Part shown: positions 1 to 64,000 of the stretch, one piece after another
Position numbering within the stretch: position 1 is the stretch's first letter
How the letters are laid out: every line of letters starts with the position of its first letter
Assembly (NCBI GenBank): GCA_965222015.1
Contig: CBDCTL010000010.1
Coordinates: 47,905-111,904, forward strand
DNA: 64,000 nucleotides
Source: Geminicoccaceae bacterium
GTDB taxonomy: Bacteria; Pseudomonadota; Alphaproteobacteria; Geminicoccales; Geminicoccaceae
Direction of reading: 5' to 3'
Made by a program: the position numbers and the translations under genes
Notes under the pieces: model-generated
The model's input: only the letters and a program-made list of their open reading frames with translations
What the model was told of the DNA's origin: nothing
The model's database searches: none

Positions 1-1573
1 GACGGCCTCGGAGACATCGACCCGTCCCTATCGATTTCGATCGATGTCGACGCCGACGTCGATGCGTTGGACGGCTATCTCGACGGTGCCATCGATCTCG
101 AGATCGCCGACGGTGCTGTCGATCTGTCGGTAGTCACCCTCGCCGGCGCCGGCACGGATCTGGTCGGGGGTGCCATTGAAACCGGCGTGGAGATCGTCGA
201 TCAACTCCTCTCCGAGGATAGCGTCGTCGATGAAGTCGTGGGTGCCGTCGATGAAGTCGTGGATGTCGCGGAAGATCTCCTCGATGACCTCTCGGAACTC
301 GAAAATGCCATAGATGATCTCGATACCTCTTCGCTTCTGGATCTAAACGCCCTCGTCAGCGCGGGTTCACAAGTCGACGATGGGCTGAACGATCGCGATT
401 TGACGATCGACGTCAATCAGAGCCTCGTCGACCTTCCCGTTGCAGAGGGTCCGGTCCAGGCGGACCTCGATGCTATCGAAAGCATCATTGGGGACGTGGA
501 CATCGAGGCTTCGCTAGATCTTCCAGATCTCGGCATTTCGATCGGGGACGGTCAGACGAACGGCGCCGATCATCTGCTCGACGCGGTCGAGTCGGTCGTC
601 GAAAGCGCTCCGGCTGTAGGCGGCATGTTGGGGGAAGAGGGCGAGCAGGACAGCGCTTCCTTATCCAGTGATCTGCCGGCAGCGCTCGATGGAGAGAATG
701 GAGTGGTCGGCGACATCGTGGACGGTGTTTCTTCGGACCTGACGGGCGTCGAGGATGCGCTGTCGGCGCCGACCTCGTCGCTTTCGGACGCTTCGGACGG
801 TGTTTCGGAGGCGGTTTCGCTTTCGCCCGAGGGTGATGGCGAGGACACGGACGTTCTGGTGTCGACGGACCTGCTCGGGGATGAGACGTCGCTTGGCGAC
901 GGCGGGGTGGAGGTTGTTCTGGACCCTGTCGAGAGCGTCGTCGGCGACGTCGACCTTGCGGTGGATGTTTCGGGCGACGGGGTTTTGGAGGACGGTGTCG
1001 CGGTGGACGGTGTTTCTTCGGACCTGACGGGCGTCGAGGATGCGCTGTCGGCGCCGACCTCGTCGCTTTCGGACGCTTCGGACGGTGTTTCGGAGGCGGT
1101 TTCGCTTTCGCCCGAGGGTGATGGCGAGGACACGGACGTTCTGGTGTCGACGGACCTGCTCGGGGATGAGACGTCGCTTGGCGACGGCGGTTCTGGACCC
1201 TGTCGAGACGTCGTCGGCGACGTCGACCTTGCTTTCGGACGCTTCGGACGGTGTTTCGGAGGCGGTTTCGCTTTCGCCCGAGGGTGAATCGGAGACGCTG
1301 GTCAGTGACATCGTTTTGGACTTGGACGCGATGGGAAGCATGATCGAGGATGTCGAAAGCGACATGACTGCTGCGCTCGACGCGGAAAGCGACAATATGC
1401 TGGGCGATCTCGATCTCACCGAGGGTAGCACCGATTTGGTTGATCTCGCGACGAGCGCTTCGGATTCTGACGCTGACGTGCTTCCGGAGCCATCGGGCCT
1501 GGTGTCCGAAGGCATCGGCATGCTCACCGACATCCAGATCGATCAGCCGCTTGGCGGCGGCCTTTTCGGTTAG
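1..1573 (+). CDS. 5'-partial hyper-acidic repeat protein, candidate type I secretion cargo; reading frame breaks near 1190
   Basis: Open from base 1 in frame 1 (DGLGDIDPSLSISIDVDADV...) to ~1190. It then continues in frame 2 (VLDPVET...LSDASDGVSEAVSLSPEGESE...QPLGGGLFG*) to TAG 1571-1573, which abuts the ABC gene start at 1574. Composition is almost only D/E/V/S/L/G/A/T, with one Arg, one His and no Lys seen. Contains 95-aa repeats. Confidence 0.55.
718..1283. repeat. 285-bp coding tandem repeat (two units plus a partial third)
   Basis: 718-905 is identical to 1003-1190 (offset 285 bp). The ctttcggacgcttcggacggtgtttcggaggcggtttcgctttcgcccgagggtga segment recurs at ~1227-1283. Confidence 0.9.
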
Positions 1574-3277
1574 TTGGACGTGTCCGCCGCCATCAGCCTC
1601 TCCAGGCGTGAGCTTTCGACCGGACGATTGTTCGATCTCGTTATCTCGACACTCGCGATCTACATTCTGTCACTGGCTCTGCCGATCATGACCCTTCAGG
1701 TCTATGATCGGATTCTGCCGAGCGAAGATACAGGCACCCTGGCCGTTCTCATAGTCGGAGTCGTCATCGCCCTCACCCTCGAAGTGATGCTGAGGCTGAT
1801 GCGTGCCTACATGATCGGATGGAGTGGCGCGGCCTTTGAACATCGTGTTGCGTGCGATGCTATAGAGCATCTTATGTCGGCCAATCTTTCGCGACTGCCC
1901 GACCATGGCGTCGCCGGAAGCGTTCACCGGATGGCCGCCATAGGGCAGCTCAAGGATTTCTTCTCGGGGCAGTCGATAACGACGCTCTTCGAGGTGGCCT
2001 TCGTCTTCGTCTTTCTCGTACTGATCGCATACATTGCCGGTTATCTAGCATTGGTTCCTGTCGCCGTGATTTTGATTTTCGGCGGGCTGGTCGCTTTCGC
2101 TGGGGTGAAACTCAATCGGCGCCTGGCGGAGCGTGGCGACACCGACGACAAGCGCTACGATTTTCTCATCGAAGCACTTCAGGGGGTCCATACGATTAAG
2201 GCCATGGCGCTGGAGGGGATGTTTCTCAGACGCTATGAGACGCTCGAAGCTGCATCTTGCACTGCCAACTACAAGGTATCGCGAGTCGCATCTCACCTTG
2301 CAAATCTGGGAACCGTCGCTTCCCATGTGATGATTGCGAGTGTGATCAGTGCTGGCGCATTGATGGTGATCGATCACTACTTGTCGGTCGGCGCGTTGAT
2401 CGCGAGTCTGTTGTTATCGGGCAGACTAATGCAGCCGGTTCAAAAAGCACTCTTCCTCTGGATCCAGTACCAGAGTTTTCGTCTGACCTACGCGCAGGCT
2501 GCCAGTCTTTTCGACTTGCCGACGACAGCCAAGGCCCGAGAGGATGTTGAGATCGCAGCGAAGCGAGGTGAACTGATCCTTGAGAATGTCGGCTTCGGGT
2601 TCTCCGACGACTACCTCCTCTTCCAACATGTTGATCTTGAGTTGTGCCCAGGCGAGATCATTTCGCTTTCCGGCGAACAGGGTGCTGGCAAGTCGACGCT
2701 GCTGAAGATGATCGCCGGCGTTTATCCGCCGGGTGAAGGCAAAGTCCTGATCGATGGCAGTCCCACGGTTGCCTTCGATCCAAGAGAGTTGATGAATCGT
2801 GTTGGCTTGATCTCGACCGAGGGACTAATTTTCCGTGGTACCGTGCGAGAAAACATCACCCGCTTTGGCATCGTGCCGGATGCACAAGCCCTCGAAGTGG
2901 CTAAGCTCCTCGGTATTGACAAGGACTTGGCACGCCTTCCTGACGGTTTCAATACTCGACTCGAGGGGACGATCGCCGATGGTATCCCTCCGGGCTTGAA
3001 GCAGCGTATCGCCATCACGCGTTCACTAGCTCTCAAACCTCGCGTCGTGCTTTTCGACAATGCGGACCGTGGAATCGACCAGGAAGGCTACAACCTTCTC
3101 TTCTCGTTGCTGGGTCGAATAGGCGGCAAGGTCGCGATGGTGCTGGTATCCGATGATCTCAATCTACGAGGCCTCGCTTCCCGGCATCTGATCTTGACCG
3201 CTGGTGGTCTCACCCAGGATGATCGTCACACATCTGGCCAGAGCAACATTCATTTCTATCGTGAACTCAGAGCATGA
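1574..3277 (+). CDS. T1SS ABC transporter permease/ATP-binding protein (PrtD-like, no N-terminal domain) with degenerate catalytic motifs
   Basis: 567-aa ORF. Membrane domain has the [14 protein letters not shown] motif. Walker A is GEQGAGKST. The signature is IPPGL (2984-2998), Walker B is VVLFDN (Glu->Asn, 3056-3061), the Q-loop Q is T and the H-loop H is D. The start abuts the upstream stop. Confidence 0.85.
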
Positions 3278-5511
3278 ACGCCAGTGTCATAGCGTCCTGC
3301 TTGGCTGTCGATCGACCTGAAAGCATCGAACGCGGTGAATCTCTGCTTGACGAGCTTCGCAGTTCGGTCTGGATGCAAGAATCCGATATCGGAGCGTTGA
3401 ACAAGTGCTTTTGCATATTGACAACCGCTCTCGACCGACGAGCCGACCTCCAGAAAATCGTTCCTTGTCTTCCGAGAGAAGCGCGACCTTTCGACCTCCT
3501 CGCCCTCCTCAACGCTGTCGCCCACGTGGGGTACCGGCCACAGACGGCGCAGCTTTGTATCGCGGACGTTGAAGAGCGGCTTCTGCCCTGTCTGTTCATT
3601 CCGAAGGGCGGTGCGCTGGAACGCCAGGACGAGGCCCAGGTTCTTCTCGAGGTCATCGAGGACAGCGACGGGGATCGACTCTTCTGCATCTACGATGGCA
3701 CCTCGGGTGAGATAAGGCATCTCGAAAGACACGATGCTCAAGCGCAGAAGAATGGGTGCGCATACTTTTTCAAGCCATATCGTAGCCAGAGCGATCCAGC
3801 ATCGCGGATTGCCCGTCAAGCAAGCGGGCGAAGCTGGTTCGCCGCGGTTCTCGGACGTTTCCGAAGCCTGTTCGCTCAAATTCTGGCTATCGGCTTGTTG
3901 CTCAATCTTGTCGCTTTGTCGACACCGATATTCATCATGCTTGTTTACGACAGGGTTATCGCCAGCCAATCGACAGAAACGCTTTCCTTCCTGGTCATAG
4001 GTGTGTCGATCGCGATCGGCACGGAGGCGATACTGCGCGCGCTCCGATCGAGGAGCCTCGCTTGGCTGGCATCGAGAATTGATAATATTGTCAACAATAC
4101 GACTTTCGAGCAACTCTTCGGCATGCCGCCCGCCGCGATCGAGCGCGCGTCGGTATCTGCACAGATCGCGCGCATCAAGACCTTCGAGTCGCTGCGGGAC
4201 TTTTTCAGCGGGTCGGTTTTTCTGTCCTTCCTCGAAATACCGTTCGTCGTCGTTGCACTGTTGGTGCTGGGCAGTATTGCAGGGGTCATGGTCGCCGTGC
4301 CGCTGTTGGCGATCGGTTTCTACATTATGGCATTTTATTTAGTTCTTGGCCGCGTTCGCCATGAGATGCGTGAAGCAGCGAAGGCTAGTTCAGCCCGCCA
4401 CAGATTTCTGATCGAAACTTTCGAGAAGATAGAAGGAATTCGAGCGAATGGCCTGACGGACCGATGGGCGGCGATGTATCGCGAGCTCTCTGGACGTGAG
4501 TGCGTCAACAATTTCAAGCTGTCCTTCCTTGGCTTGATCGGTGAGCATGCCGGCCACGCCATCAGCCTGTTGGCAGCGACGACGACTCTCGGTCTCGGCG
4601 TCGTGCTCGCACGCGAAGCGGCCATCAGCACGGGGGCGCTCGTCGCCTCGATGATCCTCGTATGGCGCATCCTCTCCCCATTTCAAAGCCTTTGCGCGAT
4701 CGTTCCCCGACTTGAGCAACTCAGGAACAGCATCGTTCAAGTCAACAATCTAATGGATCTCGAAACCGAAGCAGTCATGAGCGCCGGCGGATCGTTTCGA
4801 CACATCAAGGGACGCATTTCATTTCAAAACGTGGCCTTTCGATACACAGCTGCGCAGGATGCGTTCATCAGAGACTTCACGCTGGAGGCGAAGCCGGGCG
4901 AGCTCGTCGTGATTACCGGCAGCAACGGAACTGGAAAGAGCACCATCCTGAAGCTGGCGCGCGGTCTCTATCAGCCGCAGACGGGGGCGGTGCGACTCGA
5001 TGGATTCGATCTGCGCCAATTGGACCCGATCCAGCTGCGCCGACAGTTGGCTTATGTCCCGCAGCGTCCTGACCTGTTTGCCGGCTCGATCGCCGAAAAT
5101 CTACGGCTTGCGGCACCTGCAGCCAGGGAATGCACTATTTGGGAAGCCCTCGAACTGGTCGACGCGGCGGCGGAGGTTGCGGAGCTGCCAGAGCAGCTTT
5201 CGACCCGAATTGGTAAGAGCGGAACCATACTGTCGTCCAGTCTCGCATTTCGATTGAGTCTGGCGCGTGCATTTCTCCAGGACACGCAGCTGGTTGCGAT
5301 CGACGAGCTTCCAAATTCTCTCCTCAACGGCAGGGCGGGACAGGCATTGAAAAGCATGGTCATCAAGCAACGAGGTCAAAGGACTATCCTCCTCGCAGCT
5401 CATCGTGCCGATCTTCTGCGCCTTGCCGACAGGGCCGTACTTCTCCGTCACGGTCAACAGCCGGGCGTCGGCTCGCCGGACATGATCTTCGGCATGATGG
5501 ATGCCGCATAG
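3274..5511 (+). CDS. T1SS ABC transporter permease/ATPase with ~190-aa N-terminal extension (possibly C39-like)
   Basis: 745-aa ORF with an ATGA overlap onto the previous ABC gene. Membrane domain has [11 protein letters not shown]. Walker A is [10 protein letters not shown]-loop VPQRP, Walker B LVAIDE (5290-5307), H-loop AAHR. The signature is LSSSL (5230-5244). Confidence 0.85.
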
Positions 5512-5555
5512 GTCGTGATGGTTAGGATCGTCTCGTTCAAGGAAGGCCTGTTTCG

Positions 5556-6893
5556 ATGAACATCTTCCCGGCTCGCGGCTATGGTCGCGATGTGCAGCTT
5601 CGATATCTGGCCCAGTCGACGAGGCTGGAGGAGGTCTCCAATCTTCGGCTCGTCAGGCTGACGCTGCTCACCGTCAGTATCGCGATCCTCGTTTTCATTG
5701 CCTGGTCAGCGCAGGCCAAAATCAGTGAAATGTCCCGGGCGCCCGGCGAAGTCGTGCCGGAAGGATCGCAGCGCACCGTTCAACACCTCGAAGGCGGACG
5801 GGTGGCAGAGATTCTGATTCGGAATGGTCAGATCGTGGAACAGGGTGCTCCACTTGTCGTGCTTGATGCCTCGGGGATTCAGGAAGATCTTAAACGTGCG
5901 CGAAGCAAGCAATTGTCGCTGCGCGTCAAGGCCGAGCGACTTCGAGCGTTCATCGCGGATCGCGAACCGGACTTCTCAGCATTCGAAGATGCGTCGGACC
6001 GCTATCTTCAGCAGCAATATCAGAGCTTCCGAAGCATGCTCGAAGCCCGCCGGAACGAAAAGAAGATCGTCAGTGCCCAGATCACGCAGAAGAACGAAAC
6101 GGTTGCTCTCCTTCAGGCACGCAAGCAGACGGTCGCGCAGGAGCTGGAACTGGTTTCCGACCTCCACAAACGCCACAAGAAACTGTTTCAGCAAGGTTAT
6201 CTTGCCCGTTCCAAGCTGATCGAGACCGAGCGGCAGCTGAACAGTCTTCTGGGCGAGCTCACCGAACTCGAGAACCAGATCCGTCAGGCGAAGGTAACGC
6301 TCTACGAGTTCGAGAATCGCCTCTCCTCGCTGGATGCCAATCATCGCGACGACGCTTATCGTCAGCTCGACGATATCGACGCGGAACTGCGGCAGAATCG
6401 TGAGGTCGTCGCCAAGCTCCGGCATCGGTCGAACAGATTGACCGTCGAAGCACCCGTTCGAGGGGTGGTGAAAGGCCTCACGGTCAACACGGTCGGTGCT
6501 GTTCTGGCGCCGGGACAGATCATCACCGAATTGGTCCCTTTGGACGAGAAGCTGATGGTCGACGTGCGAATCGCCCCGCAGGACGTCGGCCATCTGAGTT
6601 TGGGGCAGCCAGTTCAGGTGAGGGTCAGTTCCTATGATTTCGGCCGCTACGGCTCCGTCTCCGGGCGGCTGGAGTCGATCTCGGCGACGACGTTCGTCGG
6701 TGATCGAGGGGAGCGTTTCTACCAGGGGCGCGTCAGGCTCGAGCAAAACCATGTCGGCACCGATCCGCAAACCAACACGATCCTGCCGGGCATGACCGTC
6801 ATGGCTGATATCATCACGGGCGAGAAGACGATTCTCGACTATCTTCTGAAACCAATTCGTCAGTCGATTAAGACGGCGTTTACCGAAAGATGA
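5556..6893 (+). CDS. HlyD-family type I secretion membrane fusion (periplasmic adaptor) protein
   Basis: 445 aa with an N-terminal TM (LTLLTVSIAILVFIAW), a long heptad-rich central region and a C-terminal beta domain ending ...GEKTILDYLLKPI. This is the typical HlyD/T1SS adaptor layout, and the gene sits directly after the ABC genes. Confidence 0.9.
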   Translation: MNIFPARGYGRDVQLRYLAQSTRLEEVSNLRLVRLTLLTVSIAILVFIAWSAQAKISEMSRAPGEVVPEGSQRTVQHLEGGRVAEILIRNGQIVEQGAPLVVLDASGIQEDLKRARSKQLSLRVKAERLRAFIADREPDFSAFEDASDRYLQQQYQSFRSMLEARRNEKKIVSAQITQKNETVALLQARKQTVAQELELVSDLHKRHKKLFQQGYLARSKLIETERQLNSLLGELTELENQIRQAKVTLYEFENRLSSLDANHRDDAYRQLDDIDAELRQNREVVAKLRHRSNRLTVEAPVRGVVKGLTVNTVGAVLAPGQIITELVPLDEKLMVDVRIAPQDVGHLSLGQPVQVRVSSYDFGRYGSVSGRLESISATTFVGDRGERFYQGRVRLEQNHVGTDPQTNTILPGMTVMADIITGEKTILDYLLKPIRQSIKTAFTER

Positions 6894-6931
6894 GATGTTT
6901 CTGAATCTGACCTCGCAGGAACGAGCATCTT

Positions 6932-7894
6932 ATGTTGGCAGAACCTGAGCTCTCGCAGACTGACGCCGAAACTGACGCAAGGCATCATCCAGGCCAGCCC
7001 ATAAAGGTGCTCGCAGTCGATGACGATCGTGTTGGTCTGATGTATCTCGAACGTCAGATCCGAGATCTCGGTTACGACACGTCGACCGCCAGTCATGGCC
7101 AGGCGGCCTGGGACATGCTCGAAGCGGAGCCGGAGCGCTTCGATGTCATGGTGCTCGATCGGGAAATGCCCGTGATGGATGGCATGGCGGTGGCAAGGCG
7201 CCTGCAAAGCGACAGCAGGTTGCGCCGCATACCGGTGATCATGCTGACTGGTGCCGATCGCCCGGAGCAGATGCGGGAGGGTATCGATGCCGGTGTTTTC
7301 TACTATCTGACGAAGCCATTGGACGCGGTGCTTCTGCGGTCGGTTCTCAATGCGGCGACACGCCAGGTCCAAAAGCAACGTACGCTGCGTAGCGAGCTGC
7401 AGCAGCACCGGCAGAGCTTCGAACTCATTCAGACCTGCAAATTCAGCTGCCGAACGCTGGACGACGCCGAGGGCCTCGCCGTGTTCATGGCAAACTGCTT
7501 CCCTGATCCCGAGCGAACGCTTCCAGGGCTGGCGGCGCTGTTGACCAACGCCGTCGAACACGGCTCGGCCGAGATCGGCTACGACGGCAAGACGGAGCTG
7601 CTTAACCAAGGGCGGTGGCGTGAAGAGGTTCAGCATCGACTCGAGAACCACCCTGAGAAGGTCGTGGAAGCCGTTCTCGCTCGAAAGGCAGATGGTATCT
7701 ATGTCGTGATCACCGATCAGGGTCGGGGATTCCGCTGGAAGGACTATCTGGTGATCGATCCGGCCCGTGCCGGCGACAATCATGGCCGCGGCATTGCTCA
7801 GGCCAACATGCTCTGTTTCGACAAGCTGACCTATAACGAAAAAGGGAACCAGGCGATCGCGCTTGTCCGCAGCGAACCGGACATCGATTGGTGA
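6932..7894 (+). CDS. Response-regulator receiver fused to an RsbW/SpoIIAB-like HATPase domain
   Basis: REC motifs are [20 protein letters not shown] and YLTKP. The C-terminal half has an N-box LLTNAVEHG, a G1-like box ITDQGRGF and a G2-like box HGRGIAQA. No DNA-binding domain is present. Confidence 0.8.
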
Positions 7895-7901
7895 CGATCG
7901 C

Positions 7902-10900
7902 ATGAACGGCATCTTTTCCGCCGCCCGAACGGCGGATCTTCTCGTTGCCATCTGCATTGGCTCGCTGATCGCAGTTCTTGGATATGTTCACGTCGACATG
8001 TCGAAGAAAATGGAAGCCGGCTTCGAGGGCGCCGTCGACAGCCGGATGACCATCATCGAGCGTCGCGTCCAGTGGCCCATTCAAACTCTGGAAGCGTTTC
8101 GAGCTCTCTACAGTACCTCGCGGGTGATTGAGGAAAAGGAGTTCGCTGTTCTAGCGAATCGATGGTTGTCCGGTCCTGCAGCACTCGATGATGTCGACAT
8201 GGCGATGAACGCCATTGGCTGGATCCCTGTCGATAACGGAGTCGCTGCTGATGGTGAAGCTGATCCCGCATTGATTCTTGCCGCTACTGATGGCGAACCC
8301 ATGACAGCCGGCAATCGGGGAATCATCAAGCGATTCAATGGACAGGAACCAGCGGATCTACTTCTGTGGAAAGGGTTTCGGGAGGGTGTGATCGAGGCAC
8401 GTCTTGGTGTGAGTATGCCTAGGGGGACGGCGCCGGAGAGTACCTGGACCGCAACCTTTTACGTGCCCGTTTTCGACGCGATTCGCCTTAAGGGCGGTCC
8501 GCAGCTACGCGGTCACCTTTTCGCTGTCGTCAGTCTGAGGGATCTTCTGCGGAGTGATGGATCGAGCGGCAGCCTTCTAAGGATGCAAGCTTCTTATCAA
8601 ACGTCGGACGTTTGGATTACCATCGGCGACAACCGTTCGCATTCTGTCGACGACGGCAAGACAGGTCTCTACAGTCAGTTGTCTTTGCCGCTCGGTGATC
8701 AAAGCATCACATTGGTGTTTGCATCGATAAGCGATACCAGCGTGCCGGCCTGGTTTGCCTCGACGCCGGTTCCGATATTGGGTGCCTGCTTCATCTCAGT
8801 TCTTGCTCTGGGCGGCATCATGGCTCTCAATTTCAAACAGAGCCATCGTTTCGACCTCGTCTTGGATGATGCACGAAAAGCCAGGCAAAGCCAGTCCGAG
8901 TTTCTAGGGACGATCAGCCATGAAATTCGGACGCCGATGAACGGTATCATCGGTATGAGCGAACTGCTTCTTGATACGGAGCTTTCGAGAAAGCAGCGTG
9001 GCTACGCTGAGACTGTGCTGGGTTCCGCCGAGCATCTTCTGACACTGATCGATGACATGCTCGATTTCTCCCAAGTTGAAGATGCAACGGTCGAACTCAT
9101 GGCTGGGCCCATCGACGTCGCTGTCCTCTTTGACGACTTAGGCAAGCAGTTCGCTCCGTTGGCCGCTGAACGCGGGCTCGAACTCGTCATGTACCTTACG
9201 CCTGAATTTCCGCATCATGTCGTCGCCGATTCGCGGCGGCTACGCCAGATTCTAGCCAATTTAATCAGCAATGCCTTGAAGTTCACCGTCGACGGTGAAG
9301 TCGTCGTATCCGCCGAGCCGATCGCTCAGGCGACGTCGGCTGACGGTCTCGTGGCGTTGCGATTCGCCGTTTCCGACACTGGCCCCGGCATCGATGAGAG
9401 CCTGCAGAGCAGGGTTTTCGAGCGGTTCGTGCAGGGTGATGGCACGGACAGCAGGGCTTTTGGTGGTGCGGGGCTCGGGCTTTCGATCGTCAGGAAGCTG
9501 GTCGATGCCATGGGTGGCAGCTTCCGCCTAAAGAGTGCCTTGGGAAAGGGGTCGGTTTTTGAAGTCGACCTCTTCCTTCCGGCAGACGAGACGAAGAGAA
9601 CGGACGGGAACATGCCAAGCGATGCTGCTGGCAAGCGTGTCCTGATCGTCGACGATCTTCCGATCAACTGCAAGCTTCTCTCCGAGCAGCTCGGATCTGT
9701 GGGATTGGATTGCGTCACGGCAGCGAACTATTCGTCTGCGTTAGGCGCGCTACATGAAGCGGCAATCGACGGAGTTGCCTTTGCTTTGGTCCTCGCGGAT
9801 GAAGTGATGCCGAGAAAGGGCGGCGTCGCGCTCGCTTCGGCAATCGCCGATGATCCGACTCTATCGGGAACGCCGTTGATCCTGTGCGCCAACGCCGGCA
9901 GCGAGCATCTGGCAAGACTGAAGGCGCATCATGGCGTCTCGTCTGTCATCTCCAAACCGATACGGCTTGCGGGACTGATCGACGAGGTGGCCTCGATTTG
10001 CCGTTCAATACCGAAAAGCGAACCCCAGGCCCCAGGTCCCAGGCCTGTTGCGGCGATTATCGAAGGCGGCATTGGTCACGACGGTGCGAACACCGGAGCG
10101 CCTGCAGCCTTTGCCGAGGAGGAGGACAGTATTGTTCGGGCTGTGCATCCGGCGATGGGAGAACAGCAGGGACCTGAAAGCAGCGCGCCGACAAAAGCAG
10201 ACCGGCGCGGCAAATTCGAAGGATGTTCGGTGCTGCTGGTCGAAGACAATCGAGTCAATCGAACCTTCGCGACGCAGGTTCTGGAAGATCTGGGATGCAT
10301 GGTAGAACAGGCAGAGAATGGAGAGGAAGCCGTCCAGGCCGTCGGTGCAAAGGAATTCGACGCAATCCTGATGGATTGTCAGATGCCGATCATGGACGGA
10401 TTTCGGGCAACTTCGAAGATCTGCGAAATGACGAAGAACGGAGAAATCCGATCGACGCCGATCATCGCACTCACGGCGAATGCGATGCCAGGCGACAGAG
10501 AGCGGTGTTTCGGTGCCGGCATGCATGATTATATGTCGAAGCCTGTCCGGAAAGCCGACTTCGTCACGACACTCGGTAAGTGGCTGGACAAGAACCTGCA
10601 GCCCTCAAAATTGGAAAGTCCGTCGGCTTTGCAAGGGCGGTCCGACCTCGCGAAACCTGAGGCAAGGGTGCCACCGTCCACGCTGTCCGCGCCCAATTTG
10701 CCGGGCTGCAAAGACAAGGTCGCAAGAATGCCCGATGTCGCTGCTGAGCCAGCTCAGAGCCGTATATCCGATCGGAAGGTGACGGCAGTCGAACATGGCG
10801 AGAATCCGCACCCGGTGCTCGACCGCTCGGCGCTCGACAATGTTCGGTCGATGATGAAAGACGACTTTGCATCGATCCTGAACATCTTTTTGGAAGATGC

Positions 10901-11171
10901 CGCCACCTACGTCGACAACATCGCCAGGGGCATTGAAGAAGGAACCTTCGACAAAGCAGCGAGTGCGGCCCATGCACTCAAATCTTCTGCCGGTCAGCTG
11001 GGGGCCATGCGGTTGTCCAGCTTGGCGAAGCAATTCGAGGCGGATGCCAAAGCGGTCACCAAGGATCAAAGCCAGTCCCGAACCCAGGGCGACTGGTCCG
11101 GCCAGAGCGCAAGCCTGCGGCGGGTTTTCGCGGAGACCAAGCATGCACTCGAGGAGGTGGTGCAAAGTTGA
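7902..11171 (+). CDS. Hybrid sensor histidine kinase (periplasmic CHASE-like domain, HisKA, HATPase, two REC, C-terminal Hpt)
   Basis: H-box [15 protein letters not shown]-box ISNALKFT, G-boxes DTGPGI and [12 protein letters not shown]1 is at ~9640-10000. REC2 has LLVEDNRVN ... [11 protein letters not shown] ... YMSKP. Hpt motif is [16 protein letters not shown] 7902 is preferred over the ORF-track start at 7863. Confidence 0.9.
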
Positions 11172-11263
11172 CCATATGCCGACAACGTTTGAATCCCCTT
11201 GCTCATGGCGGCTCTTATCTGACGCAGATCGAGTCGAACTGAACCGAAAGGAGTATGACTCTC

Positions 11264-11635
11264 ATGAACGTCCTCGTCGCCGAAGATGATCGCATGCTGC
11301 GATCCATCATGGTCGAATTCCTCGAGGATTTCGATTGTTCGGTTCATGCTGTGTCGAACGGCCAAGAGGCCGTCGCTGCCCTCCAGGAGTGCAGCTATGA
11401 CGCGGTCTTCATGGATTGTGAAATGCCGGTAATGGATGGTCTGACGGCCGCCAGAACGGTAATGGAAGAAGGTGGAGGCTCTGGCATGAAGGCGCCGCCG
11501 ATCATCGCGCTCACCGGACATACCGATCCTGATGACCATGTCCGATGCCTTGAAGCCGGCATGGTGGCGGTCCTCACGAAGCCAGTGAACATATCGGAAC
11601 TCGAAACGCTCCTCAATCGCTTTGCGAGTCTCTGA
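11264..11635 (+). CDS. Single-domain CheY-like response regulator
   Basis: MNVLVAEDD ... FMDCEMPVMDG ... VLTKP. AAGGAG at 11248-11253 is better spaced for ATG 11264 than for the ORF-track ATG 11255. Confidence 0.85.
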   Translation: MNVLVAEDDRMLRSIMVEFLEDFDCSVHAVSNGQEAVAALQECSYDAVFMDCEMPVMDGLTAARTVMEEGGGSGMKAPPIIALTGHTDPDDHVRCLEAGMVAVLTKPVNISELETLLNRFASL

Positions 11636-11964
11636 TTCTGCCCAGCTCATTGCAGCAGCAATCCTGACCGCGGTCCCCGGGCCGACGAAACGTCAACGCT
11701 TTCGACGACCTTGCGGCGTGCGAGATCTGGTCCCGTTTCACAACCTGTCGAAAGCGGAGTTCATTGCGCGGTCGTTCCCTTTCCGGGTGGAGCTCGCGCA
11801 ATCGCTTGCCAGAAGGCTTCAAGGGGAATGGCATTCCAAATCTTGAGTGCAGTGGGATCCGATCGACGTCGTCCGGGCATAGAGCGAGGCTAAGCTTGGA
11901 TCAAGAGTAGCCATCCGATGAGAGCCGCCCAACGATCTTGCGCAATCTGCTGCTGAGTGTGGCT

Positions 11965-12330
11965 ATGCCTATGGATAGTCACAGTGCCCAGACTTGCCGG
12001 CTGGAGGTCGTGGACACCGGTTGGCGTCGTCGCCGGAGCCTCGAGGAGAAGCTCCGGATTGTCGAGGAGAGCTACCGCGGTCATCGGCAGGTCCCGGCGA
12101 CAGCGCGGCGGCACGACATTTCGCGATCGCTTTTGTTCAGGTGGCGGAAGGCTTTCCGGGAAGGCCGTTTGGGTATGGCGCCGGACGAGCCCTCTTTGGT
12201 GCCGGCGATCATCACCCGGGATGATGACCCGGATGACGACGACGATAACAGCTACCCGGCGCCTGGCGGTCGGGTGATCGTCGACGCCGGCGCCCTGGCG
12301 CGGGTACTCAAGGTTCTGGACCGACGATGA
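11965..12330 (+). CDS. tnpA: IS66 accessory protein TnpA (orf1, HTH)
   Basis: RLEVVDTGWRRRRSLEEKLRIVEES...ARRHDISRSLLFRWRK matches the IS66 orf1 pattern. ATGA overlap with the next ORF at 12327. Confidence 0.75.
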   Translation: MPMDSHSAQTCRLEVVDTGWRRRRSLEEKLRIVEESYRGHRQVPATARRHDISRSLLFRWRKAFREGRLGMAPDEPSLVPAIITRDDDPDDDDDNSYPAPGGRVIVDAGALARVLKVLDRR

Positions 12331-13060
12331 TCCCGGTGCCGTCGGGCGTTCGCGCGTATCTGTCGACGGGTGTTGCCGCGGAGGCCAGGGTTTCGAGCAC
12401 CGATGCCCTGATCGCCTCGCTGAAGCTGCAGATCGAGAAGCTTCGGCGTGAGCTCCACGGCCAGCGTTCCGAGCGGAAGGCACGGCTTCTCGACCAGATG
12501 GAGCTCGAGCTGGAAGAGCTCGAGGCGAGCGCCACCGAAGACGAGCTCAAGGCGGAGATGGCGGCGGAGGAAGCTGGGACCGAGGTCAAGGCCTTCACGC
12601 GCAGGAAGCCGTCGGGAAAGCCTTTCCCGAGCATCTGCCGCGCGAACGGATGGTGCTCCCCGGTCCGACGTCCTGCGACTGCTGCGGATCGACGAGGCTT
12701 GCCAAGCTTGGCGAGGACGTCACCGGGACGCTCGAGGTCATCCCGCGGCAATGGAAGGTGATCCAGTATGTCCGGGAAAAATTCACCTGCCGGCATTGCG
12801 GGAGCATCTTCCAGCCGCCGGCACCTTTCATGTGATTCCGCGCGGTTTCGCCGGGCCGAGCCTCTTGGCCATGATCCTGTTCGAGAAATATGGCGTGCAT
12901 CAGCCGCCCAATCGCCAGAGCGAGCGCTACGCCAGGGAGGGTGTCGATCTCAGCCTGTCGACCCTGGCCGATCCGGTCGGCGCGTGCACGGTGGTGCTCA
13001 GGCCCTTGGTCGATCTGATCGAGGCGCATGTGCTCAAGGCTGATCGGCTGCATGCCGATG

Positions 13061-13138
13061 TCCCGGTCTGCAGGGGCGAAGCCCCGAAGATCCGGCATGG
13101 CGGGCCCGACCTTCGGCCTTCCAGGCCTGCAGGCGGGG
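13061..13138. repeat. MITE-like palindromic element, copy 1, inserted in tnpC
   Basis: A 78-bp block interrupts the conserved ...LHAD|DTPIRVLAKG region. It is flanked by ATG (13058-13060) and ATG (13139-13141). Termini are tcccggtctgcag ... ctgcaggcgggg. The 81-bp insertion keeps the reading frame. Confidence 0.7.
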
Positions 13139-13406
13139 ATGACACCCCGATCCGGGTGCTGGCCAAGGGGCAATGCAGAAAGGCGACAGCCTGGGCCCAT
13201 GTCCGAGACGATCGGCCGTTCGGCGGCCCCGATCCGCCGGCCGTGTTCTTTCGCTATTCGCGCAATCGCAAGGGCGAGCACCCGCCGCGCCATCTGGCGG
13301 ACTTCGCCGGCGTGCTGCAGGCTGACGCCTACAGCGGCTTCAACCCGCTGCTCGATCCCGAGCGTGCGCCGGGGCCGATTACACCGGCGCTGTGCTGGGC
13401 GCACAG

Positions 13407-13485
13407 ATCCCGGTCTGCAGCCGCATCGCGGCGAAGATCCGGCCTGCCATGCCCGACCTTCGGAGCTGCGCTCCTGCAGGCGGGG
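13407..13485. repeat. MITE-like palindromic element, copy 2, inserted in tnpC
   Basis: A 79-bp block interrupts CWAH|SRRQFF. It is flanked by CAG (13404-13406) and CAG (13486-13488). It has the same termini and central gaagatccggc...cccgaccttcgg core as copy 1. The 82-bp insertion shifts the frame. Confidence 0.7.
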
Positions 13486-14338
13486 CAGCCGCAGGCAATT
13501 TTTCGGGCTCGCCGATCTCAGGAAACAGGCTCGAAGCAGGAAACGGCTCGTGATCTCACCCATGGCGCTGGAGGCGGTCAAGCGGATCGACGTCCTGTTC
13601 GACATCGAGCGTGCGATCAACGGCCGGCCAGCCGGGGAGCGTCCGAGGATCGGAAAGGAAAAGAGCGCGCCCTTGATGACCGAACTCGAGGCCTGGATGC
13701 GCGAGGAGCGCGCCAAGCTCTCCAAGCATGCCGCCGTCGCCAAAGCGTTCGACTACATGCTGAGACGCTGGGATGGCTTCGCCCGCTTTCTCGAGGACGG
13801 CAGGATCCGCCTCACGAACAATTCGGCCGAACGGGCGCTCGGAGGTTTGGCCCTCGGAAGAAAGTCATGGCTATTCGCGGGATCCGACCGCGGCGGCGAC
13901 AGGGCCGCCGTCATGTACACCCTCATCGGGACGGCAAAATTGAACGACATCGATCCCCAGGCTTGGCTCGCCGACGTCCTCAAACGCATCGCCGAGCATC
14001 CCGCCCGAAGGCTCGATCAGTTGCTGCCGTGGTATTGGAAGGCAGAGCAGCTGCAAAAGGCTGCATAGACGCGTCCTTCACCGGATGATTACGGTAATGG
14101 CACTCCTTCCCCGGTAGCGCCCACCTTGGCTCGCGTCAGCAATGCGGCGGTTAACTCGCGTCGGAAGCCAGGACTGCCTGTAGTGTCGGGAGCTACCGGA
14201 AATAGTGGGCGCTGGGAGATCTTCCTGCTTAATGATGGTAACCCACTTCGGTAGTCAGTGATCCTGATCTGCGCAATGTCTGGGGCCTCGGCCCGGCAGA
14301 AACGGACATCATCGTAGAATTCGGCTAGTCTTAAGGGC

Positions 14339-14836
14339 ATGAAGGTCATTCGTGACTTTGACATCGCTGAGTTGGATAACCAGTCACCGCACCTGCCCGT
14401 GGTGGCCAAGTGGCTCAATGATGCGTGGGGGAAATCACAAGGGTATGACCTTTCCGATACCCTCTTCTGGTGTAACCAAATAGTTGGCGCGAAGAACCAA
14501 ACCATCATTATCGCATTATCGAATGGCCGACCCGTGGGCACCGTTTCAGTTGTCGAGTGCGACTTGGAGGGCCGGCGGGACCTTACGCCGTGGTTGTCGA
14601 GTTTGTTTGTTCCGTCACATGAGCGCGGGAAAATGATTGGCCAAACGCTTATCGAAGCGGCATGCGATTGGACGCGGCAAAAACGCCTCTCTAATCTCTA
14701 TCTCTATGTTCGGCGGGGTCGCCTCACGGAATACTATTGTCGGTTGGGATGGTTGCGCATGGGCGCTTTCGATCTTGGAGGTGACGCATTTGAACTCATG
14801 CAAATGGTATTGAAAAATCCCGTTGATGAGGCTTGA
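14339..14836 (+). CDS. GNAT-family N-acetyltransferase
   Basis: 165 aa. Acetyl-CoA-binding-type motif SHERGKMIGQTLIEAA followed by LYLYV...YYCRLGW. The region has visibly lower GC than its surroundings. Confidence 0.75.
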   Translation: MKVIRDFDIAELDNQSPHLPVVAKWLNDAWGKSQGYDLSDTLFWCNQIVGAKNQTIIIALSNGRPVGTVSVVECDLEGRRDLTPWLSSLFVPSHERGKMIGQTLIEAACDWTRQKRLSNLYLYVRRGRLTEYYCRLGWLRMGAFDLGGDAFELMQMVLKNPVDEA

Positions 14837-15122
14837 GCTGGCAAAGCCGCTTGGTAATGATTCGGCGAGGATGAATGAGGTTTAACGTCCGTTCCTGTGC
14901 ACCAACCTGAAGTCGCGTTCGTTTCCGCTTATCGGCGTCAAGCGGCAGCTGGTTCCCTTTCCAACAAGAGGGCGAAACGTCCTGACGCGGTGAGGCTTCG
15001 AGCGGACCAGGTCGGGGTATGCAAGGACGACTGCGGCGTCCCGCCGCTTGCCATCCATCGCCGGCCATGGTGCATGTCGGTCGGGAACGTCCACCCGATC
15101 GCCGCCTGCCCGAGGCAAGCCT

Positions 15123-16337
15123 ATGGCCATCACGCTTGACGACATTCGCGACGCGGCCTCGCGTTTGAAGGGGCAGATCGCGCTGACCCCCTGCCTGCGC
15201 TCGGAAACGCTGTCGCTGCTGACCGGCTGCGACCTGTTCCTAAAGTTCGAAAACCTGCAGTTCACCTCGTCCTTCAAGGAGCGCGGCGCGCTCAACTGTC
15301 TGCTGCAGATGAGCGCGGCGGAGACGGCGCGCGGCGTGATCGCCATGTCGGCGGGCAACCACGCTCAGGCGCTCGCTTATCATGGCAAGCGGCTCGGCGT
15401 GCCGACCACCATCGTCATGCCGCGCTCGACGCCGAACGCCAAGGTCGAGCAGACGAGGGTGCACGGCGCGGACGTGCTGCTGTACGGCAATCAGTTCGAC
15501 GAGACCCGCGCCTTTACCGAAAAGCTCGCGGCCGAGCGCGGCCTCACCCTCGTCCATCCCTTCGACGATCCGCGCGTGATCGCAGGCCAGGGCACCGTCG
15601 GCCTCGAGATCGTGGACAGCGTTTCGGACATCGATGCGGTCGTCGTGCCGGTCGGCGGCGGCGGGCTGATCGGCGGCATGGCCGTTGCGATTAAGGGAGC
15701 TGCCGCCGACGTCGAGGTGATCGGCGTGCAGGCGGAACGCTACGCCTCGGTGGTCGACGCCTATGATGGGCGTTCCGCAGTCGACGCTCGACCCGGGACC
15801 GTGGCCGAGGGCATCGCGGTGAAGTCGCCGGGCGGTCTGACCCTGCCGCTGATCAAAAAACATGTCGATCGCATGATCGCGGTCGGCGAGGAGCGGATCG
15901 AGCAGGCGGTGTTCGATCTTCTGGAAATCGAAAAAACCGTGGTCGAAGGGGCCGGCGCTGCCTCCCTCGCCGCCGTTCGCGCAGAGCCCGAACCGTTCCG
16001 GGGCAGGCGCGTCGTCCTCGTCCTGTCCGGCGGCAATATCGACATGATGATCCTGTCCTCGATCCTGCAGCGCGGCATGGTGAGGACCCGCCGGCTGGTC
16101 AGGCTCGGCGTCGAGCTGAGCGATGTGCCGGGCGCGCTCGCCGAACTCACCCGCGTGCTCGGCGAGCTCGACAGCAACATCGTCGACATCGAGCACCAGC
16201 GTGCCTTCGGCGGCTCCTCGGTGCGCTCGACCCTGGTCAGCCTGGTCCTCCAGATGCGCGGCGAGGAACAGATCGACCGCGTGGTCGCCGCCCTCACCGA
16301 ACAGGGCTACGAGGTGCGGCTGGACGACTGCCGGTGA
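15123..16337 (+). CDS. ilvA: Threonine ammonia-lyase (threonine dehydratase), single regulatory domain type
   Basis: MAITLDDIRDAASRLKG...FTSSFKERGALN (PLP-lysine motif), GNHAQ, and a C-terminal ACT-like region. ATG 15123 is preferred over the ORF-track start at 15048. Confidence 0.88.
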   Translation: MAITLDDIRDAASRLKGQIALTPCLRSETLSLLTGCDLFLKFENLQFTSSFKERGALNCLLQMSAAETARGVIAMSAGNHAQALAYHGKRLGVPTTIVMPRSTPNAKVEQTRVHGADVLLYGNQFDETRAFTEKLAAERGLTLVHPFDDPRVIAGQGTVGLEIVDSVSDIDAVVVPVGGGGLIGGMAVAIKGAAADVEVIGVQAERYASVVDAYDGRSAVDARPGTVAEGIAVKSPGGLTLPLIKKHVDRMIAVGEERIEQAVFDLLEIEKTVVEGAGAASLAAVRAEPEPFRGRRVVLVLSGGNIDMMILSSILQRGMVRTRRLVRLGVELSDVPGALAELTRVLGELDSNIVDIEHQRAFGGSSVRSTLVSLVLQMRGEEQIDRVVAALTEQGYEVRLDDCR

Positions 16338-16503
16338 GCCCCGGCGGAGTCATGCCATCACAAGAATGGCCTGCGCACCCGAGTATCGAGCCATCCGAAC
16401 TCGGTCATCACAGCATCTGATCCGCGTTCCACCCGAACAGATCCCCCGTCCGAGAACCAGGGCGCAAACCATCGCCTCTGGCACCCAAGGTCCAAGTCCA
16501 TGA

Positions 16504-16653
16504 GGTGGTCTACGCCACCTTGGAGAGGGGAAGCCCAAGGCGGCTGAACGAAACGTTGACGGACTTTGGCGACACATCGGAAAACTCCTCGACCAATTCT
16601 CAGCCGACGAGTGCCAAAACTATCTCAAGAAGGCCGGATATGAACCAACCTGA
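16504..16653 (+). pseudogene. C-terminal remnant of an IS630-family transposase
   Basis: The frame reads ...KAAERNVDGLWRHIGKLLDQFSADECQNYLKKAGYEPT*, the characteristic IS630-family tail. It is preceded by an in-frame stop at 16501, and I recognise no upstream DDE region. Confidence 0.55.
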
Positions 16654-16678
16654 TCTGACGGTGCTCTAGCCGGGCGTT

Positions 16679-16704
16679 CCGGGGCTGCGGCAGGGCAGCC
16701 CCGG
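16679..16704 (-). terminator. GC-rich hairpin just downstream of the minus-strand symporter gene
   Basis: ccggggctg / cagccccgg form a 9-bp stem with an 8-nt loop, 11 nt beyond the stop at 16715. No U-tract, so terminator function is uncertain. Confidence 0.3.
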
Positions 16705-16714
16705 AGCCCCGTTC

Positions 16715-18151
16715 TCAATCGGCCGTGGTGGCCTTGCCGGTCCAGGCGGTGCGGTCGATGTCGAGATCCTGGAACTTGTCGGGATCGAGGATCGGATGAT
16801 CGACCCCGGCCTTCAGCTGCGCGCGAAAATCGTTGAGGATGCGTAGGGCCGTCGGGAACAGCATCATCAGCGCCAGCAGGTTCACGACCGCGAGGATGCC
16901 CATCATCGGATCGGAGAAGAAGAACACCGACGTCGCGCCGGGCGCCGTCGCGCCGAGCAGCACGATGCCCATGACCACGACCCGCAGCACATGCAGCGAG
17001 GCCGGATGCTCGGTCATGAAGGAAAGGGCATTCTCGCCGAGATAGTAGTTGTAGATGATCGAGCTGAAGGCGAATAGCAGGATCGCGAAGGTCAGGAAAT
17101 ACTGCGCCCAGTCGCCGACATGGGAGACCAGCGACTGCTGGGTCAGAACGATGCCGTCGACCCCTTCGGCGCCGGGGGTGTAGACGCTGCCGAGCAGGAT
17201 GACGAGGGCGGTGCAGGTGCAGATGATCATGGTGTCGATGAACACCGAGAGAGACTGCGTGATGCCCTGGCTGATCGGATGACCGACATCCGCGGTCGCC
17301 GCCACGTTGGGGGCCGAGCCGAGTCCCGCCTCGTTCGAGAACAGGCCGCGCCGAAGCCCCTGCGCGAGTGCGGCACCCATGCCGCCGCCGACCGCTTCCT
17401 CCCAGCCGAAGGCGTTGGCGACGATCGAATAGAGCACGCCCGGAATGCTGCCGATATTGATCAGGATGATCACCAGCGCCATGGCGATGTAGCCGAACGC
17501 CATCACCGGCACGACCACGTCGGCGACCTTGGCGATACGGTGGATGCCACCATAGACGATGAAGCCGGTGACCACCGTCAGCAGAAGGCCGGTCCAGATG
17601 CGGTCGATGCCGAGACTGTCCTGGGCGGCGCCGGCCACCGTGTTGCCCTGGAAGGCGTTGAAGCCGATGGCGAAGGCGGCGATCAGACAGACCGCGTAGA
17701 CGATGGCGAGCCAGCGATAGTCTTCACCGAGCCCGTGGATGATCGAGCGCGCGGGCCCGCCGCGATAGGTGCCGTCACCCTCTGAGCGTTTGTAGAGCTG
17801 CGCCAGAGAGCACTCGACGAGGCTGGTCGCCATGCCGACCAGCGCGATCGCCCACATCCAGAAGACCGCACCCGGCCCGCCCAGGGTGATCGCCACCGCC
17901 ACGCCCGCGATGTTGCCGCCGCCGACGCGGCCGCCGACCGAAACAAGGAGGGCTTCACGTCCTGAAATGGCGTTCGGATCGGTCGACTGATGTTTGCCCG
18001 AAAGCACTCGAAACATGCGCCCGAAGAACCGGAACTGCACGAAGCCGCTGACGATGGTGAAGAACAGGCCCAGGACGACCAGGAAGGGGATCAGCGCCCA
18101 CCCCCAGGTCAAATCGCCGATCACGCCAAAAAAGGTCTCGAGAAACCCCAT
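16715..18151 (-). CDS. Alanine/glycine:cation symporter (AGCS) family protein
   Basis: 478 aa, polytopic. GFVQFRFFGRMFRVL, GGRVGGGNIAGVAVAITLGGPGAVFWMW and RGLFSNEAGLGSAP are hallmark AGCS motifs. Confidence 0.9.
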   Translation of the reverse strand: MGFLETFFGVIGDLTWGWALIPFLVVLGLFFTIVSGFVQFRFFGRMFRVLSGKHQSTDPNAISGREALLVSVGGRVGGGNIAGVAVAITLGGPGAVFWMWAIALVGMATSLVECSLAQLYKRSEGDGTYRGGPARSIIHGLGEDYRWLAIVYAVCLIAAFAIGFNAFQGNTVAGAAQDSLGIDRIWTGLLLTVVTGFIVYGGIHRIAKVADVVVPVMAFGYIAMALVIILINIGSIPGVLYSIVANAFGWEEAVGGGMGAALAQGLRRGLFSNEAGLGSAPNVAATADVGHPISQGITQSLSVFIDTMIICTCTALVILLGSVYTPGAEGVDGIVLTQQSLVSHVGDWAQYFLTFAILLFAFSSIIYNYYLGENALSFMTEHPASLHVLRVVVMGIVLLGATAPGATSVFFFSDPMMGILAVVNLLALMMLFPTALRILNDFRAQLKAGVDHPILDPDKFQDLDIDRTAWTGKATTAD

Positions 18152-18327
18152 CTTCCGAACCTCCCCGTTTCAAGCCTTCGGCTTTCGTTTCGTCACCGTC
18201 GATGGTGCGCAAATTCATGATACACGGTTGTCGAGTATTTTTCGAGCGATGTCAGAGAGTTGTCGGCGAGGGGGCATTTCGTCGCGATCGCATCGCCGGG
18301 CCTGGCTTGCATTGAAGAGCGCGCCGC

Positions 18328-19260
18328 TCACTCCTCGCCGAAGATCGACCATCCGGTGCGCGTAGCGAACTCCTTCATCGCGAGCGTGCCCAGGCGCGAG
18401 TTGCCGATCGCGTTGAGACCCGGCGACCATGCGGCGATCGAGGCGATGCCGGGAGCGATCGCGAGAATGCCGCCGCCGACGCCGCTCTTGCCGGGCAGCC
18501 CCACCTCGAAGGCGAAATCGCCCGATCCGTCGTAATGGCCGCAGGTCAGCATCAGCGCGTTGATGCGGCGCGCGCGCAGGCTCGGGATGATTTCCGGGCC
18601 CTCGGGATCCGATCGTCCGCCGAAGGCGAACATGCGCCCGGCGCGTGCCAGCTGCCGGCAGGTCATGGCGATCGCGCACTGACGGAAATAGAGCTCCAGC
18701 GTTCTATCGGGCGGGTGTTCGACATTGCCGGAGGCGCGCATGAAGTTGGCGAGTGCCGCGTTGCGAAAGCCGGTCCGCTGTTCCGACGCGGCGACGTCCG
18801 CATCGACATGGATGTCCTCGTCGCCCGCCGCCTCCCGGACGAAGCGCAGAATTTCGCTCGTCGCATCCTTGACCGGGCGTCCGGCCAGAAGCACGTCGGC
18901 GACCACGATCGCTCCGGCGTTGATCAGCGGGTTGCGCGGAATGCCGTGATCGGCCTCCAGCTGCACGATCGAGTTGAAGGGGTCGCCCGAGGGCTCGCGT
19001 CCGACCCTTTTCCAGAGAGCCTCGCCCAGCCTGCCCAGCGCCAGGCTCAGCGTGAACACCTTGGAGATGCTCTGGATCGAGAACGGCATGTCGGCATCGC
19101 CGGCGGCGACCACCCGACCGTCCGCCAAGGTGATCGCCATGCCGAAACGGTTCGGATCGACTTTCGCCAGCTCCGGGATGTAACCCGCGACACGGCCTCG
19201 CTCGGCTTCCCGAGACATCCGCTCGACGATCGAGGACAAGAGGCCTTCATAGTCATCCAT
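18328..19260 (-). CDS. glsA: Glutaminase A
   Basis: 310 aa. [43 protein letters not shown] and [14 protein letters not shown] are glutaminase signatures. Confidence 0.9.
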
Positions 19261-19301
19261 GTTTCGTCACGATCTCCTCTGCCGGCCGAAGACGTGCTGC
19301 G

Positions 19302-19937
19302 TCAACCATGCGACGACGACACCCAGAGGACGAGCGCGTCGTCGCTACTGGTCGAGACGCAGGCATGGCCCATGCCGCCGTCATAGTAGACCGAATCACC
19401 GACCGTCAGCGCGAGCGGGCGGTAGTATTCGGTATGGAGTTCGACCGCACCTTCGAGCACCAGAAGAAACTCCTCGCCGTCATGGCGGATCCAGTCGTCG
19501 AAATCGTCGACGCTGCGCGCTTTGATGCGGCTGAGATAGGGCAGCATCTTCTTGTCCACCATCTCCGCGCACAAAAGCTCGTGCTCGTAGGTCGGCGTCG
19601 AGCGTTTCTGTCCGTCTCCCTTGCGGGTGACGTCGCGCCGTCCGCGAAGACCGTTGCCGCCAGCGGGCAGGAAAAGCTGCGGCAGGCCGAGCTCGAGCCT
19701 CGCGGCCAGCTTCTGCACGATCTCGAATCCGGGCGAGGTCTGGCCATTTTCGATTTTCGAGAGGGTCGAACGGCCGACGCCGGTTTCGGCCGCCGTGGTC
19801 TCCAGGGTCCAGCCCTTGCGCTGTCTCGCTTCGCGCAGGGCGGCGCCGAGCTGAAAGGCCGGGCGCTGCTCCGGTCCCGCTCCGTTCGTGTCCTCGGCTT
19901 CCGGCACCGACCTGCTCTCGCTCATCCGGCTTTCCAT
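19302..19937 (-). CDS. XRE-family HTH regulator with C-terminal cupin domain
   Basis: LREARQRKGWTLETTAAETGVGRSTLSKIENGQTSP (HTH_3), followed by a cupin-like C-terminus (GEEFLLVLEG...GDSVYYDGGMGH). Confidence 0.85.
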   Translation of the reverse strand: MESRMSESRSVPEAEDTNGAGPEQRPAFQLGAALREARQRKGWTLETTAAETGVGRSTLSKIENGQTSPGFEIVQKLAARLELGLPQLFLPAGGNGLRGRRDVTRKGDGQKRSTPTYEHELLCAEMVDKKMLPYLSRIKARSVDDFDDWIRHDGEEFLLVLEGAVELHTEYYRPLALTVGDSVYYDGGMGHACVSTSSDDALVLWVSSSHG

Positions 19938-20003
19938 CCGATGTCATCCCATGGCCAGGACAAGTTCTCCCCGATCGAACAGAATTCCGCAAGAGAAAAA
20001 TAA

Positions 20004-20019
20004 TTCCCTTATAAGGAAA
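20004..20019. promoter_or_regulatory. Palindromic operator candidate in the XRE-cupin/glyA divergent region
   Basis: ttcCCTTATAAGGaaa contains the perfect 10-bp palindrome CCTTATAAGG (20007-20016) inside an AT-rich patch. A TTGACT -35-like hexamer lies 10 nt downstream. Confidence 0.3.
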
Positions 20020-20057
20020 TAAATGTTGACTTTAGGGGAAATAGGGCCGATACAGGA

Positions 20058-20074
20058 ATCATGACGGTCATGAT
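20058..20074. promoter_or_regulatory. Inverted repeat just upstream of the glyA RBS (operator or weak attenuator hairpin)
   Basis: ATCATGAC-g-GTCATGAT has 8-bp arms and is followed by gccgttttt and the GGGGGA RBS of glyA (ATG 20101). Confidence 0.3.
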
Positions 20075-20100
20075 GCCGTTTTTCGGGGGAGCGAAATTCG

Positions 20101-21363
20101 ATGATGCTGTTCAAGACGGGCATGGCGGAGGTCGATCCGGAGGTCGCCGCGGCGATCGCGGACGAAGGCGTGCGGCAGGCGGATCAGATCGAGCTGATCG
20201 CATCCGAGAACATCGTCTCGAAGGCGGTGCTCGAAGCGCAGGGCAGCCTGCTCACGAACAAATATGCCGAGGGCTATCCGGGCCGCCGCTACTACGGCGG
20301 CTGCGAGCATGTCGACGTCGTCGAGAGCCTGGCGATCGAACGGGTCAAGCGCCTGTTCGGCTGCGGCTTCGCGAACGTCCAGTCCCACTCCGGCGCGCAG
20401 GCCAACGGTGCTGTCAAGCTCGCGCTGCTGCAGCCGGGCGACACCATCCTCGGCATGTCGCTCGACGCCGGCGGCCATCTCACCCACGGCGCCCGCCCCG
20501 CCATGTCGGGCAAGTGGTTCAAGGCCGTGCAGTACAGCCTGCGCGAGAGCGACGCGCTGATCGATTTCGACAATGTCGCCGCACTCGCCGGGGAGCACCG
20601 GCCGAAACTGATCATCGCCGGCGCTTCCGCCTACAGCCGGGTGATCGATTTCGCCCGTTTTCGCGAGATCGCCGATGCCGTCGGCGCCCATCTGCTGGTG
20701 GACATGGCGCATATCGCGGGACTGGTGGCGACCGGGCATCATCCCTCGCCCTTTCCCCATGCCCATGTGGTCACTTCGACCACCCACAAGACGCTCCGCG
20801 GACCGCGCGGCGGCATCATTCTGACCGATGACGAGGCGCTGGCGAAGAAGATCAATTCGGCGGTGTTCCCCGGGTTGCAGGGCGGACCGCTGATGCATGT
20901 GATCGCGGCCAAGGCGGTCGCCTTCAAGGAAGCGCTGCAGCCGGAATTCAAGGATTATATCGGCGATGTCGTGGCCAATGCCCGGGTGCTCGCCGAGACC
21001 ATGGTGAAGCGCGGTTCGGCGATCGTCTCGGGCGGCACCGACAACCACCTGATGCTGGTCGATCTCCGGCCGAAAGGCGTCAAGGGCAACGCCGCCGAGG
21101 CGGCGCTGGAGCGGGCCGGAATCACCTGCAACAAGAACGGCATTCCGGGTGACCCGGAAAAGCCGACGATCACGTCGGGCATCCGTCTCGGCACGGCGGC
21201 CGGCACCAGCCGCGGCTTCGGCGCCGATGAGTTTCGGACCGTCGGCGAGCTGATCTCGGACGTGCTCGACGCGCTCGCACGCGATCCGGCCGGCGATCCC
21301 GCCGTCGAAGCGGCGACGCGAGACCGCGTGCGCGAACTCTGCGCCCGCTTTCCGATCTATTGA
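20101..21363 (+). CDS. glyA: Serine hydroxymethyltransferase
   Basis: [38 protein letters not shown] and [14 protein letters not shown] (PLP lysine) are canonical SHMT motifs. Confidence 0.95.
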
Positions 21364-21443
21364 CCGGCGGATCGGCGGAGCGAACGGCCGGGCTTCATGC
21401 TAGACTGCGGCCATTCAGACCGGCAGGCATTCGATGAGGGCTG

Positions 21444-21458
21444 ACAGGCTCAGCCTGT
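21444..21458. promoter_or_regulatory. 15-bp perfect palindrome upstream of the agcS-gcvTHP block
   Basis: ACAGGCT-c-AGCCTGT, about 110 nt upstream of ATG 21568. Confidence 0.25.
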
Positions 21459-21567
21459 GACGAGAACAGCGGCCGGCGGCGGGACGGGGTCCGCTGCCGG
21501 ATCAGGCCAAGGTTCGGACGCCTCGCAGGGGCTCACCGGACCGTCGAACGAAACGGGGGAATGCGTC

Positions 21568-22938
21568 ATGGAAGCGCTTTCGAATGTCGTCACGGCGATC
21601 AACGGCATCGTCTGGGGACCGGTGATGCTGGTCCTGATCCTGGGCGTCGGCCTGTTCCTGCAGATCCGCCTGAACTTCATGCCGCTCGCCAAGGTCGGCC
21701 ACGGCTTCAGGCTGATGTGGCAGGGGCGGAAGACGGGGCCGGACGAGGAAGGCGAGATCAGTCCGTTCGCAGCCCTCATGACGGCGCTCGCCGCGACCGT
21801 CGGCACCGGCAATATCGCAGGCGTCGCCACCGCGATCGCGCTCGGAGGCCCAGGCGCTCTGTTCTGGATGTGGTGCACGGCGCTGGTCGGCATGGCGACC
21901 AAATATGCCGAGGTGACCGTCGCGGTGCATTACCGTGAGCGCGACGAGAACGGCGAGCATATCGGCGGGCCGATGTACGCGATCAAGAACGGTCTCGGCG
22001 CGAAATGGGCCTGGCTCGGCGTGGCGTTCGCCCTGTTCGGCGGGCTCGCCGGCTTCGGCATCGGCAACGCCGTGCAGGCGAATGCGGTCGCCGACGTGCT
22101 GAACACGTCGTTCGCCATTCCGGAATGGGTCTCGGCGATCCTGATCATGGCCGTGGTCGGCCTGGTCATCCTCGGCGGCATCAAGCGGATCGGCCAGGTC
22201 GCCGAGGCGCTGGTGCCGGCGATGTGCGTCGCCTATATCGTCTTCGCGATCATCGTGCTGATCGTGAACGCCGCCGAAGTTCCGGGCGCGATCGGCCTGG
22301 TCTTCACCCATGCCTTCACACCGGTCGCCGCGACCGGCGGCTTCGCCGGCGCCGCGGTCTGGGCCGCCCTTCGCTTCGGCGTCGCCCGCGGCGTGTTTTC
22401 GAACGAGGCGGGCCTCGGCACGGCCGGCATCGCCCAGGCGGCCGGCACCACCAGGAGCCCCGTGCGCTCGGGTCTGATCGGCATGCTCGGCACCTTCATC
22501 GACACGCTGATCGTCTGCACCTTCACCGGGCTTGCGATCATCAGCTCCGGTGCGTGGACCACCGGCGAGAGCGGTGCCGCCCTGACCTCCGCGGCGTTCG
22601 AGACCACGCTGCCCGGCGTCGGCGGCTATCTGATCGCGATCTCGCTCGCGGTGTTCGCCTTCACCACCATCCTCGGCTGGGCCTATTACGCCGAAAAGTG
22701 CTGGGAGTTCCTGTTCGGCACGAAATGCGAGATGCCGTTCCGCATCCTCTGGGTTCTCGCCATCCCGCTCGGCAGCGTCGCCGGACTGGACTTCATCTGG
22801 CTTCTGGCCGATACGCTGAACGCCTTCATGGCGGTGCCGAACCTGATCGCGCTCCTGCTGCTGAGCCCGGTGATCCTGCAGCTCACGCGCGACTATTTCG
22901 CTGATGGCGGCGCCGACCAGGAAGCGGCGTCCGATTGA
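21568..22938 (+). CDS. Alanine/glycine:cation symporter (AGCS) family protein, second copy
   Basis: MEALSNVVTAINGIVWGP..., TVGTGNIAGVATAIALGGPGALFWMW, RGVFSNEAGLGTAG. RBS GGGGGA lies 8 nt upstream of ATG 21568, which is preferred over the ORF-track start at 21457. Confidence 0.9.
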   Translation: MEALSNVVTAINGIVWGPVMLVLILGVGLFLQIRLNFMPLAKVGHGFRLMWQGRKTGPDEEGEISPFAALMTALAATVGTGNIAGVATAIALGGPGALFWMWCTALVGMATKYAEVTVAVHYRERDENGEHIGGPMYAIKNGLGAKWAWLGVAFALFGGLAGFGIGNAVQANAVADVLNTSFAIPEWVSAILIMAVVGLVILGGIKRIGQVAEALVPAMCVAYIVFAIIVLIVNAAEVPGAIGLVFTHAFTPVAATGGFAGAAVWAALRFGVARGVFSNEAGLGTAGIAQAAGTTRSPVRSGLIGMLGTFIDTLIVCTFTGLAIISSGAWTTGESGAALTSAAFETTLPGVGGYLIAISLAVFAFTTILGWAYYAEKCWEFLFGTKCEMPFRILWVLAIPLGSVAGLDFIWLLADTLNAFMAVPNLIALLLLSPVILQLTRDYFADGGADQEAASD

Positions 22939-22996
22939 CCGAAACCGCGGGGAGCGGACCGAGGCCCGTATCCTCCACAGAACGAAAGAAGAGACG

Positions 22997-24112
22997 ATGT
23001 CCGACACCCCTTCGAACGACGCGGCGACCAAGCAGACGCCGCTCTACGACCTGCATGTCGAGCTCGGCGCCAGGATGGTCGATTTCGCCGGCTGGTCCAT
23101 GCCGGTGCAGTATCCCGCCGGCATCATGGCGGAGCATCGCCACTGCCGGGAGCAGGCCGGGCTGTTCGACGTCTCCCATATGGGTCAGGTGGAGCTGCGC
23201 GGCGACGGCGTGGCGGCGGCGCTGGAAAAGCTGGTGCCGAGCAGCATCGAGACGCTCGTCGCGGGCAAGGCGCGCTACACCGTCTTCACCAGCGAGGACG
23301 GCGGCATTCTCGACGACCTGATCGTCTCCAACGCCGGCGATCATCTGTTCCTGGTGGTCAACGCCTCGATGCGCGATCAGGATATTTCGCATATGCGCGG
23401 CAATCTGCCGGGGATTGACTTGACGGAGCGCAATGATCGGGCGCTGGTGGCGCTTCAGGGGCCGGCGGCGGGTGCCGTGCTCGAAACGCTCGCCCCCGAT
23501 GTGGCCGACCTCCGCTTCATGGAAACCAAGGTTACCCCCGTCGGCGGTGCCGACTGCCGGGTGTCCCGGCTCGGCTATACCGGCGAGGACGGCTTCGAGA
23601 TCTCCATGCCGGCGGATGCGGCGGTTGACATCGCGAGGAAACTGCTCGCCGACGATCGGGTCGCACCCGTCGGGCTCGGCGCGCGCGACAGCCTTCGCCT
23701 GGAGGCGGGCCTCTGTCTCTACGGCAACGATATCGACACCACGACCTCGCCGATCGAGGCGCAGCTGAACTGGATCATTCAGAAACGCCGGCGCGAAGCA
23801 GGCGATTTTCCGGGAGCCAAGCGCATTCTTGCGGAATATGCCGACGGTCCGTCCCGAAAGCTGGTCGGCATTCGCCCGGACGGCAGGGGTCCCGCGCGCC
23901 AGGGCACCGTCATCTGCGACAAGGCAGGCGAGGAAATCGGCCGGATCACCAGCGGCGGCTTCGGCCCGACTGTCGACGGTCCCGTGTCCATGGGCTATGT
24001 CGACAGCGGGCATGCAGAGCCCGGCAGCCCGGTCGATCTGATGGTGCGCGGCACCGCAAGGCCGGGCGAGGTCGTCGCGCTGCCTTTCACCCCTCATCAT
24101 TACCTGCGTTGA
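22997..24112 (+). CDS. gcvT: Glycine cleavage system aminomethyltransferase T
   Basis: TPLYDLHVELGARMVDFAGWSMPVQY, GLFDVSHMGQ, GYTGEDGFEIS, ARDSLRLEAGLCLYGNDI. Confidence 0.95.
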   Translation: MSDTPSNDAATKQTPLYDLHVELGARMVDFAGWSMPVQYPAGIMAEHRHCREQAGLFDVSHMGQVELRGDGVAAALEKLVPSSIETLVAGKARYTVFTSEDGGILDDLIVSNAGDHLFLVVNASMRDQDISHMRGNLPGIDLTERNDRALVALQGPAAGAVLETLAPDVADLRFMETKVTPVGGADCRVSRLGYTGEDGFEISMPADAAVDIARKLLADDRVAPVGLGARDSLRLEAGLCLYGNDIDTTTSPIEAQLNWIIQKRRREAGDFPGAKRILAEYADGPSRKLVGIRPDGRGPARQGTVICDKAGEEIGRITSGGFGPTVDGPVSMGYVDSGHAEPGSPVDLMVRGTARPGEVVALPFTPHHYLR

Positions 24113-24135
24113 GCGAAAAAGAAGGAACCTGAGAG

Positions 24136-24504
24136 ATGAGCACCTACTACACCGACGATCACGAGTGGATCAGCGTCGATGGCGACACCGCGACCGTCGG
24201 CATCACCGCCCATGCCGCCGAGCAGCTCGGCGAAATCGTGTTCGTCGAGATGAACGCGGTCGGGCAGACGATCGCCAAGGGCAAGGAATTCGGCACCATC
24301 GAGAGCGTCAAGGCGGCAAGCGAGATCTTCGCCCCGGTCGACGGCGAGGTCACCGAGGTCAATGGCGAGCTCGACGACAACCCGGCGCTGGTCAACGAGA
24401 GCCCGGAGGACAAGGCCTGGCTCTGCAAGATCAAGCTCGCCGACAAGTCCCAGCTCGACGGCCTGATGGACAAGGCGGCCTACGACGCGACGATCGCCGA
24501 CTGA
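24136..24504 (+). CDS. gcvH: Glycine cleavage system protein H
   Basis: 122 aa. [26 protein letters not shown] and the lipoyl-lysine motif ESVKAAS. Confidence 0.95.
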
Positions 24505-24556
24505 TTATCTTCGAACTTTCCCGCAAAAGAAACGCTTCAGCACGAGGTTGTGGACG

Positions 24557-27466
24557 ATGAGCGCTGCCGAACCGACCCTTGACGATCTCCAGACCGAAGG
24601 CGATTTCCTGCCGCGCCATATCGGTCCGGGACCGGAGCAGATCGAAGAAATGCTGGCGGTCCTGAACGCCAAATCGCTGGATGCGCTGATCGACCGGATC
24701 GTGCCGAAGAAGATCCGCACCCGAAAGCCGCTCGCTCTCCCGATCGGCAGGGGGGAGCGGGATGCGCTCTCCTATCTGCGCAAGATGGCCGGGCGCAACA
24801 AGGTGTTCAGCTCGATGATCGGCATGGGCTATTACGGCACGGTGATGCCCAAGGTGATCCTTCGCCGGGTGCTGGAGAGCCCCGGCTGGTACACCGCCTA
24901 CACCCCCTATCAGGCGGAGATCAGCCAGGGCCGGCTGGAAGCACTCTTGAACTTCCAGCAGATGGTCATGGACCTCACCGGCTTCGATCTCGCCAATGCC
25001 TCGCTCCTCGACGAGGCGACCGCCGCGGCCGAGGCGATGCTCATGGCCAAGCGCGTGACGAAGTCGGCAAAGACCGTGTTCTTCGTCGATCGGGACACCC
25101 ACCCGCAGACCATCAGCGTGCTGCGCACGCGGGCGGAGCCGCTGGGCATCGCCATCGAGGTCGGCGATCCGTCGACGGATCTCGCCTCGTCCGATCCGTT
25201 CGCAGCACTCCTGTCCTACCCCGGCTCGAGTGGCCGTGTCGCCGACATCGAGCCGCTGATCGCATCGATCCATGAGAAAGGCGCGCTCGCGATCGTCGCC
25301 ACCGACCTCCTGGCGCTCACGCTTTTGACGCCGCCCGGCGAGCTTGGCGCCGACATCGCCATCGGCTCGGCTCAGCGCTTCGGCGTGCCCATGGGCTATG
25401 GCGGGCCGCACGCCGCGTTCTTCGCCACCCACGACAAGCACAAGCGCACGATCCCGGGGCGCATCATCGGCGTTTCCAGGGATGCCGAAGGCAATCCCGC
25501 TTTGCGCATGGCGCTTCAGACCCGCGAGCAGCATATCCGCCGGGACAAGGCCACCAGCAATATCTGCACGGCCCAGGCCCTGCTCGCGATCATCGCCAGC
25601 TTCTATGCGATCTATCACGGGCCGGACGGTCTGAAGAATATCGCCCTTCGGGTCCATCGCCTGACCCGGGTCCTGGCCGAAGGGCTGAAGCGGCTGGGCG
25701 CCGAGGTGATCACCGAGCACTTCTTCGACACCATCACCGTCAAGGTGCCGGGCCAGGCGGCCAGGATCGCCGCCAAGGCGCGCGAGCAGCGCATCAATGT
25801 GCGCGTGGTGGATGCCGATAACATCGGCATCTCGCTGGACGAGGCGACCCGGCAGAGCGAGATCGAGCGCCTCTGGTTCTGCTTCGCCTCCAATGCCGGG
25901 GAGAAGATTTCGATCAAGGCCCTCGATGGCGAGATCGGCAAGGTCATTCCGGCGGGGCTGGTCCGCAAGAGCGCGTTTCTGACCCATCCCGTGTTTCACC
26001 TGCATCACAGCGAGACCGAGATGCTGCGCTACATGCGCCAGCTCCAGGCCAAGGACATCGCCCTCGACCGCTCGATGATTCCGCTCGGCTCCTGCACCAT
26101 GAAGCTGAACGCGGCGACCCAGATGATCCCGCTCAGCTGGCGCGAGCTTTCCAACATCCACCCCTTCGCGCCGCTCGATCAGACCCAGGGCTACCAGCAG
26201 CTGTTCGAGGAACTGGAGGCGATGCTGTGCGAGGTGACCGGCTTCGATGCCGTCTCGCTGCAGCCCAATGCCGGCAGCCAGGGCGAATATGCAGGTCTTC
26301 TGACCATCCGCCACTATCACGAGAGCCGGGGCGACAAGGCGCGAAAAATCTGCCTGATCCCGACGTCCGCCCACGGCACCAACCCGGCGAGTGCCGTCAT
26401 GGCCGGCATGGAGGTGGTCGCGGTCACCTGCGACGATGACGGCAATGTCGACGTAGTCGATCTGCGCGCCAAGGCCGAGACCCATGCGGACGAACTCGCG
26501 GCCCTGATGATCACCTATCCCTCGACCCATGGCGTGTTCGAGGAATCGATCGTCGAGATCTGCAAGATCGTCCATCAGCATGGCGGGCAGGTTTATATCG
26601 ACGGTGCCAATCTGAACGCGCTTCTTGGCATCGCCAAGGTCGCGGAGATCGGCGGTGACGTCTGCCACATGAACCTGCACAAAACCTTCTGCATTCCCCA
26701 TGGCGGCGGAGGACCCGGCGTCGGGCCGATCGGCGTGAAGGCGCATCTGGCGCCGTTTCTCCCGGACCATGGCGTGGTCTCGGGCGTCAATCCCGCGGCC
26801 GGCAGCGGCGACACCATCGGTGCGGTCGCGGCCGCGCCCTGGGGCTCGGCCTCGATTCTGCCGATCTCCTGGTCCTATATCGCGATGATGGGCGGCGAAG
26901 GGCTTACCAGGGCGACCAAGGTCGCCATCCTGAACGCCAACTACATCGCGGCGCGGCTGAAGGAGCATTATCCCGTGGTCTACACCGGCCCGAACGACGG
27001 CGTCGCCCATGAATGCATCCTCGATCTCCGTCAGATCCACGAGAAGACCGGGATCAGCGTCGAGGACGTCGCCAAGCGTCTGGTCGACTACGGCTATCAC
27101 GCGCCGACCATGTCCTGGCCGGTGCCGCAGACCCTGATGGTCGAGCCCACGGAGAGCGAGGACAAGCAGGAACTGGATCGCTTCTGCGACGCCATGATCA
27201 TGATCCGCGAGGAGATCGCCGAGGTCGAGGCGGGCAAGGCGGACAAGGCGAACAACGTGGTGCGCCACGCCCCGCACACCGCCGATCTGCTGGTCACCGA
27301 CTGGGATCGCCCCTACAGCCGCGAGCGCGCCTTCTTCCCGCTCGCCTACGTGCGCGAGGACAAATTCTGGCCGCCGGTCGCGCGCATCGACAATGCCGCG
27401 GGCGACCGCCAGCTGGTCTGCGCCTGCCCGCCGATGGAAGCCTACATGCCGGCGGCGGCCGAGTAG
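24557..27466 (+). CDS. gcvP: Glycine dehydrogenase (decarboxylating), single-chain P protein
   Basis: About 970 aa. [42 protein letters not shown] and [18 protein letters not shown] (PLP lysine). GAGG lies 9 nt upstream of ATG 24557. Confidence 0.95.
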
Positions 27467-27601
27467 TGCCGGCGGCACGGGCGGAACTCAAGTGGGGAAA
27501 ATCGATGATCACGCTGCTGTCGACGGCACGATAACAATGCATCAAGCGGCCTTGCACAGTTCGGTGTTTGGCCACCGCATCAATGAGAGGGCTTGGAGGT
27601 C

Positions 27602-28987
27602 ATGTTCATCAGCGTGTTCGATGTCTTCAAGATCGGCATCGGACCGTCGAGCTCCCACACCATGGGCCCGATGGTCGCCGCCGCCCGCTTTCTGGACGGG
27701 CTTAAGGAGCGTTCGGACCTGAAGCCGGCAAGGCTGGGTGCCCGCCTCTACGGCTCGCTCGCCTTCACCGGCAAGGGACATGCGACCGACCGCGCGGTGA
27801 TCCTCGGGCTCCTGGGGCTGACGCCGGACAATCTGGACCCGGACCGGATCGACGAGCTGGTCGATAACGTCGCCTCGAAAAAGCGGCTCCGGCCCGGAGG
27901 CCATCCCGCCTACGAGTTCGATCCCGAACAGGATCTGGTGTTCGACTACGGCGACGCGCTGCCCGGCCACGCCAACGGCATGAAGCTGTTCGCCTATGAT
28001 GAGCAAGGCGAGACGCTGCTGGAGCGGACCTACTACTCGATCGGCGGCGGCTTCGTCGCCGAGCCCAAGGAGCTCGAAGCCCTCAAGGAAGAGGGTGTTG
28101 CCAGCGAGATCGAGGCGGCCCCCTATCCGTTCAGGACGGCGAAGGAGATGCTCGCCATGGGCCGGGATTCCGGCCTTTCGATCGTCGCCATGAAGCGCGC
28201 CAACGAGGAGGCGGTGATGTCACCGTCCGACTGCGAGGAGCGGCTGGGCAAGGTCTGGTCGGTGATGGAAGGGTGCATCGAGCGCGGCCTTCGCGCCGAA
28301 GGGCAGCTGCCGGGCGGGCTCAAAGTCAAGCGCCGGGCCAAGGCGCTTCGCGAAAAACTCATGGACGAGATGACCAGCAACACCAAGCCGCCGCATCAGG
28401 TGAACGAGTGGATCGCGCTCTACGCCATGGCGGTCAACGAGGAGAACGCGGCGGGCGGCCAGGTGGTCACGGCACCGACCAACGGCGCCGCCGGCGTGAT
28501 TCCCGCCGTGATCCGCTATTATCTCGAATTCTGCCCGGGTGCTCGAAAGGACGACGTCGGCGATTTCCTTCTGGCCGCCGCGGCGATCGGCGGGCTGATC
28601 AAGCACAACGCCTCGATCTCCGGCGCCGAGGTCGGCTGCCAGGGCGAGGTCGGCTCGGCGTCCGCCATGGCTGCTGCCGGCCTTTGCGCCGTGCTCGGCG
28701 GCACCAACGAGCAGATCGAGAACGCCGCCGAAATAGCACTCGAGCACCATCTCGGCATGACCTGCGATCCGATCAAGGGCCTGGTGCAGGTACCCTGCAT
28801 CGAGCGGAACGGCTTCGGCGCGGTCAAGGCGGTGACGGCCGCCTCCCTCGCCCTCAAGGGCGACGGCACCCATTTCGTGCCGCTGGATCAATGCGTCGAG
28901 ACCATGCGCCAGACCGGCATCGACATGAGCACCAAATATAAGGAGACCTCGACCGGGGGGCTTGCGGTCAACATGGTCGAATGCTGA
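27602..28987 (+). CDS. sdaA: L-serine ammonia-lyase (iron-sulfur type)
   Basis: [73 protein letters not shown] lies before ATG 27602. Confidence 0.95.
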
Positions 28988-29030
28988 GACCGGACCGGTC
29001 GGATCCGGCAGGGTCCCTGATCGAAGCTCG

Positions 29031-30134
29031 TCAGCGCGTCACGGAAAAGGTGCGGCGCAGGCGGTCGTAGAGGCGGTAGAGCAGAAGGATCGTCGCGCAG
29101 ACCAGAAAAATCCGGATGACGTGGAAGGCGGTGACCACTTCGACGTCGAGATGCATGGCTTTGGCGGTCAGCGCCATCTCGGTCATGGCGGCAGGGGCGA
29201 GGGCCAGGAAGGCGGTGCTCACCGAAAGGCCGGTCACGGCGGAAAGACACCAGGCGCCGGCATAGGCGGCCGCGATCATGAAGACCGTGACCGCGGCCCC
29301 TGCAAGCGCGACGCGCGGCAGGCGCGACATCACCTCGCGGCGGAACTGGCTGCCCAGCCAGGTGCCGACCATGATCTGGGCAAGTGTGATCAGCTCTGCC
29401 GGCATCTGCACCGAGAGAACGCCGGTGGCACTCAGCGCCAGGCCGACCAGCATTGGCGCCACCAGCCAGGGATTGGGGATCGCGGTCGACCGAAGAAGGC
29501 GCACGGCCGGGAGGGCGAGGCCGAAGCCGAGCGTTAGCCAGACCAGGCTCTGCGCGGTGACCGGGGCGGCCGCGATCGTGCCCGGCGTGCCGAAGGCGAT
29601 CACCAGGAGCGGCACGGTGGCGACCGTGGTCGAGACGCGAAGAGCGTGCACGAGGCCGACGGCGGCACGGTCGCCGCCCCGTTCACCGGCGACGACGGCC
29701 ATGTCGGCCATGCCGCCGGCGGCCGTGGCGAAGAAGGACGTCGTGGCGTCGGTGGCGGCCAGCGGCCGGAGGAGGAAGGCGGCGATCATGGTGTAGGCCA
29801 TGACGTAGAGCGTCGCGACGAGCATGGCCGGGAGCAGCGAGAGGGTCGCGAGCAGGGTCGCCGGCGTAAAGCGGAGCCCGATGGCGAGGCCGACGGTCAC
29901 CTGGCCGAGCTCGCGCCCGAGCGGCAGCGTCGCGAGCGGTGCGCCGAGGGCGGCGAGCGCGCCACAGGCGAAGAAGGGGCCGAGCATCCAGGCGAGCGGC
30001 AGACCGAGCGCCCAGGCCGCGCCGCCGCCGGCGAGGCCGAGGAGATAGGTCAGGGCAATTCGAGCCCACCAGGCGGCGTCGCGCCGGGCGGGCGCACTTC
30101 CACCGGATGAGGTGGAACGGGAGTCTACCGCCAC
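29031..30134 (-). CDS. AbrB-family (AmoA-like duplication) integral membrane protein
   Basis: 367 aa, highly hydrophobic, with two similar halves. LGLPLAWMLGPFF...GLAIGLRF is typical of the PF05145-type family. Confidence 0.7.
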   Translation of the reverse strand: MAVDSRSTSSGGSAPARRDAAWWARIALTYLLGLAGGGAAWALGLPLAWMLGPFFACGALAALGAPLATLPLGRELGQVTVGLAIGLRFTPATLLATLSLLPAMLVATLYVMAYTMIAAFLLRPLAATDATTSFFATAAGGMADMAVVAGERGGDRAAVGLVHALRVSTTVATVPLLVIAFGTPGTIAAAPVTAQSLVWLTLGFGLALPAVRLLRSTAIPNPWLVAPMLVGLALSATGVLSVQMPAELITLAQIMVGTWLGSQFRREVMSRLPRVALAGAAVTVFMIAAAYAGAWCLSAVTGLSVSTAFLALAPAAMTEMALTAKAMHLDVEVVTAFHVIRIFLVCATILLLYRLYDRLRRTFSVTR

Positions 30135-30147
30135 GGACGGTTCCCGC

Positions 30148-31701
30148 TCACAGGGCGAAGGCGGCGCGTTCCGCCGGATCGAGGGCGTTCACCAGCCTTT
30201 GCTCCCAATCGAGATAGAGACGGGACGCGGCGAGATCGCCGTCATGCCGTCCATGGGCGAAGCTGGTCACGTCTGCTGCCGCTGCCGGCGGCGGCGGCTC
30301 GACCTGCCTGAGCCTGGCGCCGGCTTTGCGCATCGCTTCGATGCCGCCGCGGACGAGCGCGAGGTCGTGGTGGCCGAGGCGGAGGAGTTCTTGTGCGCCG
30401 AGAGGCGCTTCCGGGCCGTCGTCGCCGATCAGCAGCAGGCGACCTTCGCCGGCGACGCCTTTGAGATGCGGGCGGATCGTCCAGGTCGAGCCGTCGACAT
30501 GGCCGGCCGCATGGCGTCCCGAAGGGCGAAGATCGAGAAGGCGAGCCCCGCCGCTTCGCATCTCGTCCAGCGCTGCCGCCGCCTCGATTTCGGGGATCGC
30601 CACAGGCGGCGCGTTTGGCCGATCTGGTGCGGCTATCGAGCGGAGGCGATCATCGATGCGCGCGACATGCACGTCGAAGCCCAGCATCCGAAGCCAGAAG
30701 GCGGCGAGCCCGGCGCGCAGGCCGAGATCGTCGGCCAGCACCAGCCTTGCGCGGCGCACCCCCACCCGGCGGTCGGTCGCCTGCACGATCTGGCCGGACC
30801 AGGCATGCTGGAAGGCGGGTAGCGGATCGGCAGCGGCTTCACCTGCTGAACGGACGTCGAAGACGAACGTCGTCCGCGTTCTGTCATCGAGAAAAGCGGT
30901 GATGTCGGACGAGGTGGCCAATGGGATGTTTTCCGCGGCGAGAAAGGCGTCCGCGCGGGTACGGGTCTCGGTCGTCTGATCGGGTGTCAGATCGGGCAGG
31001 GGGGGCGGCTCATTGCCGCGCGAAAGCTCGAAGCCGGCCAGCGCCCAACCCTGGGTGCCGTTTTCGAGGGCGTAGACCTCCCGGTCCGGCGCGACGCGAG
31101 AAAGTCCGAGAAAACCGATGATGCCGCGGGTGCGGCCGGCGCAGGTCATGACGATCGGCTTTTTCGCATCGAGCGCCGGCAGGCGGTGGGCGATCTCGCC
31201 ATTGGGCAGGCAGGCGGCGCCGGGCACGGTCATTTTCTCGTATTCGCCCGGCGGGCGGCAGTCGAACAGCGAAAAATCCCGGCCTTCGCGCTGCCAGGCG
31301 GCCAGCGTCTGGGCATCCACCATGTTCGGATGCCAGCGCGCTTCGGCGAGTTCGCCGAGCGTTTTCGAGGGCACGTTCACGCCTTTGAACAGCGTCAAGC
31401 CAGCGGCGGCCCAGCCCGGCGTGCCGCCTTCGACGATGGCCACGTCACGATAGCCCATCGCGGCGAGCGCTTCGGCGCCCGCCTCCGCGATGCCGTCGCC
31501 GCCGTCGATCAGGATGACGGCAACGTCCAGCCTCGGCACCAGCTGTCCGACCCTGGCCTCGAGCGTGCTGTAGGGCGTCGGCACCGCGAACAGCGGATGC
31601 CCTTCGGAAAACGGCCCCGCTTCACGCAGATCGAGAAAGGCGATCTCCCCCTCACCGAGCACCCGGCGGTTCGCCTCCCTTGGCTCGAGCAAGTTCCTCA
31701 T
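30148..31701 (-). CDS. Multi-domain rhodanese-like sulfurtransferase
   Basis: Repeated rhodanese-like modules (FLDLREAGPFSEGHP; LFDCRPPGEYEKMTVPGA). Active-site-type loop is CAGRTRG. ATG 31701 avoids overlap with the upstream TauE gene; the ORF-track start is GTG 31731. Confidence 0.8.
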   Translation of the reverse strand: MRNLLEPREANRRVLGEGEIAFLDLREAGPFSEGHPLFAVPTPYSTLEARVGQLVPRLDVAVILIDGGDGIAEAGAEALAAMGYRDVAIVEGGTPGWAAAGLTLFKGVNVPSKTLGELAEARWHPNMVDAQTLAAWQREGRDFSLFDCRPPGEYEKMTVPGAACLPNGEIAHRLPALDAKKPIVMTCAGRTRGIIGFLGLSRVAPDREVYALENGTQGWALAGFELSRGNEPPPLPDLTPDQTTETRTRADAFLAAENIPLATSSDITAFLDDRTRTTFVFDVRSAGEAAADPLPAFQHAWSGQIVQATDRRVGVRRARLVLADDLGLRAGLAAFWLRMLGFDVHVARIDDRLRSIAAPDRPNAPPVAIPEIEAAAALDEMRSGGARLLDLRPSGRHAAGHVDGSTWTIRPHLKGVAGEGRLLLIGDDGPEAPLGAQELLRLGHHDLALVRGGIEAMRKAGARLRQVEPPPPAAAADVTSFAHGRHDGDLAASRLYLDWEQRLVNALDPAERAAFAL

Positions 31702-31714
31702 GTGTGGACCACAC

Positions 31715-32470
31715 TCATGTGCGGATGGCACTCCAAATCAATGAGGCGCCGCCCAGGACGATCAGGGCTTCGATGAAGATGGTGTGGACCTTGACCGAGG
31801 TGCGGCGCACCAGCCAGGCGCCGGCCCAGGTGCCGGGCACGGTGCAGAGGCCCATGGCGACGGCGAGCAGGAACAGCTGCAGCGAGAGCGCGTCGAGGGA
31901 ACCGAAGAAGATGACCTTGGCGACGTTGACCAGGACCGCGATCATGCCGTCGGTGGCGAGGAGGGCAGGGCCGGTGAGACCGAGGCCCATGAGCATCGGG
32001 ATCACCAGCATGCCGGCGCCGACGATCACGGAGGACAGAAAGCCGAAGACGCCGGAGACGGCGACGATCTGGGGGCGGGACGGCGTGATCTTCTGGCCTT
32101 CGATCCAGCGGCGGATCGGGATCGAGGCGATCAGCATGAGACCGAGCAGGACCTGCACGAGGGCGCCTTCGAGGCGGACATAGACCAGAGCGCCGAGGGC
32201 CGACATGGGCACGGCGACGCCGGCGATCAGCCCGACCTTCTGCAGCTGCAGACCCTCGCGGTAGAACCAGACGCGGCTGGCATTGTTGATCAGCATCAGC
32301 ACCGAGATGACGGGAATGACCGCCTTTGCGCCGATGATCGGCGTGATGAACAGGGTCACGATCATGCCCGCCCCCATGCCCGACACGCTGCCGAGCATCG
32401 CGGCGACGAAGCAGACGGCCACACCTGCGACCATGGTCGACGGCGCGAGCGTGGCGAGCGACGGCTCCAT
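31715..32470 (-). CDS. TauE/SafE-family sulfite-exporter-like membrane protein
   Basis: 251 aa from ATG 32470. MLGSVSGMGAGMIVTLFITP, 7-8 hydrophobic spans, GTWAGAWLVRR. The ORF track fuses it in frame to the upstream MmgE/PrpD C-terminus. Confidence 0.8.
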   Translation of the reverse strand: MEPSLATLAPSTMVAGVAVCFVAAMLGSVSGMGAGMIVTLFITPIIGAKAVIPVISVLMLINNASRVWFYREGLQLQKVGLIAGVAVPMSALGALVYVRLEGALVQVLLGLMLIASIPIRRWIEGQKITPSRPQIVAVSGVFGFLSSVIVGAGMLVIPMLMGLGLTGPALLATDGMIAVLVNVAKVIFFGSLDALSLQLFLLAVAMGLCTVPGTWAGAWLVRRTSVKVHTIFIEALIVLGGASLIWSAIRT

Positions 32471-33868
32471 GCAGGCGACCCCGATCAGGCGCCGAGCGTG
32501 GCGAGCGGGTGAGCCGTCGAACGGCGCGTCCTCGGTGAAGAGAGCCGTGGCAAAGTCTTCAAGTAAGCCTGAAGCCGCTGGCTTCCGGCCGGCGAAGGTG
32601 AGGTTCGCGGTGGCTTTGGCGAGGATGTTTTCGCGGGTCATCGGCTCCTTCGTGCCGCCGCGAAGCTGGCCCTGGCGCTCCTCGACCACGCTGCCGTCCA
32701 CCATCTCGGCGCGGATATGGCCGGTGTAGTTTTTCGGGTACTCGTCGTCCGGATTGATCACGTAGGAGACCTTGGCGGCGAGCGCGAAGGCGCGCGGGTC
32801 GTTCACCGCCTCGTCCGTGAACTGGGCGAGGCCGGCGTCGCCGTGCAGGAGGCCGGCGGCGATGGTGTAGGGCGAAGAGAATTTGGCGGCGTAGGAGGTC
32901 GGCGGCTTTCGCTTGAGATCGAGCGGTTCCCAAAGGCGATGCACCGTGCCCTCGCCGACCTCGCAGGTGATTCTTTTCGATGTTGTCGGGATCGATGCCC
33001 TTCTGCTCTGAGACCGCACGGCGCAGTCGATGAAGGGCTGGGTCATGGTCCCGCAGGCGTATGGCTTGAACGCGACGTTCGCCGCCTGCCAGGTCTCGCC
33101 GAGGTCCCTGAGTCAACGGCGCAAAAGTCTGGGCTCGATCGAGGGGGCGAAGGCGGCGTAGAGGCCGTGCACGCCTTCGAACACCGTGCCCGGTCCCTTG
33201 AAGCCGGCAGCACCCATCTGGGCGGCACGGATGCCGGACTGCGCGGCCCATCCGGCATGCAGGCGCTTGGTCCAGCTGCCGTCGGCGAGATATTCGATGA
33301 TGCCAGCCGCCATCGACCCGGCGACGCCGAGCGTGTCCCGGATTTTTTCAGGCGTCTGCCTCATCGCCGCGGCGACGCCGGCCGCCGCTCCCATGGTGCC
33401 GAGAATGGCTGTCGGGTGAAAGCCCGCGGCATGCACGCCCTTGCCGGCGACCATGCCGAGCCGATTGGCGACTTCGATGCCGACCACCAGTCCCTTGGCG
33501 ACGTCGGCCTTGGAGAGCTGCAGGGCCTCGCCGGCGGCGAACAGCGCCGGCACCACGGCGACGCCGGAATGCACCGGACAGCCTTCGAAGGTGTTGTCGT
33601 AATCCTCGCCATGGCCGCAGGTGCCGTTGATCACGGCGGCGCCCGCAGCGTCGAAGTTTTCGTCGACTCCCCAGACCGTACAGGCGCCGCGGGCATCGAA
33701 CGCCTGACGCACGGCGCGGCCGTAATCGGTTTCCAAGGCCGCGATGGTCAGCGCCACGGTGTCGATCACCGTGTTTTCGATCGCGGCACGCGCGGCCTCC
33801 GGAATGCCGGCGAGGTCGAGGTCGGCGATCCATTCGGCAAGCTCGCCGGAGCGCGTCTGTCCAGTCAA
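32471..33868 (-). pseudogene. MmgE/PrpD-family gene, disrupted
   Basis: Starts at TTG 33868 after GAAGGAG. It has an in-frame TGA at 33113-33115 within ...FAPSIEPRLLRR*LRDLGETWQAANVAFKPYACGTM. The 32972-33013 segment only matches the paralog after removing three single inserted bases. There is no stop codon before the TauE ATG. Confidence 0.7.
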
Positions 33869-33879
33869 AAAAAACTCCT

Positions 33880-35262
33880 TCAGTGGCGAAAGGCGGCGAG
33901 GTCGCTGAGATCCGGGGCCCGGGCGAGGCCTTGGCAGAAGGCCAGCAGGGCCTCGGCGCATTCCCGGCTGCAGCCGCCATGCTCGGCGTTCGAGAAAAAT
34001 TTCCGGACGATGTCGTCGTCGGTCAGCGGCTCGTGCGTGCCGCCGCGCATGTGGGGCTGATCGTAGCGCAGCACCTCGCCGGAGCGGAGGGTCACGCGGA
34101 GATGCCCGGAGTAGTTCCTGGGATACTCGTTCTCGGGATCGATGCGGTAGCTGATCTTTTCTGCCAGCGCCAGAAGGTGCGGCTCATGCACTTTCGCATC
34201 TGCAAACTGGGCAAGCCCGGCGTCGTCCTCGTAAAAACCGAGCGCCATGCAAAAGGGCATCGAGAACTTGGCGGCGTAGCCGGACGGCGGGCGGTGCTTG
34301 GCGTCGAGCGGCTCCCAGAGGCGATGCACCAGCCCCTCGCCGGTGTCGCAGACGATGCTCTCGATATCCTCGGCTTTGATGCCGTCCCGGCCGAGCTTTC
34401 TCGCGCAGTCGATATAAGGATGGATCATGGTGCCGCAGGCGTAAGGCTTGAACACGATTCTCGTCATGTACCAGTCCTCGCCGAGGCCGTCGGTGAGGTG
34501 GCTGTAGTCCGGTATCGCGGTCGGCGCGAAAGTACGAAAAAAGTTGTGGGCGCCGTCGAACACGGTTCTGGGTGCAAAAAAACCGGTCTTCGCGATCAGC
34601 GCCGCCTTCAGCCCCGATTGTGCCGCCCAGCCCGGATGCAGGCGCTTGGTCCAGGCGCCGTCGGTCAGATATTCGATGATGCCTGAAGAGAAACTGGCGG
34701 CGATGCCGAAGGCGGCGGTCAGTTTCTCGCGGTCGAGGCCGAGCGCGACGCCGGCCCCGGCAGCGGCGCCGAGTGCCCCGATCACGCCTACGGGGTGGAA
34801 CCCGGCGCGGTGCATGTGGCCGGCGGCGACGTGGTTGAGGCGACAGATCGCTTCGAGACCGGCGACGATGCCGAGCTGGGTGCGGGCGCCCGACAAGCCA
34901 TGGCGCTCGGCGGCGGCGAGGACCGCCGGAATGACCATGGCGCCGACACGGATGGGCGCACCTTCAAGGGTGTCGTCGAAATCCTCGCCGTGAATGGCGA
35001 CGCCGTTGGCGAGCGCCGCGTCCTGCGCGGACAGCGCTTTCGTCTGGCCGATCGCGGTGCAGGGGCCGTCGCCATCGGCACTTTCCAGAATCTGGCACAT
35101 ATAGACGGAGCGCCGCGCGGCGAGGCAGAGGCCGGCGGCATCGATCAGATCGCGGGTCGCGATGTAGGTGACGTCGGAGGGCAGCGCATCGGGCGCGAGG
35201 CCGGCGAGAAAAGCCGAAAAATTTTCTGCGACCGTGATCTCATTTCCGTCCCGATCCACCAT
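33880..35262 (-). CDS. MmgE/PrpD-family protein (2-methylcitrate-dehydratase-like)
   Basis: 460-aa intact ORF. AIHGEDFDDT, GFHPVGVIGALGAAAG, GWAAQSG, FKPYACGTMIHPYIDC. Confidence 0.9.
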   Translation of the reverse strand: MVDRDGNEITVAENFSAFLAGLAPDALPSDVTYIATRDLIDAAGLCLAARRSVYMCQILESADGDGPCTAIGQTKALSAQDAALANGVAIHGEDFDDTLEGAPIRVGAMVIPAVLAAAERHGLSGARTQLGIVAGLEAICRLNHVAAGHMHRAGFHPVGVIGALGAAAGAGVALGLDREKLTAAFGIAASFSSGIIEYLTDGAWTKRLHPGWAAQSGLKAALIAKTGFFAPRTVFDGAHNFFRTFAPTAIPDYSHLTDGLGEDWYMTRIVFKPYACGTMIHPYIDCARKLGRDGIKAEDIESIVCDTGEGLVHRLWEPLDAKHRPPSGYAAKFSMPFCMALGFYEDDAGLAQFADAKVHEPHLLALAEKISYRIDPENEYPRNYSGHLRVTLRSGEVLRYDQPHMRGGTHEPLTDDDIVRKFFSNAEHGGCSRECAEALLAFCQGLARAPDLSDLAAFRH

Positions 35263-35353
35263 CGACGACCCCCGCCAAGCTTTTGCGATTGGTTTATTGG
35301 CACGACGGCGCTAGGCCTGTCCATGGCGCCAGCGTGCTTCGAGGGAGGAGATC

Positions 35354-36115
35354 ATGACCGTGACATCGCCTATGGAAAGCCTGGAGGGTGCGGTCGCCCT
35401 GGTGACGGGCGCGTCGCGGCGCATCGGCCGCGCGACCGCGCTCGGCCTCGCCCGCCACGGTGCCGATCTGGTGGTCACCGCACGATGGGCGAAGGACGAG
35501 ATCGAGGCGGTGGCTGGGGAGATCCGAGCGCTCGGCCGAAAGGCGACCGTGGCGATGGGCGACGTCACGGACGAAGCGGACGCGGCGCGCATGGTTCAGG
35601 AGGCGAAGGCCGCTCACGGCCGCATCGACATTCTCGTGAACAACGCCGCCGTCCGCCGCCAGGCGCCGTTTCTCGAGATGACGCTCGCCGAATGGCGCGA
35701 GATCAACGCCGTGATCCTGGACGGCGCCTTCCTGATGAGCCGCACGGTGCTGCCCGTGATGCTCGAAAACGGCGGCGGCACCGTGGTCAATATCGGCGGC
35801 ATGACCGGCCATACCGGTGCCAGGGAACGCGCCCATGTCTGCGCCGCCAAGGCCGGCATCGTCGGCCTGACCAAGGCGATCGCCGTGGAGTTCGCGGATC
35901 GGGGTATCACCGCGAACTGCGTCGTGCCCGGCAAGATCGGCGGCAAGAGGTCGGCGACCTCGGGGGCTTCTCCGGACGTCGGTGCGTCCATTCCGCTCGG
36001 GCGTGAGGGCGAGATCGAGGAGGCGGCCGGCGTGGTCGTGTCCATGTGCCTGCCCTATTCGCGCTTCATGACCGGGCAGTCCGTGCATGTCTCGGGCGGG
36101 CTCTATCTGCCGTGA
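35354..36115 (+). CDS. SDR-family oxidoreductase
   Basis: ALVTGASRRIGRATALGLARHGADLVV (TGxxxxIG), NNAA, and an AAKAG-type catalytic region. 253 aa. Confidence 0.9.
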   Translation: MTVTSPMESLEGAVALVTGASRRIGRATALGLARHGADLVVTARWAKDEIEAVAGEIRALGRKATVAMGDVTDEADAARMVQEAKAAHGRIDILVNNAAVRRQAPFLEMTLAEWREINAVILDGAFLMSRTVLPVMLENGGGTVVNIGGMTGHTGARERAHVCAAKAGIVGLTKAIAVEFADRGITANCVVPGKIGGKRSATSGASPDVGASIPLGREGEIEEAAGVVVSMCLPYSRFMTGQSVHVSGGLYLP

Positions 36116-36169
36116 CGAGGAAGCGGCGCCGGGCGATATCGGGTGGACCGGCGTTGCCTTCTGCCAGGC

Positions 36170-36452
36170 GGGCGGTGGAGAGCAGCAGCCAGAGGGCGGC
36201 TTTGTTCTTGTCCTGCAATGTCAAAAGACCCGACGTCGCGAGCAGGATCATCACCAGGAAGGCGATACCGCCGAGGGCCGTGAAGTCGCGGCCAATTTCC
36301 TCGATCCATCCGGGGCCGATCAAATTGGAGAGATCGACGGCGTCGCGCATCCAAAGGAGGATGGCCTCGTCGAAGCGGCGGGTCTCGCCTTCCAGCACCT
36401 CGGCGGCAAGTTCGACGAACCCTCAGACGGCGCCGAGCAGAGAACGGGCCAC
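36170..36452 (-). pseudogene. N-terminal remnant of a PAP2-family phosphatase
   Basis: ...ARSLLGAV*GFVELAAEVLEGETRRFDEAILLWMRDAVDLSNLIGPGWIEEIGRDFTALGGIAFLVMILL resembles PAP2 N-termini. There is an in-frame TGA at 36423-36425. Similarity ends at ~36170, where the sequence becomes antisense to the SDR 3' end. No catalytic motifs are present. Confidence 0.4.
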
Positions 36453-36621
36453 GGTTCCGCCGGTAGCTCGGCGCCGTCAGGCTGCGCGCTGCCATCCGCG
36501 CAAAGATCGATCCGGGCCGCGCAATTGTCCATGCGGGTCTGGAACCGCATGCAACCCTGTGTGTTCCCCTGATGTCACGTCACGGCCGACGAACCATGAA
36601 CCGAAAGGAGGCCGTCCGCCC

Positions 36622-36708
36622 ATGGGTGCGTTCCTGCTCCAGCTTATCGGCATCATCATCATCATCGGACTCATCATCATCGTGCTCCTGTTCAAGCTGA
36701 TTTTCTGA
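36622..36708 (+). CDS. 28-aa hydrophobic peptide (hypothetical)
   Basis: AAGGAGG at 36605-36611, then a 10-nt spacer to ATG 36622. The product MGAFLLQLIGIIIIIGLIIIVLLFKLIF is a single TM helix. It sits 45 nt upstream of the DUF2959 gene. Confidence 0.35.
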   Translation: MGAFLLQLIGIIIIIGLIIIVLLFKLIF

Positions 36709-36753
36709 TAGTGATCGGGCTTCTGTCATGAGCTTTCGTCGAGAGGTGTTTCC

Positions 36754-37422
36754 GTGTCTGCAGCTAGAGGCTCGTCGTTCTCCGTCATCATCGCCGCCTG
36801 CCTTCTTCTGTCCGGCTGCCAGAGCGCCTATTACGGTGCGCTCGAGCGTATCGGGATCGAGAAACGCGATGTGCTGGTCAGCCGTGTCGAATCGGCCCAG
36901 GGATCGCAAAAGGAGGCGCAGCAGGAGTTCCGCTCCGCGCTCGAAGAGTTTCAGTCGGTCGTCGGTTTCGATGGCGGCGATCTCGAGGACCAATATGACA
37001 GGCTCGCCGACGCCTATGACGACGCGAACGACCAGGCCGAGGACGTTCGCGAGCGCATCGAGGCGGTCGAGGATGTCGGCGAGGCGCTGTTTGCCGAATG
37101 GACCGACGAGCTCGACCGCTACCAGGACCAGGGACTTCGACGGCAAAGCGAAAGCCGGCTTCGGGAGACAAGAGGGCAGTTCGACGCGCTGGTGAAAACC
37201 ATGAACCGCGCAGCCGAACGCATGGGTCCGGTGCTGGCCGTGCTGCAGGATCAGGTGCTCTATCTCAAGCACAATCTCAACGCCCGGGCGATCGCGTCGC
37301 TGGAGGTCGAGCGCGCCAATCTCGAGCAGCGGGTCGAGACGCTGATCGTCGACATGGAGAACGCCATTCAGGAAGCCGAACGCTTCATCAACGCGATGGG
37401 CGAGGGCGGGGCATCGGCGTAA
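36754..37422 (+). CDS. DUF2959-family lipoprotein
   Basis: GTG start 7 nt after GAGAGG. Lipobox LLLSGC. YYGALERIGIEKRDVLVSRVE... followed by helical acidic repeats, as in DUF2959 proteins. Confidence 0.75.
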   Translation: MSAARGSSFSVIIAACLLLSGCQSAYYGALERIGIEKRDVLVSRVESAQGSQKEAQQEFRSALEEFQSVVGFDGGDLEDQYDRLADAYDDANDQAEDVRERIEAVEDVGEALFAEWTDELDRYQDQGLRRQSESRLRETRGQFDALVKTMNRAAERMGPVLAVLQDQVLYLKHNLNARAIASLEVERANLEQRVETLIVDMENAIQEAERFINAMGEGGASA

Positions 37423-37488
37423 TGGTCGTTTTTCGACGGCGATATCATATGAAGAAGGTGACGTCGTCCGCCCACCGTCAGCTTCGCG

Positions 37489-39012
37489 ATGGACGAGACC
37501 ATGAACGCTGCTGACGCCGCCCCGAAGGACCTCGACGCCGCGACCCGCAAGGAGCTCTGCGACCTTGCCAGGGAGCGCGGGATCGAGGGCTGTTCGTCCA
37601 TGACCAAGGTCGAGTTGCGTGAAGCGCTGCAGCGCCATGGCCGGGACGGGGTGGAAAGGGCGGCGTCGCGCGTCGAGGCGTTTCGCTCCCTCGCCGAGGC
37701 TGCGGCCAGGGGCGAGTTCGTGATGCTGCCGCGGTTGCTCGTCGGCAATGATCGTCGTTTGCATGTGCGTCAGACGCTGCGGGAGGATCATCAGACCCGG
37801 ATCGCCGACAGATCCGAAGACGTCATAGTCAAGTTCGACAAGCTCGCCGGCTCGCTTTTTTCCTTCTTCCGCGGCACCGCCTTTCTCTTTTACCGCGACA
37901 TGGCCGGCGAGGACGCCTGGATGCCGACGGTGCTCACTTTGGGCGACGTGCATCCCGAGAACTTCGGGGTGATGCCCAATGCCCACAACGTGCCGATCTT
38001 CGGCGTCAACGATTTCGACGAGGCCTATTACGCGCCCTTCACCTGGGATCTGAAACGGGGCGCCGTCGGCTTCATGATCGGTGCGGAGGAGGAAGGGGGT
38101 CATGGCAGGAAGCGCCAGAAAAAAATCGCGCGGCACTTCGTCGAAGGCTATGTCGACGGCATTCGCGGTTTCGCCGAGAAAGGCAACGAGATCGACCATG
38201 AGCTTCGTATCGACAACGCGCCCAAGCTGATTCGAAAGCTGATCGAAAACTCCTTGGAGGACCGCGAGTCATGGCTGCTCGACGACTATCTCGACGAGTT
38301 CAAGCGAGGCTTTCGTTCCGATGAGGACCTCGTGCCGCTGTCGAAGCGCCGGGGCGAATTCCAGGAGCTGATCGATCGTCTGGTCGAGGAGCGCGGCATC
38401 GAGCCGCCGGCGCGCGCCGGCGAGATGCGGGTCAAGGATGTGGCAATGCGGCGGGGGCAGGGCACGGCGTCGCTTGGTCTGCCGCGCTATTACGTGTTGA
38501 TCGAGGGCAAGCGCGCCGACGGCAGCGACGATCTGATCATCGAGTTCAAGCGCGCGCGGCGATCGGCGCTGGCCGGCCTCGCGCCGCCGACGAATCACCA
38601 GTTCGACACGCCCGGTGATCGCATCGCCCACGCCCAGTCGGTCCAGCTGGTCCGGGGCGACATTTTCTACGGCAGCATCGACTTCGAGGGCATGAGCTTC
38701 ATGAGTAGGGAGCGAGCTCCCTATCGCGGCGACATCGATCTCGACGATCTTTCCAAGAAGGGCTGGAGCGAATATGCGGGGATCTGCGGCCGCATGCTGG
38801 CTCACGCGCATTCACTGTCCGATGAGATCGGCGCATTCGACCACGATATCGAGCCCATGATCCTTAAGGCGATCGGCCCGCGGGACCTGTTCGTCGACGA
38901 CATCGTCCGCTTTGCCGATGACGCTGCCGAACGGATCCGTCGCGACCATGAAGCTTTCAAGGCGGATCACGAACTCGGGGCCTTCCGCGATGTCGACATC
39001 ATCTATCGCTGA
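37489..39012 (+). CDS. DUF2252-domain protein with N-terminal Rho_N/SAP-like helix-extended-helix motif
   Basis: TRKELCDLARERGIEGCSSMTKVELREALQRH at the N-terminus, then GDVHPENFG...FGVNDFDEA...WDLKR, typical of DUF2252. The start (37489 or 37501) is uncertain. Confidence 0.75.
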   Translation: MDETMNAADAAPKDLDAATRKELCDLARERGIEGCSSMTKVELREALQRHGRDGVERAASRVEAFRSLAEAAARGEFVMLPRLLVGNDRRLHVRQTLREDHQTRIADRSEDVIVKFDKLAGSLFSFFRGTAFLFYRDMAGEDAWMPTVLTLGDVHPENFGVMPNAHNVPIFGVNDFDEAYYAPFTWDLKRGAVGFMIGAEEEGGHGRKRQKKIARHFVEGYVDGIRGFAEKGNEIDHELRIDNAPKLIRKLIENSLEDRESWLLDDYLDEFKRGFRSDEDLVPLSKRRGEFQELIDRLVEERGIEPPARAGEMRVKDVAMRRGQGTASLGLPRYYVLIEGKRADGSDDLIIEFKRARRSALAGLAPPTNHQFDTPGDRIAHAQSVQLVRGDIFYGSIDFEGMSFMSRERAPYRGDIDLDDLSKKGWSEYAGICGRMLAHAHSLSDEIGAFDHDIEPMILKAIGPRDLFVDDIVRFADDAAERIRRDHEAFKADHELGAFRDVDIIYR

Positions 39013-39036
39013 CGTCGCGAAATCGCGATCGCGGGA

Positions 39037-40191
39037 TCATGCTTCGCCCTGAGCCCTGCGTTCCCGCTCGACGTCGCGGCGCACCTCGTCGACGGCCGAT
39101 GCGCTGATCCAGCCTTGGGCCGCCGCGTTTTCGGCGGCGAGGAGCAGATCGGCGCAAAGCGCGGTCTGGACGCCGTGCTCGCCGATCTCGTCCAGCAGAC
39201 TGCGCGCCTCGGGATCACGCTCCGGCGCTTCGCTAAGCGCGCGGATGTAGACCGCCTGGACCCGGCCCGGATGGCGTTCGACGGCGGTCCGGTAGATCCC
39301 GGCGTCGTGCTGGCCGCTGTCGCCGATCAGAATGAAACGCAGATCGGGATAGAAATCGATCAGGGTTTCGATCGCCGCGAGCTTGTGCTCGCCATGTCCG
39401 CTCTTGATGAATTTCGTTTCGTCCCAGCCCAGATCCCGAAGGAACATCGGCCCGATCGGAATGTCGTTGAGCTCCATGAAGGCTTCGAGAAAGTCGTAGA
39501 GGTTCCAGGGGCTGGAGCTGACGTAGAAGAGGGGATTGCGGGGTTCCCCGCCCCGGCCGCGCTGCAGCGCCTTGTAGAACGGCGTGACGCCCAGAAAGGG
39601 CGAGCGCTGATCGACGCTGTTGAAAAGCGTGGTGCGCAGGTTGCGGAGGATGCTCGTGGCGCCGGTCTTCAGGATCGTGTCGTCGATGTCCGACACCACG
39701 GCGAACGCGGCGTCGGCGGGCGGTATCAGGATCGGCGCGTCGATCGAAAGCGGCCGCGGCTGACCGGCCTGATAGGGTTCGATCAGTTCCAGGCGCATCG
39801 ATTCCCAGGTCAGCCGGTCCGGCGACGATCCATCGAGGCCGTCGAACGCCGTTTCGATGTAGCCCTCCTCGTCGCTCGCGAGGTCGAGGGTCTGCCCGCC
39901 GAAATGCGCCTTCACCCTGGCGCCGGCGATCTCGTCGCTCTCGAAGCGATGATACATCGCCACGAGATTGTCGAGCGTGCCGCCGTCAGGTCTCGGCTCC
40001 CTGCTCCCGGCCTCCTCGAGAACCCGCCCGCGGGCGCGCGCGCGCAAACCGTCGCCATAGCCGCGATAGGGCTGGATGGTGACCGGATCGAGCCAGCCGA
40101 AACGTTTCTTGATGCGCGACCAGGAGCGGTCGAACCGGCTTTCCAGACGATGCCCGATCCTGAGCGCGAACGCTCCTATCGAAGACCTCAA
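39037..40191 (-). CDS. App1-like (DUF2183) phosphatidate-phosphatase-family protein
   Basis: YRGYGDG..., VVSDIDDTIL (DxDxT), FYVSSSPWNLYDFL, GDSGQHDAGIY. The ORF-track start at 40374 overlaps the tRNA. TTG 40191, preceded by GAGGAGG, is proposed as the start. Confidence 0.75.
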   Translation of the reverse strand: MRSSIGAFALRIGHRLESRFDRSWSRIKKRFGWLDPVTIQPYRGYGDGLRARARGRVLEEAGSREPRPDGGTLDNLVAMYHRFESDEIAGARVKAHFGGQTLDLASDEEGYIETAFDGLDGSSPDRLTWESMRLELIEPYQAGQPRPLSIDAPILIPPADAAFAVVSDIDDTILKTGATSILRNLRTTLFNSVDQRSPFLGVTPFYKALQRGRGGEPRNPLFYVSSSPWNLYDFLEAFMELNDIPIGPMFLRDLGWDETKFIKSGHGEHKLAAIETLIDFYPDLRFILIGDSGQHDAGIYRTAVERHPGRVQAVYIRALSEAPERDPEARSLLDEIGEHGVQTALCADLLLAAENAAAQGWISASAVDEVRRDVERERRAQGEA

Positions 40192-40341
40192 GATCGACCT
40201 CCTCGTCGTTTCCGATCGGCGTCCGGGCGCACGAAGCCTGCGCAGACGGGCCAGCCCGTCAAACGATCCAAGGTCGAGCGCATCATGGCCGCCCCTTATA
40301 TTGCCGGGCCGGACGACGCGCCGGCGACGGGGAACAGGGTC

Positions 40342-40416
40342 TGGAGCGGGTGAAGGGAATCGAACCCTCGACACGTAGCTTGGGAAGCTACTGCTCTACC
40401 ACTGAGCTACACCCGC
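40342..40416 (-). tRNA. tRNA-Gly (anticodon CCC), CCA encoded
   Basis: The reverse complement gcgggtgtagctcagtggtagagcagtagcttcccaagctacgtgtcgagggttcgattcccttcacccgctcca folds into a cloverleaf. Acceptor is GCGGGTG/CACCCGC, anticodon loop TTCCCAA, T-loop TTCGATT. Confidence 0.92.
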
Positions 40417-40492
40417 ATGACCCTTATTCATAAGTCCTCCGCAGCATCGGCGCAACGGCCTCAGGGCGAGGTCCAGGTCAAGGCACGCGCTC

Positions 40493-42337
40493 CTAGCGCG
40501 TGGTGAGCTTGACCTCGATGCGGCGGTTTCGGCGGAAGGCGATTTCGTCGTTGCGTTCGTCCAGCGGCTGGTACTGGGCGAAGCCTGCTACGGCGATGCG
40601 CTCGGGCGGGATGCCGGCATCGATCAGGAACTTGCCGACGGTGGTGGCGCGCGCCGCGGAAAGCTCCCAGTTGGACGGGAAATCGACATTGCGGATCGGA
40701 CGGCGATCGGTATGGCCGTTGATCTGCAGGACCCAGGGCAGATCGCTCGGGATCTCGCTCGAAATCTCCCTGAGACTCTGGGCGAGGGCCCTGAGCTCGT
40801 CCTCGCCGGTCGGCTCCAGCTCGGCCGAGCCGCTCGGGAACAGGATCTCGGACTGGAATACGAAGCGGTCGCCGACCACCTGCACGTCGGTGCGATTGCC
40901 GAGAACTTCGCGAAGCCGGCCGAAGAATTCGGAGCGGAAGCGGCTGAGCTCCTCGACCTTGCCGGCGAGCGCGACGTTCAGCTTGCTGCCGAGATCGGCG
41001 ATCGTCACCTTCTGTTCGTCGACCTTGGCGCGCTCCAGATCGAGGGCCTGTTCGAGCGAGGCGAGCTGGGTGCGAAGCTCGTTGATCTGCCGGTTCAGAA
41101 GCTCGATCTGGGCAAGCGACTGGTCCGCGCGTGCGCGCTGGGCGTCCGCCTCGTCCTCGGCATCGCCGACGCTGCGCAGCAGTTCCGCGATGCGCACCGC
41201 CCGCTCCTCCAGCTCGCGCTGGGCGAGGAGGGTCCGGTCCTGCTCGCTGGCGAGGCGGCCTTCGAGCTGCGAGGCGCGGTCGCGCACCTGGCCGAGCTCC
41301 ACCAGAAGCGCTTCCCGCGCGCGCTTCAGCTCCTCGAAACTCGCCTCCGAGATCTCGGGTCGATTCTGCGCGGCCTCGAGCTGGGCCGCGAGCTCGGCGA
41401 TCCGCCGCTCGCGCTGGGACAGGAGGTCTTCGTCGCTCTCGCTTGCGGCGTTCGCCTCTTCGAGGGCGGCCTCCAGCTCGGCGATGCGCGCGTCGCGTTC
41501 CGAGCGCGCCTCCTCGCCGGTTTCGAGCAGGGCCGAAAGCTCGGCGATCCGCTCCTCCAGGCTCTTTCGCTCCGCCTCGGAACGGTCGAGCGCCGCGACC
41601 TGCACTTCGAGCCCCTCGGCCTCGTCCCGGGCGGCGCTCAACAATGCGGTCAGCCGCTCGATCTCGTCGGCGGCCTCGGTCTTGGCCTTCTCCGCCTCCC
41701 GCAGCAATGCGGTCATCTCGGCGACGTCGAGCTCGAGGTTCTTCCTGGTCTCCGTCAGCGCCTCGATGTCGCGCCGGAGCTGCACGAGCTCGGCGAGCCG
41801 CGCCTCGATCGTCGCCTGGTTGGCCTCGATCGTCTTTTGCGCTTCCTCGAGCTCGGTTTCGAGCTCGGCCCGGAGCTGATTCGCGCGGGTGAGATCGTCC
41901 TCCAGCTCGTCGGTCTGGCCGAGATCCCTTCTGAGCTCGGCGAGGGTCTGGGCGAGCAGTGTCTTGTCCTCTTCGAGCGTGATCAGCCGGTCCCGGTAGT
42001 CGTCCCGTTCGGCCGTGATTTCGGCGAGATCGGCGCTGTTGTCGTCACGATCGGCGTTGGCGGCCTGGAGATCGGCGGTGAGCTTGGCGACCGAGCGGCG
42101 AAGCTCGGCATTGGTGTCCTGCTCCAGGCTGAGCTGGTCGGTGAGCTCCGCGATCGCCTGTTCGAGGCTGAGAAGCCGGCTGTCCTTGCCCTCCAGAAGC
42201 CGGCTCAGAAAGAACTGGCCGAGAACGAAGACCATCAAGAGGAAGAAGATGACCAGGATCAGCGTGGACAGCGCGTCGACGAAGCCAGGCCAGGTGTCGG
42301 CGGTGGATTGACGGTGATCGCGGCGGGAGCGGGCCAT
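40493..42337 (-). CDS. MotB/OmpA-like peptidoglycan-binding protein with ~400-aa coiled-coil insert
   Basis: N-terminus WPGFVDALSTLILVIFFLLMVFVL is a MotB-type TM with the conserved Asp (D21). Residues ~50-450 are E/A/L/R-rich heptads. The C-terminal OmpA_C-like domain has FPSGSAEL...INGHTDRRPI...SNWELSAARA...NRRIEV. Confidence 0.85.
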   Translation of the reverse strand: MARSRRDHRQSTADTWPGFVDALSTLILVIFFLLMVFVLGQFFLSRLLEGKDSRLLSLEQAIAELTDQLSLEQDTNAELRRSVAKLTADLQAANADRDDNSADLAEITAERDDYRDRLITLEEDKTLLAQTLAELRRDLGQTDELEDDLTRANQLRAELETELEEAQKTIEANQATIEARLAELVQLRRDIEALTETRKNLELDVAEMTALLREAEKAKTEAADEIERLTALLSAARDEAEGLEVQVAALDRSEAERKSLEERIAELSALLETGEEARSERDARIAELEAALEEANAASESDEDLLSQRERRIAELAAQLEAAQNRPEISEASFEELKRAREALLVELGQVRDRASQLEGRLASEQDRTLLAQRELEERAVRIAELLRSVGDAEDEADAQRARADQSLAQIELLNRQINELRTQLASLEQALDLERAKVDEQKVTIADLGSKLNVALAGKVEELSRFRSEFFGRLREVLGNRTDVQVVGDRFVFQSEILFPSGSAELEPTGEDELRALAQSLREISSEIPSDLPWVLQINGHTDRRPIRNVDFPSNWELSAARATTVGKFLIDAGIPPERIAVAGFAQYQPLDERNDEIAFRRNRRIEVKLTTR

Positions 42338-42359
42338 GGTCCGTGCAGTCCGTCAGATG

Positions 42360-43556
42360 TCAGTCGGCGGCGTTGCGGCGGCTCTGGCCCGTCTCGCTGC
42401 CTGCCGCGGCCGCGGCGATGGTGCGCGCGACCATCTTGATCTCGGAGCGAAGCTCGTTGGTCATCTGGCTCCGGCCCTGCACCGTCTCGTCGAGAATGCG
42501 CGCGAGATAGACGTCCATGTTTCTGATGTGGTTGCGCGTGGTCTCGTCGAGCGCGTTGCCGTCGCCCTCGGCGAGCCTGGCCAGCACCGGGCGAAGATCG
42601 TCCTGGTTCGAGATCAGTCGTCCGAGCAGCGCCTGCTCGGTCGCGATCTGGTCGCCGAGGGTGGTCAGCCGCTCGGTCAGGTTGACCATGCTGCTCTGCA
42701 CGGTGCGCTGGTTCTCCTCGGAACGCTCGATGCTGCGCTGCATGTTCTGCATGTTCTCGGCCGTCTGTTCCATCAGCGCCTGCAGATAGGCGGGGATCGA
42801 CACGTCGCCGGCGGCGCGCGCGACGCCCGAGGCGGCCGAGCGGGCCGGCTCGTCGCGGCTGAGCCGGGTCAGGCTGGTGAGCCACTCCTCCATTTCGTTG
42901 TAGAAGGCATTCTGCGCCTGGGTCGCCTGCAGATCGAGAAAGCCGAGGACGAGCGAACCGGCGAGGCCGAACAGCGAGGAGCTGAACGCCGTGCCCATGC
43001 CGTCCATCGGCGCCGCCAGCCCCGCCTTCAGTTCGTCGAACACCGTCGCGATGTCGCCCTCGGCACCGACCGAGAGGCCTGCGAACACCCCGCTCACCGA
43101 ATAGAGGGTCTCCAGAAGGCCCCAGAAGGTGCCGAGCAGGCCGAGATAGATGAGGAGGCTGGTCTCGTAGCGGGTGATGTCCCGCTGCTCGTCCAGGCGA
43201 GCGGCGATGCTGTCCAGAAGATAGCGGACGGAATTGGCGGGCAGCATCACCCGGCCGCGTCGCTCCTGCTCGCCGAGCGCGTTGGCGACCGGGGTCAGGA
43301 GAAAGGGAGCCGCCTGGATCGCGTAGCCGGGCTTGGACGTGCGCAGCCCTTCGATCCAGCGGATCTCCGGCTTCAGCATCCAGACCCGGCGCAGCACGTA
43401 GAAGATGCCGATCAGGAGAACGCCGAGAATCAGTCCGTTCAGGATCGGATTGTACATGAAGATGCGAAAGACGATGTCGTAGGCGAACGCGGCGGCCGCC
43501 ACCGCCAGGGCCAGAAACAAGATCATCCGGTTGATGAAACGTTGCGGATTGCTCAT
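42360..43556 (-). CDS. MotA/TolQ/ExbB-family proton-channel protein with ~170-aa C-terminal extension
   Basis: YLGLLGTFWGLLETL ... GMGTAFSSSLFGLAGSLVLGFLDLQ form the MotA_ExbB core. The gene ends 22 nt upstream of the MotB-like gene. Confidence 0.85.
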   Translation of the reverse strand: MSNPQRFINRMILFLALAVAAAAFAYDIVFRIFMYNPILNGLILGVLLIGIFYVLRRVWMLKPEIRWIEGLRTSKPGYAIQAAPFLLTPVANALGEQERRGRVMLPANSVRYLLDSIAARLDEQRDITRYETSLLIYLGLLGTFWGLLETLYSVSGVFAGLSVGAEGDIATVFDELKAGLAAPMDGMGTAFSSSLFGLAGSLVLGFLDLQATQAQNAFYNEMEEWLTSLTRLSRDEPARSAASGVARAAGDVSIPAYLQALMEQTAENMQNMQRSIERSEENQRTVQSSMVNLTERLTTLGDQIATEQALLGRLISNQDDLRPVLARLAEGDGNALDETTRNHIRNMDVYLARILDETVQGRSQMTNELRSEIKMVARTIAAAAAGSETGQSRRNAAD

Positions 43557-43830
43557 CGAGGGCTCATCCCAGCCGGGTCATGCCGGTTCTGTCGATCCTG
43601 TGGTCCGGCCGCGTGCCGGCCCCGTCCACGCATCGCCGACGTTCTACAGATCCCGGGCCGCTTCGGCAATGTCGAGCATGCTGCGGCTCGCTCGGGCGTC
43701 AAGCGCGGTCCGGCCGCCCGAGGCCCGAAACCGGCGGACATGTGGCGGCGGGGTGACGGCGTCTCGGCCGTTGGCAAGCCGCCGAAAGCGGCCCATCATG
43801 AAGCGATCGCGACGGTACGGAGGGGCAGAG

Positions 43831-44151
43831 ATGCAGCGGCATCACGACATGGGCGGCCTGGAGGCGGGGCCGATCGAGCGCTCGGAGCACGACCACGCGC
43901 CCTGGGAAAAGCGGGTCGATGCGATCATGCGGCTGCTGACCGACAAGAAGCGCCGGATCATGACCGTCGACGAGCTCAGGCGCAACATCGAGGAGCTGGG
44001 CCCGGGCGCCTACGACGAGATGAGCTACTATCAGCGCTGGATGGCCTCGATCGGCAACAACCTTCTCGAAAAGGGCGTGATCGGGGTGGACGAACTCGGG
44101 CGAAAGATGGCCGAGGTCGAGGCCCGCTGGCGGTCGGCGAGGGAAGGATGA
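43831..44151 (+). CDS. Nitrile-hydratase beta-subunit N-terminal-half homolog
   Basis: MQRHHDMGGLEAGPI...HAPWEKRVDAIMRLL...SYYQRWMASIGNNLLEKGVI matches the N-terminal half of NHase beta. GGAGGGG RBS lies before ATG 43831. Confidence 0.8.
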   Translation: MQRHHDMGGLEAGPIERSEHDHAPWEKRVDAIMRLLTDKKRRIMTVDELRRNIEELGPGAYDEMSYYQRWMASIGNNLLEKGVIGVDELGRKMAEVEARWRSAREG

Positions 44152-44456
44152 GCGGGGACTTCGCGGTCGGCGAGCGGGTGACCGTGCGCCGGGCCTGGCC
44201 GCCCGGCCATGTGCGCACGCCCCACTATATCCGCGGCCGGTCCGGTATCGTGGAAAGCGTGGCCGGGCGCTTCGCCGATCCGGAGGAGCTCGCCTATGGC
44301 CGGGACGGCCTGCCGGCAAAGGCGCTCTATCGGATCCGGTTCCTGCAGGCCGATCTCTGGCCGGACTATGCGGGATCGGCGGCGGACAGTCTGGTGGTCG
44401 ACGTCTACGAGCACTGGCTGGAACGGCAGGAATCCAGGGAGGACGGGACGCCATGA
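44148..44456 (+). CDS. Nitrile-hydratase beta-subunit C-terminal (SH3-like) half homolog
   Basis: ATGA overlap with the previous gene. FAVGERVTVRRAWPPGHVRTPHYIRGRSGIVESV...YRIRF...VDVYEHWLE matches the C-terminal barrel of NHase beta. Confidence 0.8.
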   Translation: MSGDFAVGERVTVRRAWPPGHVRTPHYIRGRSGIVESVAGRFADPEELAYGRDGLPAKALYRIRFLQADLWPDYAGSAADSLVVDVYEHWLERQESREDGTP

Positions 44457-45088
44457 GCGCAGGTCACGATCACCGCCATCCGAAGCAGCCGGATCTGGAG
44501 GATCGGCCCTTCGATCACCATCAGCTCATGGCCGAAGCGGTCGGTGAGCTTCTGATCGAAAAGGGCGTGTTTTCCGCGGCCGAGCTTCGCAAGACCATCG
44601 AATCCATCGACGCCCGCTCGCCCGCGGACGGCGCGAAAGTCGTGGCACGCGCCTGGGTCGATCCGGCCTACAGGGCGCGGCTGCTCGACAACGCCAACCA
44701 GGCCGCCGCCGAGCTCGGGATCGACGCCGGCGCCATTCCGATTCGCGTGGTCGAGAACACCGAGCGCGTGCACAATGTCATCTGCTGCACGCTCTGCTCC
44801 TGCTATCCCCGCCTGCTGCTCGGCCTGCCGCCCGACTGGTACAAGGCGCGCGCCTATCGCTCCCGCGTGGTGCGCGAGCCGCGCGCCGTGCTCGAGGAGT
44901 TCGGCACGGTCGTTCCCGAGGACGTCGAGCTCAGGGTGCATGACAGCACGGCCGACCTCCGCTATATGGTCCTGCCGCGCCGTCCGGCCGGCACCGAGGC
45001 GATGGGCGAAGCCGAACTCGCCGGCCTGGTGACCCGGGACTGCATGATCGGCACCGCCGTGGTCGAGCCGACGCGGGAGGGCAGCTGA
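44453..45088 (+). CDS. Nitrile-hydratase-family alpha subunit, cobalt-type metal site
   Basis: ATGA overlap with the previous gene. The VCTLCSC-type claw appears as CCTLCSCYP (CTLCSC at 44786-44803); Thr in this motif is the Co-type signature. ARAWVDPAYRARLL is also present. Confidence 0.9.
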   Translation: MSAGHDHRHPKQPDLEDRPFDHHQLMAEAVGELLIEKGVFSAAELRKTIESIDARSPADGAKVVARAWVDPAYRARLLDNANQAAAELGIDAGAIPIRVVENTERVHNVICCTLCSCYPRLLLGLPPDWYKARAYRSRVVREPRAVLEEFGTVVPEDVELRVHDSTADLRYMVLPRRPAGTEAMGEAELAGLVTRDCMIGTAVVEPTREGS

Positions 45089-45196
45089 AGCCCGAAGCCG
45101 TGACGGGCCGTTGCCGTTAACCTTGCGTTAGCATCAATTCGTTATGTTCGCCGCAGTCATGGACGCTCGTCCAGTCTCAGACTGCGGAGAAGACCT

Positions 45197-45715
45197 GTGC
45201 CACAGCGCCTGTTCCCGAGCATCGTCGCCGTGCTTTCGTTTCTGACAGTCGTCACCCTGCCGGCCGCCGCCATGCCGCCGCTGCCGAAGCCCAAAGGCCA
45301 GGTGTTGCTCAGCGTCACCGGCGGGATCGAACGGACGAACGCCGAAGGGCGTGCGGATCTGGACCGGAAAATGCTCGAGTCGATCGGTCTGGTCGAGATC
45401 GAGACCGAGACCCCCTTCACCAAGGGCAGGACGACCTTCCGCGGCGTTCTCGCGCGCGACCTGCTCCGCCATCTCGGCGCAAGCGGCGACAGGATCGAAG
45501 CGGGCGCGCTCGACCTCTACAAGGTCGAGATCCCGACGGAGGATTTCGAGCAGTTCGACGTGCTCATCGCCCTCGAAGCGGATGGCAGAAGGCTGCGCGT
45601 CCGCGACCATGGCCCCGCCTGGATCGTCTATCCCTGGTCGCAGCACGAAGAACTCGGCAAGGAGGTCTACAGTCGACGCAGCATCTGGCAGATGAACACC
45701 ATCGACGTGCGATGA
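45197..45715 (+). CDS. Secreted small protein resembling a sulfite-oxidase-family (Oxidored_molyb) domain
   Basis: Signal peptide LFPSIVAVLSFLTVVTLPAAA. FRGVLARDLLRHLG...ALDLYKVEIP...LIALEADGRRL...HGPAWIVYP resembles the Moco-domain core. GTG start after GGAGA. Confidence 0.6.
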   Translation: MPQRLFPSIVAVLSFLTVVTLPAAAMPPLPKPKGQVLLSVTGGIERTNAEGRADLDRKMLESIGLVEIETETPFTKGRTTFRGVLARDLLRHLGASGDRIEAGALDLYKVEIPTEDFEQFDVLIALEADGRRLRVRDHGPAWIVYPWSQHEELGKEVYSRRSIWQMNTIDVR

Positions 45716-47157
45716 TCCCGATTCTCGGCAAGCGAGGACTCCTCTATATCGGTCTCTTCGGCTTTCTCATTCTGTCGAGCTCCGGGATGATCGGGGGGCT
45801 GGCCGGGTTGCGTGACACCATCGATCTGTCACCGGACTCGATCACCGGCTATGACGGCCATCGGGCCGAGGTCGAGTTCTCGCGGCTTCAGAACGCCATT
45901 TCACTCTACGTCGCCGGTTCGGAGAGTATCGATCTCGACGACGTGGTCATGCGCTTCGACATCCTTTGGGCCCGGGCCAACCTTTTCATGAATGGCAAGG
46001 CGTTCGAGTTCATGCGGCAGCAGGCCGGAGTAGGCGAGATGGGAGCGCTCATTCTCGAAACACTTCAGGCAATCGAGGACGACGTCATGAATCTCGAGCG
46101 TGGCGATCTGGCCACGCTCGAGCATGTCCAGGCACGGTTGGAGCCGCTTGAAGCCAGACTGACCGGTGCCACGACCCGGATCGCTGACCTCGAGGTGGAA
46201 CAGCGGGATCACGTCAACTCCTCTCTGCGGCGCGGGCTCGGAGAGCTGGATGGTCTCGGCGTTGCGGTCGGGCTCGTCGTGTCCCTGGTCCTGACGCTTT
46301 TCGGCGTCGAAGCGATTCAGGCTCGTCGAGCCGAGCGCAAGCTCGCCGACTATCAGGAACATCTGGAAGACCTGGTGGCGCAACGGACTGATGAGCTCGA
46401 GGAGCAGACCAGACTCCTGGAAAAGGCGCTGGACAAGGAGCGTGAGCTCACCACGCTGCAGCGGCAATTCGTGTCGATGGTGTCGCACGAGTTTCGCACG
46501 CCACTCGCCATCATCGACGGATCGACTCAGCGCCTGAGACGGCGGCTCGAGACCATGTCGGCCGACAAGGTCAAGAACGCCCTCGATCAAATTTCACGAT
46601 CGGTCGGACGGCTTCTGCATCTTATGGAAAGCACCTTGAGCGCCGCGCAGCTCGAAGCGGGTTCGATCGCCATGAGTGTCGGGGCCTGCGATCTGCAGGC
46701 GCTCATCGGTGAGGTGTGCAGCGACCAGCAGGAGCTGGCCAAGAGGCACCGGATCGTGGTCGGGCTGGAGGCGATGCCGGACATCGTCCAGGCGGACGGC
46801 AAGCTCCTGCGCCAGGTTTTTTCGAACCTGCTCTCCAACGCCGTGAAATATTCACCTGAAGGCGGCGAGGTGCGCGTCGACGGATGGGCGGATGGCGACC
46901 AGGCGGTGATCGCGGTTCGCGACCACGGCGTCGGCATCCCCGAGGCGGAGCTTCCCCGTCTGTTCCAACGCTTTTTCCGCGCCAGCACGTCGACGGGCAT
47001 TCCCGGCACCGGTATCGGGCTCCATTTCGTGAAGCATCTCGTCGAGATTCACGGCGGCGCCATCGACGTGGAAACGCGGGCCGGCGAGGGCTCGACCTTC
47101 TTCGTGCGCCTGCCCATCCAGGGATCCGAGGCCGTGGGAGACCGCGAGGCGGCCTGA
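45712..47157 (+). CDS. Membrane sensor histidine kinase (two TM, ~165-aa periplasmic loop)
   Basis: ATGA overlap with the upstream gene. H-box VSHEFRTPLAIIDG, N-box LSNAVKYS, G-boxes DHGVGI and GTGIGLHFV. Confidence 0.9.
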   Translation: MIPILGKRGLLYIGLFGFLILSSSGMIGGLAGLRDTIDLSPDSITGYDGHRAEVEFSRLQNAISLYVAGSESIDLDDVVMRFDILWARANLFMNGKAFEFMRQQAGVGEMGALILETLQAIEDDVMNLERGDLATLEHVQARLEPLEARLTGATTRIADLEVEQRDHVNSSLRRGLGELDGLGVAVGLVVSLVLTLFGVEAIQARRAERKLADYQEHLEDLVAQRTDELEEQTRLLEKALDKERELTTLQRQFVSMVSHEFRTPLAIIDGSTQRLRRRLETMSADKVKNALDQISRSVGRLLHLMESTLSAAQLEAGSIAMSVGACDLQALIGEVCSDQQELAKRHRIVVGLEAMPDIVQADGKLLRQVFSNLLSNAVKYSPEGGEVRVDGWADGDQAVIAVRDHGVGIPEAELPRLFQRFFRASTSTGIPGTGIGLHFVKHLVEIHGGAIDVETRAGEGSTFFVRLPIQGSEAVGDREAA

Positions 47158-47593
47158 GAACCTTCTGTGTAGGCGCGGCTCTGCCGATGCTGCAGCCGGA
47201 TCGTGCGACAGGCAGGGCCGCTCGATGCATTGCCTGCGGCCGCACGGCGTCCGTTCGAACACCGATAATCTCCATCCGAGTCGCAGGAGCCCCATGGGGC
47301 TTCGGGCAGACCCGTCGCCCGATCGCCGACACCCGCCGCCGCGTTTCGCGGCCTGCCGCTCCGGATCATCGGTCAACTGAGACGTAGGTTACCGGACGGC
47401 GTCTTCGATCGGATCGGGCTCTGGTCGTCGGCAAAACTTGGAATAGTTAGAATCGATAGGTGCAGAACGCCTCGAGGGCGAATCGGCGAGGCCATCTTCC
47501 GGCATCTGCGCCTGTGTACGAACCCATGGCCACGGCCGCAGCTCATTTCGGCCGATGGCGATCGATGACCGAGCGAAAAAAGGGGAAGGTTTC

Positions 47594-48157
47594 ATGTCGA
47601 AGCGAAGCTCTCTGGCGCTGTTCTGCGCCCTCGGCACGATGGCGGTGTCCGGTCCTTCCGACGCCGCCGAGCTGTCGTCGGCGGAGGGCCCGGTCGTGCT
47701 CACCATCGCGGGCGAAATCGAGAACACCAACCGTCCCGCGTTCGACGCTTTCAAGGATCCGTTCATCAACTATCACGAACGCCCCTTCGAGAAGGCGGCG
47801 GAATTCGATGCCTCCATGCTCGAAGCGCTCGGCATGCACGAGTTCGAAGTCAACTACGAAGACTGGCCCGAGCCCGTCACGCTCGCCGGCCCCCGCCTCG
47901 CCGACCTTCTGGACGCCGTCGGCGCGGATCCGGAGACGATGATGGTCCTGGCGCTCGACGGATTTGCCGTCGATCTGTCCGCCGAGGTCCTGGAAAGCGA
48001 GGACTGGATCGTCGCGATCAAGCAGAACGGCGCCTATATGGGCCTCGGCCAGCGCGGACCCGCCTGGGTGGCGTTCGACCCCGGCGACGACAAGACGATC
48101 ACGCCCGAAGAGGAGGGAAGCTGGCCCTGGGCGGCGTTCTTCATCGAAATCAAGTAG
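47594..48157 (+). CDS. Secreted paralog of the 45197 protein (Oxidored_molyb-like)
   Basis: Signal peptide LALFCALGTMAVSGPSDAA. LAGPRLADLLDAVG...ALDGFAVDL...IVAIKQNGAYM...RGPAWVAFDP parallels 45197..45715. Confidence 0.6.
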   Translation: MSKRSSLALFCALGTMAVSGPSDAAELSSAEGPVVLTIAGEIENTNRPAFDAFKDPFINYHERPFEKAAEFDASMLEALGMHEFEVNYEDWPEPVTLAGPRLADLLDAVGADPETMMVLALDGFAVDLSAEVLESEDWIVAIKQNGAYMGLGQRGPAWVAFDPGDDKTITPEEEGSWPWAAFFIEIK

Positions 48158-48182
48158 ACGTTCCGGCCTGCGCGGGCGGCTC

Positions 48183-48632
48183 TCAGTGCTTCATCATCGT
48201 CGCGTCGACGGTGAGATGGCTGGGGGCCTCCGCCCAGAGTTTCTCGATCATCTGATCGAACAGGAGAATTTCGGAGAACGGCACACTCAGCGAAAGGCTG
48301 ACGTCGACCACGCCGTCGGTTTCGCTTTCGTCGACCGTGACCTCGGCCTTCACGTCGGTGGATTCCGCGAGCCTTTTGAGGACGAACGCCTCGACGTCGT
48401 TCTTTTCGAGCGCGCCGACGGCGAAGCGGCGCGTCGCGTCCCGAACGATGTCGCTGAGCTGATTGCGTACCAGATAGACGTTCGACATCTCGATAATGGC
48501 GAGGATCAGGAGCAGCACGAAGGGCAGCATCAGGGCGAACTCGACCGCGCCGGCGCCGCGCCTGCCGTCGCCGCCGGCGATCAGACGCTGCGCGGTCCGT
48601 CTCATCGATGCGATATGTCGCCCGCTGAACAT
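48183..48632 (-). CDS. TadE/TadG-like pilus assembly protein
   Basis: GAGAVEFALMLPFVLLLILAIIEMSNVY is the TadE N-terminal signature. No other tad genes lie nearby. Confidence 0.7.
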   Translation of the reverse strand: MFSGRHIASMRRTAQRLIAGGDGRRGAGAVEFALMLPFVLLLILAIIEMSNVYLVRNQLSDIVRDATRRFAVGALEKNDVEAFVLKRLAESTDVKAEVTVDESETDGVVDVSLSLSVPFSEILLFDQMIEKLWAEAPSHLTVDATMMKH

Positions 48633-48787
48633 GAAGTGCGACGGCCTCGTCTCTCGGATTCTGCTGCAACGGTTCTAGACCATTTACGTTAAGGACGAGT
48701 TAACGCCGGCGGACGACACCGCAGCTTCCGCCGGGAGGCGAGGGCCGGCGCGTCTCTCCGGCTCGATTTTCTACCGAGGATGCTCTA

Positions 48788-48814
48788 GTGGTATGACCAC
48801 GGTGGTATGACCAC
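48788..48814. promoter_or_regulatory. Two tandem copies of the palindrome GTGGTATGACCAC
   Basis: Copies at 48788-48800 and 48802-48814 are identical 13-bp perfect palindromes spaced 14 bp apart, in the intergenic region between the TadE-like gene and yajQ. Confidence 0.4.
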
Positions 48815-48962
48815 ATCATCTGGTTCTCTTCCGCAGTTGCCAAGATTGACGGTTTGCCGCCGAGTTTTGTCGATGCCGAGGGGATCTTTCGTATCGAACG
48901 CACCGCGAGATCCCTGAAATCGACTCCCCATTCCCCCGCACGCACATCTTCGGATCAAACTC

Positions 48963-49448
48963 ATGCCCAGCTTCGACATCGTTTCCAAGACCGAGATTCC
49001 CGAGGTCGACAACGCGCTGCAGGGGGCCAGACGCGAGATCGAGACGCGCTACGACTTCAAGGGCAGCGCCTGCTCGATCGAGCGCAGCGGCGAGACGCTC
49101 ACGATCAATGCGGATGACGACTTCAAGCTGAAGCAGGTGCAGGAACTCCTGCGCGGCCACATGGCGAAACGCAAGGTCGACACCCGCGCCTTCGACTTCC
49201 AGAAGCCGGAAAAGGCCAGCGGCAACAGCCTCCGCCAGACCGTCGCGATCAAGCAGGGCGTCGACCGCGAGCTCGCCCAGAAGATCGTGAAGGCGATCAA
49301 ATCAGAAAAACTCAAGGTCCAGGTCGCCATCCAGGGCGACGAACTCCGCGTCTCCGGCAAAAAACGCGACGACCTCCAAAGCGCCATCGCCTTCGTCAAG
49401 GGCCAGAAATACGACCACCCGCTGCAATATGTGAATTTTCGGGATTGA
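48963..49448 (+). CDS. yajQ: YajQ-family (UPF0234) nucleotide / cyclic-di-GMP-binding protein
   Basis: MPSFDIVSKTEIPEVDNALQGARREIETRYDFKGS... 161 aa, the canonical YajQ family pattern. Confidence 0.9.
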   Translation: MPSFDIVSKTEIPEVDNALQGARREIETRYDFKGSACSIERSGETLTINADDDFKLKQVQELLRGHMAKRKVDTRAFDFQKPEKASGNSLRQTVAIKQGVDRELAQKIVKAIKSEKLKVQVAIQGDELRVSGKKRDDLQSAIAFVKGQKYDHPLQYVNFRD

Positions 49449-49664
49449 GGCGCCAGTGGCACCGGGCTGGACTTGCCTGAGACTGATTTGGCGGTTTGGG
49501 GTCAGCTTTGGTGGTGCCGTTGCCGGCAGCGGAGCTAGGGGCATGCTCGACAGAGATGGCGATTTGTCCGAAAGCTAGGAATTCCTTATAAGATGATGCT
49601 CTAGTTTAGCGATAGAAGCCAGAAGCACTGGGCAAATTCCCGATACCTATGTTGGAAGTATTCT

Positions 49665-50486
49665 GTGGTGAGAAGCGCAAACAAAAACGCCAGGAAAGAC
49701 GAAGTAAAGATAGTTTTCTGTAGCAAGCGTACCGAAGAAGCATACTATATCTTCAATAGAAATGCATTTCCAGAAAAATTAGGTGATTATGTCGACGAAT
49801 GTGCGACAAAATTTTCCATGTTCAGGCATTGCGTTCAACAAACTTTTGCGCAAATCGAAGCAGATTTTGGGAGATTTGAGAATCGCCTTGATAAGCAAAA
49901 CCAAAACGGAGAACTGGATAATTTATTGATAAAAAACGATCATGTTAAAATAGTATGCTGTTATGATAGTGACAACTATATAACTTTCTTTGTTTCTAGT
50001 CTGGTTTACCTGAAAGCTTTTTTTGATGTCTATGCAAATCTTATAAAACAATCAATAGATCCAGGCTATAGAATAAGATTCGATTCCGGAAAAATAAAGG
50101 CTGACGGCGGAAAAATTTCTGGTGGAAAATTTATCAACTGGCTTAGTGAAATCAGCAAATGCCAACACATAGAACTTTCAAATTTATTTCTTCTACACTC
50201 ACGTGATTGGATCGACTGTGCCGTAGGATACCGAAATAAGTTAGCGCACTATGGTGATATTTTCGAATTGCATCGAATGAGAGTTGTTTTGCAAGCCAGA
50301 CGAAAACCTTTATACTGCATGTCCGAAGTCGAGCCTCCGACAATGCCGGATGGGCAAGATGTGCGATTATATGTTCAAAGTCTTGCCGATCGTCTCCAAG
50401 ATTTTTTGGCACGATCAATGCCACTTATTCCCGAAGTGAAGCTAAATTTGGTTGATTTTCGTAGATTTCCGCTAGACTTGAACTGA
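49665..50486 (+). CDS. Hypothetical protein with HEPN-type Rx4H motif (Abi-like RNase candidate)
   Basis: The only long ORF in an AT-rich islet. GYRNKLAHYG (R190-N-K-L-A-H195, nt 50232-50249) fits the R[ND]xxxH HEPN signature. GTG start is uncertain. I recognise no other domain. Confidence 0.55.
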   Translation: MVRSANKNARKDEVKIVFCSKRTEEAYYIFNRNAFPEKLGDYVDECATKFSMFRHCVQQTFAQIEADFGRFENRLDKQNQNGELDNLLIKNDHVKIVCCYDSDNYITFFVSSLVYLKAFFDVYANLIKQSIDPGYRIRFDSGKIKADGGKISGGKFINWLSEISKCQHIELSNLFLLHSRDWIDCAVGYRNKLAHYGDIFELHRMRVVLQARRKPLYCMSEVEPPTMPDGQDVRLYVQSLADRLQDFLARSMPLIPEVKLNLVDFRRFPLDLN

Positions 50487-50563
50487 GAAGAGCACATACG
50501 TTTCCGAAATTTGGCAAAGGGCGTGTGACGCCGCGCAAAGAACGGCAACGAATCCAGCCGCAA

Positions 50564-50591
50564 GAAAAACCGGCGGCCCGAAGGCCGCCGG
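50564..50591 (-). terminator. Rho-independent terminator of the TRAP substrate-binding-protein gene
   Basis: ccggcggcc-cgaa-ggccgccgg (50570-50591), a 9-bp GC stem followed on the minus strand by a T-run (aaaaa at 50565-50569 on the plus strand). It lies 25 nt after the stop at 50616. Confidence 0.7.
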
Positions 50592-50615
50592 CAGGTCAAC
50601 GAGATCGACGTTCGA

Positions 50616-51671
50616 TTATTGGAGGTAGACGCGCTCGCCGGCCTTGTCGACCTCTTCCAGGAACAGGTTCAGGAGCTCCTCGCCTTTTTCGCCGTAGGCC
50701 GACTTGATCAGATCGATCACCGCCGGCTGCGCCGCCTGCTTGAAGGCTTCCTTGTCCTCCGCCGAGAGTGCGTGGACTTCCATCTTCGACTGCAGCTTGG
50801 GCAGGCCGCGGTCCGAGGCCTCGATGGCGCGGGCGATGCCGCGGGACGCGACGATGCCGGACTTGGCGGCGTAGTGGACGATGTATTTTTCGTCCTCGGT
50901 CAACCCGTCGTAAAACGATTTGTTAACCAGGATGGTGTAGGGGGTGAACAGGTGCTCGGTGAGCGTGAGGTAACCCTGGACCTCCTCGAAGTTGGAGAAC
51001 GCGATGATCGGCACCGGGTTCATCTGGCCGTCGATGACGCCGGTCTGCAGGCCGGAATAGACCTCCGCCCAGGCGAGCGGATAGGCCTCGGCGCCGAGGG
51101 AGTTGATCAGGGTCTGATGGCTTTCAAGGGTCATGGTGCGGATGCGCAGGCCTTCCAGATCCTCGAGCTTGGCGACCGGCTTCTTCGAGTTCGAAATCGA
51201 GAAAAACCCGCCGGTGTCGGCGAAGCCCAGCACCTTGACGTCACCGAGATCGGCCTCGATATCGCGGGCGAGCGCCTGGCCGAACGGTCCGTCGAACACG
51301 TCGTAGACGGCAGAGATGTGCGGGAAGGCGAAGGCGACGTCGATCACGCCGATCTTCGGGTAGTGCGAGGCGAGACCGCCGACCGAGGCGAGGGATGCCT
51401 GGATGACGCCGTCCCGAACCTGCTGGGCGATCTCGAAGTCCTTGCCAAGCTGGCCGTTCGGGAAGATTTCGACCGTGATCTCGCCATTGGTGGCGCTCTC
51501 CACGATGTTCTTGAACACCTTGCCGAAGGCGCCCGCCGGGTTCTCGAACGGATCGTCATTGTTGAGATGCCCGAGCTTCAGCACCTTTTCGGCTGCCGCG
51601 GGCAGCGCGGTCACCCCAAGAGTCAGGGCCAGCACCGCCGGTGCCAGCAGGGCTTTGTGCAGCGTTTTCAT
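50616..51671 (-). CDS. TRAP transporter substrate-binding protein (DctP family)
   Basis: Signal peptide MKTLHKALLAPAVLALTLGVTALPAAA. LKLGHLNNDDPFENPAG... is the DctP-family pattern. ATG 51671 is preferred, after GGGAGA. Confidence 0.9.
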   Translation of the reverse strand: MKTLHKALLAPAVLALTLGVTALPAAAEKVLKLGHLNNDDPFENPAGAFGKVFKNIVESATNGEITVEIFPNGQLGKDFEIAQQVRDGVIQASLASVGGLASHYPKIGVIDVAFAFPHISAVYDVFDGPFGQALARDIEADLGDVKVLGFADTGGFFSISNSKKPVAKLEDLEGLRIRTMTLESHQTLINSLGAEAYPLAWAEVYSGLQTGVIDGQMNPVPIIAFSNFEEVQGYLTLTEHLFTPYTILVNKSFYDGLTEDEKYIVHYAAKSGIVASRGIARAIEASDRGLPKLQSKMEVHALSAEDKEAFKQAAQPAVIDLIKSAYGEKGEELLNLFLEEVDKAGERVYLQ

Positions 51672-51842
51672 GGTCGTCTCCCTTGTTGAACCGGGCCTCC
51701 CTTGGCCCGATCGGATGGTCATCATTGCGCCTTCGGCCGTTGGATCGCCGAAGACGGCGGAAATCTTGGGCGCATACCGTCAATCCTGGCCATGGCGGTC
51801 CGAGTCCATGAGGTGGCCACGCCACCCATGCCACCCACGCCA

Positions 51843-53123
51843 CTAGAGGCCGAACATGCGTGGCAGGAACAGAGCGAGTTCCGGCCAGTAGGCGATCAGG
51901 ATCAGGATGGCGACCTCGGCCAGGAGGAAGGGCCAAAGGGCGCCGGCGATCTTTTCGATGCGCTCGCCGGTCACCGAGGACAGCACGAACAGGCAGGCCC
52001 CGACCGGCGGGGTCATCAGCGAGATGTTGAGCGCAAGCACGAAGACGATGCCGGCATGGATCGGGTCCATGCCGATCGCCACGGTGAGCGGGGCGAGCAC
52101 CGGGGCGAGGATGATCAGGATCGCGGTGATGTCCATGAGCATGCCGACCGTGAGCAGCAGGATCAGGATCAGCGCGATGATGACGTTCGGGTTGTCCGAG
52201 ACGCCGAGAAAACCTGATGCGATCGCCTGTGGGATCTGCATGAAGGCGAGCCACCAGCCGAGGATCGAGGCGGAGGCGATGATCAGGAAGATGACGCCGG
52301 TCACGCGCGCCGTCCTGATCAGCATCTGGATGAAGTCGTCGACGGTGATCGCGCGATAGATGACGACGCCGACGAACAGCGCGTAGGCCACGGCGACCGA
52401 GGCGGCTTCGGTGGGGGTGACCACGCCGCCGAGGATGCCGCCCAGGATGATGATCGGCATGATCAGCGCGACCAGCGAGGATTTGAACGCGCGGAAAATT
52501 TCCATCAGGCTCGGCGCGTCGTCCGCTTTCGGCAGATTGTGGCGCCTCGCGAGGCCGGCGATGATTGCCATGCAGACGAGACAGATCAGAAGGCCCGGCA
52601 GGATGCCGGCCGCGAACAGGCCGCCGATCGATACCCCCATGATCGAGCCGTAGATGACCATCAGGGACGATGGCGGGATGGTCGGGCCGATGATCGATCC
52701 GGCGGCCGTGACCGCACAGGCGAAGGGGCGCTTGTAGCCCTGCTTGACCATGGCCGGCACCAGGGTTTTTCCAAACGCCGCGGCGTCGGCGGTGGCGGCG
52801 CCGGTGATGCCGGCGAAGAAGACGGAGGCGACCATGTTGGTGTGGGCGAGCCCGCCGCGGAGATAGCCGACCAGGGTTTCCGCGAACAGCACCAGGCGCT
52901 GGGTGATGCCGGTGTGGTTCATGATCTCGCCCGCCAGGATGAAGAACGGCATGGCGAGGAACGGAAAGAGGTTGAGCCCGGCGAAGAAGCGTTTCGGCGC
53001 CATGGAAAGAAAGCTGGTGCCGCCCGCATCGATGATCCCGACGACGCCCGCGACGCCGAGCACGAAGCCGATCGGCATGCCGAGTGCCAGGAGCGTGAAG
53101 AACAGGACCAGGACGATGATCAT
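51843..53123 (-). CDS. TRAP transporter large permease (DctM family)
   Basis: 426 aa, ~12 TM. MIIVLVLFFTLLALGMPIGFVLG, PFFILAGEIMN, PPSSLMVIYG. Confidence 0.9.
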   Translation of the reverse strand: MIIVLVLFFTLLALGMPIGFVLGVAGVVGIIDAGGTSFLSMAPKRFFAGLNLFPFLAMPFFILAGEIMNHTGITQRLVLFAETLVGYLRGGLAHTNMVASVFFAGITGAATADAAAFGKTLVPAMVKQGYKRPFACAVTAAGSIIGPTIPPSSLMVIYGSIMGVSIGGLFAAGILPGLLICLVCMAIIAGLARRHNLPKADDAPSLMEIFRAFKSSLVALIMPIIILGGILGGVVTPTEAASVAVAYALFVGVVIYRAITVDDFIQMLIRTARVTGVIFLIIASASILGWWLAFMQIPQAIASGFLGVSDNPNVIIALILILLLTVGMLMDITAILIILAPVLAPLTVAIGMDPIHAGIVFVLALNISLMTPPVGACLFVLSSVTGERIEKIAGALWPFLLAEVAILILIAYWPELALFLPRMFGL

Positions 53124-53743
53124 CGCTCGGCCCTCTTGATCTCGCCGCCCGGCCGAGCGGTGTCGGCCGCCTCGCCGCCGTCCAAGGGCATCGTGTCCTC
53201 AGCGCCGCGCTCGACGTCGGGCTGGGTCTGATCGAGGCGGCCGGCGTCGCGGATTCCGGCGAGCACGATCTGGACGCAGGCGAGAAGTGCCGAGACCGGG
53301 ACCGAAGCGTAGGGGATCGCCATGCTCATGCCGAAGATCATCGCGAACTGCTTGGCACCGGTGCCGGTCATGCCGATTCCGTAGACGAGGAGAAAGGCGA
53401 AAAGCGCGAAGGCGACGACGTCGAACAGGACGAGAAAGGTCTTCTGCAGACCTTCGGGAAAGCGCTCCAGCAGCAGGCGAAAGCCGATATGCTCGCGGCG
53501 CGCGATACCGGACGAGATCGCGAGCAGGGCGGCCCAGATCATCAGGTAGCGGGCAAGTTCCTCGGTCCAGGGGATCTGCACGCGGAGCACATAGCGCGCG
53601 ACCACGCCGAGCCAGACATCGGCCACCAGAAGCGCCATCAGAAGGGCGACGATCCGCTCGACCAGCCAGTTGATGCGCGCGCTGATCGCCGCGGCCCGGT
53701 CGCGGAGCGGTATCGCCGGCGGATCGCTCCGGACGTCGTTCAC
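53120..53743 (-). CDS. TRAP transporter small permease (DctQ family)
   Basis: WTEELARYLMIWAALLAISSGIARREHIGF, four TM, ATGA overlap with the DctM gene. Confidence 0.85.
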   Translation of the reverse strand: MNDVRSDPPAIPLRDRAAAISARINWLVERIVALLMALLVADVWLGVVARYVLRVQIPWTEELARYLMIWAALLAISSGIARREHIGFRLLLERFPEGLQKTFLVLFDVVAFALFAFLLVYGIGMTGTGAKQFAMIFGMSMAIPYASVPVSALLACVQIVLAGIRDAGRLDQTQPDVERGAEDTMPLDGGEAADTARPGGEIKRAER

Positions 53744-53867
53744 CGTCTTCGGTCGACGCGATATGTTCGGCTCACGGGCTTCGTCCCCGCCATGCTTTTC
53801 GCCTCCCTTGCCTTCCTGTATGCATGGCCGGCGGAAATACTGTCAATGCCGAGGAACGGTGGCCCGA

Positions 53868-54527
53868 ATGCCCGCTCGACCACGCCTTAAGCCGATCACC
53901 GAGCCGTTGAGCGGCCCGGTGCTGGCGCATGCGATCGACCGGCTCGCAGCCATCGACCCGGACATCGAAGCGGCGGTGAGCCGGATCGGCTATCCGATCC
54001 CGCGGCTGCGGCCGCCGGGCTTTCCGACCTTGCTGCGCATCATGGTGTCGCAGCAGGTCTCGACCCGCGCGGCGGCCGCGATCTGGGGGCGGCTCGAGAC
54101 CGCCTGTGATCAGGTGGCGACACCGGAACGCTTCCTCGCCCTCGACGAGGCGGCTCTTCGCGCCGTCGGCCTTTCCGGGCGCAAGATCGACTATGGCCGC
54201 GGCCTTTCCCGCGCGGTGCTTGACGGCACGCTCGACCTCGACGGGCTCGCCGCCCTGCCGGAGGAGGAGGCGATTGCCGAGCTTTGCAGGCTGAAGGGCT
54301 TCGGGCGGTGGAGTGCGGCGATCTACCTCCTCTTCGCGCTCAGCCGCGCCGATGCCTGGCCCGCCGACGATCTCGCTGTCCAGATCGGCATGCAGCGGCT
54401 GAAGGGGCTGGAGGCGCGGCCGGACCGCAAGACCATGGACCATCTCGCCGAAGGCTGGCGCCCCCTTCGCGGCTGTGCCGCGATCCTGCTCTGGCATGTC
54501 TACGGCGCGGCGACCCTGGACGGCTGA
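53868..54527 (+). CDS. DNA-3-methyladenine glycosylase II family (HhH-GPD) protein
   Basis: LLRIMVSQQVSTRAAAAIWGRL, LKGFGRWSAAIYLLFAL, WPADDLAV (catalytic Asp). ATG 53868 is preferred over the ORF-track start at 53670. Confidence 0.85.
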   Translation: MPARPRLKPITEPLSGPVLAHAIDRLAAIDPDIEAAVSRIGYPIPRLRPPGFPTLLRIMVSQQVSTRAAAAIWGRLETACDQVATPERFLALDEAALRAVGLSGRKIDYGRGLSRAVLDGTLDLDGLAALPEEEAIAELCRLKGFGRWSAAIYLLFALSRADAWPADDLAVQIGMQRLKGLEARPDRKTMDHLAEGWRPLRGCAAILLWHVYGAATLDG

Positions 54528-54616
54528 CGTCGGCGAAAGGGTGAATCAAGCCCTGGCCTCGCGCCGGATTTTCTTCTAACCTTCAATCTAAGGTTGATAA
54601 ATTTGGAGCGGGATCC

Positions 54617-55468
54617 ATGGCCCTCGGTCAGGTTCTGCAGCGTTCGGCTTTTCGCTGCCTCGACGTTGTGCTGCCGCCGCGCTGTCTCGGCTGCGGCAGC
54701 GTGGTCGAAGGATCGGATCGCCTTTGCGCCGACTGCTGGCGCGGGCTGACCTTTCTCGGCCCGCCTCTCTGCCGGCTCTGCGGCTACCCTTTGCCTGAAG
54801 CCGCAGCGGAGCTGCCGGTCTGCGGCGTCTGCTCGATCGAGCCGCCGCCGTTCGATCGCGCGCGCGCCGCCCTTCGTTACGACGACGGCGCCCGCGGCAT
54901 GATCCTCCGCTTCAAGCATGCGGATCGAATCGACATCGCGAGCACTTTCGGGCGCATGCTCGCGAACGCCGGCGCCGAGCTGCTCCCGGACTGCGACGTG
55001 ATCGCCCCGGTGCCGCTGCATCGCTGGCGGCTCCTGAAACGCGGCTACAACCAGGCGGCCCTGCTGACGCGGACGCTCTCGGACCTGTCCGGCCGCCCGA
55101 CGGTGCCGGATCTTCTCCAGCGGACCAGGGCGACGGCGTCGCAGCAGGGTCTCGGCAGCGCTAAGCGGCGGCAGAACGTCAACATGAACGCCTTTCGGCC
55201 GCATCCCTGGCATCGCCGGCGCATCGCGGGCCGCCGGGTTCTGCTGATCGACGACGTGCTCACCACCGGCGCCACCATCGAGGCCTGCACGCGCGTGCTG
55301 AAGCGAGCCGGCGCCTCGGCCGTCGACGTGCTGGCCCTCGCCAGGGTGGTCAGGGACGAGGGCAGCACCATATGTAAAATGGACCCGCCAGCGGACGAGG
55401 CGGCGGCCCGTTCGTCGAATTCTGCGCCATCGTCAACCCGAGAGAGACAGCACCTGCCCAATGCCTGA
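54617..55468 (+). CDS. comF: ComF-family phosphoribosyltransferase-domain protein
   Basis: N-terminal double zinc ribbon CLGCGS...CADCW...CRLCGYPL...CGVC. C-terminal PRTase motif VLLIDDVLTTGAT. Confidence 0.8.
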   Translation: MALGQVLQRSAFRCLDVVLPPRCLGCGSVVEGSDRLCADCWRGLTFLGPPLCRLCGYPLPEAAAELPVCGVCSIEPPPFDRARAALRYDDGARGMILRFKHADRIDIASTFGRMLANAGAELLPDCDVIAPVPLHRWRLLKRGYNQAALLTRTLSDLSGRPTVPDLLQRTRATASQQGLGSAKRRQNVNMNAFRPHPWHRRRIAGRRVLLIDDVLTTGATIEACTRVLKRAGASAVDVLALARVVRDEGSTICKMDPPADEAAARSSNSAPSSTRERQHLPNA

Positions 55469-55715
55469 CGTCGAGATCTACACGACCCCGCTATGCCCAT
55501 TTTGCGTGCGGGCCAAGCGCCTTTTGGACAGCAAGAACGTAAGCTACACCGAGATCGATCTCTGGAAGGAGAGGGCCAGGCGCCAGGAGATGATCGAACG
55601 CGCCGACGGGCGCACCTCGGTGCCGCAGGTCTTTATCGACGGCAAGGCGATCGGCGGGTCGGACGACCTCGCCGCCCTCGATCAGTCGGGCGAGCTGGAC
55701 GCGCTTTTGGGCTGA
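55461..55715 (+). CDS. grxC: Glutaredoxin 3
   Basis: 84 aa. IYTTPLCPFCVRAKRLL, TSVPQVFIDGKAIGGSDDL. Confidence 0.9.
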   Translation: MPDVEIYTTPLCPFCVRAKRLLDSKNVSYTEIDLWKERARRQEMIERADGRTSVPQVFIDGKAIGGSDDLAALDQSGELDALLG

Positions 55716-55728
55716 CGCCGGTTCGGCG

Positions 55729-57246
55729 TCAACCGGCCGACGGCCGGTCGAACAGACCAGGTTTGCCCCGCGGCCGGTCCGAAAGGCCGGCATCGAGCGC
55801 GAGGTCGACGGCGGCACCGGACCGGTCCGCCGGCAGGCTGAGCGCCATCTCCAGAAAACGTTCGATCTCGTCCTCGGCGACACGGCTCTTGGTGAGGTTT
55901 TCGAACTTCCGCCGATAATCCTCCGGCCCCCAGGGACTGTCGCCCCTCGGATGGGCGTTGGCGACGCGCAGCTCGTCCTCGAAGGTCGTGCCGTCCGCAT
56001 AGGTGACCACCACCCTGGCACCGTGGGCCTTGTCCAGCGGTGCCGGATCGGTGAAGGCGCGGGTCCATTCGGGATCGGCGACCGTGCGCACCTTTTGCCA
56101 GAGAGCGACCGTATCCGGCCTCGAGACGCGCGCCGGGGCGTAGCTGGCGTCGTGATCCCAGACACCGTCCTGGAGCGCCACGGTGAAGATGAACATGGCG
56201 GAGTGATCCAGCGTCTCGCGCCTGGCCTTCGGGTCCCATTTCTCGGGATCGCCGGCGCCCGAGCCCATCACCAGATGGGTCAGTTCCTTGGTGCGGATCG
56301 CGATGTCTTTGACCTTGTCGACGTTGCCGATCTCATCTCGAATCTTGAAAGCGAGATCGATCAATGCCTGGCCGTGATAGCCGGCCGAATGCTCCTTGGG
56401 ATAGGTCTCCAGGATGGCGCGGCAGGGTTCGCCTCGTTCGGGCAACGGCACGATCGTTTCACTGTCCGGGCCGCCCAAAAGGATCGCCAGGAGGCCGTAA
56501 TCGCCTTCGTAGACGGGGGCCGGGCTGGTCTCGCCGCGCATCGCGCGATCAAGGGCGAGCATGGCGATCTGGCCGACATGGCCGGGCGCGTTGGCTTTGT
56601 ACGAGGAAATCTCGCCCTTGCGGGTCTGGCGCGTCGAGACCGCGAGCTGGGCTGCGAGGTTCACGGCGTGGTAGATCACCTCGGTGTCGAGCGCCAGTAT
56701 CGCACCGAGGCCGGCGGCGACCGCGGGGCCGAGATGGGCGACATGGTCGATCCGGTGGCGGTTGAGCGCGATGCCCTTCACCAGATCCACCTGGATCTCA
56801 TAGGCGGTGACGATGCCGCGGAGCAGCGCCTCGGCGCCAAGCCCCTTCGCTTCGGCGATCGCGGCGATCGGGCCGATGACGTCGCCGGGATGGCTGGAGT
56901 CGATCGCAAAGAAACTGTCGTTGAAATCGAGCTCGCGGATCGCGCTGGCATTGGCGTAGCCGCCCCAGAACGGATCGACGGCGGCGCGCCGGCCGAGGCC
57001 GATCAGGCTGGAGCCTGGTGTCTGCGGATGAGCGAGCGCAGCACCCTGCGCCGAGATCACCGAGGGGCGGTCGAGGGCCGCGATCGCGACCGCCCAGTCG
57101 TCGACGATGCGAAGGGCCGCCATCTCGGCGGCGGCGGGATCGAGAGGTGCCTGATCCGCCGCGACCGCGGCGATCTTCCAGGCGAGTTGTTCTTCTCGTG
57201 TGATCCGCTCGCCCGCTTTTTGCGGACGCACCTTGTGCTCGATCAC
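55729..57246 (-). CDS. MmgE/PrpD-family protein (third copy)
   Basis: 505 aa. NASAIRELDFNDSF, HPGD, THLVMGSGAGDPEKW, typical of the PrpD fold family. ATGA-type overlap with tctA. Confidence 0.88.
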   Translation of the reverse strand: MIEHKVRPQKAGERITREEQLAWKIAAVAADQAPLDPAAAEMAALRIVDDWAVAIAALDRPSVISAQGAALAHPQTPGSSLIGLGRRAAVDPFWGGYANASAIRELDFNDSFFAIDSSHPGDVIGPIAAIAEAKGLGAEALLRGIVTAYEIQVDLVKGIALNRHRIDHVAHLGPAVAAGLGAILALDTEVIYHAVNLAAQLAVSTRQTRKGEISSYKANAPGHVGQIAMLALDRAMRGETSPAPVYEGDYGLLAILLGGPDSETIVPLPERGEPCRAILETYPKEHSAGYHGQALIDLAFKIRDEIGNVDKVKDIAIRTKELTHLVMGSGAGDPEKWDPKARRETLDHSAMFIFTVALQDGVWDHDASYAPARVSRPDTVALWQKVRTVADPEWTRAFTDPAPLDKAHGARVVVTYADGTTFEDELRVANAHPRGDSPWGPEDYRRKFENLTKSRVAEDEIERFLEMALSLPADRSGAAVDLALDAGLSDRPRGKPGLFDRPSAG

Positions 57247-58754
57247 GCCTCGATGTCCTCCGCTGCCGCGGTCCGTTGCTTTCTCATGTCCCGGACATCG
57301 CGGATCGCGGAGCCAACGATGAAGACGACCGCGGTGATGAGGAGGCCGAGCGAGATCGGATCTTCGATGAAGACGCGATGCTCGCCACCGGTGAGCAGGA
57401 GCGAGCGGCGGTAGTTCGCCTCGATCAGATAGCCGAGCACCAGGCCAAGCACCAGCGGCAGGAACGGGAAGCCGAGAAGCCGCATGACATAGCCGACGGC
57501 GCCCGCGAACAGCACGAGATAGAGGTCGAAGAGGGTGTTGTCGATCGAGTAGATGCCCGAGAAGATCAGCGCGTAGATGCCAGCCAGCAGATAGGGCTTC
57601 GGCCGGTTGACCAGCCAGATCGCGGGCGTCAGCAGGAGGATGCCGATCAGGAGCTGTGCGACATTGGCGACCAGGAGCCCGCCGAACAGGCCGTAGACGA
57701 CGTCCGGTCGCTGCTCGAACAGGAGCGGCCCCGGCTGCATGCCGTGGATCAGAAGGCCGCCCAGAAGGATCGCGGTCGAGTTCGAGCCCGGGATGCCGAA
57801 GGACAGCACCGGGATGATCGCGGTGCCGGCGACCGTGTTGTTGGCGGCTTCGGGGGCGACGATCGCCTCGTCCGAGCCCTTGCCGAATTTTTCGGGCGTC
57901 TTCGACCAGCGGCGCGCCTCGTTATAGGCCATGAAGGAGGCGATGGTGCCGCCGGCACCCGGCATGCAGCCCTCGAAGGCGCCGATGCCGGATCCGATCA
58001 GCTGCGGCCTGGTCAGCCTTCGGAACTGGGCCCAGCTCGGCAGCACGATGCGCATCTGCCGGCTCGCCTTCTGCTGCTCCCGATCAGGCTCGCCCGCCTG
58101 CACCAGAAGTTCGGAGACCGCGAACACGCCGACCATCACCAGAATGAACGGAATGCCGCCCAGCAGTTCCGGTGCGCCATAGGTAAAGCGGTTGACGCCG
58201 GAAACCGGATCGGTGCCGACGGTCGCGATCATCAGCCCGACGATGCCCGCCATCAGCCCTTTGACCAGGGATCCGGACGAGAGGGATGCGATGACGCTGA
58301 GCCCGAGAATGCCGAGGGAGAAATAGGCGGGCGGCGTGAAGTAAAGAGCAACGCCGGCGAGCGGCTTGGTCAGAAGGATCAGGCAGAGAATGCCGATCAG
58401 CCCGCCGAACACGCCGGAGATCAGGGAAAGGCCGAGCGCCTCGCCGCCCTTGCCCTGCTTGTGCATCTCGTAACCGTCGATCGCGGTCGCGGCGGCGGCG
58501 TTGGTGCCGGGCGTGCGGATCAGGATCGCCGGGATCGAGCCGCCATATTCCGCACCCACATAGGTCGAGGCGAGCAGCACGACCGCGGTCACCGGCTCCA
58601 TGGTGTAGGTGAAGGGCAGCAGCAGCGCCATGGTGATCGAGGGCGAGATGCCCGGCAGCGCTCCGCCCAGAATGCCCCAGGCGACGCCACCGAACGCCGC
58701 GAAGATCGCAGGCGTCGTGGTCAGTGCGGTCCAGGCGTGGCCGAGCCCTTCCAT
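57243..58754 (-). CDS. tctA: Tripartite tricarboxylate transporter permease (TctA family)
   Basis: 503 aa, polytopic. LPGISPSITMALLLPFT, GAEYGGSIPAILIRTPGT, GIPGSNSTAILLGGL. Confidence 0.9.
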   Translation of the reverse strand: MEGLGHAWTALTTTPAIFAAFGGVAWGILGGALPGISPSITMALLLPFTYTMEPVTAVVLLASTYVGAEYGGSIPAILIRTPGTNAAAATAIDGYEMHKQGKGGEALGLSLISGVFGGLIGILCLILLTKPLAGVALYFTPPAYFSLGILGLSVIASLSSGSLVKGLMAGIVGLMIATVGTDPVSGVNRFTYGAPELLGGIPFILVMVGVFAVSELLVQAGEPDREQQKASRQMRIVLPSWAQFRRLTRPQLIGSGIGAFEGCMPGAGGTIASFMAYNEARRWSKTPEKFGKGSDEAIVAPEAANNTVAGTAIIPVLSFGIPGSNSTAILLGGLLIHGMQPGPLLFEQRPDVVYGLFGGLLVANVAQLLIGILLLTPAIWLVNRPKPYLLAGIYALIFSGIYSIDNTLFDLYLVLFAGAVGYVMRLLGFPFLPLVLGLVLGYLIEANYRRSLLLTGGEHRVFIEDPISLGLLITAVVFIVGSAIRDVRDMRKQRTAAAEDIEA

Positions 58755-58781
58755 GTCGATCCCCCCGAAACCCCGCCCTGT

Positions 58782-59294
58782 TCAGCCGAAGCCGAGCGAC
58801 GGAATGAGCGCACCCGCAGGCAGCGAAATGCCGAGAAATTCGACGAACAGAAGATGAAAAAAAATACCGCCGGCTATGGCGATCAGAAAGGTGCGTGCGG
58901 TCGGCTTCGCACCGATATAGAGGGACACGGCGAGCAGCAGGGCGGCGATCGTGATCGCATAGCCGAGCCAGGACACCAGGAGCAGATAGCCGACGCCTAT
59001 CGCCAGCATGCCGATGGCGCGCAGATGGGGCTGCATCGCTTCGAAGAGTGGCTGCTTGCCATCGCCCGTCTCGGCCTCCGCGGACCGGCGATCAAGGGCG
59101 CCTTCGACGATGCTCCGGACGATCAGCACGACGGCGAGCGCGCCGAGCGCATAGGCCAGCGCCTTCGGCAAGCCGGCGGCGCCGACCGGGCCGTCGAGCG
59201 GGCTGATCTTGATCTTGTCCGCCTCCAGCCAGTAGACGACGGCCACGAGCATCATCACGAGCCCTATCCAGGTATCGCGGTTGATGAAGCTCAT
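58782..59294 (-). CDS. tctB: Tripartite tricarboxylate transporter small subunit (TctB family)
   Basis: 170 aa, four TM, positioned between the TctC and TctA genes. Confidence 0.8.
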   Translation of the reverse strand: MSFINRDTWIGLVMMLVAVVYWLEADKIKISPLDGPVGAAGLPKALAYALGALAVVLIVRSIVEGALDRRSAEAETGDGKQPLFEAMQPHLRAIGMLAIGVGYLLLVSWLGYAITIAALLLAVSLYIGAKPTARTFLIAIAGGIFFHLLFVEFLGISLPAGALIPSLGFG

Positions 59295-59340
59295 GGCGCG
59301 CCGTCCGCTGAAGGCTGGCCGAGGTCGTCAGGCCTGACGA

Positions 59341-60315
59341 TCAATCCTCGGTGATGCCGTATTCCTTGAAGAACGCCTGCTGCTCGGTGGCGAACTCTTC
59401 GAGGAAGGGATTGTAGAGAGCGGTGCCCATGAAGAACGGCACCAGGCTCTGCGCCTCGTACCATTCCTTGAACGCCTCGTCCTCGAGCACGCCCTGGATC
59501 GCGGCTTCCCACTTGGCGGTGATGTCCTCAGGCAGGCCGGCGGGCCCGGCGATACCGCGGAACTTGTTCACGACCAGATCGATGCCCTGCTCCTTGGCGG
59601 TCGGCACGTCGGCGAAGTCGTCGAGGCGCTCTTCGGTATAGGTGGTGATGATGCGCACCTCGCCGGCCTCGAGCTGGGCGGACAGCTCCTGGATCTCGCC
59701 GATGCCGAGGGAGACGGTGCCGTTCAGCACGCTGATCAGCAGCTCGCCGCCGCCGTCATGGGTGACCACGGGCGAGGTCACGCCGGTCAGCGCCTTGAAC
59801 TTCTCCATCACCTGACGATCGAGCGAGCCCGGCGTGGTGACGCCGAATATCACGGCCGCCGGATCGGCTTTCGCCGCCTCGACCACGTCGGTCATGCTGG
59901 TGAACGGGCTGTCCGCCTTCACGTAGACGATCTGCGGATCGAGGAAGACGTTGGTGACGCCCATCAGATCCTTGTAGGTGTGTTCCGGCTCGGACAGCAG
60001 CGAGGTGTTGATGAAGGTCGGCGTGGTGCCGTAGAAGATCGAGCCGTCGGCGGGTGAGGTCGCGAGCTTGGCCATGGCCTTGGCGCCGGAGCCGCCGCGC
60101 ACGTTCTCGACCACGAACTCGGCGCCGAGATAGGGGCCGAGATGCTTCACCATCTCGCGCAGGAACACGTCCGTGCCGCCGCCCTCGCGGGAATGCGTCA
60201 CCAGCGTCACGGTGTCGTGGGGATAGTCCTGCGCCGTGGCGGCACCGCCGGCGGTGCCGATCGCTGCGGCCGCGATCACGGCGGCACGAAGGCAGCTTTG
60301 GATGTTGGAAATCAT
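59341..60315 (-). CDS. tctC: Tripartite tricarboxylate transporter substrate-binding protein (TctC/Bug family)
   Basis: Signal peptide then ...VENVRGGSGAKAM..., the Bug-family pattern. ATG 60315 after GAGGGAGGA is preferred over the ORF-track start at 60357. Confidence 0.9.
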   Translation of the reverse strand: MISNIQSCLRAAVIAAAAIGTAGGAATAQDYPHDTVTLVTHSREGGGTDVFLREMVKHLGPYLGAEFVVENVRGGSGAKAMAKLATSPADGSIFYGTTPTFINTSLLSEPEHTYKDLMGVTNVFLDPQIVYVKADSPFTSMTDVVEAAKADPAAVIFGVTTPGSLDRQVMEKFKALTGVTSPVVTHDGGGELLISVLNGTVSLGIGEIQELSAQLEAGEVRIITTYTEERLDDFADVPTAKEQGIDLVVNKFRGIAGPAGLPEDITAKWEAAIQGVLEDEAFKEWYEAQSLVPFFMGTALYNPFLEEFATEQQAFFKEYGITED

Positions 60316-60462
60316 GGGATCCTCCCTCGGGGACGCATGCGCCGCCCATTCCGTCAAACAAGAGCAGGGAGAATTTCAGATGCGCTTTCGATGGTCAACT
60401 GCCAAGACATTGTTATTCCTACGACGATACGCAACCTGAGGCGCTGTTGGCGGGGGTGAACG

Positions 60463-61827
60463 ATGGACGACAGAACGTTGACGCGAGCGATGGCCGACTA
60501 TCTCGCGAGAGCGTCGAAACGGCCGCTTCCGGACGAGATCGCAGCAAAGGCGAAACTGCACCTGCTCGATACGCTAGCGGCTATCGTCAGCGGCCAGCAG
60601 CTCCGCGCCGGGCGTGAGGCCATGGCCTATGTCGGCCGTCAGGGCGGCCCGGCGCAGGCCGGAATCCCCGGCAGTACCGTGGTCACCGACGCCGTGAACG
60701 CGGCCTTCGCAGGCGCCATGGCCGCCCATGCGGACGAGACGGACGATTCCCATCTCGGCGGCCGTTTCCATCCGGGCTGCGCCGTCGTGCCGGCGGCGCT
60801 CGCGGTCGGCGAGCTTCGGGGCCGAAGCGGCGGGCAACTGCTGCGCGCGATCGCAGCCGGTTACGACATCGGCGCACGATCGACCATGGCGCTCGGTTTT
60901 TCCGCACCCAGGAGTGGCACCCATTCCACCCACTGCCTCGGCGCCAATTTCGGTGCGGCGGCGGCCGCCGGCGTCATGGCCGGCCTGGACGCCGAGCGCT
61001 GGGAGTATCTCCTGTCCTACGCCACCCAGCAGGCCTCGGGCATCGCCTACTGGCAGCGGGATTCCGAGCATGTCGAAAAGGCCTTCGACTTCGGCGGCAT
61101 GGCGGCGAGGAACGGTGTGTTCGCCGCGCTTTTCATCGCCGGCGGGGCGAGCGGCGTCACCGGCTCGCTCACCGGCGAGCATTCCTATATCTCGGCCTTC
61201 GCCGAAAACCCGAAGCCCGAAGCGCTGGTCGATGGCCTCGGCGAGCGCTTCGAGATCATGCGGGCCTCGATCAAGAAATGGTGCGTCGGCTCGCCGATCC
61301 AGGCCGCCCTCGATTCCGTGACCGCGCTGATCGAGCGGCATCGGCTGCAGGCCGACGAGGTTGAAAGCGTGAGGGCCATCATCCCCGACGACCGGTTCGT
61401 GATCGTCAATGATCGGGACATGCCGGATGTCTGCCTACAGCATCTGGTGGCGCTGGCCCTGGTCGACGGCGGCGTGACCTTCGCTTCGTCCCACGACGCC
61501 GACCGGATGCGCGAACCGGCTGTTATAGCCGTTCGAGAAAAAATCGAGGCGGTTCCAAGCCCGGAGCTGACCGTCGCGAAGCCGGCGCGGCAGGCGATCA
61601 TCGAGGTCGAGACGACCGACGGCCGGTCCCTTCGGCACCACACCCGCGCCGTGCTCGGCACGCCGGACAACCCGATGGACGAGCGCCAGGTCGAGGCAAA
61701 AGCGCGCGACCTGATCCGCCCTGTGCTCGGCGCCGATCGCAGCGAGGCTTTGATCGAGGCAGTGCGCCGGGTCGACGAGATCGACGATCTGACCGCGCTT
61801 CGGCCGCTCTGGCGGCCCGGTCCCTGA
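60463..61827 (+). CDS. MmgE/PrpD-family protein (fourth copy)
   Basis: 454 aa. LLDTLAAIVSG, AHADETDDSH, RFHPGCAVVPAALA, IKKWCVGSPIQAALD. Confidence 0.9.
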   Translation: MDDRTLTRAMADYLARASKRPLPDEIAAKAKLHLLDTLAAIVSGQQLRAGREAMAYVGRQGGPAQAGIPGSTVVTDAVNAAFAGAMAAHADETDDSHLGGRFHPGCAVVPAALAVGELRGRSGGQLLRAIAAGYDIGARSTMALGFSAPRSGTHSTHCLGANFGAAAAAGVMAGLDAERWEYLLSYATQQASGIAYWQRDSEHVEKAFDFGGMAARNGVFAALFIAGGASGVTGSLTGEHSYISAFAENPKPEALVDGLGERFEIMRASIKKWCVGSPIQAALDSVTALIERHRLQADEVESVRAIIPDDRFVIVNDRDMPDVCLQHLVALALVDGGVTFASSHDADRMREPAVIAVREKIEAVPSPELTVAKPARQAIIEVETTDGRSLRHHTRAVLGTPDNPMDERQVEAKARDLIRPVLGADRSEALIEAVRRVDEIDDLTALRPLWRPGP

Positions 61828-61842
61828 ACCGCTCTGTTCGCT

Positions 61843-62967
61843 TCAACCGACCGCCAGCCAGCCGTCTTCCTTTGCCGAGCGGTGGATGGTTTCGACCAGG
61901 GTCTGGATGTGCAGGCCTTTTCTGAAGTTGAAAGGCTCCTCGGCCCTGCCGGCGATGGCCTCGAGATAGCCCGCGACCTCGATCGCCTTCAGGTCATTGA
62001 AGCCGAGCTGATGGCCGGGCGCCACGCAGAAAAGGCCGTAGGGCGCATGCTCCGGCCCGGCCTCGATGCGCCGAAAGCCACGCCTTCCGGCTGCATCGCC
62101 GGCATCGTAGAAATGGAGCTCGTTGAAACGCTCCTGGCTGAAGATCAGCGCCCCCTCGCTGCCATAGACCTCGAAGTCGTGCTGCATCTTGCGGCCGGTT
62201 GCGAGCCAGTTGGCCTCGATGCTGCCGGAGGCGCCATTGGCGAACCGCAGGAATGCGCGGCCGACATCGTCGACCTCGATCTTTCGATTGCCGCCGTTGC
62301 CGTCCGGACGGTTCGCGATCGCCGTGACGCAGTCGCCCATCACCCGCTCGATCGGGCCGAGCAGATATTCCGCGGTGGCGAGCGCATGGCTGCCGATGTC
62401 GGCGAGCGCGCCGCCGCCTGCCGGATCGTGGCGGAAGGTGACGGGGCTCTCTGCGTCCATCATGTAGTCCTCGGCATGGATCCCGCGAAAACTTCGGATC
62501 TCGCCGAGCGCGCCGCTCTCGATCAATGTCTTCGCATGGCCGAGCATGGGGTTGCAGAGATAGTTGAAGCCGACCTGGGTCCTGATCCCGGCCGCCTCGG
62601 CGGCGTCCGCCATTTCTCGCGCGTCCGCGGCGAGGGGGGCGAGCGGCTTTTCGCAATAGACATGCTTGCCGGCCGCGATCGCCTCGAGCGCCATCTCCTT
62701 GTGCAGGGCGTTCGGAGCCGTGATGTCGATCACGTCGATCTCGGGATTGGCGATCAGGCTTTTCCAGTCGCCGCTGAAGTTCGAAAAGCCGAAGCCGCTC
62801 GCGGCCTCGGCGGCGAGTTCGTCGGTGCGATCGGCGACCGTGTGCAGGACGATCTCGTAGGGCAGATCGAACACCCGCTGCGCCGCGGCGAAGCCGAACA
62901 CATGGGCCTTGCCCATGAAGCCGGTGCCGATCAAACCGATCTTCAGTTCGGGCTTGTCACTCGCCAT
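61843..62967 (-). CDS. Gfo/Idh/MocA-family oxidoreductase
   Basis: KIGLIGTGFMGKAH Rossmann motif, HVYCEKPLA. 374 aa, divergent from iolD. Confidence 0.9.
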   Translation of the reverse strand: MASDKPELKIGLIGTGFMGKAHVFGFAAAQRVFDLPYEIVLHTVADRTDELAAEAASGFGFSNFSGDWKSLIANPEIDVIDITAPNALHKEMALEAIAAGKHVYCEKPLAPLAADAREMADAAEAAGIRTQVGFNYLCNPMLGHAKTLIESGALGEIRSFRGIHAEDYMMDAESPVTFRHDPAGGGALADIGSHALATAEYLLGPIERVMGDCVTAIANRPDGNGGNRKIEVDDVGRAFLRFANGASGSIEANWLATGRKMQHDFEVYGSEGALIFSQERFNELHFYDAGDAAGRRGFRRIEAGPEHAPYGLFCVAPGHQLGFNDLKAIEVAGYLEAIAGRAEEPFNFRKGLHIQTLVETIHRSAKEDGWLAVG

Positions 62968-63074
62968 GGCGTTCAGCTCCCCTTGCGCGGCCGGCCCGGC
63001 ACTATGCGGGTTCGAGATCGCCGGATCCAGCGCGAAAAAACCCCGACGCCGGCGGTGGGTGGCGGCGCAGTCTG

Positions 63075-63110
63075 ATCAAATTTTGCAATGTTCCTTGCGT
63101 AGAATTTGAT
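63075..63110. promoter_or_regulatory. Inverted repeat in the AT-rich divergent iolD promoter region
   Basis: ATCAAATT (63075-63082) and AATTTGAT (63103-63110) are separated by 20 nt that contain TTCC-n6-AGAA. Confidence 0.25.
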
Positions 63111-63166
63111 TTGTCAATGGACATTTCGTGATTATGCTGGGATGGCATACCGAGGGAGGCTGAAGG

Positions 63167-64000
63167 ATGGGGCAGGGTACCGTTCGTTTGACCATGGCGC
63201 AGGCGCTGGTGCGTTATCTGTGCCACCAGTTCACCGAGATCGACGGCGAGCGCGTGCCGCTGTTCGCCGGCGTGTTCGGCATTTTCGGCCATGGCAACGT
63301 GACCTGCCTGTCCGAGGCGCTGGAGCGGGTGCAGGATCAGCTGCCGACCTGGCGCGGTCAGAACGAGCAGTCCATGGCGCTGGCGGCGATCGCCTATGCC
63401 AAGGCCAAAAAGCGCCGGCAGATCATGATCGCGACCTCGTCGATCGGTCCGGGCGCCCTCAACATGGTGACCGCAGCGGGCGTCGCCCATTCCAACCGCC
63501 TGCCGGTCCTCCTTCTCTCCGGCGACGTCTTCGCCAACCGCGTGCCGGACCCGGTGCTGCAGCAGGTCGAGCATTTCGGCGATCCGACGATTTCCGTCAA
63601 CGACGCCTTCAAGGCGGTCAGCCGCTACTGGGACCGCATCACCGTGCCGGAGCAGATCATCTCCTCGCTGCCCCAGGCGGTCGCCACCATGCTCGATCCC
63701 GCCGATTGTGGTCCCGCCTTCATCGGCCTTTGCCAGGACACCCAGGAGATCGCCTACGACTACCCCGAAGCCTTTTTCGAGCCCAGAACCTGGCAGATCC
63801 CGCGACCGCGCGCCGACCGGAGGAAGATCGCCGAAGCGGCCGAGCTTCTGAAGACTGGAAAAAAACCGCTGATCATCGCCGGCGGCGGCGTGCGCTATTC
63901 GCTCGCGGAAGACGCCGTCGCCAGGTTCGCCTCGTCGAAAAAGATCCCGGTCGTGGAAACGATCGCGGGCAAGGGCACGCTCACCCATGAGCATGAGGTT
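63167..64000 (+). CDS. iolD: 3D-(3,5/4)-trihydroxycyclohexane-1,2-dione acylhydrolase IolD (TPP enzyme), 3'-partial
   Basis: Absent from the ORF track because it has no stop in the window. My translation from ATG 63167 (after GGGAGG) gives MGQGTVRLTMAQALVRYLCHQFTEIDGERVPLFAGVFGIFGHGNV...SSIGPGALNMVTAAGVAHSNRLPVLLLSGDVFANR..., open through base 64000. Confidence 0.85.
   Translation, partial: MGQGTVRLTMAQALVRYLCHQFTEIDGERVPLFAGVFGIFGHGNVTCLSEALERVQDQLPTWRGQNEQSMALAAIAYAKAKKRRQIMIATSSIGPGALNMVTAAGVAHSNRLPVLLLSGDVFANRVPDPVLQQVEHFGDPTISVNDAFKAVSRYWDRITVPEQIISSLPQAVATMLDPADCGPAFIGLCQDTQEIAYDYPEAFFEPRTWQIPRPRADRRKIAEAAELLKTGKKPLIIAGGGVRYSLAEDAVARFASSKKIPVVETIAGKGTLTHEHEV

Follow-up and report, generated by a model that had tools for sequence, protein, structure and literature searches.

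Classical type I secretion transporters of the HlyB, LssB and PrtD kind form homodimers in which both ATP sites are canonical, and they export mostly RTX proteins. Those of Group 2 carry a C39-like domain. The Vibrio MARTX system, RtxB-RtxD-RtxE, is the sole described type I system that needs two ABC proteins, for which a heterodimer has been suggested (PMC3034196; PMC4316617); both proteins are placed in the Group 2 transporter clade (PMC4316617). Heterodimeric type IV-fold exporters of the TM287/288 type keep a canonical LSGGQ at the active site as well as ATP binding at the degenerate site (PMC8277102).

The locus described here lies at the start of a 64,000-nucleotide window from a Geminicoccaceae bacterium and consists of a candidate cargo gene, a short and a long ABC half-transporter (ABC1 and ABC2, 27% identical) and a HlyD-family adaptor (Table 1). 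Judged from sequence and conservation, ABC1 and ABC2 are probably the unlike halves of a heterodimeric exporter that, together with HlyD and a TolC-type channel encoded elsewhere, would constitute a type I secretion system. The reading frames, 567, 745 and 445 aa in length, agree exactly with an earlier note on this DNA; for ABC1, the count starts from a TTG, and the database entry uses a GTG at 1580 (565 aa). The stop codon of the cargo gene (TAG, 1571-1573) directly abuts the ABC1 start, and the ABC1 stop and the ABC2 start share the sequence ATGA (3274-3277), an overlap that the note had reported. Contigs of four public runs reproduce positions 1258-7000 with zero to six base changes each. 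No motif codon is touched by these changes, and the only further difference is a 6-nt indel in the cargo gene that preserves the frame. Hence, the motif states are not sequencing errors.

Table 1. Features of the locus, with positions counted from the first letter of the window.
Feature	Position	Strand	Evidence
Candidate cargo gene, 3' part	1..1573	+	translations
ABC1, short half-transporter; TMD and degenerate NBD, no N-terminal domain	1574..3277	+	ABC_membrane 8.8e-25, ABC_tran 1.5e-20
ABC1 Walker A, G367-T375, GEQGAGKST, intact	2672..2698	+	HlyB alignment
ABC1 Q-loop position, Gln to T415	2816..2818	+	HlyB alignment
ABC1 signature equivalent, I471-P-P-G474-L475, then KQR (LSGGQ to IPPGL)	2984..2998	+	HlyB alignment
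ABC1 Walker B and D-loop, VVLFD495-N496-ADRGI-D502; catalytic Glu to Asn	3044..3079	+	HlyB alignment
ABC1 H-loop position, His to D527	3152..3154	+	HlyB alignment
ABC2, long half-transporter; C39-like domain, TMD and NBD	3274..5511	+	TIGR03375 450 bits, model positions 3-678
ABC2 N-terminal C39-like domain, residues ~38-175	3385..3798	+	AF2 model and Foldseek
ABC2 Walker A, G549-T557, GSNGTGKST	4918..4944	+	HlyB alignment
ABC2 Q-loop Gln, Q597	5062..5064	+	HlyB alignment
ABC2 degenerate signature, L653-S-S-S-L657 (LSGGQ to LSSSL)	5230..5244	+	HlyB alignment
ABC2 Walker B, I-D677-E678, then LPNSLL; catalytic Glu kept	5299..5325	+	HlyB alignment
ABC2 H-loop His, H710	5401..5403	+	HlyB alignment
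HlyD-family type I secretion periplasmic adaptor	5556..6893	+	TIGR01843, HlyD_3
Receiver domain fused to RsbW-like HATPase_c_2 domain, 320 aa	6932..7894	+	domain matches; related loci

The earlier note had proposed that both ABC proteins be typed with HMM and TIGRFAM models. The type I secretion models LssB, HlyB and PrtD are the best matches of both, with LssB (TIGR03375, cut-off 693 bits) ranking first. ABC1 scores 328 bits against it and ABC2 450 bits, far below the cut-off, which counts against the heterodimer reading. Since the LssB alignment of ABC1 begins only at model position 151 (151-683), the protein has no N-terminal domain, as had been noted. The adaptor exceeds its cut-off (359.6 vs 208.65 bits, TIGR01843), in agreement with the HlyD assignment made earlier. 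An outer-membrane factor had been reported missing, and indeed no OEP/TolC gene is found within the window; the two TolC genes of the genome lie on other contigs (C23 and C24). A TolC-family gene adjoins the cassette in 29 of 80 related loci.

The motif register of both ABC proteins was set by phmmer alignment to the HlyB structures 8dck and 7sgr, and this alignment to E. coli HlyB places every motif where the earlier note had put it, without mis-registration. Its reading of both subunits thus holds: ABC1 with Walker A and the substituted positions listed in Table 1, and ABC2 with Walker A, Q-loop Gln, Asp-Glu and His next to the signature LSSSL. Its wording that one NBD has lost every catalytic residue goes too far, however: ABC1 is without Q-loop Gln, catalytic Glu and H-loop His but still has Walker A and the Asp of Walker B. 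A further change, missed at that time, is found in the D-loops. The SALD motif reads RGID in ABC1, which keeps the Asp, and NSLL in ABC2, which loses it.

At least 472 species genomes, most of them from Alphaproteobacteria (Micavibrio, for example), contain an ABC1 relative with an intact ORF. Herein, 80 species-level loci were compared, with motif counts taken over 78 ABC1 and 73 ABC2 sequences (71 for the ABC2 Walker B). The gene order cargo-ABC1-ABC2-HlyD is near-invariant, ABC1 and ABC2 are found together in every related locus of sufficient length, and an NTGA start/stop overlap couples them in 62 of 75 loci. In the tree, the short subunits fall into one clade and the long ones into another (SH-aLRT 100 for both), and the branching inside the two is largely congruent; a second triad of short subunit, long subunit and HlyD in the same genome branches at the base of each clade. 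No curated family or paper describing this lopsided ABC1-ABC2-HlyD design with an acidic cargo was found. An undescribed pump design with its own, very acidic candidate cargo appears to recur in several hundred bacterial species.

The conservation of the two subunits is complementary—ABC2 keeps the catalytic residues, and ABC1 keeps the signature and the D-loop. In ABC2, the Walker A G..GxGK is conserved in 73/73 sequences, the Walker B Asp in 71/71 and the catalytic Glu in 66/71, the Q-loop position is mostly Gln (Q53, K18 of 73), and the D-loop Asp is replaced by Leu or Met (L55/M13). Its signature is poorly conserved, with the commonest residue reaching only 26-53 of 73 at each position. 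In ABC1, the signature Gly and the subsequent Gln are each present in 76/78 and the third-position Pro in 68/78, giving the family hallmark [IV][PTS]PGLKQR, and the D-loop Asp, D502, is invariant (78/78). The Walker B Asp (D495) is kept in 76/78, and position 496 is occupied by N58/E11/D6; the Q-loop position holds T28, S23 and Q3, and the H-loop position D52, E14 and N7 but never His (0 of 78). The Walker A Lys is retained by 62/78 orthologues, with the entire motif obliterated in about eleven. These sequences without a recognizable P-loop still carry IPPGLKQR and the D-loop, which argues that ABC1 serves the site of another subunit. As judged from the alignments, the motif states are family hallmarks and not local decay.

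From the complementary pattern, a heterodimer with one dead and one active site, the latter using xPGLKQR, is favored. Its single catalytic site would comprise Walker A, the Walker B Asp-Glu, the Q-loop Gln and the H-loop His of ABC2, closed in trans by the IPPGLKQR signature equivalent and the D-loop Asp of ABC1. The other site would combine Walker A, the DN pair, Thr and Asp of ABC1 with LSSSL and the Asp-less D-loop of ABC2, where hydrolysis is predicted to be impossible. It probably still binds nucleotide in this genome because the ABC1 P-loop is intact, and it would be gone altogether in about eleven related species. The obligate heterodimer with one dead site proposed in the earlier note thus gains support from co-occurrence, gene overlap, co-divergence and complementary conservation. 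Conservation also fits the unusual pairing of ABC2 catalysis with the ABC1 signature that it had put forward; xPGLKQR is, however, the norm of a large family rather than a peculiarity of this genome. Compared with LSGGQ, the putative active-site signature is missing the Ser and the first of the two Gly residues, which counts against this assignment. Elsewhere in the family, the "good" site is less canonical, given the Q-loop Lys in 18/73 sequences and an H-loop at which Tyr prevails (Y43, H20 of 73) and His is the minority state. Because most ABC2 proteins lack the H-loop His, which HlyB requires for hydrolysis, ATP hydrolysis by these pumps may be slow or mechanistically different.

The N-terminal domain of ABC2 adopts a C39-like fold (AF2 model, pLDDT 88.7), with 3b79 (a C39-like domain), PCAT1, the ComA peptidase domain and the HlyB CLD (3zua) as top Foldseek matches. 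No Pfam Peptidase_C39 match is obtained for this domain, and neither the catalytic Cys at the N terminus of the first core helix nor the His of the core strand is found in the AF2 model and the family alignment. Leader cleavage is thus not expected; most likely, the domain docks the cargo like the HlyB CLD. The most likely cargo is the acidic protein encoded immediately upstream of ABC1. Its gene begins ~650 nt before the window (contig C10, ~47257), and the protein is very acidic, nearly free of K/R and repeat-bearing, with neither a signal peptide nor RTX nonapeptides. Its conserved C terminus reads LPEPSGLVSEGIGML...GGGLFG before the stop, and the family shares N- and C-terminal motifs of the form ...LPxPxGxVxEGLG...GGLFG, the latter at the stop. 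The co-occurrence of the triad with acidic repeat proteins, which the earlier note had suggested surveying, is pronounced: an equivalent acidic, K/R-poor ORF lies upstream in 67/70 related loci and frequently abuts the ABC1 start or runs into it; 56 of these ORFs end in GLF(G), and the RTX nonapeptide is absent from 48/70. The cargo reading frame of the assembly appears to break within a 285-bp tandem repeat near 1190-1290, a region where the short-read contigs are themselves interrupted (between 747 and 1258). Given this apparent break, the system might be cargo-less in this genome. Downstream of HlyD, an orthologue of the receiver/RsbW-like protein (300-336 aa) is found in 52/80 loci, with shorter or cut matches in several more. 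Hybrid kinases follow HlyD in several related loci.

ABC1 and ABC2 might instead form separate homodimers within one HlyD-bound assembly, for example an active ABC2 dimer scaffolded by inactive ABC1, which we regard as unlikely. HlyB is reportedly arranged as a trimer of dimers on a HlyD hexamer, and only one of the three dimers translocates; scaffold positions would thus be on offer, and the loss of all hydrolytic residues suits a purely structural ABC1. The closest solved relatives are indeed such HlyB/HlyD complexes (7sgr and 8dck). An ABC2 dimer would, however, have to rely on its own poorly conserved signature and Asp-less D-loop, and nothing would explain why ABC1 holds on to its signature Gly and Gln and its D-loop Asp amid P-loop decay. 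Completion in trans within a heterodimer better explains the complementary pattern. That ABC1 is a functionless, decaying duplicate next to a self-sufficient ABC2 homodimer is highly improbable: the intact ORF persists across the species genomes counted above, ~60 residues, many of which belong to the membrane domain, are invariant among 24 diverse members, the gene is translationally coupled to ABC2, and its clade diverges in parallel with that of ABC2. The missing Gln, Glu and His and the loss of Walker A in some orthologues would fit such decay.

A clear type I secretion adaptor, LssB, HlyB and PrtD as best ABC matches, a C39-like domain as in HlyB, the adjoining TolC genes and, directly upstream, an acidic protein that lacks a signal peptide and has a conserved extreme C terminus all speak against a pump for something else, be it a peptide, lipid or polysaccharide, or against one that turns over ATP barely, if at all, and serves mainly as a sensor or regulator coupled to the adjacent phosphorelay. 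Such roles are improbable, although neither ABC protein reaches any curated type I secretion cut-off, the active site departs from the canonical form family-wide (H-loop Tyr, Q-loop Lys), signaling genes follow HlyD (the receiver/RsbW-like protein in most loci, hybrid kinases in several) and the cargo frame appears broken here.

Compared with known systems, the favored heterodimer resembles TM287/288, TmrAB, BmrCD, LmrCD and TAP1/TAP2 in its adjacent genes for unlike half-transporters and in one NBD without catalytic Glu and H-loop His, with the partner signature at that site drifted. The complementary pattern would likewise leave one hydrolytic site, here as suggested by sequence. Unlike these exporters, the conserved signature is [IV][PTS]PGLKQR, about eleven orthologues lack any P-loop, and the pump comes with a HlyD adaptor, a candidate protein cargo and, on a single subunit, a C39-like domain. 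HlyB, LssB and PrtD are the best relatives in sequence and structure, and the half-transporter layout is common to both. The C39-like domain is shared with HlyB, the HlyD-family adaptor with the classical systems and the TolC encoded elsewhere with the hly operon; the two different subunits, the sub-cut-off scores, the predicted dead site and the acidic, non-RTX candidate cargo set the locus apart. PCAT1, ComA and LahT, which are peptidase-containing ABC transporters, have the same fold as the ABC2 N-terminal domain, but the latter lacks the Peptidase_C39 match, the core-helix Cys and the core-strand His. With Vibrio MARTX, the locus shares two ABC proteins in one type I secretion system. There, the adaptor lies between the ABC genes (B-D-E) and a giant RTX toxin is exported. 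Here, both ABC genes precede the adaptor, the short one first, an N-terminal domain is confined to a single subunit, and the candidate cargo carries no RTX repeats; this separation from MARTX is drawn from its description.

The window carries a cassette in the order cargo-ABC1-ABC2-HlyD, meaning the gene of an acidic candidate cargo protein, a short (ABC1) and a long (ABC2) ABC half-transporter, and an adaptor. The cargo stop codon (1571-1573) abuts the ABC1 start, and the ABC1 stop and ABC2 start overlap by ATGA. Both ABC proteins match ABC_membrane and ABC_tran in Pfam and are 27% identical to each other. Typing against curated HMM/TIGRFAM models places both closest to type I secretion families at sub-cut-off scores: the best NCBIfam model is LssB (TIGR03375), followed by HlyB and PrtD, with 328 bits for ABC1 and 450 bits for ABC2 at a curated cut-off of 693.1. 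A canonical LssB-type member in the same genome scores 947.9 bits. ABC1 aligns to the LssB model from position 151 only and, hence, has no N-terminal domain, and the ABC2 alignment begins at position 3. The adaptor scores 359.6 bits on the type I HlyD adaptor model TIGR01843, above its curated cut-off of 208.65. Two TolC-family outer membrane factor (OEP) genes of this genome lie outside the window, on contigs C23 and C24. Three features of a type I secretion system (T1SS) are thus present: half-transporters with a type IV-fold membrane domain and a nucleotide-binding domain, an adjoining HlyD adaptor, and a TolC-family factor in the genome.

Locations of the cassette genes and related features (plain coordinates refer to the window; G000 is the same genome, C its contigs, and L094 and L095 stretches of it)
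Feature	Location	Strand	Remarks
ABC1	1574-3277	+	567 aa from TTG; database entry starts at GTG 1580, 565 aa
ABC2	3274-5511	+	745 aa
HlyD-family adaptor	5556-6893	+	445 aa; Pfam HlyD_3
Receiver + RsbW-like HATPase_c_2 protein; hybrid histidine kinase (two receivers, Hpt); single receiver	6932-11635		After HlyD
dCache/PAS histidine kinase	G000:C10 ~44550-47200 (L094:6550-9201)	minus	883 aa; just upstream of the window, divergent from the cargo gene
Second short + long + HlyD triad	G000:C1 ~155000-160300 (L095:5025-10314)	minus	Long subunit with C39-like N-terminus

The motif register was determined by phmmer alignments of ABC1 and ABC2 to the solved Escherichia coli HlyB (8dck, 7sgr). These alignments are full length, so every motif can be read directly; each falls where the earlier note had put it, which rules out a mis-registration. 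The statement that ABC1 has lost every catalytic residue holds for the Q-loop Gln, the catalytic Glu, and the H-loop His; the Walker B Asp is retained. The HlyB alignment further revealed the loss of the D-loop Asp in ABC2, a feature absent from that note. Between 1258 and 7000, the contigs of four public runs differ from the window by 0-6 base changes each, and no motif codon is affected. Because the four runs concur, sequencing or assembly errors are ruled out as the source of the motif states. Local decay into a pseudogene is likewise ruled out, since identical states are the hallmarks of 78 ABC1 and 73 ABC2 orthologues.

Motif states of ABC1 and ABC2 and their conservation among orthologues (ABC1, n = 78; ABC2, n = 73, with Walker B scored in 71)
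Motif	ABC1	ABC2	ABC1 orthologues	ABC2 orthologues
Walker A	GEQGAGKST 367-375, intact	GSNGTGKST 549-557, intact	Lys 62/78	GxxGxGK 73/73
Q-loop Gln	T415	Q597, kept	Gln 3/78	Q53, K18 of 73
Signature LSGGQ	I471-PPG-L475	L653-SSS-L657	[IV][PTS]PGLKQR; Gly 76/78, Gln 76/78, third-position Pro 68/78	Variable; commonest residue 26-53 of 73 per position
Walker B DE	D495-N496	D677-E678, kept	Asp 76/78; catalytic Glu 11/78 (N58, D6)	Asp 71/71; catalytic Glu 66/71
D-loop SALD	RGID, D502 kept	NSLL, Asp lost	Asp 78/78	Asp absent (L55, M13)
H-loop His	D527	H710, kept	His 0/78 (D52, E14, N7)	H20, Y43 of 73

ABC dimers sandwich each ATP between their two subunits, one of which provides Walker A/B, Q-loop, and H-loop of the site and the other the signature and D-loop. 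Read with this geometry, the conservation pattern suggests that the selected elements make up exactly one site, composed of the catalytic elements of ABC2 and the signature and D-loop of ABC1, and that the other site drifts. Herein, the ABC1 family signature retains only the second Gly of LSGGQ. In ~11 ABC1 orthologues (L034, L039, L042, L047, L052, L056, L057, L063, L072, L092, and L093 of the compared loci), Walker A is wholly gone, with GxxGxGKST replaced by, for example, SNDSAALSS, SDHTPSLAA, AADDVALAV, or GPSERANSM. These proteins still carry IPPGLKQR and the D-loop Asp. Since the trans-acting elements are preserved in an ABC1 without a P-loop, they must, judged by this pattern, serve the site of the partner. 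This is the strongest single observation pointing to a heterodimer, and the species concerned would be natural examples of ABC exporters with a single nucleotide site. The claim of a heterodimer with one dead site accordingly finds comparative support, in complementary conservation as well as in the coupling of the two genes.

This coupling is seen throughout the family. A search of 5.8 billion proteins returned ABC1 relatives in the thousands (~570 aa, ~50% identity), together with a corresponding set of ABC2 relatives (~740 aa); many stem from equally long contigs, and a natural ABC1-ABC2 fusion was not among the homologues found. In databases, these proteins bear unspecific names ("ABC transporter transmembrane domain-containing protein," "peptidase domain-containing ABC transporter," or the KEGG-style "LapB"). 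With each species represented by a single genome, at least 472 of the genomes scanned carry an ABC1 relative—mostly alphaproteobacterial metagenome-assembled genomes labelled Micavibrio, Rickettsiales, or Rhodospirillaceae, along with a few gammaproteobacteria (Candidatus Endobugula sertula, Cellvibrionaceae). Among the carriers are also cultured species, such as Micavibrio aeruginosavorus, Kordiimonas sediminis, Acuticoccus yangtzensis, and Aureimonas endophytica. For 80 species-level loci, ORFs were called and assigned by phmmer. ABC1 is followed by ABC2 and HlyD in every locus with enough sequence, and ABC1 and ABC2 overlap by NTGA in 62 of 75 loci (ATGA 53, GTGA 5, TTGA 4). A TolC-family (OEP) gene lies just upstream of the cassette in 29/80 loci, mainly in the Micavibrio-like group. 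Within the genus of the window, only one of eight other genomes contains the cassette, and none does in the other sampled genera of the family. The cassette block has a low GC content, 55-58% compared with ~65% for the remaining window; over 1-12000 it is 55-61%, compared with 61-69% in most other parts. Because of this patchy presence and low GC, the cassette looks like a horizontally acquired island in this lineage. A second GC-poor patch (56-57%) lies at 48001-52000.

The co-occurrence of the triad with acidic proteins was surveyed in the 70 loci with enough upstream sequence, 67 of which have an acidic ORF of 500-2900 aa directly before ABC1. Asp and Glu account for 9-37% of its residues; Lys and Arg for at most 3% save in one locus, and usually for ~1%. 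The cargo homologues share an N-terminal consensus (kLdADxyxaxDlDGvtEslfGSGNlny..lQa) and a C-terminal consensus (LPdPxgxvxeGLg...GGLFG*), with GLF(G) at the C terminus in 56 loci and an internal motif LDPxE...GDxDx in 57/70. In the form LDP[VIL]E...GD[IVL]D[IVL], this motif is repeated 1-20 times in most homologues (L014-L093). It may represent a new acidic, perhaps cation-binding repeat in the role that RTX repeats have elsewhere. An RTX cargo is ruled out, as RTX nonapeptides are absent from 48/70 homologues; most others have a single match. No Pfam or NCBIfam family matched the cargo or its homologues. With a conserved C terminus and no signal peptide, the upstream protein is a candidate one-step export substrate with a C-terminal signal.

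The window contains the last ~520 cargo codons, and the cargo N terminus lies ~650 nt upstream. The reading frame breaks at ~1190-1290 in a 285-bp tandem repeat (region 700-1300), and the conserved C terminus (LPEPSGLVSEGIGML...GGGLFG*) continues in a different frame, that of ORF 1040-1573. In all four public runs, the short-read contigs are interrupted in this repeat, between 747 and 1258, where depth is raised; the frame break may reflect either a genuine frameshift or an artefact of assembly. All four runs, which stem from one sample, lack 6 nt of the cargo gene relative to the window (1405-1418), an in-frame deletion that maps to 1405 in three runs and to 1413 in the other.

The N-terminal domain of ABC2 was modeled with AlphaFold2 from 26 family sequences (pLDDT 88.7, pTM 0.82). 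The top Foldseek matches in the PDB are all of the C39 type—the C39-like domain 3b79, PCAT1, the ComA peptidase domain, and the HlyB C39-like domain 3zua—with a probability of 1.00 and E-values of 2.6e-4 to 2e-3; Pfam Peptidase_C39 gave no match to the ABC2 N terminus. Transporters with C39-like domains constitute the Group 2 class. The first core helix of the model begins with G40-A41-L42; its Cys residues, C45 and C47, come only further along. At the position of the peptidases' catalytic Cys, the family consensus is W-E, and the core strand 122-129 (QVLLEVIE) contains no His. From these positions in the model and alignment, the ABC2 domain is hence predicted to be C39-like and non-catalytic. 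An active C39 peptidase is rejected on the same positions and the missing Pfam match. Only one subunit of the presumed dimer carries such a domain.

In a maximum-likelihood tree of 38 core sequences, short and long subunits form two clades with an SH-aLRT support of 100 each. The canonical LssB-type transporters encoded in this genome are the sister group of the long clade. Inner branching is mostly congruent between the two clades, each of which groups the gammaproteobacterial sequences, pairs Acuticoccus with Aureimonas, and places the window with its two nearest relatives. The genome contains a second triad of short subunit, long subunit, and HlyD; its ABC subunits and the Kordiimonas pair branch off at the base of the short and the long clade, respectively. 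ABC1 is 34% identical to the short subunit of this triad and ABC2 32% to the long one. The short one keeps DE, has a Gln in place of the H-loop His, and has the signature SEGLI; the long one keeps DE, His, and the D-loop and has the signature SPGFL. That this basal pair is less degenerate suggests an old duplication and progressive degeneration. Neither an acidic cargo gene nor a receiver gene adjoins the second triad; its neighbors are a DUF2332 gene upstream and a sulphur transporter downstream.

Signaling genes follow the cassette in the window and elsewhere. HlyD is followed by an orthologue of the receiver/RsbW-like protein (300-336 aa) in 52/80 loci and by a shorter or cut match in several others; hybrid kinases follow HlyD in several loci, including those of Micavibrio, where they are similar to that of the window. 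Because of this recurrence, the phosphorelay seems to be part of the cassette. The dCache/PAS histidine kinase just upstream of the window resembles PAS-HisKA kinases of ~855 aa that adjoin the cargo gene in the related loci L009 and L010.

Taken together, ABC1 and ABC2 would pair as a heterodimer in which ATP is hydrolyzed only at the ABC2 site, closed by the xPGLKQR signature and the D-loop of ABC1, while the ABC1 site would at most bind ATP. The C39-like domain would dock the unfolded acidic cargo, which would leave through HlyD and a TolC encoded elsewhere. The motif states, coupling, conservation pattern, fold, and synteny are direct observations, and the mechanism that we infer from them is, as a whole, probable. 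Two other arrangements appear unlikely, and about equally so. ABC1 and ABC2 might form separate homodimers in mixed assemblies within an HlyB-like trimer of dimers; against this stand the P-loop-less ABC1 proteins and their intact trans-acting elements. Alternatively, the pump might serve a different substrate or have a mainly regulatory role tied to the adjacent phosphorelay; the recurrence of the phosphorelay behind HlyD speaks for this, and that of the acidic ORF before ABC1 against it. A functionless ABC1, conceivable from its lost catalytic residues, is contradicted by its conservation and very improbable.

Beyond the heterodimeric mechanism, the system can be read jointly as an undescribed, widespread class of T1SS, which we put forward tentatively, at slightly less than even confidence. 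Such a class would combine a single-site obligate heterodimer, a docking domain on one subunit, a new kind of cargo, and its own phosphorelay, which may gate secretion. The pump would have the non-LSGGQ signature xPGLKQR, often no H-loop His and, in some lineages, a second site without a P-loop; the cargo would be a non-RTX, very acidic, K/R-free protein that has conserved motifs at both termini and ends in GGLFG.

Type I secretion is currently modeled on pumps such as HlyB and PrtD, which are homodimers whose two ATP sites are equivalent. Here, a single site is apparently all that is retained in at least several hundred species, so one site may suffice. The retained site has no canonical signature Ser and often no "linchpin" His. 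Hence, the family can serve as a natural experiment on the number of ATPs and the contacts that the type I secretion cycle requires. In addition, the conserved termini of the candidate cargo could reveal a new secretion signal, possibly useful as a secretion tag, and annotation would gain for proteins now listed under generic names only.

The system belongs to a large and as yet uncharacterised family of probable asymmetric heterodimeric ABC exporters, a kind of pump found undescribed in type I secretion. In the openly accessible full-text literature, RtxB/RtxE was the sole two-ABC type I system found, and nothing was found on the present family. RtxB/RtxD/RtxE of Vibrio is a two-ABC type I system (PMC3034196, PMC4316617) with the gene order B-D-E, in which the adaptor is flanked by the ABC genes, as opposed to ABC1-ABC2-HlyD. 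RtxB and RtxE both fall into the Group 2 clade (PMC4316617), whereas ABC1 has no N-terminal domain, and the Vibrio cargo is an RTX toxin, whereas 48/70 cargo homologues here contain no RTX nonapeptide. The published description of RtxB/D/E thus sets the present system apart from the MARTX type. With the C39 peptidase transporters (PCAT/AMS), the N terminus of ABC2 shares the C39 fold but not the catalytic Cys and His. The closest likeness in site asymmetry is to heterodimeric exporters with one degenerate and one active site, such as TM287/288, TmrAB, BmrCD, and TAP1/2. As in these, two unlike half-transporters are encoded together (here with an ATGA overlap and 27% identity), one nucleotide-binding domain has no catalytic Glu and His (DN and D527 in ABC1), and the signature of its partner is degenerate (LSSSL in ABC2). 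In contrast to these exporters, the present pump belongs to a type I secretion apparatus, its active site is not fully consensus (ABC1 contributes IPPGL instead of LSGGQ), and its degenerate site is without a P-loop in some members of the family.

What the first reader, a model, noticed from the sequence alone, without database searches (positions are those of the whole stretch)
40493..43556. Orphan MotA/MotB-like ion-channel pair whose stator B subunit carries a ~400-residue coiled coil before its peptidoglycan-binding domain
Seen:
- The two genes are 22 nt apart and sit outside any flagellar, Tol, Ton or gliding context. Their neighbours are a tRNA, an App1-like gene and nitrile hydratase.
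- The A subunit (398 aa) has the MotA_ExbB core plus a ~170-aa helical C-terminal tail.
- The B subunit (614 aa) has the MotB-type TM with the conserved Asp (WPGFVDALSTL). It then has ~400 residues of E/A/L/R heptad repeats and an OmpA_C-like domain (NGHTDRRP...SNWELSAARA...NRRIEV).
Established: MotAB, ExbBD, TolQR, AglRQS, GldLM and ZorAB are 5:2-type ion-driven motors. In Zorya the long coiled-coil tail is on the A subunit and cytoplasmic.
Inference: by MotB topology the coil here would be periplasmic. At about 0.15 nm per residue it is long enough to span or exceed the periplasm, which suggests a motor that transmits force to, or senses, the outer envelope. I do not know its function.
Basis: partly seen in the sequence, partly recalled or inferred. 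Interest (0 to 1): 0.68.

Follow-up and report, generated by a model that had tools for sequence, protein, structure and literature searches.

The report
Conserved ZorAB-like motor, long periplasmic coil
These two genes encode what looks like a membrane ion-driven motor anchored to the cell wall; it is a widespread but unstudied housekeeping pair of Alphaproteobacteria, and this lineage has stretched the cell-wall-anchoring subunit with an unusually long helical rod.

Summary
Two co-oriented genes lie 22 nt apart. A (398 aa) has a 5:2-motor A-subunit fold and a helical cytoplasmic tail of about 180 aa. B (614 aa) has a MotB-type transmembrane helix with an invariant Asp21, about 435 helical residues, then an OmpA/MotB-type peptidoglycan-binding domain.

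The pair is not an orphan oddity. A followed by B occurs in all 52 related genome loci examined and in Sinorhizobium meliloti. It often sits in housekeeping synteny (efp, suhB, A, B, a convergent ABC transporter). B passes the cut-off of the NCBIfam equivalog PRK09039 ('peptidoglycan-binding protein', no function assigned). A has no curated family; its nearest known relative by sequence and fold is ZorA of the Zorya anti-phage system. No Zorya effector genes, defence-island context or viral copies were found.

The long coil is an insertion of about 270 residues into the middle of a shorter ancestral coil of about 150 residues. B ranges from 339 to 718 aa among orthologues.

Its variable length and peptidoglycan-binding tip argue against a fixed span to the outer membrane.

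I found no publication on this pair. The most likely reading is an uncharacterised housekeeping, wall-anchored ion-driven rotary motor. This is a new variant of a known kind, of moderate interest.

The parts
42360..43556 (-). Gene A: 398-aa MotA/ExbB/ZorA-like A subunit of a 5:2-type motor
   Evidence: ORF. The AF2 model has pLDDT 84.7. Foldseek top hits are ZorA 8vvn, TolQ and ExbB. PADLOC ZorA1 scores E=1.1e-15. There are 503 clusters (at 50% identity) with E<1e-30, mostly 370-400 aa.
43386..43538 (-). A residues 7-57: two N-terminal hydrophobic helices (predicted TM1-TM2 hairpin)
   Evidence: Hydropathy peaks at 12-30 and 37-55. AF2 helices are 4-33 and 37-59. Arg residues flank both ends, which suggests N-in. 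The topology is inferred, not shown.
42927..43166 (-). A residues 131-210: pore-lining TM3-loop-TM4 core (LGLLGTFWGLL ... MGTAFSSSLFGLAGS)
   Evidence: This is the most conserved part of A (62% mean identity). L138, G139, T143, G146, L147, P183, M187, F191, G197 and L198 are invariant. It is the region matched by Pfam MotA_ExbB and the ZorA models.
42363..42911 (-). A residues 216-398: cytoplasmic helical tail (linker, then helices 256-330 and 338-389)
   Evidence: AF2 secondary structure, pLDDT about 76-86 in the helices. It is retained at full length across the family. The PADLOC ZorA2 and NCBIfam ZorA_2 alignments extend into it.
40493..42337 (-). Gene B: 614-aa MotB/ZorB-like B subunit, member of NCBIfam PRK09039
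   Evidence: ORF. NF006543 scores 452 bits against a cut-off of 305. B always follows A in the related loci.
42203..42292 (-). B residues 16-45: single TM helix with the conserved Asp21 (codon 42275-42277)
   Evidence: Sequence WPGFVDALSTL.... W16, P17, V20, D21, A22 and L23 are invariant in 38 homologues and conserved in 14 distant orthologues and in S. meliloti. Hydropathy peak at 26-44.
40901..42202 (-). B residues 46-479: periplasmic alpha-helical coiled-coil region (~435 aa)
   Evidence: Composition and heptad scan. AF2 helices 19-270, 274-324 and 331-479.
41153..42037 (-). B residues ~101-395: variable-length middle of the coil (lineage-specific expansion)
   Evidence: Alignment of 14 orthologues of 339-718 aa shows gaps concentrated here; identity is 26-35%, against 51-53% in the flanking coil segments. 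S. meliloti B (342 aa) aligns only to window residues 1-78 and ~390-614. AF2 pLDDT dips to 49-64 at 250-340.
40496..40888 (-). B residues 484-614: OmpA/MotB-type peptidoglycan-binding domain
   Evidence: Pfam OmpA 59 bits. PDB sequence hits to MotS, MotB and PomB. Foldseek top hits are the MotS/MotB/PomB periplasmic domains. G541-D544, N556-S560, R563 and N604-E608 are invariant.

Best explanation
A and B form a self-contained, chromosomally conserved ion-driven motor of the 5:2 class (A5B2). It is most closely related to the ZorAB module of Zorya, but it has a housekeeping role, probably related to the cell envelope, rather than a role in phage defence, motility, or Tol or Ton function.

Proposed mechanism:
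- Two B chains sit inside a ring of A subunits.
- Their TM helices carry Asp21, the ion-binding site, facing the conserved Thr143 and Ser192/Ser194 of A's TM3 and TM4.
- The B helices continue out of the membrane as a long periplasmic coiled coil. It ends in a dimeric OmpA/MotB-type domain that binds peptidoglycan and so fixes B.
- Ion flow then turns the A ring, and with it the five cytoplasmic helical tails, around the wall-anchored B axle.
- The tails deliver the output to a partner that is not encoded next to the pair.
- The coil acts as a tether or lever between motor and wall, and possibly as a tension-sensitive gate. Its length is evolutionarily free (about 150 to 540 residues). The window's lineage carries an expanded version of about 435 residues.

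Shown here: the domain anatomy, the folds, the conserved residues, the gene pairing, the housekeeping synteny, and the absence of Zorya partner genes.

Inferred: the 5:2 stoichiometry, rotation, the ion used, the geometry of the coil (straight, tilted or folded back), and the envelope-related role.
For: Anatomy and conservation of the motor parts:
- two co-oriented genes 22 nt apart.
- the A model (pLDDT 84.7) matches ZorA (8vvn, 21% identity), TolQ and ExbB.
- the best sequence relatives of A are ZorA models (PADLOC ZorA1 E=1e-15; weak NCBIfam ZorA_4/ZorA_2 hits). 8vvn_C (ZorA) is the only 5:2-motor chain among the 60 PDB profile hits listed. No NCBIfam MotA, TolQ or ExbB model appears among A's hits at E<0.1.
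- the pore-helix residues of A are invariant.
- B Asp21 and the WPG(F/Y)VDA motif are conserved from Geminicoccaceae to Sinorhizobium and Tahibacter.
- a MotB-type peptidoglycan-binding domain with conserved binding motifs.

Pairing and context:
- A is followed by B in all 52 loci.
- efp, suhB and thiE lie upstream and a convergent ABC transporter downstream in many loci, including S. meliloti.
- A is more than 70% identical across the top-listed homologues, which indicates strong purifying selection.
- no relative of A in IMG/VR viral contigs.
- the neighbours in the window are metabolic genes; none has a Zorya-effector-like domain (helicase, nuclease).
- (PMC11946911): the ZorAB precedent for a wall-anchored 5:2 motor whose cytoplasmic A tail carries the output.
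Against: - No experiment or multimer model supports the stoichiometry or rotation.
- Pfam MotA_ExbB is below its cut-off for the window's A, and the Foldseek E-values are modest (about 5e-4, TM-score about 0.5 on the target).
- A seems to have two N-terminal hydrophobic helices (four TM in all), whereas EcZorA has three.
- Even the shortest coil (about 150 residues, about 22 nm if straight) exceeds the roughly 9 nm distance from inner membrane to peptidoglycan quoted for E. coli. The geometry by which the binding domain reaches the wall is therefore unexplained.
- No output partner is identified.
- The envelope-related function is a guess from the anatomy.
Confidence: 0.6

Rival explanations
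1. Trans-envelope force transducer. The B coiled coil spans the periplasm so that the motor pulls on or senses the outer membrane, in the way TolQR-TolA or ExbBD-TonB do.
For: The coil is periplasmic and long: 435 residues, about 64 nm if straight, and about 22 nm even in the shortest orthologue. That is comparable to or larger than a periplasm.
Against: The distal end is a MotB-type peptidoglycan-binding domain, not an outer-membrane-binding or TonB-box-binding domain. Coil length varies more than three-fold between orthologues, which fits poorly with a fixed span. No outer-membrane partner is conserved next to the pair.
Confidence: 0.15
2. Mainly a static tether between inner membrane and peptidoglycan. 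The coil and OmpA-like domain do the work (spacing or anchoring), and the A ring is a membrane anchor or regulator rather than a working motor.
For: One Geminicoccaceae MAG (L033) encodes, directly downstream of the pair, a 1040-aa protein with a plain TM anchor, an ~850-aa coil and the same OmpA-like domain, but no Asp motif. The module can therefore exist without a motor.
Against: The ion-pathway residues are invariant (Asp21 in B; Thr143, Ser192/194 and the Gly/Pro motifs in A), and TM3-TM4 is the best-conserved part of A. A's cytoplasmic tail is conserved at full length.
Confidence: 0.12
3. A Zorya-type anti-phage sensor (short-tailed ZorA as in type II) whose effector is encoded elsewhere or has been lost.
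For: The best family hits for A are ZorA models, and B hits ZorB3. A's length is close to that of the NCBIfam ZorA_2 model (383 positions).
Against: All scores are far below the family cut-offs (18 bits against 500; 16 against 100). No ZorC, D, E, F or G-like gene is nearby. The locus has a fixed housekeeping synteny across orders, and A is very highly conserved. No relative was found on viral contigs. ZorB has no linker, whereas this B has a coil of 150-540 residues.
Confidence: 0.06
4. An extra flagellar stator (this is how NCBI and JGI name the homologues: 'flagellar motor protein MotA', 'chemotaxis protein MotB').
For: The source names. B's C-terminal domain is most similar to those of MotS, MotB, PomB and MotD.
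Against: No NCBIfam MotA equivalog appears among A's hits at E<0.1. There are no flagellar genes in the neighbourhood. A's cytoplasmic loop between TM2 and TM3 is only about 70 residues, and a long tail follows TM4. B has a rigid coil where MotB has a plug and a flexible linker.
Confidence: 0.04

Closest known systems
ZorAB, the membrane module of the Zorya anti-phage system (EcZorAB, PMC11946911; Shewanella ZorAB, PDB 8vvn)
   Same: A is nearest to ZorA by sequence profile and by fold. Both have a helical cytoplasmic tail after the last TM of A. Both have a B subunit with an N-terminal TM Asp and a C-terminal MotB-type peptidoglycan-binding domain. In both, Thr and Ser on the pore helices correspond to ZorA Thr147/Ser184.
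   Different: There are no ZorC/D/E/F/G genes, and the setting is housekeeping synteny rather than a defence island. A's tail is about 180 residues in two helices, against a roughly 500-residue, 70-nm single-helix bundle in EcZorA. A probably has four rather than three TM helices. ZorB's binding domain is fused to the TM without a linker, whereas this B has 150-540 coiled-coil residues in between.
NCBIfam PRK09039 (NF006542-NF006546), 'peptidoglycan-binding protein'
   Same: B passes the NF006543 cut-off (452 against 305 bits). S. meliloti, Tahibacter and Rhodobacterales orthologues match sister sub-models over their full length.
   Different: The family has a name but no assigned function. 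Most sub-models are about 343-350 aa. The window's B carries about 270 extra coil residues and matches NF006543 in two pieces. One sub-model (NF006542, 627 aa) already represents long-coil forms.
MotAB/PomAB flagellar stator
   Same: The 5:2-type architecture, the Asp in the B TM, and the OmpA-like wall-binding domain of B (best PDB hits are MotS, MotB and PomB). A possibly has four TM helices.
   Different: No flagellar context. No NCBIfam MotA equivalog among A's hits at E<0.1. A short cytoplasmic loop where MotA has its torque-generating domain. A coiled coil instead of a plug and flexible linker.
TolQR-TolA and ExbBD-TonB
   Same: The fold of the A subunit (Foldseek hits). The idea of an inner-membrane motor coupled to a long periplasmic helical element (TolA domain II).
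   Different: In Tol and Ton the long periplasmic element is a separate third protein, and TolR and ExbD lack an OmpA-like domain. Here the rod is part of B and ends in a peptidoglycan-binding domain. No tolA, tolB, pal or tonB gene is adjacent.

Membership tests
5:2 ion-driven motors (MotAB/ExbBD/TolQR/ZorAB class) | A subunit with the MotA/ExbB/TolQ fold and conserved pore-helix motifs | tested here: met
   The AF2 model matches ZorA, TolQ and ExbB chains. The LGLLGTFWG and GMGTAFSSS motifs are invariant or nearly so. Pfam MotA_ExbB is below cut-off for the window's A (15.4 bits) but above it for the S. meliloti orthologue (23.9 against 22.9).
5:2 ion-driven motors (MotAB/ExbBD/TolQR/ZorAB class) | B subunit with a single N-terminal TM helix carrying a conserved Asp | tested here: met
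   Asp21 lies in WPGFVDAL and is invariant.
5:2 ion-driven motors (MotAB/ExbBD/TolQR/ZorAB class) | A5B2 stoichiometry and ion-driven rotation | not testable with these tools
   Only monomer predictions were available. This needs AlphaFold-multimer, cryo-EM and mutant analysis.
Zorya (ZorAB plus effectors) | ZorA/ZorB family membership by curated score | tested here: not met
   NCBIfam ZorA_4 18 bits against a cut-off of 500; ZorA_2 16.4 against 100. The PADLOC hits are significant (ZorA1 E=1e-15, ZorB3 E=8.5e-22) but partial.
Zorya (ZorAB plus effectors) | Adjacent soluble partners (ZorC/ZorD, ZorE, or ZorF/ZorG) | tested here: not met
   The window's neighbours are a tRNA, APP1, DUF2252, nitrile hydratase and a histidine kinase. 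The only neighbours conserved across loci are efp, suhB, thiE and an ABC transporter. PADLOC itself was run only on A and B, not on the neighbours.
Zorya (ZorAB plus effectors) | ZorB peptidoglycan-binding domain fused directly to the TM; very long ZorA tail | tested here: not met
   B has a coil of about 435 residues between the TM and the domain. A's tail is about 180 residues. The EcZorAB features are taken from PMC11946911.
Zorya (ZorAB plus effectors) | Anti-phage activity | not testable with these tools
   Needs phage challenge assays.
NCBIfam PRK09039 peptidoglycan-binding protein (B subunit) | Score above the curated equivalog cut-off | tested here: met
   NF006543 452.1 bits against 305. 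The orthologues match sister models over their full length.
Flagellar stator MotAB/PomAB | MotA/MotB equivalog scores and flagellar gene context | tested here: not met
   No NCBIfam MotA model among A's hits at E<0.1. The MotB, MotS and MotD models match only B's C-terminal domain and fall far below their cut-offs. No flagellar genes are nearby.
TolQR / ExbBD | TolR/ExbD-type B subunit (no OmpA domain) and a TolA/TonB partner in the cluster | tested here: not met
   B has an OmpA-type domain. No NCBIfam TolQ or ExbB model among A's hits at E<0.1. No tolA, tolB, pal or tonB gene is adjacent.

The most novel reading that the evidence does not exclude
The pair represents a further functional class of 5:2 rotary motors. 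It would be a core-genome, housekeeping relative (perhaps the ancestral type) of Zorya's ZorAB in Alphaproteobacteria. In this class a peptidoglycan-anchored B axle carries a periplasmic coiled-coil rod of freely evolvable length, and a rotating pentamer of short cytoplasmic A tails drives or signals to an as yet unknown cellular process such as envelope surveillance or maintenance.
Probability: 0.35. Interest if true: 0.8.

Novelty: new variant of a known kind. Interest (0 to 1): 0.55.

Why it matters
Every 5:2 motor characterised so far has revealed a distinct way of using the membrane potential: flagellar rotation, Ton uptake, Tol-Pal division, gliding, and Zorya defence. This pair is strongly conserved and widespread in Alphaproteobacteria, including genetically tractable species such as Sinorhizobium meliloti. 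It has no assigned function, and its nearest known relative is a defence module.

Working out its role could show what cellular job the Zorya motor was recruited from. It could also reveal an unrecognised energised link between the inner membrane and the cell wall in bacteria that lack Braun's lipoprotein. The natural series of coil lengths (about 150 to 540 residues) offers a ready-made experiment on how rod length matters.

Tried and rejected
- **Literature.** No paper on this pair was found.
  - The only trace is a ChvI-bound fragment listed inside SMc03993 (PMC3687685). I think SMc03993 is the S. meliloti A gene, but I could not verify the mapping.
  - The mBio 2025 stator phylogeny (PMC12505986) excludes Zorya and does not mention coiled-coil B subunits.
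  - The CenKR and ChvGI papers mention nothing relevant.
- **RgsF link.** In S. meliloti the sel1-repeat protein two genes upstream has the same length (381 aa) as RgsF/SMc03995. No sel1 homologue is found near the pair in any other locus, so I dropped a functional link.
- **Internal duplication as the origin of the long coil.** No DNA tandem repeats and no off-diagonal self-matches in the protein.
- **Hairpin versus straight coil.** The monomer AF2 run gives only helix breaks (271-273 and 325-330, near the midpoint). No coordinates are returned, and Foldseek matched only the OmpA-like domain. The question is unresolved.
- **PDB search with A alone.** No hits. A profile was needed.
- **Cluster-member look-up for the taxonomy of distant A relatives.** Uninformative.
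- **Exact look-up of the window's A in assemblies.** Not on record.


Full report
**1. What is in the sequence**

The two ORFs are exactly as reported. A is at 42360-43556 (-), 398 aa. B is at 40493-42337 (-), 614 aa. They are separated by 22 nt, CATCTGACGGACTGCACGGACC.

Downstream on the same strand lies tRNA-Gly(CCC) at 40342-40416, then a gene with an APP1 phosphatidate-phosphatase domain. Upstream, and divergent, is a three-gene nitrile-hydratase-like cluster. No flagellar, Tol, Ton or gliding gene lies within about 6 kb on either side. No promoter or terminator consensus of note was found around the pair.

**2. The A subunit**

Pfam MotA_ExbB matches only weakly: 15.4 bits against a cut-off of 22.9. 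No NCBIfam MotA, TolQ or ExbB model appears among the hits at E<0.1. The only NCBIfam hits are very weak ones to ZorA_4 and ZorA_2. In the PADLOC library, which holds only defence-system models, all significant hits are to ZorA models. The best is ZorA1 at E=1.1e-15 over residues 124-320.

A alone finds nothing in the PDB. A profile of 54 diverse homologues finds one 5:2-motor chain among the 60 hits listed: 8vvn_C, the ZorA of a Shewanella type I ZorAB complex, at E=0.005.

An AlphaFold2 model built on that alignment is confident (mean pLDDT 84.7). Its best Foldseek matches in the PDB are ZorA (8vvn_D, 21% identity), then TolQ and ExbB chains.

The model has these parts:
- two N-terminal hydrophobic helices (4-33 and 37-59);
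- a short cytoplasmic segment;
- a long helix that includes TM3 (107-160);
- a short acidic loop;
- a helix that includes TM4 (169-231);
- a poorly ordered linker;
- two long helices (256-330 and 338-389).

Hydropathy and charge distribution fit an N-in, four-TM topology with the tail in the cytoplasm. This topology is an inference.

TM3-TM4 is the best-conserved part of A. L138, G139, T143, G146, L147, P183, M187, F191, G197 and L198 are invariant, and S192 and S194 are nearly so. In EcZorA the corresponding Thr147 and Ser184 form the ion filter next to ZorB Asp26 (PMC11946911).

**3. The B subunit**

The N-terminus is Arg-rich. It is followed by one TM helix that carries Asp21 in WPGFVDALSTL.

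Residues 46-479 are about 17% Glu, 17% Leu, 16% Ala and 11% Arg, with a single Pro. AlphaFold2 predicts helices 19-270, 274-324 and 331-479.

Residues 484-614 are an OmpA/MotB-type domain:
- Pfam OmpA scores 59 bits.
- The best PDB sequence and fold matches are the periplasmic domains of MotS, MotB and PomB.
- The motifs GHTD, NWELS..R and NRRIE are invariant.

B has a single TM helix, and its C-terminal domain must reach peptidoglycan, so the coil has to be periplasmic.

**4. The pair is a conserved family, not an orphan**

- A has thousands of homologues. Identity is above 70% across the top-listed homologues, including named Geminicoccaceae MAGs.
- In a library of 50%-identity representatives, 503 clusters match at E<1e-30. 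Most are 370-400 aa and match end to end, so the tail belongs to the family.
- A pattern scan of one genome per species returned 52 loci. They come from Geminicoccaceae, Minwuia, Kordiimonadales, Magnetospirillaceae, a Rhodobacterales MAG, and the gammaproteobacterial Tahibacter/Rhodanobacteraceae group.
- In every locus a B homologue, or fragments of one, follows A directly.
- A tblastn search of plasmid records found the pair on a 3.7-Mb Sinorhizobium meliloti replicon that the record labels pSymB. There A is annotated 'MotA/TolQ/ExbB proton channel family protein' (368 aa) and B 'peptidoglycan-binding protein' (342 aa).
- B passes the cut-off of the NCBIfam equivalog NF006543 (PRK09039.1-2) with 452 bits against 305.
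- The S. meliloti, Tahibacter and Rhodobacterales B proteins match the sister models NF006544, NF006543 and NF006542.
- These NCBIfam models carry a name but no function. A has no NCBIfam model at all.

**5. Genomic context**

Clustering the flanking ORFs of all loci shows recurrent neighbours. EF-P, inositol monophosphatase (SuhB) and ThiE lie upstream, and a convergent ABC transporter lies downstream. The same order is seen in S. meliloti.

These are housekeeping genes with no obvious functional link to the pair. The pattern is what one expects of an old, vertically inherited core locus, not of a defence island.

In the window and its closest relatives (L001, L002, L006, L007, L033) the upstream neighbour has been replaced by the nitrile-hydratase cluster.

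No third gene is conserved with the pair. A profile scan of IMG/VR found no relative of A on viral contigs.

**6. The long coil is a lineage-specific expansion**

B orthologues measure 339, 361, 407, 431, 449, 463, 482, 610-652 and 718 aa. Close relatives range from 481 to 697 aa.

The alignment shows several conserved blocks:
- the TM segment (72% identity);
- the first ~55 coil residues (51%);
- the last ~70 coil residues (53%);
- the segment YRSEFFGRLR..GDRFVF (77%);
- the OmpA-like domain (63%).

The length differences fall almost entirely between window residues ~100 and ~395. S. meliloti B aligns to window residues 1-78 and ~390-614 only.

The family baseline is therefore a coil of about 150 residues, and the window's lineage has about 270 more. 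A 627-position NCBIfam sub-model, best matched by the 718-aa Rhodobacterales protein, shows that long forms exist elsewhere in the family. The expansion shows no trace of recent internal duplication.

**7. Geometry**

- about 22 nm in the shortest orthologue;
- about 64 nm in the window's B;
- about 80 nm in the longest orthologue.

All of these exceed the roughly 9 nm between inner membrane and peptidoglycan quoted for E. coli. The rod must therefore lie obliquely or parallel to the membrane, fold back on itself, or anchor to wall material at a distance from the motor.

The AF2 helix breaks at 271-273 and 325-330 lie near the midpoint of the coil, in the low-confidence variable region. This is compatible with a fold-back tip but does not prove one. 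I could not obtain coordinates or a dimer model.

The three-fold variation in length, and the peptidoglycan-binding tip, argue against a fixed ruler that reaches the outer membrane.

**8. Most likely mechanism**

I take the pair to be a working 5:2-type motor.
- B2 is fixed to the wall through its OmpA-like domains and the coiled-coil rod.
- Ions pass via Asp21 and the Thr/Ser filter.
- The A ring and its five cytoplasmic tails turn around B.
- The tails hand the output to a partner encoded elsewhere.

This copies the logic shown for ZorAB (PMC11946911), but in a housekeeping setting.

Three observations make defence unlikely and a basic, probably envelope-related, role likely: the strong conservation of A, the fixed synteny, and the absence of effector genes.

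A motor-less paralogue (TM anchor, ~850-residue coil, same OmpA-like domain) sits next to the pair in one MAG. This suggests that the rod plus wall-binding module also has value as a tether on its own.

The rivals are a trans-envelope transducer, a static tether, a Zorya variant and a flagellar stator. They are weighed in the rival-explanations section of this report.

**9. Comparison with known systems, and novelty**

The pair works like, and is most similar to, ZorAB. It fails the membership tests for Zorya on family scores, partner genes and ZorB architecture. It also fails those for MotAB and for TolQR/ExbBD. B is a member of the named but uncharacterised PRK09039 family.

All ten full-text searches found no study of this pair. 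That library does not cover subscription-only papers, so an existing characterisation cannot be excluded.

I rate it a new variant of a known kind. It is moderately interesting because it is widespread, conserved, tractable in model species, and may show what the Zorya motor evolved from.

Noticed in passing
window 43834-45088 (+): The nitrile-hydratase-like cluster has its beta subunit split into two genes, NHase_beta_N (ends at 44151) and NHase_beta_C (44148-44456). They are followed by the alpha subunit (44453-45088), which contains a CTLCSC metal-binding motif. The stop and start codons overlap. The three-subunit layout recalls, from memory, thiocyanate hydrolase and toyocamycin nitrile hydratase. 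The cluster is conserved next to the motor pair in the closest relatives.
   Followed up: partly
window 39037-40416 (-): The mechanical ORF for the APP1-domain protein (start at 40374) overlaps tRNA-Gly(CCC) at 40342-40416 on the same strand. Its real start is therefore probably further downstream. The APP1 catalytic domain begins only at residue 224.
   Followed up: no
L033 11039-14161 (+): A Geminicoccaceae MAG encodes a 1040-aa protein directly downstream of its A-B pair. It has a plain N-terminal TM anchor (no Asp motif), an Ala/Glu/Leu-rich coil of about 850 residues, and an OmpA-like domain 41% identical to that of the window's B. It is a motor-less paralogue of the rod plus wall-binding module.
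   Followed up: partly
L019 and L035 (both on contig CAVWRK010000014.1): One MAG contig carries two copies of the A-B pair about 480 kb apart. A is 71% and 73% identical to the window's A. The B genes appear fragmented in both copies, possibly through long-read frameshift errors.
   Followed up: no
L053 3361-4506 (+) (S. meliloti): Two genes upstream of the S. meliloti pair lies a 381-aa sel1-repeat protein. It has the same length and domain type as RgsF/SMc03995, which that study classes among the Rgs proteins indispensable for growth (PMC7327166). The adjacency is not conserved in other loci.
   Followed up: partly
window 36754-39012 (+): A DUF2959 protein with a hydrophobic N-terminus followed by Cys (possibly a lipoprotein) and a DUF2252 protein sit next to the APP1 gene. 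All three are of unknown or poorly known function.
   Followed up: no

Follow-up and report, generated by a model that had tools for sequence, protein, structure and literature searches.

HEPN proteins are recognised by an Rx4-6H motif at the end of helix 3, with a polar residue (N, D or H) after the arginine, and by an acidic residue in helix 2, often conserved, and an insert that separates helix 2 from helix 3; little beyond the motif is common to the families (PMC3710099). Two of the described systems, ApeA and DARNA, are single-protein anticodon nucleases that have no antitoxin and are activated by a ligand, and in ApeA the substitution R502A abolishes defence. HepT, whose structure is reported to come closest to that of the ApeA HEPN domain, is a small toxin always paired with an MNT antitoxin, and for AbiF an RNA antitoxin has been reported.

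The locus studied here lies in a 64,000-nucleotide stretch of DNA (the window) and consists of one AT-rich islet encoding a 273-aa protein with an Rx4H motif. It resembles ApeA in being a single gene with no antitoxin, and the catalytic helix of ApeA, W...YR(T)RN-x-I-V-H-x-G, is similar to the W...Y-R-[DN]-x-L-x-H-x-G of the islet family. Likewise, the ApeA HEPN domain (about 250 aa) has an H3-H4 insertion, and the islet protein has an insert after its motif helix. However, ApeA measures about 580-600 aa, with N-terminal and Mid domains that provide a ligand pocket and decamer/dodecamer contacts, for which the islet protein has no room; moreover, the E. coli ApeA genes that we fetched lie in P2-like prophages or beside a relaxase gene, whereas the islet family is found in bare chromosomal islets. 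DARNA (PD-T7-3) is also a single-protein HEPN system without antitoxin, latent and triggered by an infection cue, but its 456 aa comprise an N-terminal HEPN domain (1-159) and a large C-terminal sensor, and it forms dodecamers; the islet protein has no sensor domain, and its family had no significant match in the PADLOC library. The Rx4H motif is shared with HepT of the HepT-MntA pair, but HepT has only about 140-150 aa, and neither an MNT gene nor a conserved neighbour accompanies the islet loci. Abi_2/AbiD-AbiF proteins have an RNxxAH-type motif in common with the islet protein; an RNA antitoxin like that of AbiF was not seen in the Rfam and tandem-repeat searches of the islet. Finally, the integron-cassette HEPN gene (PDB 3jrt family, Table 1 of PMC3710099) is, like the islet, mobile as a single-gene cassette, but the islet has no integron features and its product matched the 3jrt family neither in sequence nor in structure. 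Taken as a whole, we read the islet as an acquired cassette encoding a divergent HEPN endoribonuclease that is autonomous and acts in genetic conflict, a reading that we consider about evenly poised between right and wrong.

An AT-rich single-gene islet between yajQ and dctP

The islet is located between yajQ and dctP, at their convergent 3' ends. The features of the locus are the following (window positions):

48963..49448, plus strand: yajQ, left flanking core gene; its orthologue in L014 carries PF04461 YajQ and the synteny is conserved
49562..50520, no strand: AT-rich single-gene islet, inserted segment (change-point fit and absence from L014)
49564..49592, plus strand: candidate sigma-70-like promoter at the left islet edge, TTGTCC-17 nt-TATAAG, read from the sequence
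49654..49658, plus strand: Shine-Dalgarno-like GGAAG, with a spacing of 6 nt to the GTG start downstream
49665..50486, plus strand: ORF of 273 aa with a GTG start, candidate HEPN-type RNase from an undescribed family whose proteins have about 260 aa
50569..50592, minus strand: intrinsic terminator of dctP (10-bp stem with 9 GC pairs, then a T-run), in native DNA immediately beyond the islet border
50616..51671, minus strand: dctP, TRAP solute-binding protein DctP, right flanking core gene, convergent with yajQ

A fit with two change points placed the islet borders at 49562 and 50520 (958 bp, log-likelihood gain 64), with a GC content of 0.385 inside the islet versus 0.612 and 0.627 in the left and right flanks; these borders are compositional and not base-exact. 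No 900-bp stretch elsewhere in the window is as poor in GC as the islet (0.387 versus a median of 0.650). The first-pass annotation, made from the sequence alone, had described an AT-rich islet of about 1 kb at 49545-50500, close to the fitted borders, and the four G+C counts on which it relied (14/60, 25/60, 32/60 and 36/60) are all exact. The only Rfam match at the locus, Xoo2 (E=0.68), was discarded as being the dctP terminator hairpin.

The host is assigned through homologues of DctP, which is 92% identical to that of a Geminicoccales MAG. The closest syntenic relative, the Geminicoccales MAG L014, has the same dctQMP-yajQ-tadE order and retains the synteny as far as a GGDEF gene, but it lacks the islet: its yajQ-dctP spacer is 181 bp long, versus 1,167 bp in the window. 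Given that the short spacer stands within conserved synteny, it represents an empty site and the islet is thus a real insertion. In two other high-GC genomes, homologues of the gene also occupy single-gene chromosomal islets, independent of each other and at unrelated sites (L012, GC 0.426 versus flanks of 0.67 and 0.56; L008, 0.471 versus 0.626), making the gene compositionally foreign in at least three high-GC genomes. Horizontal acquisition, which had been proposed from composition, is strongly supported by the empty site together with the independent AT-rich islets elsewhere, and we regard it as shown. The mapping of presence and absence in related strains, suggested as a way to define the borders, delivered the empty site in L014 and no exact borders from L014 or L015-L021. 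An alignment of the window and L014 spacers was no better than one of shuffled sequence and gave no base-exact insertion borders, and L015-L021, the other close relatives, have different genes downstream of dctP and provide no additional empty sites.

Several candidate marks of mobility were considered. A 7-bp TCCGAAA repeat present at both borders of the window islet was rejected as non-significant, since it was equalled in 122 of 500 shuffles. No integron, integrase or attC-like inverted repeat was found at the 3' end of the islet, nor were tandem repeats found within it. The L008 islet is flanked by a 10-bp direct repeat. The islet is a well-bounded single-gene micro-island with an identifiable empty site, and as such it offers a good case in which to study the entry of orphan accessory genes into high-GC genomes.

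The 273-codon ORF that had been noted, with RNKLAH at codons 50232-50249, was recovered on the plus strand, and it indeed has no relative elsewhere in the window (next best tblastn match, E=1.5). The only in-frame starts upstream of its conserved region are GTG 49665 and GTG 49668, with an in-frame stop upstream at 49602. An AT-rich leader of about 100 bp precedes the ORF within the islet, and short antisense ORFs at 49601-49743 overlap the 5' end of the gene. The putative promoter in this leader agrees with the consensus at 9 of 12 positions; our promoter scanner, which demands a T at the last -10 position, passed it over, and its assignment is by inference only. The product would be soluble, with no transmembrane segment predicted (maximum Kyte-Doolittle value 1.43).

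A rare protein family with an invariant Rx4H motif

An exhaustive phmmer search returned 145 clusters (50% identity) at E<=1e-3, of which 93 were at E<=1e-10, mostly with full-length matches and typically with members of 240-290 aa. The ten closest clusters, all of which were checked, are metagenomic singletons among about 15 billion proteins (10/10). A word-indexed homologue search found only the query itself and, with the family profile, only five proteins. As judged from these comparisons, the family is real; it is rare, fast-diverging and previously undescribed, and its proteins, of about 260 aa, appear soluble and mostly helical. So far it is known only from metagenomes and metagenome-assembled genomes.

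Conservation was counted across 147 sequences. The conserved elements are located in the window as follows:

49752..49772, plus strand: conserved N-terminal motif F30-N-x-N-A-F-P36 (family alignment)
50013..50027, plus strand: K117-x-x-L/F-D121, with the candidate HEPN helix-2 acidic residue (model helix 103-131)
50208..50249, plus strand: W182-x7-R190-N191-x3-H195, HEPN-type Rx4H signature that closes helix 166-196 on its C-terminal side

Among the 69 full-length members, in which the mean column identity is 27%, the only invariant residues are W182, R190 and H195. In the larger set, W182 is conserved in 139/139 members, R190 in 137/138 and H195 in 138/139, and the polar residue expected after the motif arginine is D or N in 135/138 (D in 129 and N in six, the window protein having the minority N, which is polar too). 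D121 is kept in 131/132 and K or R at position 117 in 129/131, and in the N-terminal motif the counts are 103/113 for N33, 94/114 for N31 and 98/116 for P36.

The gene could also be a silenced or decaying passenger with no present function in its host. It is strongly AT-rich in a genome of 64% GC, and AT-rich foreign DNA is the kind targeted by xenogeneic silencers. Against this, the reading frame is complete, with every invariant and near-invariant residue of the family kept, and promoter-like and Shine-Dalgarno-like signals are present, so we consider a passenger extremely unlikely.

As evidence for HEPN, a bare R[ND]xxxH match is weak: the pattern occurs 31 times in the long stop-to-stop ORFs of the window, and about 0.12 occurrences are expected per 273 aa. 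The Rx4H motif of the islet protein goes beyond chance because R190 and H195 are near-universal in its homologues. The spacing R190-x4-H195 is that of the HEPN definition, and two AlphaFold models, one for the window protein (pLDDT 94.6, pTM 0.90) and one for a member 25% identical to it (pLDDT 96.0), are consistent with the description in PMC3710099 both in sequence and in secondary structure. In the first model, helix 166-196 ends at the Rx4H motif and is followed by a loop, as in HEPN helix 3, and in the second, helix 152-179 ends at R174/H179. In the window protein, D121 and K117 are placed in the preceding long helix 103-131, which makes D121 a candidate for the HEPN helix-2 acidic residue, and an insert is modelled between the motif helix and the next long helix.

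Profile searches gave a recurrent but faint signal. Pfam HEPN_Apea (PF18739) was matched by 12 of the 69 members, all below threshold (best member E=5.3e-4), and every other family among the 24,736 Pfam models was matched by one member at most. The three HEPN_Apea matches that were inspected score 12.5-14.5 bits over 27-38 residues, all on the motif helix, and neither these members nor the query reach the gathering threshold of 24.4 bits. Single members have weak matches to HEPN_Swt1, HEPN_MAE_28990, PADLOC Csx1/Csm6 and Cas13-ApeA. The proposed check of the protein itself against the HEPN families of Pfam was negative, with nothing at E<=10 in Pfam, NCBIfam or PADLOC, and the PADLOC and NCBIfam libraries, where ApeA models are expected, had no recurrent match for the family. 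An affiliation with the AbiD/F Abi_2 type had also been suggested; Pfam Abi_2 is absent from the results, and the one abortive-infection likeness, to phrog_2158 in PHROGs (E=0.029, residues 154-202, 1/69 members), is confined to the motif helix. For the direct comparison with ApeA, E. coli genomes supplied Ec1, Ec2 and Ec3 and IMG/VR supplied five further sequences, which were used with hmmsearch and hhalign. The family profile scored at most 2.5 bits against E. coli ApeA, and with hhalign only the motif helix aligned to the ApeA HEPN domain (P=0.15-0.17); the best local alignment, which is not significant, puts R190/H195 on the catalytic R502/H507 of Ec2ApeA. Thus, no significant profile similarity to a recognised HEPN family was found in Pfam, NCBIfam, PADLOC or the hhalign comparison with the ApeA HEPN domain.

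Structure searches were similarly negative, as sequence and profile searches of the PDB gave nothing relevant (chance matches such as eIF5 and the C3a receptor), and Foldseek found no neighbour at E<0.6 for both models against the PDB and one against BFVD. The structure-prediction check that had been proposed therefore yielded two very confident models without a significant Foldseek neighbour. For the window protein, the highest-probability Foldseek matches are HepT chains (0.15-0.28 at E of about 1, with 7AE8 at 0.28), and the 7AE8 match was not reproduced with the second model. Recurrent matches to ClyA, XaxB and NheA had pointed to a pore-former, a candidate that we rejected, as they have E of about 1 and TM of at most 0.25, reflect generic long helices, and the protein has no hydrophobic segment.

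These results leave room for a new helical fold outside HEPN, in which the W/R/H and D/K residues would bind a nucleotide or other ligand or serve another hydrolysis, with an Rx4H that is convergent or coincidental. Such a protein would account for the lack of a significant profile match to any HEPN family, for two confident models with no Foldseek neighbour and one weak, irreproducible HEPN match, for a HEPN_Apea similarity limited to one helix, and for a motif pattern as common as the chance matches in the window imply. On the other hand, the motif is the most conserved feature of the family, with the canonical D/N after the arginine and a helix end followed by a loop as in HEPN; HEPN_Apea is the only Pfam family matched by more than one member; and HEPN families have little in common apart from the motif (PMC3710099). 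We consider a non-HEPN protein doubtful, though a real possibility. The HEPN reading of the first-pass annotation thus stands as regards the invariance, chemistry and helix position of the motif and the sub-threshold HEPN_Apea matches, and it gained no significant profile or structure match. As the likeliest reading, we place the protein on a novel and strongly diverged branch within the HEPN superfamily, and its assignment as a HEPN-type RNase is probable but unproven. If the assignment is wrong, the family still comprises confidently folded, strongly conserved proteins with a catalytic-looking residue set and a fold that has no significant Foldseek neighbour, and it would be a reasonable target for structural and functional work, though rare.

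Genomic context and possible role

The absence of an antitoxin, MNT or partner ORF had been noted for the window, and it extends to the family: of the 93 neighbouring ORFs (60 aa or more) at 21 loci, none is similar to any neighbour found at a different locus, and no MNT or other Pfam domain is adjacent to the family genes. The gene is stand-alone and travels without a partner. A toxin-antitoxin pair in which the antitoxin was missed, either a small ORF or an RNA (as for AbiF) within the islet, would agree with the frequent neutralisation of HEPN toxins by MNT proteins, RNA antitoxins or partner proteins, and both the AT-rich leader and the antisense ORFs over the 5' end could host it. However, the islet has neither tandem repeats nor a relevant Rfam family at E<=1, the upstream DNA of the homologues, when compared, showed no convincing conservation, no ORF of at least 60 aa is common to any two of the 21 loci, and no MNT or other domain stands adjacent, making a missed antitoxin very unlikely.

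The defence part of the earlier reading found no contextual support. PADLOC-DB v2 had no match for the query and no defence family matched by more than one of the 69 members, so the proposed PADLOC check came out negative for protein and family alike; PADLOC models were matched by 2 of 74 neighbouring proteins (E<=1e-5), and no member of the family was found in phages, plasmids or viral contigs (IMG/VR). In nearly every locus, the neighbours are mostly ordinary metabolic or housekeeping genes, and only one of them, with a weak HTH_Tnp_1 match in L010, points to mobile elements. A patchily distributed protein, HEPN-like or not, that serves the cell in RNA processing, regulation or metabolism would fit these housekeeping surroundings, the lack of association with defence islands and the near-absence of mobile elements. 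Nevertheless, the closest syntenic relative lacks the gene, and in at least three high-GC genomes the composition of the gene is foreign. Its family is extremely divergent, the ten closest clusters all being singletons, and no operon partner is conserved. Such a patchy, foreign, divergent and partnerless pattern typically marks accessory genes of the conflict type rather than core functions, and a role outside genetic conflict appears quite unlikely. A defence role is a point that we only infer.

In the explanation that we propose, a self-contained cassette of about 0.96 kb, with one gene behind a promoter-like site and a ribosome-binding site, was acquired horizontally by a Geminicoccales-like alphaproteobacterium, at the site between the convergent yajQ and dctP 3' ends. 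Its product, given a HEPN fold, whose core is a four-helix up-and-down bundle, and the corresponding RNase chemistry, would be a metal-independent endoribonuclease with H195 and R190 in the active site, aided by the polar residue 191 and perhaps by D121/K117. As other HEPN enzymes do, it would probably form a homodimer in which both subunits contribute to a composite site. Since no antitoxin or partner travels with the gene, the protein would have to restrain its own activity: its conserved N-terminal module and its inserts may keep the RNase latent until a trigger arrives, as in ApeA and DARNA. Alternatively, restraint could come from transcriptional silencing of the AT-rich islet DNA. The role would likely be one in genetic conflict, either abortive-infection defence or that of a selfish toxin.

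If the HEPN reading holds, the family would add to the main superfamily of RNase toxins in bacterial immunity a branch so far undescribed, one that has neither the accessory sensor domains of ApeA and DARNA nor the antitoxins of HepT and AbiF, and the question would be how a 260-residue RNase stays harmless and then switches on. A bolder version, unlikely when all its parts are taken together, would see in it a minimal, fully autonomous immune or addiction module, a single-protein RNase of about 260 aa, with sensor, switch and HEPN-like effector in one elaborated domain and a fold absent from solved structures. It would also spread in a genomic island of the smallest sort, no more than a promoter and a gene in about 1 kb, placed between convergent core genes in distant phyla, and might use a novel insertion route, for which the direct repeat at L008 is a hint.

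Some members of the family are longer than the islet protein, and their fusions are uninformative as a functional clue. Among them are a shared N-terminal extension of about 105 aa without a Pfam match, one SEC-C tail, and one Rpb5_C match that lies in an N-terminal extension possibly due to a wrong start call.

An AT-rich insertion with a single gene

In the interval between the core genes yajQ and dctP, whose 3' ends converge, the G+C content of the window falls to 0.387 against a window median of 0.650, the lowest of all 900-bp stretches in the 64 kb, and a recount at four 60-nt sites (14, 25, 32 and 36 G+C) agreed exactly with the first-pass annotation. A two-change-point likelihood fit placed the islet borders at 49562 and 50520 (958 bp, GC 0.385, flanks 0.612 and 0.627). 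The features are:

49665-50486, + strand: islet ORF, 273 codons, GTG start
50232-50249, + strand: R-N-K-L-A-H codons, read from the sequence
left edge of the islet: promoter-like site TTGTCC-17 nt-TATAAG, read from the sequence
6 nt upstream of the GTG start: GGAAG, putative ribosome-binding site of the islet ORF
50569-50592, just beyond the islet: dctP terminator

The reading frame and its RNKLAH codons are as originally described and, also as described, the ORF has no paralogue within the 64-kb window. Given the promoter-like site at the left edge and the GGAAG before the GTG, the unit appears to be limited to a promoter, a ribosome-binding site and a single gene; no notable repeats, tRNA, integrase or transposase were found in the islet. 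A weak match to the Rfam sRNA Xoo2 at 50564-50617 on the minus strand (19.8 bits, gathering score 45, E=0.68) overlies the hairpin of the dctP terminator and is almost certainly due to chance.

Homologues of DctP, the TRAP binding protein encoded next to the islet, were found in Geminicoccales and Geminicoccaceae MAGs (92-79% identical), so that the host probably belongs to this group of alphaproteobacteria. The closest syntenic relative (L014, GCA_041156745.1) has the gene order of the window (dctQ-dctM-dctP, yajQ, tadE, GGDEF/EAL), but its dctP-yajQ spacing is 181 bp versus 1,167 bp. The coding flanks of the two align well; their spacers align no better than shuffled sequence, so the islet borders are set by composition only. 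None of the remaining relatives carries the ORF, and the genes downstream of dctP differ there. The islet is thus an insertion, as had been proposed, and lone AT-rich islets with homologues recur at unrelated sites in two further high-GC genomes. The first (L012, GCA_028277845.1, 9834-10844) is an independent, single-gene islet of 1,010 bp (GC 0.426 vs 0.67 and 0.56), encoding P0003 (39% identical), with a Mem_trans permease gene on one side and a hypothetical gene on the other, in the vicinity of gatCAB, ruvX, pyrBC, plsY, dprA and topA. The second (L008, a Desulfobulbia MAG) spans 1,222 bp (GC 0.471 vs 0.626).

The L008 islet is flanked by a 10-bp direct repeat, GTGTGCGTGA (9853-9862 and 11052-11061), in which the last codons of the upstream gene for ribonucleotide reductase are duplicated together with its stop. 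A shared word of this length arose in only 6 of 500 shuffles, and the repeat could have come about by target-site duplication or as a scar of recombination. The longest border repeat of the window islet is a non-significant 7-mer. A synteny breakpoint was also observed downstream of dctP (window 50616 onward against the Geminicoccales loci L014-L021), where L014 has yajQ, L015 and L016 encode a PALP enzyme, L017 a glutamine synthetase, and L018 and L019 an aminotransferase. Rearrangements or insertions seem to occur readily at this junction.

A rare family with three invariant residues

Among 5.8 billion proteins, a word-indexed search returned the query itself only; when 1.84 billion cluster representatives were searched exhaustively with phmmer, 145 relatives were recovered at E<=1e-3, 93 of them at E<=1e-10. 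Members are mostly 240-290 aa and matched along their full length, the nearest being 46% identical. Each of the ten closest clusters is a singleton of metagenomic or MAG origin, either without a name or annotated only as 'hypothetical protein', and MAG labels within the family include Desulfobulbia, Binatia, Aminicenantales and Deltaproteobacteria. Searches of 72,556 plasmids, 50,697 phage genomes and IMG/VR recovered no member. The family is real, undescribed in Pfam, NCBIfam, PHROGs and PADLOC, and has no solved structural neighbour. Across 69 full-length members (mean column identity 27%) the invariant columns are exactly W182, R190 and H195; an FNxNAFP motif near the N-terminus is also well conserved.

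Residue conservation in the family (all 147 sequences; denominators per position)
W182: 139/139
R190: 137/138
H195: 138/139
D or N at 191: 135/138
D121: 131/132
K or R at 117: 129/131
F139: 133/136
G153: 132/134
P256: 114/116

Some members carry additional segments. P0067, P0094 and P0097 (368-376 aa) share an N-terminal extension of ~105 aa without a Pfam match, which could be an extra sensor or regulatory domain; P0045 has a SEC-C metal-binding motif at its C-terminus; and the N-terminal extension of P0109 (327 aa) matches RNA_pol_Rpb5_C (E=1.4e-8, residues 48-82), an odd pairing for which a chimeric contig or a wrongly called start may be responsible.

Relationship to HEPN ribonucleases

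Since R[ND]xxxH occurs 31 times in the long stop-to-stop ORFs of the window (~0.12 expected per 273 residues), the bare motif is no evidence by itself. HEPN domains are conserved above all in Rx4-6H, where the R is typically followed by N, D or H; helix 2 often bears a conserved acidic residue, helices 2 and 3 are commonly separated by inserts, and the families have little else in common (PMC3710099). Judged by sequence and predicted secondary structure, the window family fits each of these traits. AlphaFold gave very confident models for the window protein and for a second member with 25% identity to it (pLDDT 94.6 and 96.0, pTM 0.90 and 0.92), with one shared topology: a very long helix 37-80, a long helix 103-131 bearing K117/D121, an insert with a hairpin and short helix, a long helix 166-196 ending in the R-x4-H motif, a strand-containing insert and a fourth helix 233-254. 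No transmembrane segment was found in the window protein.

Profile and structure comparisons gave only insignificant matches. The query matched nothing in Pfam, NCBIfam or PADLOC even at E<=10, and reached a PHROG abortive-infection family at E=0.029 (residues 154-202). When the 69 members were scanned singly against Pfam, HEPN_Apea was the only family matched by more than one (n=12, best E 5e-4), the inspected matches covering the motif helix only at 12.5-14.5 bits, below the threshold of 24.4; one member each matched HEPN_Swt1 and HEPN_MAE_28990 (Pfam) and Csx1/Csm6 and Cas13-ApeA (PADLOC). Against authentic ApeA proteins (Ec1, Ec2 and Ec3 from E. coli genomes, and five from viral contigs) the family profile scored <=2.5 bits, and hhalign aligned the catalytic helix alone, placing R190/H195 on R502/H507 of Ec2ApeA (P=0.15-0.17). 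Foldseek found no neighbour at E<0.6 in PDB or BFVD; a weak match of the first model to HepT (7AE8) was not reproduced by the second.

These failed tests keep alive the main rival, in which the fold is not HEPN and the conserved residues serve other chemistry; we regard it as the less likely reading, yet a serious contender. HEPN superfamily membership, as the first-pass annotation had it, is probable but unproven, and a horizontally acquired, stand-alone HEPN-type endoribonuclease is the best-supported reading. The suggested AbiD/F Abi_2 type was not borne out, nor was membership in ApeA, HepT-MNT or any PADLOC system. As a HEPN family it would form a new, stand-alone branch within a well-known superfamily, more compact than ApeA and DARNA and lacking the kind of partner that HepT and AbiF have, but nothing categorically new. 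Newly found divergent HEPN-like families are unsurprising as such; this one is rare.

Genomic context and possible function

Across 21 loci bearing a family member, none of 93 neighbouring ORFs resembles a neighbour at another locus (E<=1e-4), and therefore the gene has no conserved partner, antitoxin or operon, in agreement with the earlier observation. Neighbours are ordinary genes (e.g., ribonucleotide reductase, gatCAB, pyrBC, topA, polyprenyl synthase, transporters), and PADLOC, proposed earlier as a check, matched only 2 of 74 at E<=1e-5. An RNA antitoxin is not indicated, since no tandem repeats or relevant Rfam family were found in the islet and upstream DNA shows no clear conservation across homologues. 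About 2.5 kb upstream of the islet, a 496-aa ORF (45667-47154, + strand) is hit by the PADLOC candidate model PDC-M43B over residues 365-471 (E=3.5e-8); as the syntenic L014 gene encodes a GGDEF/EAL protein, this is probably a common signalling domain rather than a defence gene.

If the protein works like the HEPN enzymes characterised so far, RNA cleavage would be metal-independent and catalysed by H195 and R190 in a composite dimer site. Because nothing travels with the gene, control would lie either in the protein itself or in how the AT-rich DNA is transcribed. In the protein it might follow the logic of ApeA, activated by deoxydinucleotides, or of DARNA, activated by SSB-bound ssDNA. The defence role first suggested is plausible given the patchy distribution, fast evolution and foreign composition, but lacks contextual support. 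The observation itself holds, and the gene offers a clean target for experiments.

As for ApeA itself, Ec2- and Ec3-type genes (L005:2605-4356 and L007:2601-4354) were seen in P2-like prophages, annotated only as 'hypothetical protein', between a baseplate assembly V gene and a virion morphogenesis gene. The Ec3-type gene of strain EC416 consists of two separate ORFs (2601-3188 and 3236-4354) and is thus probably disrupted.
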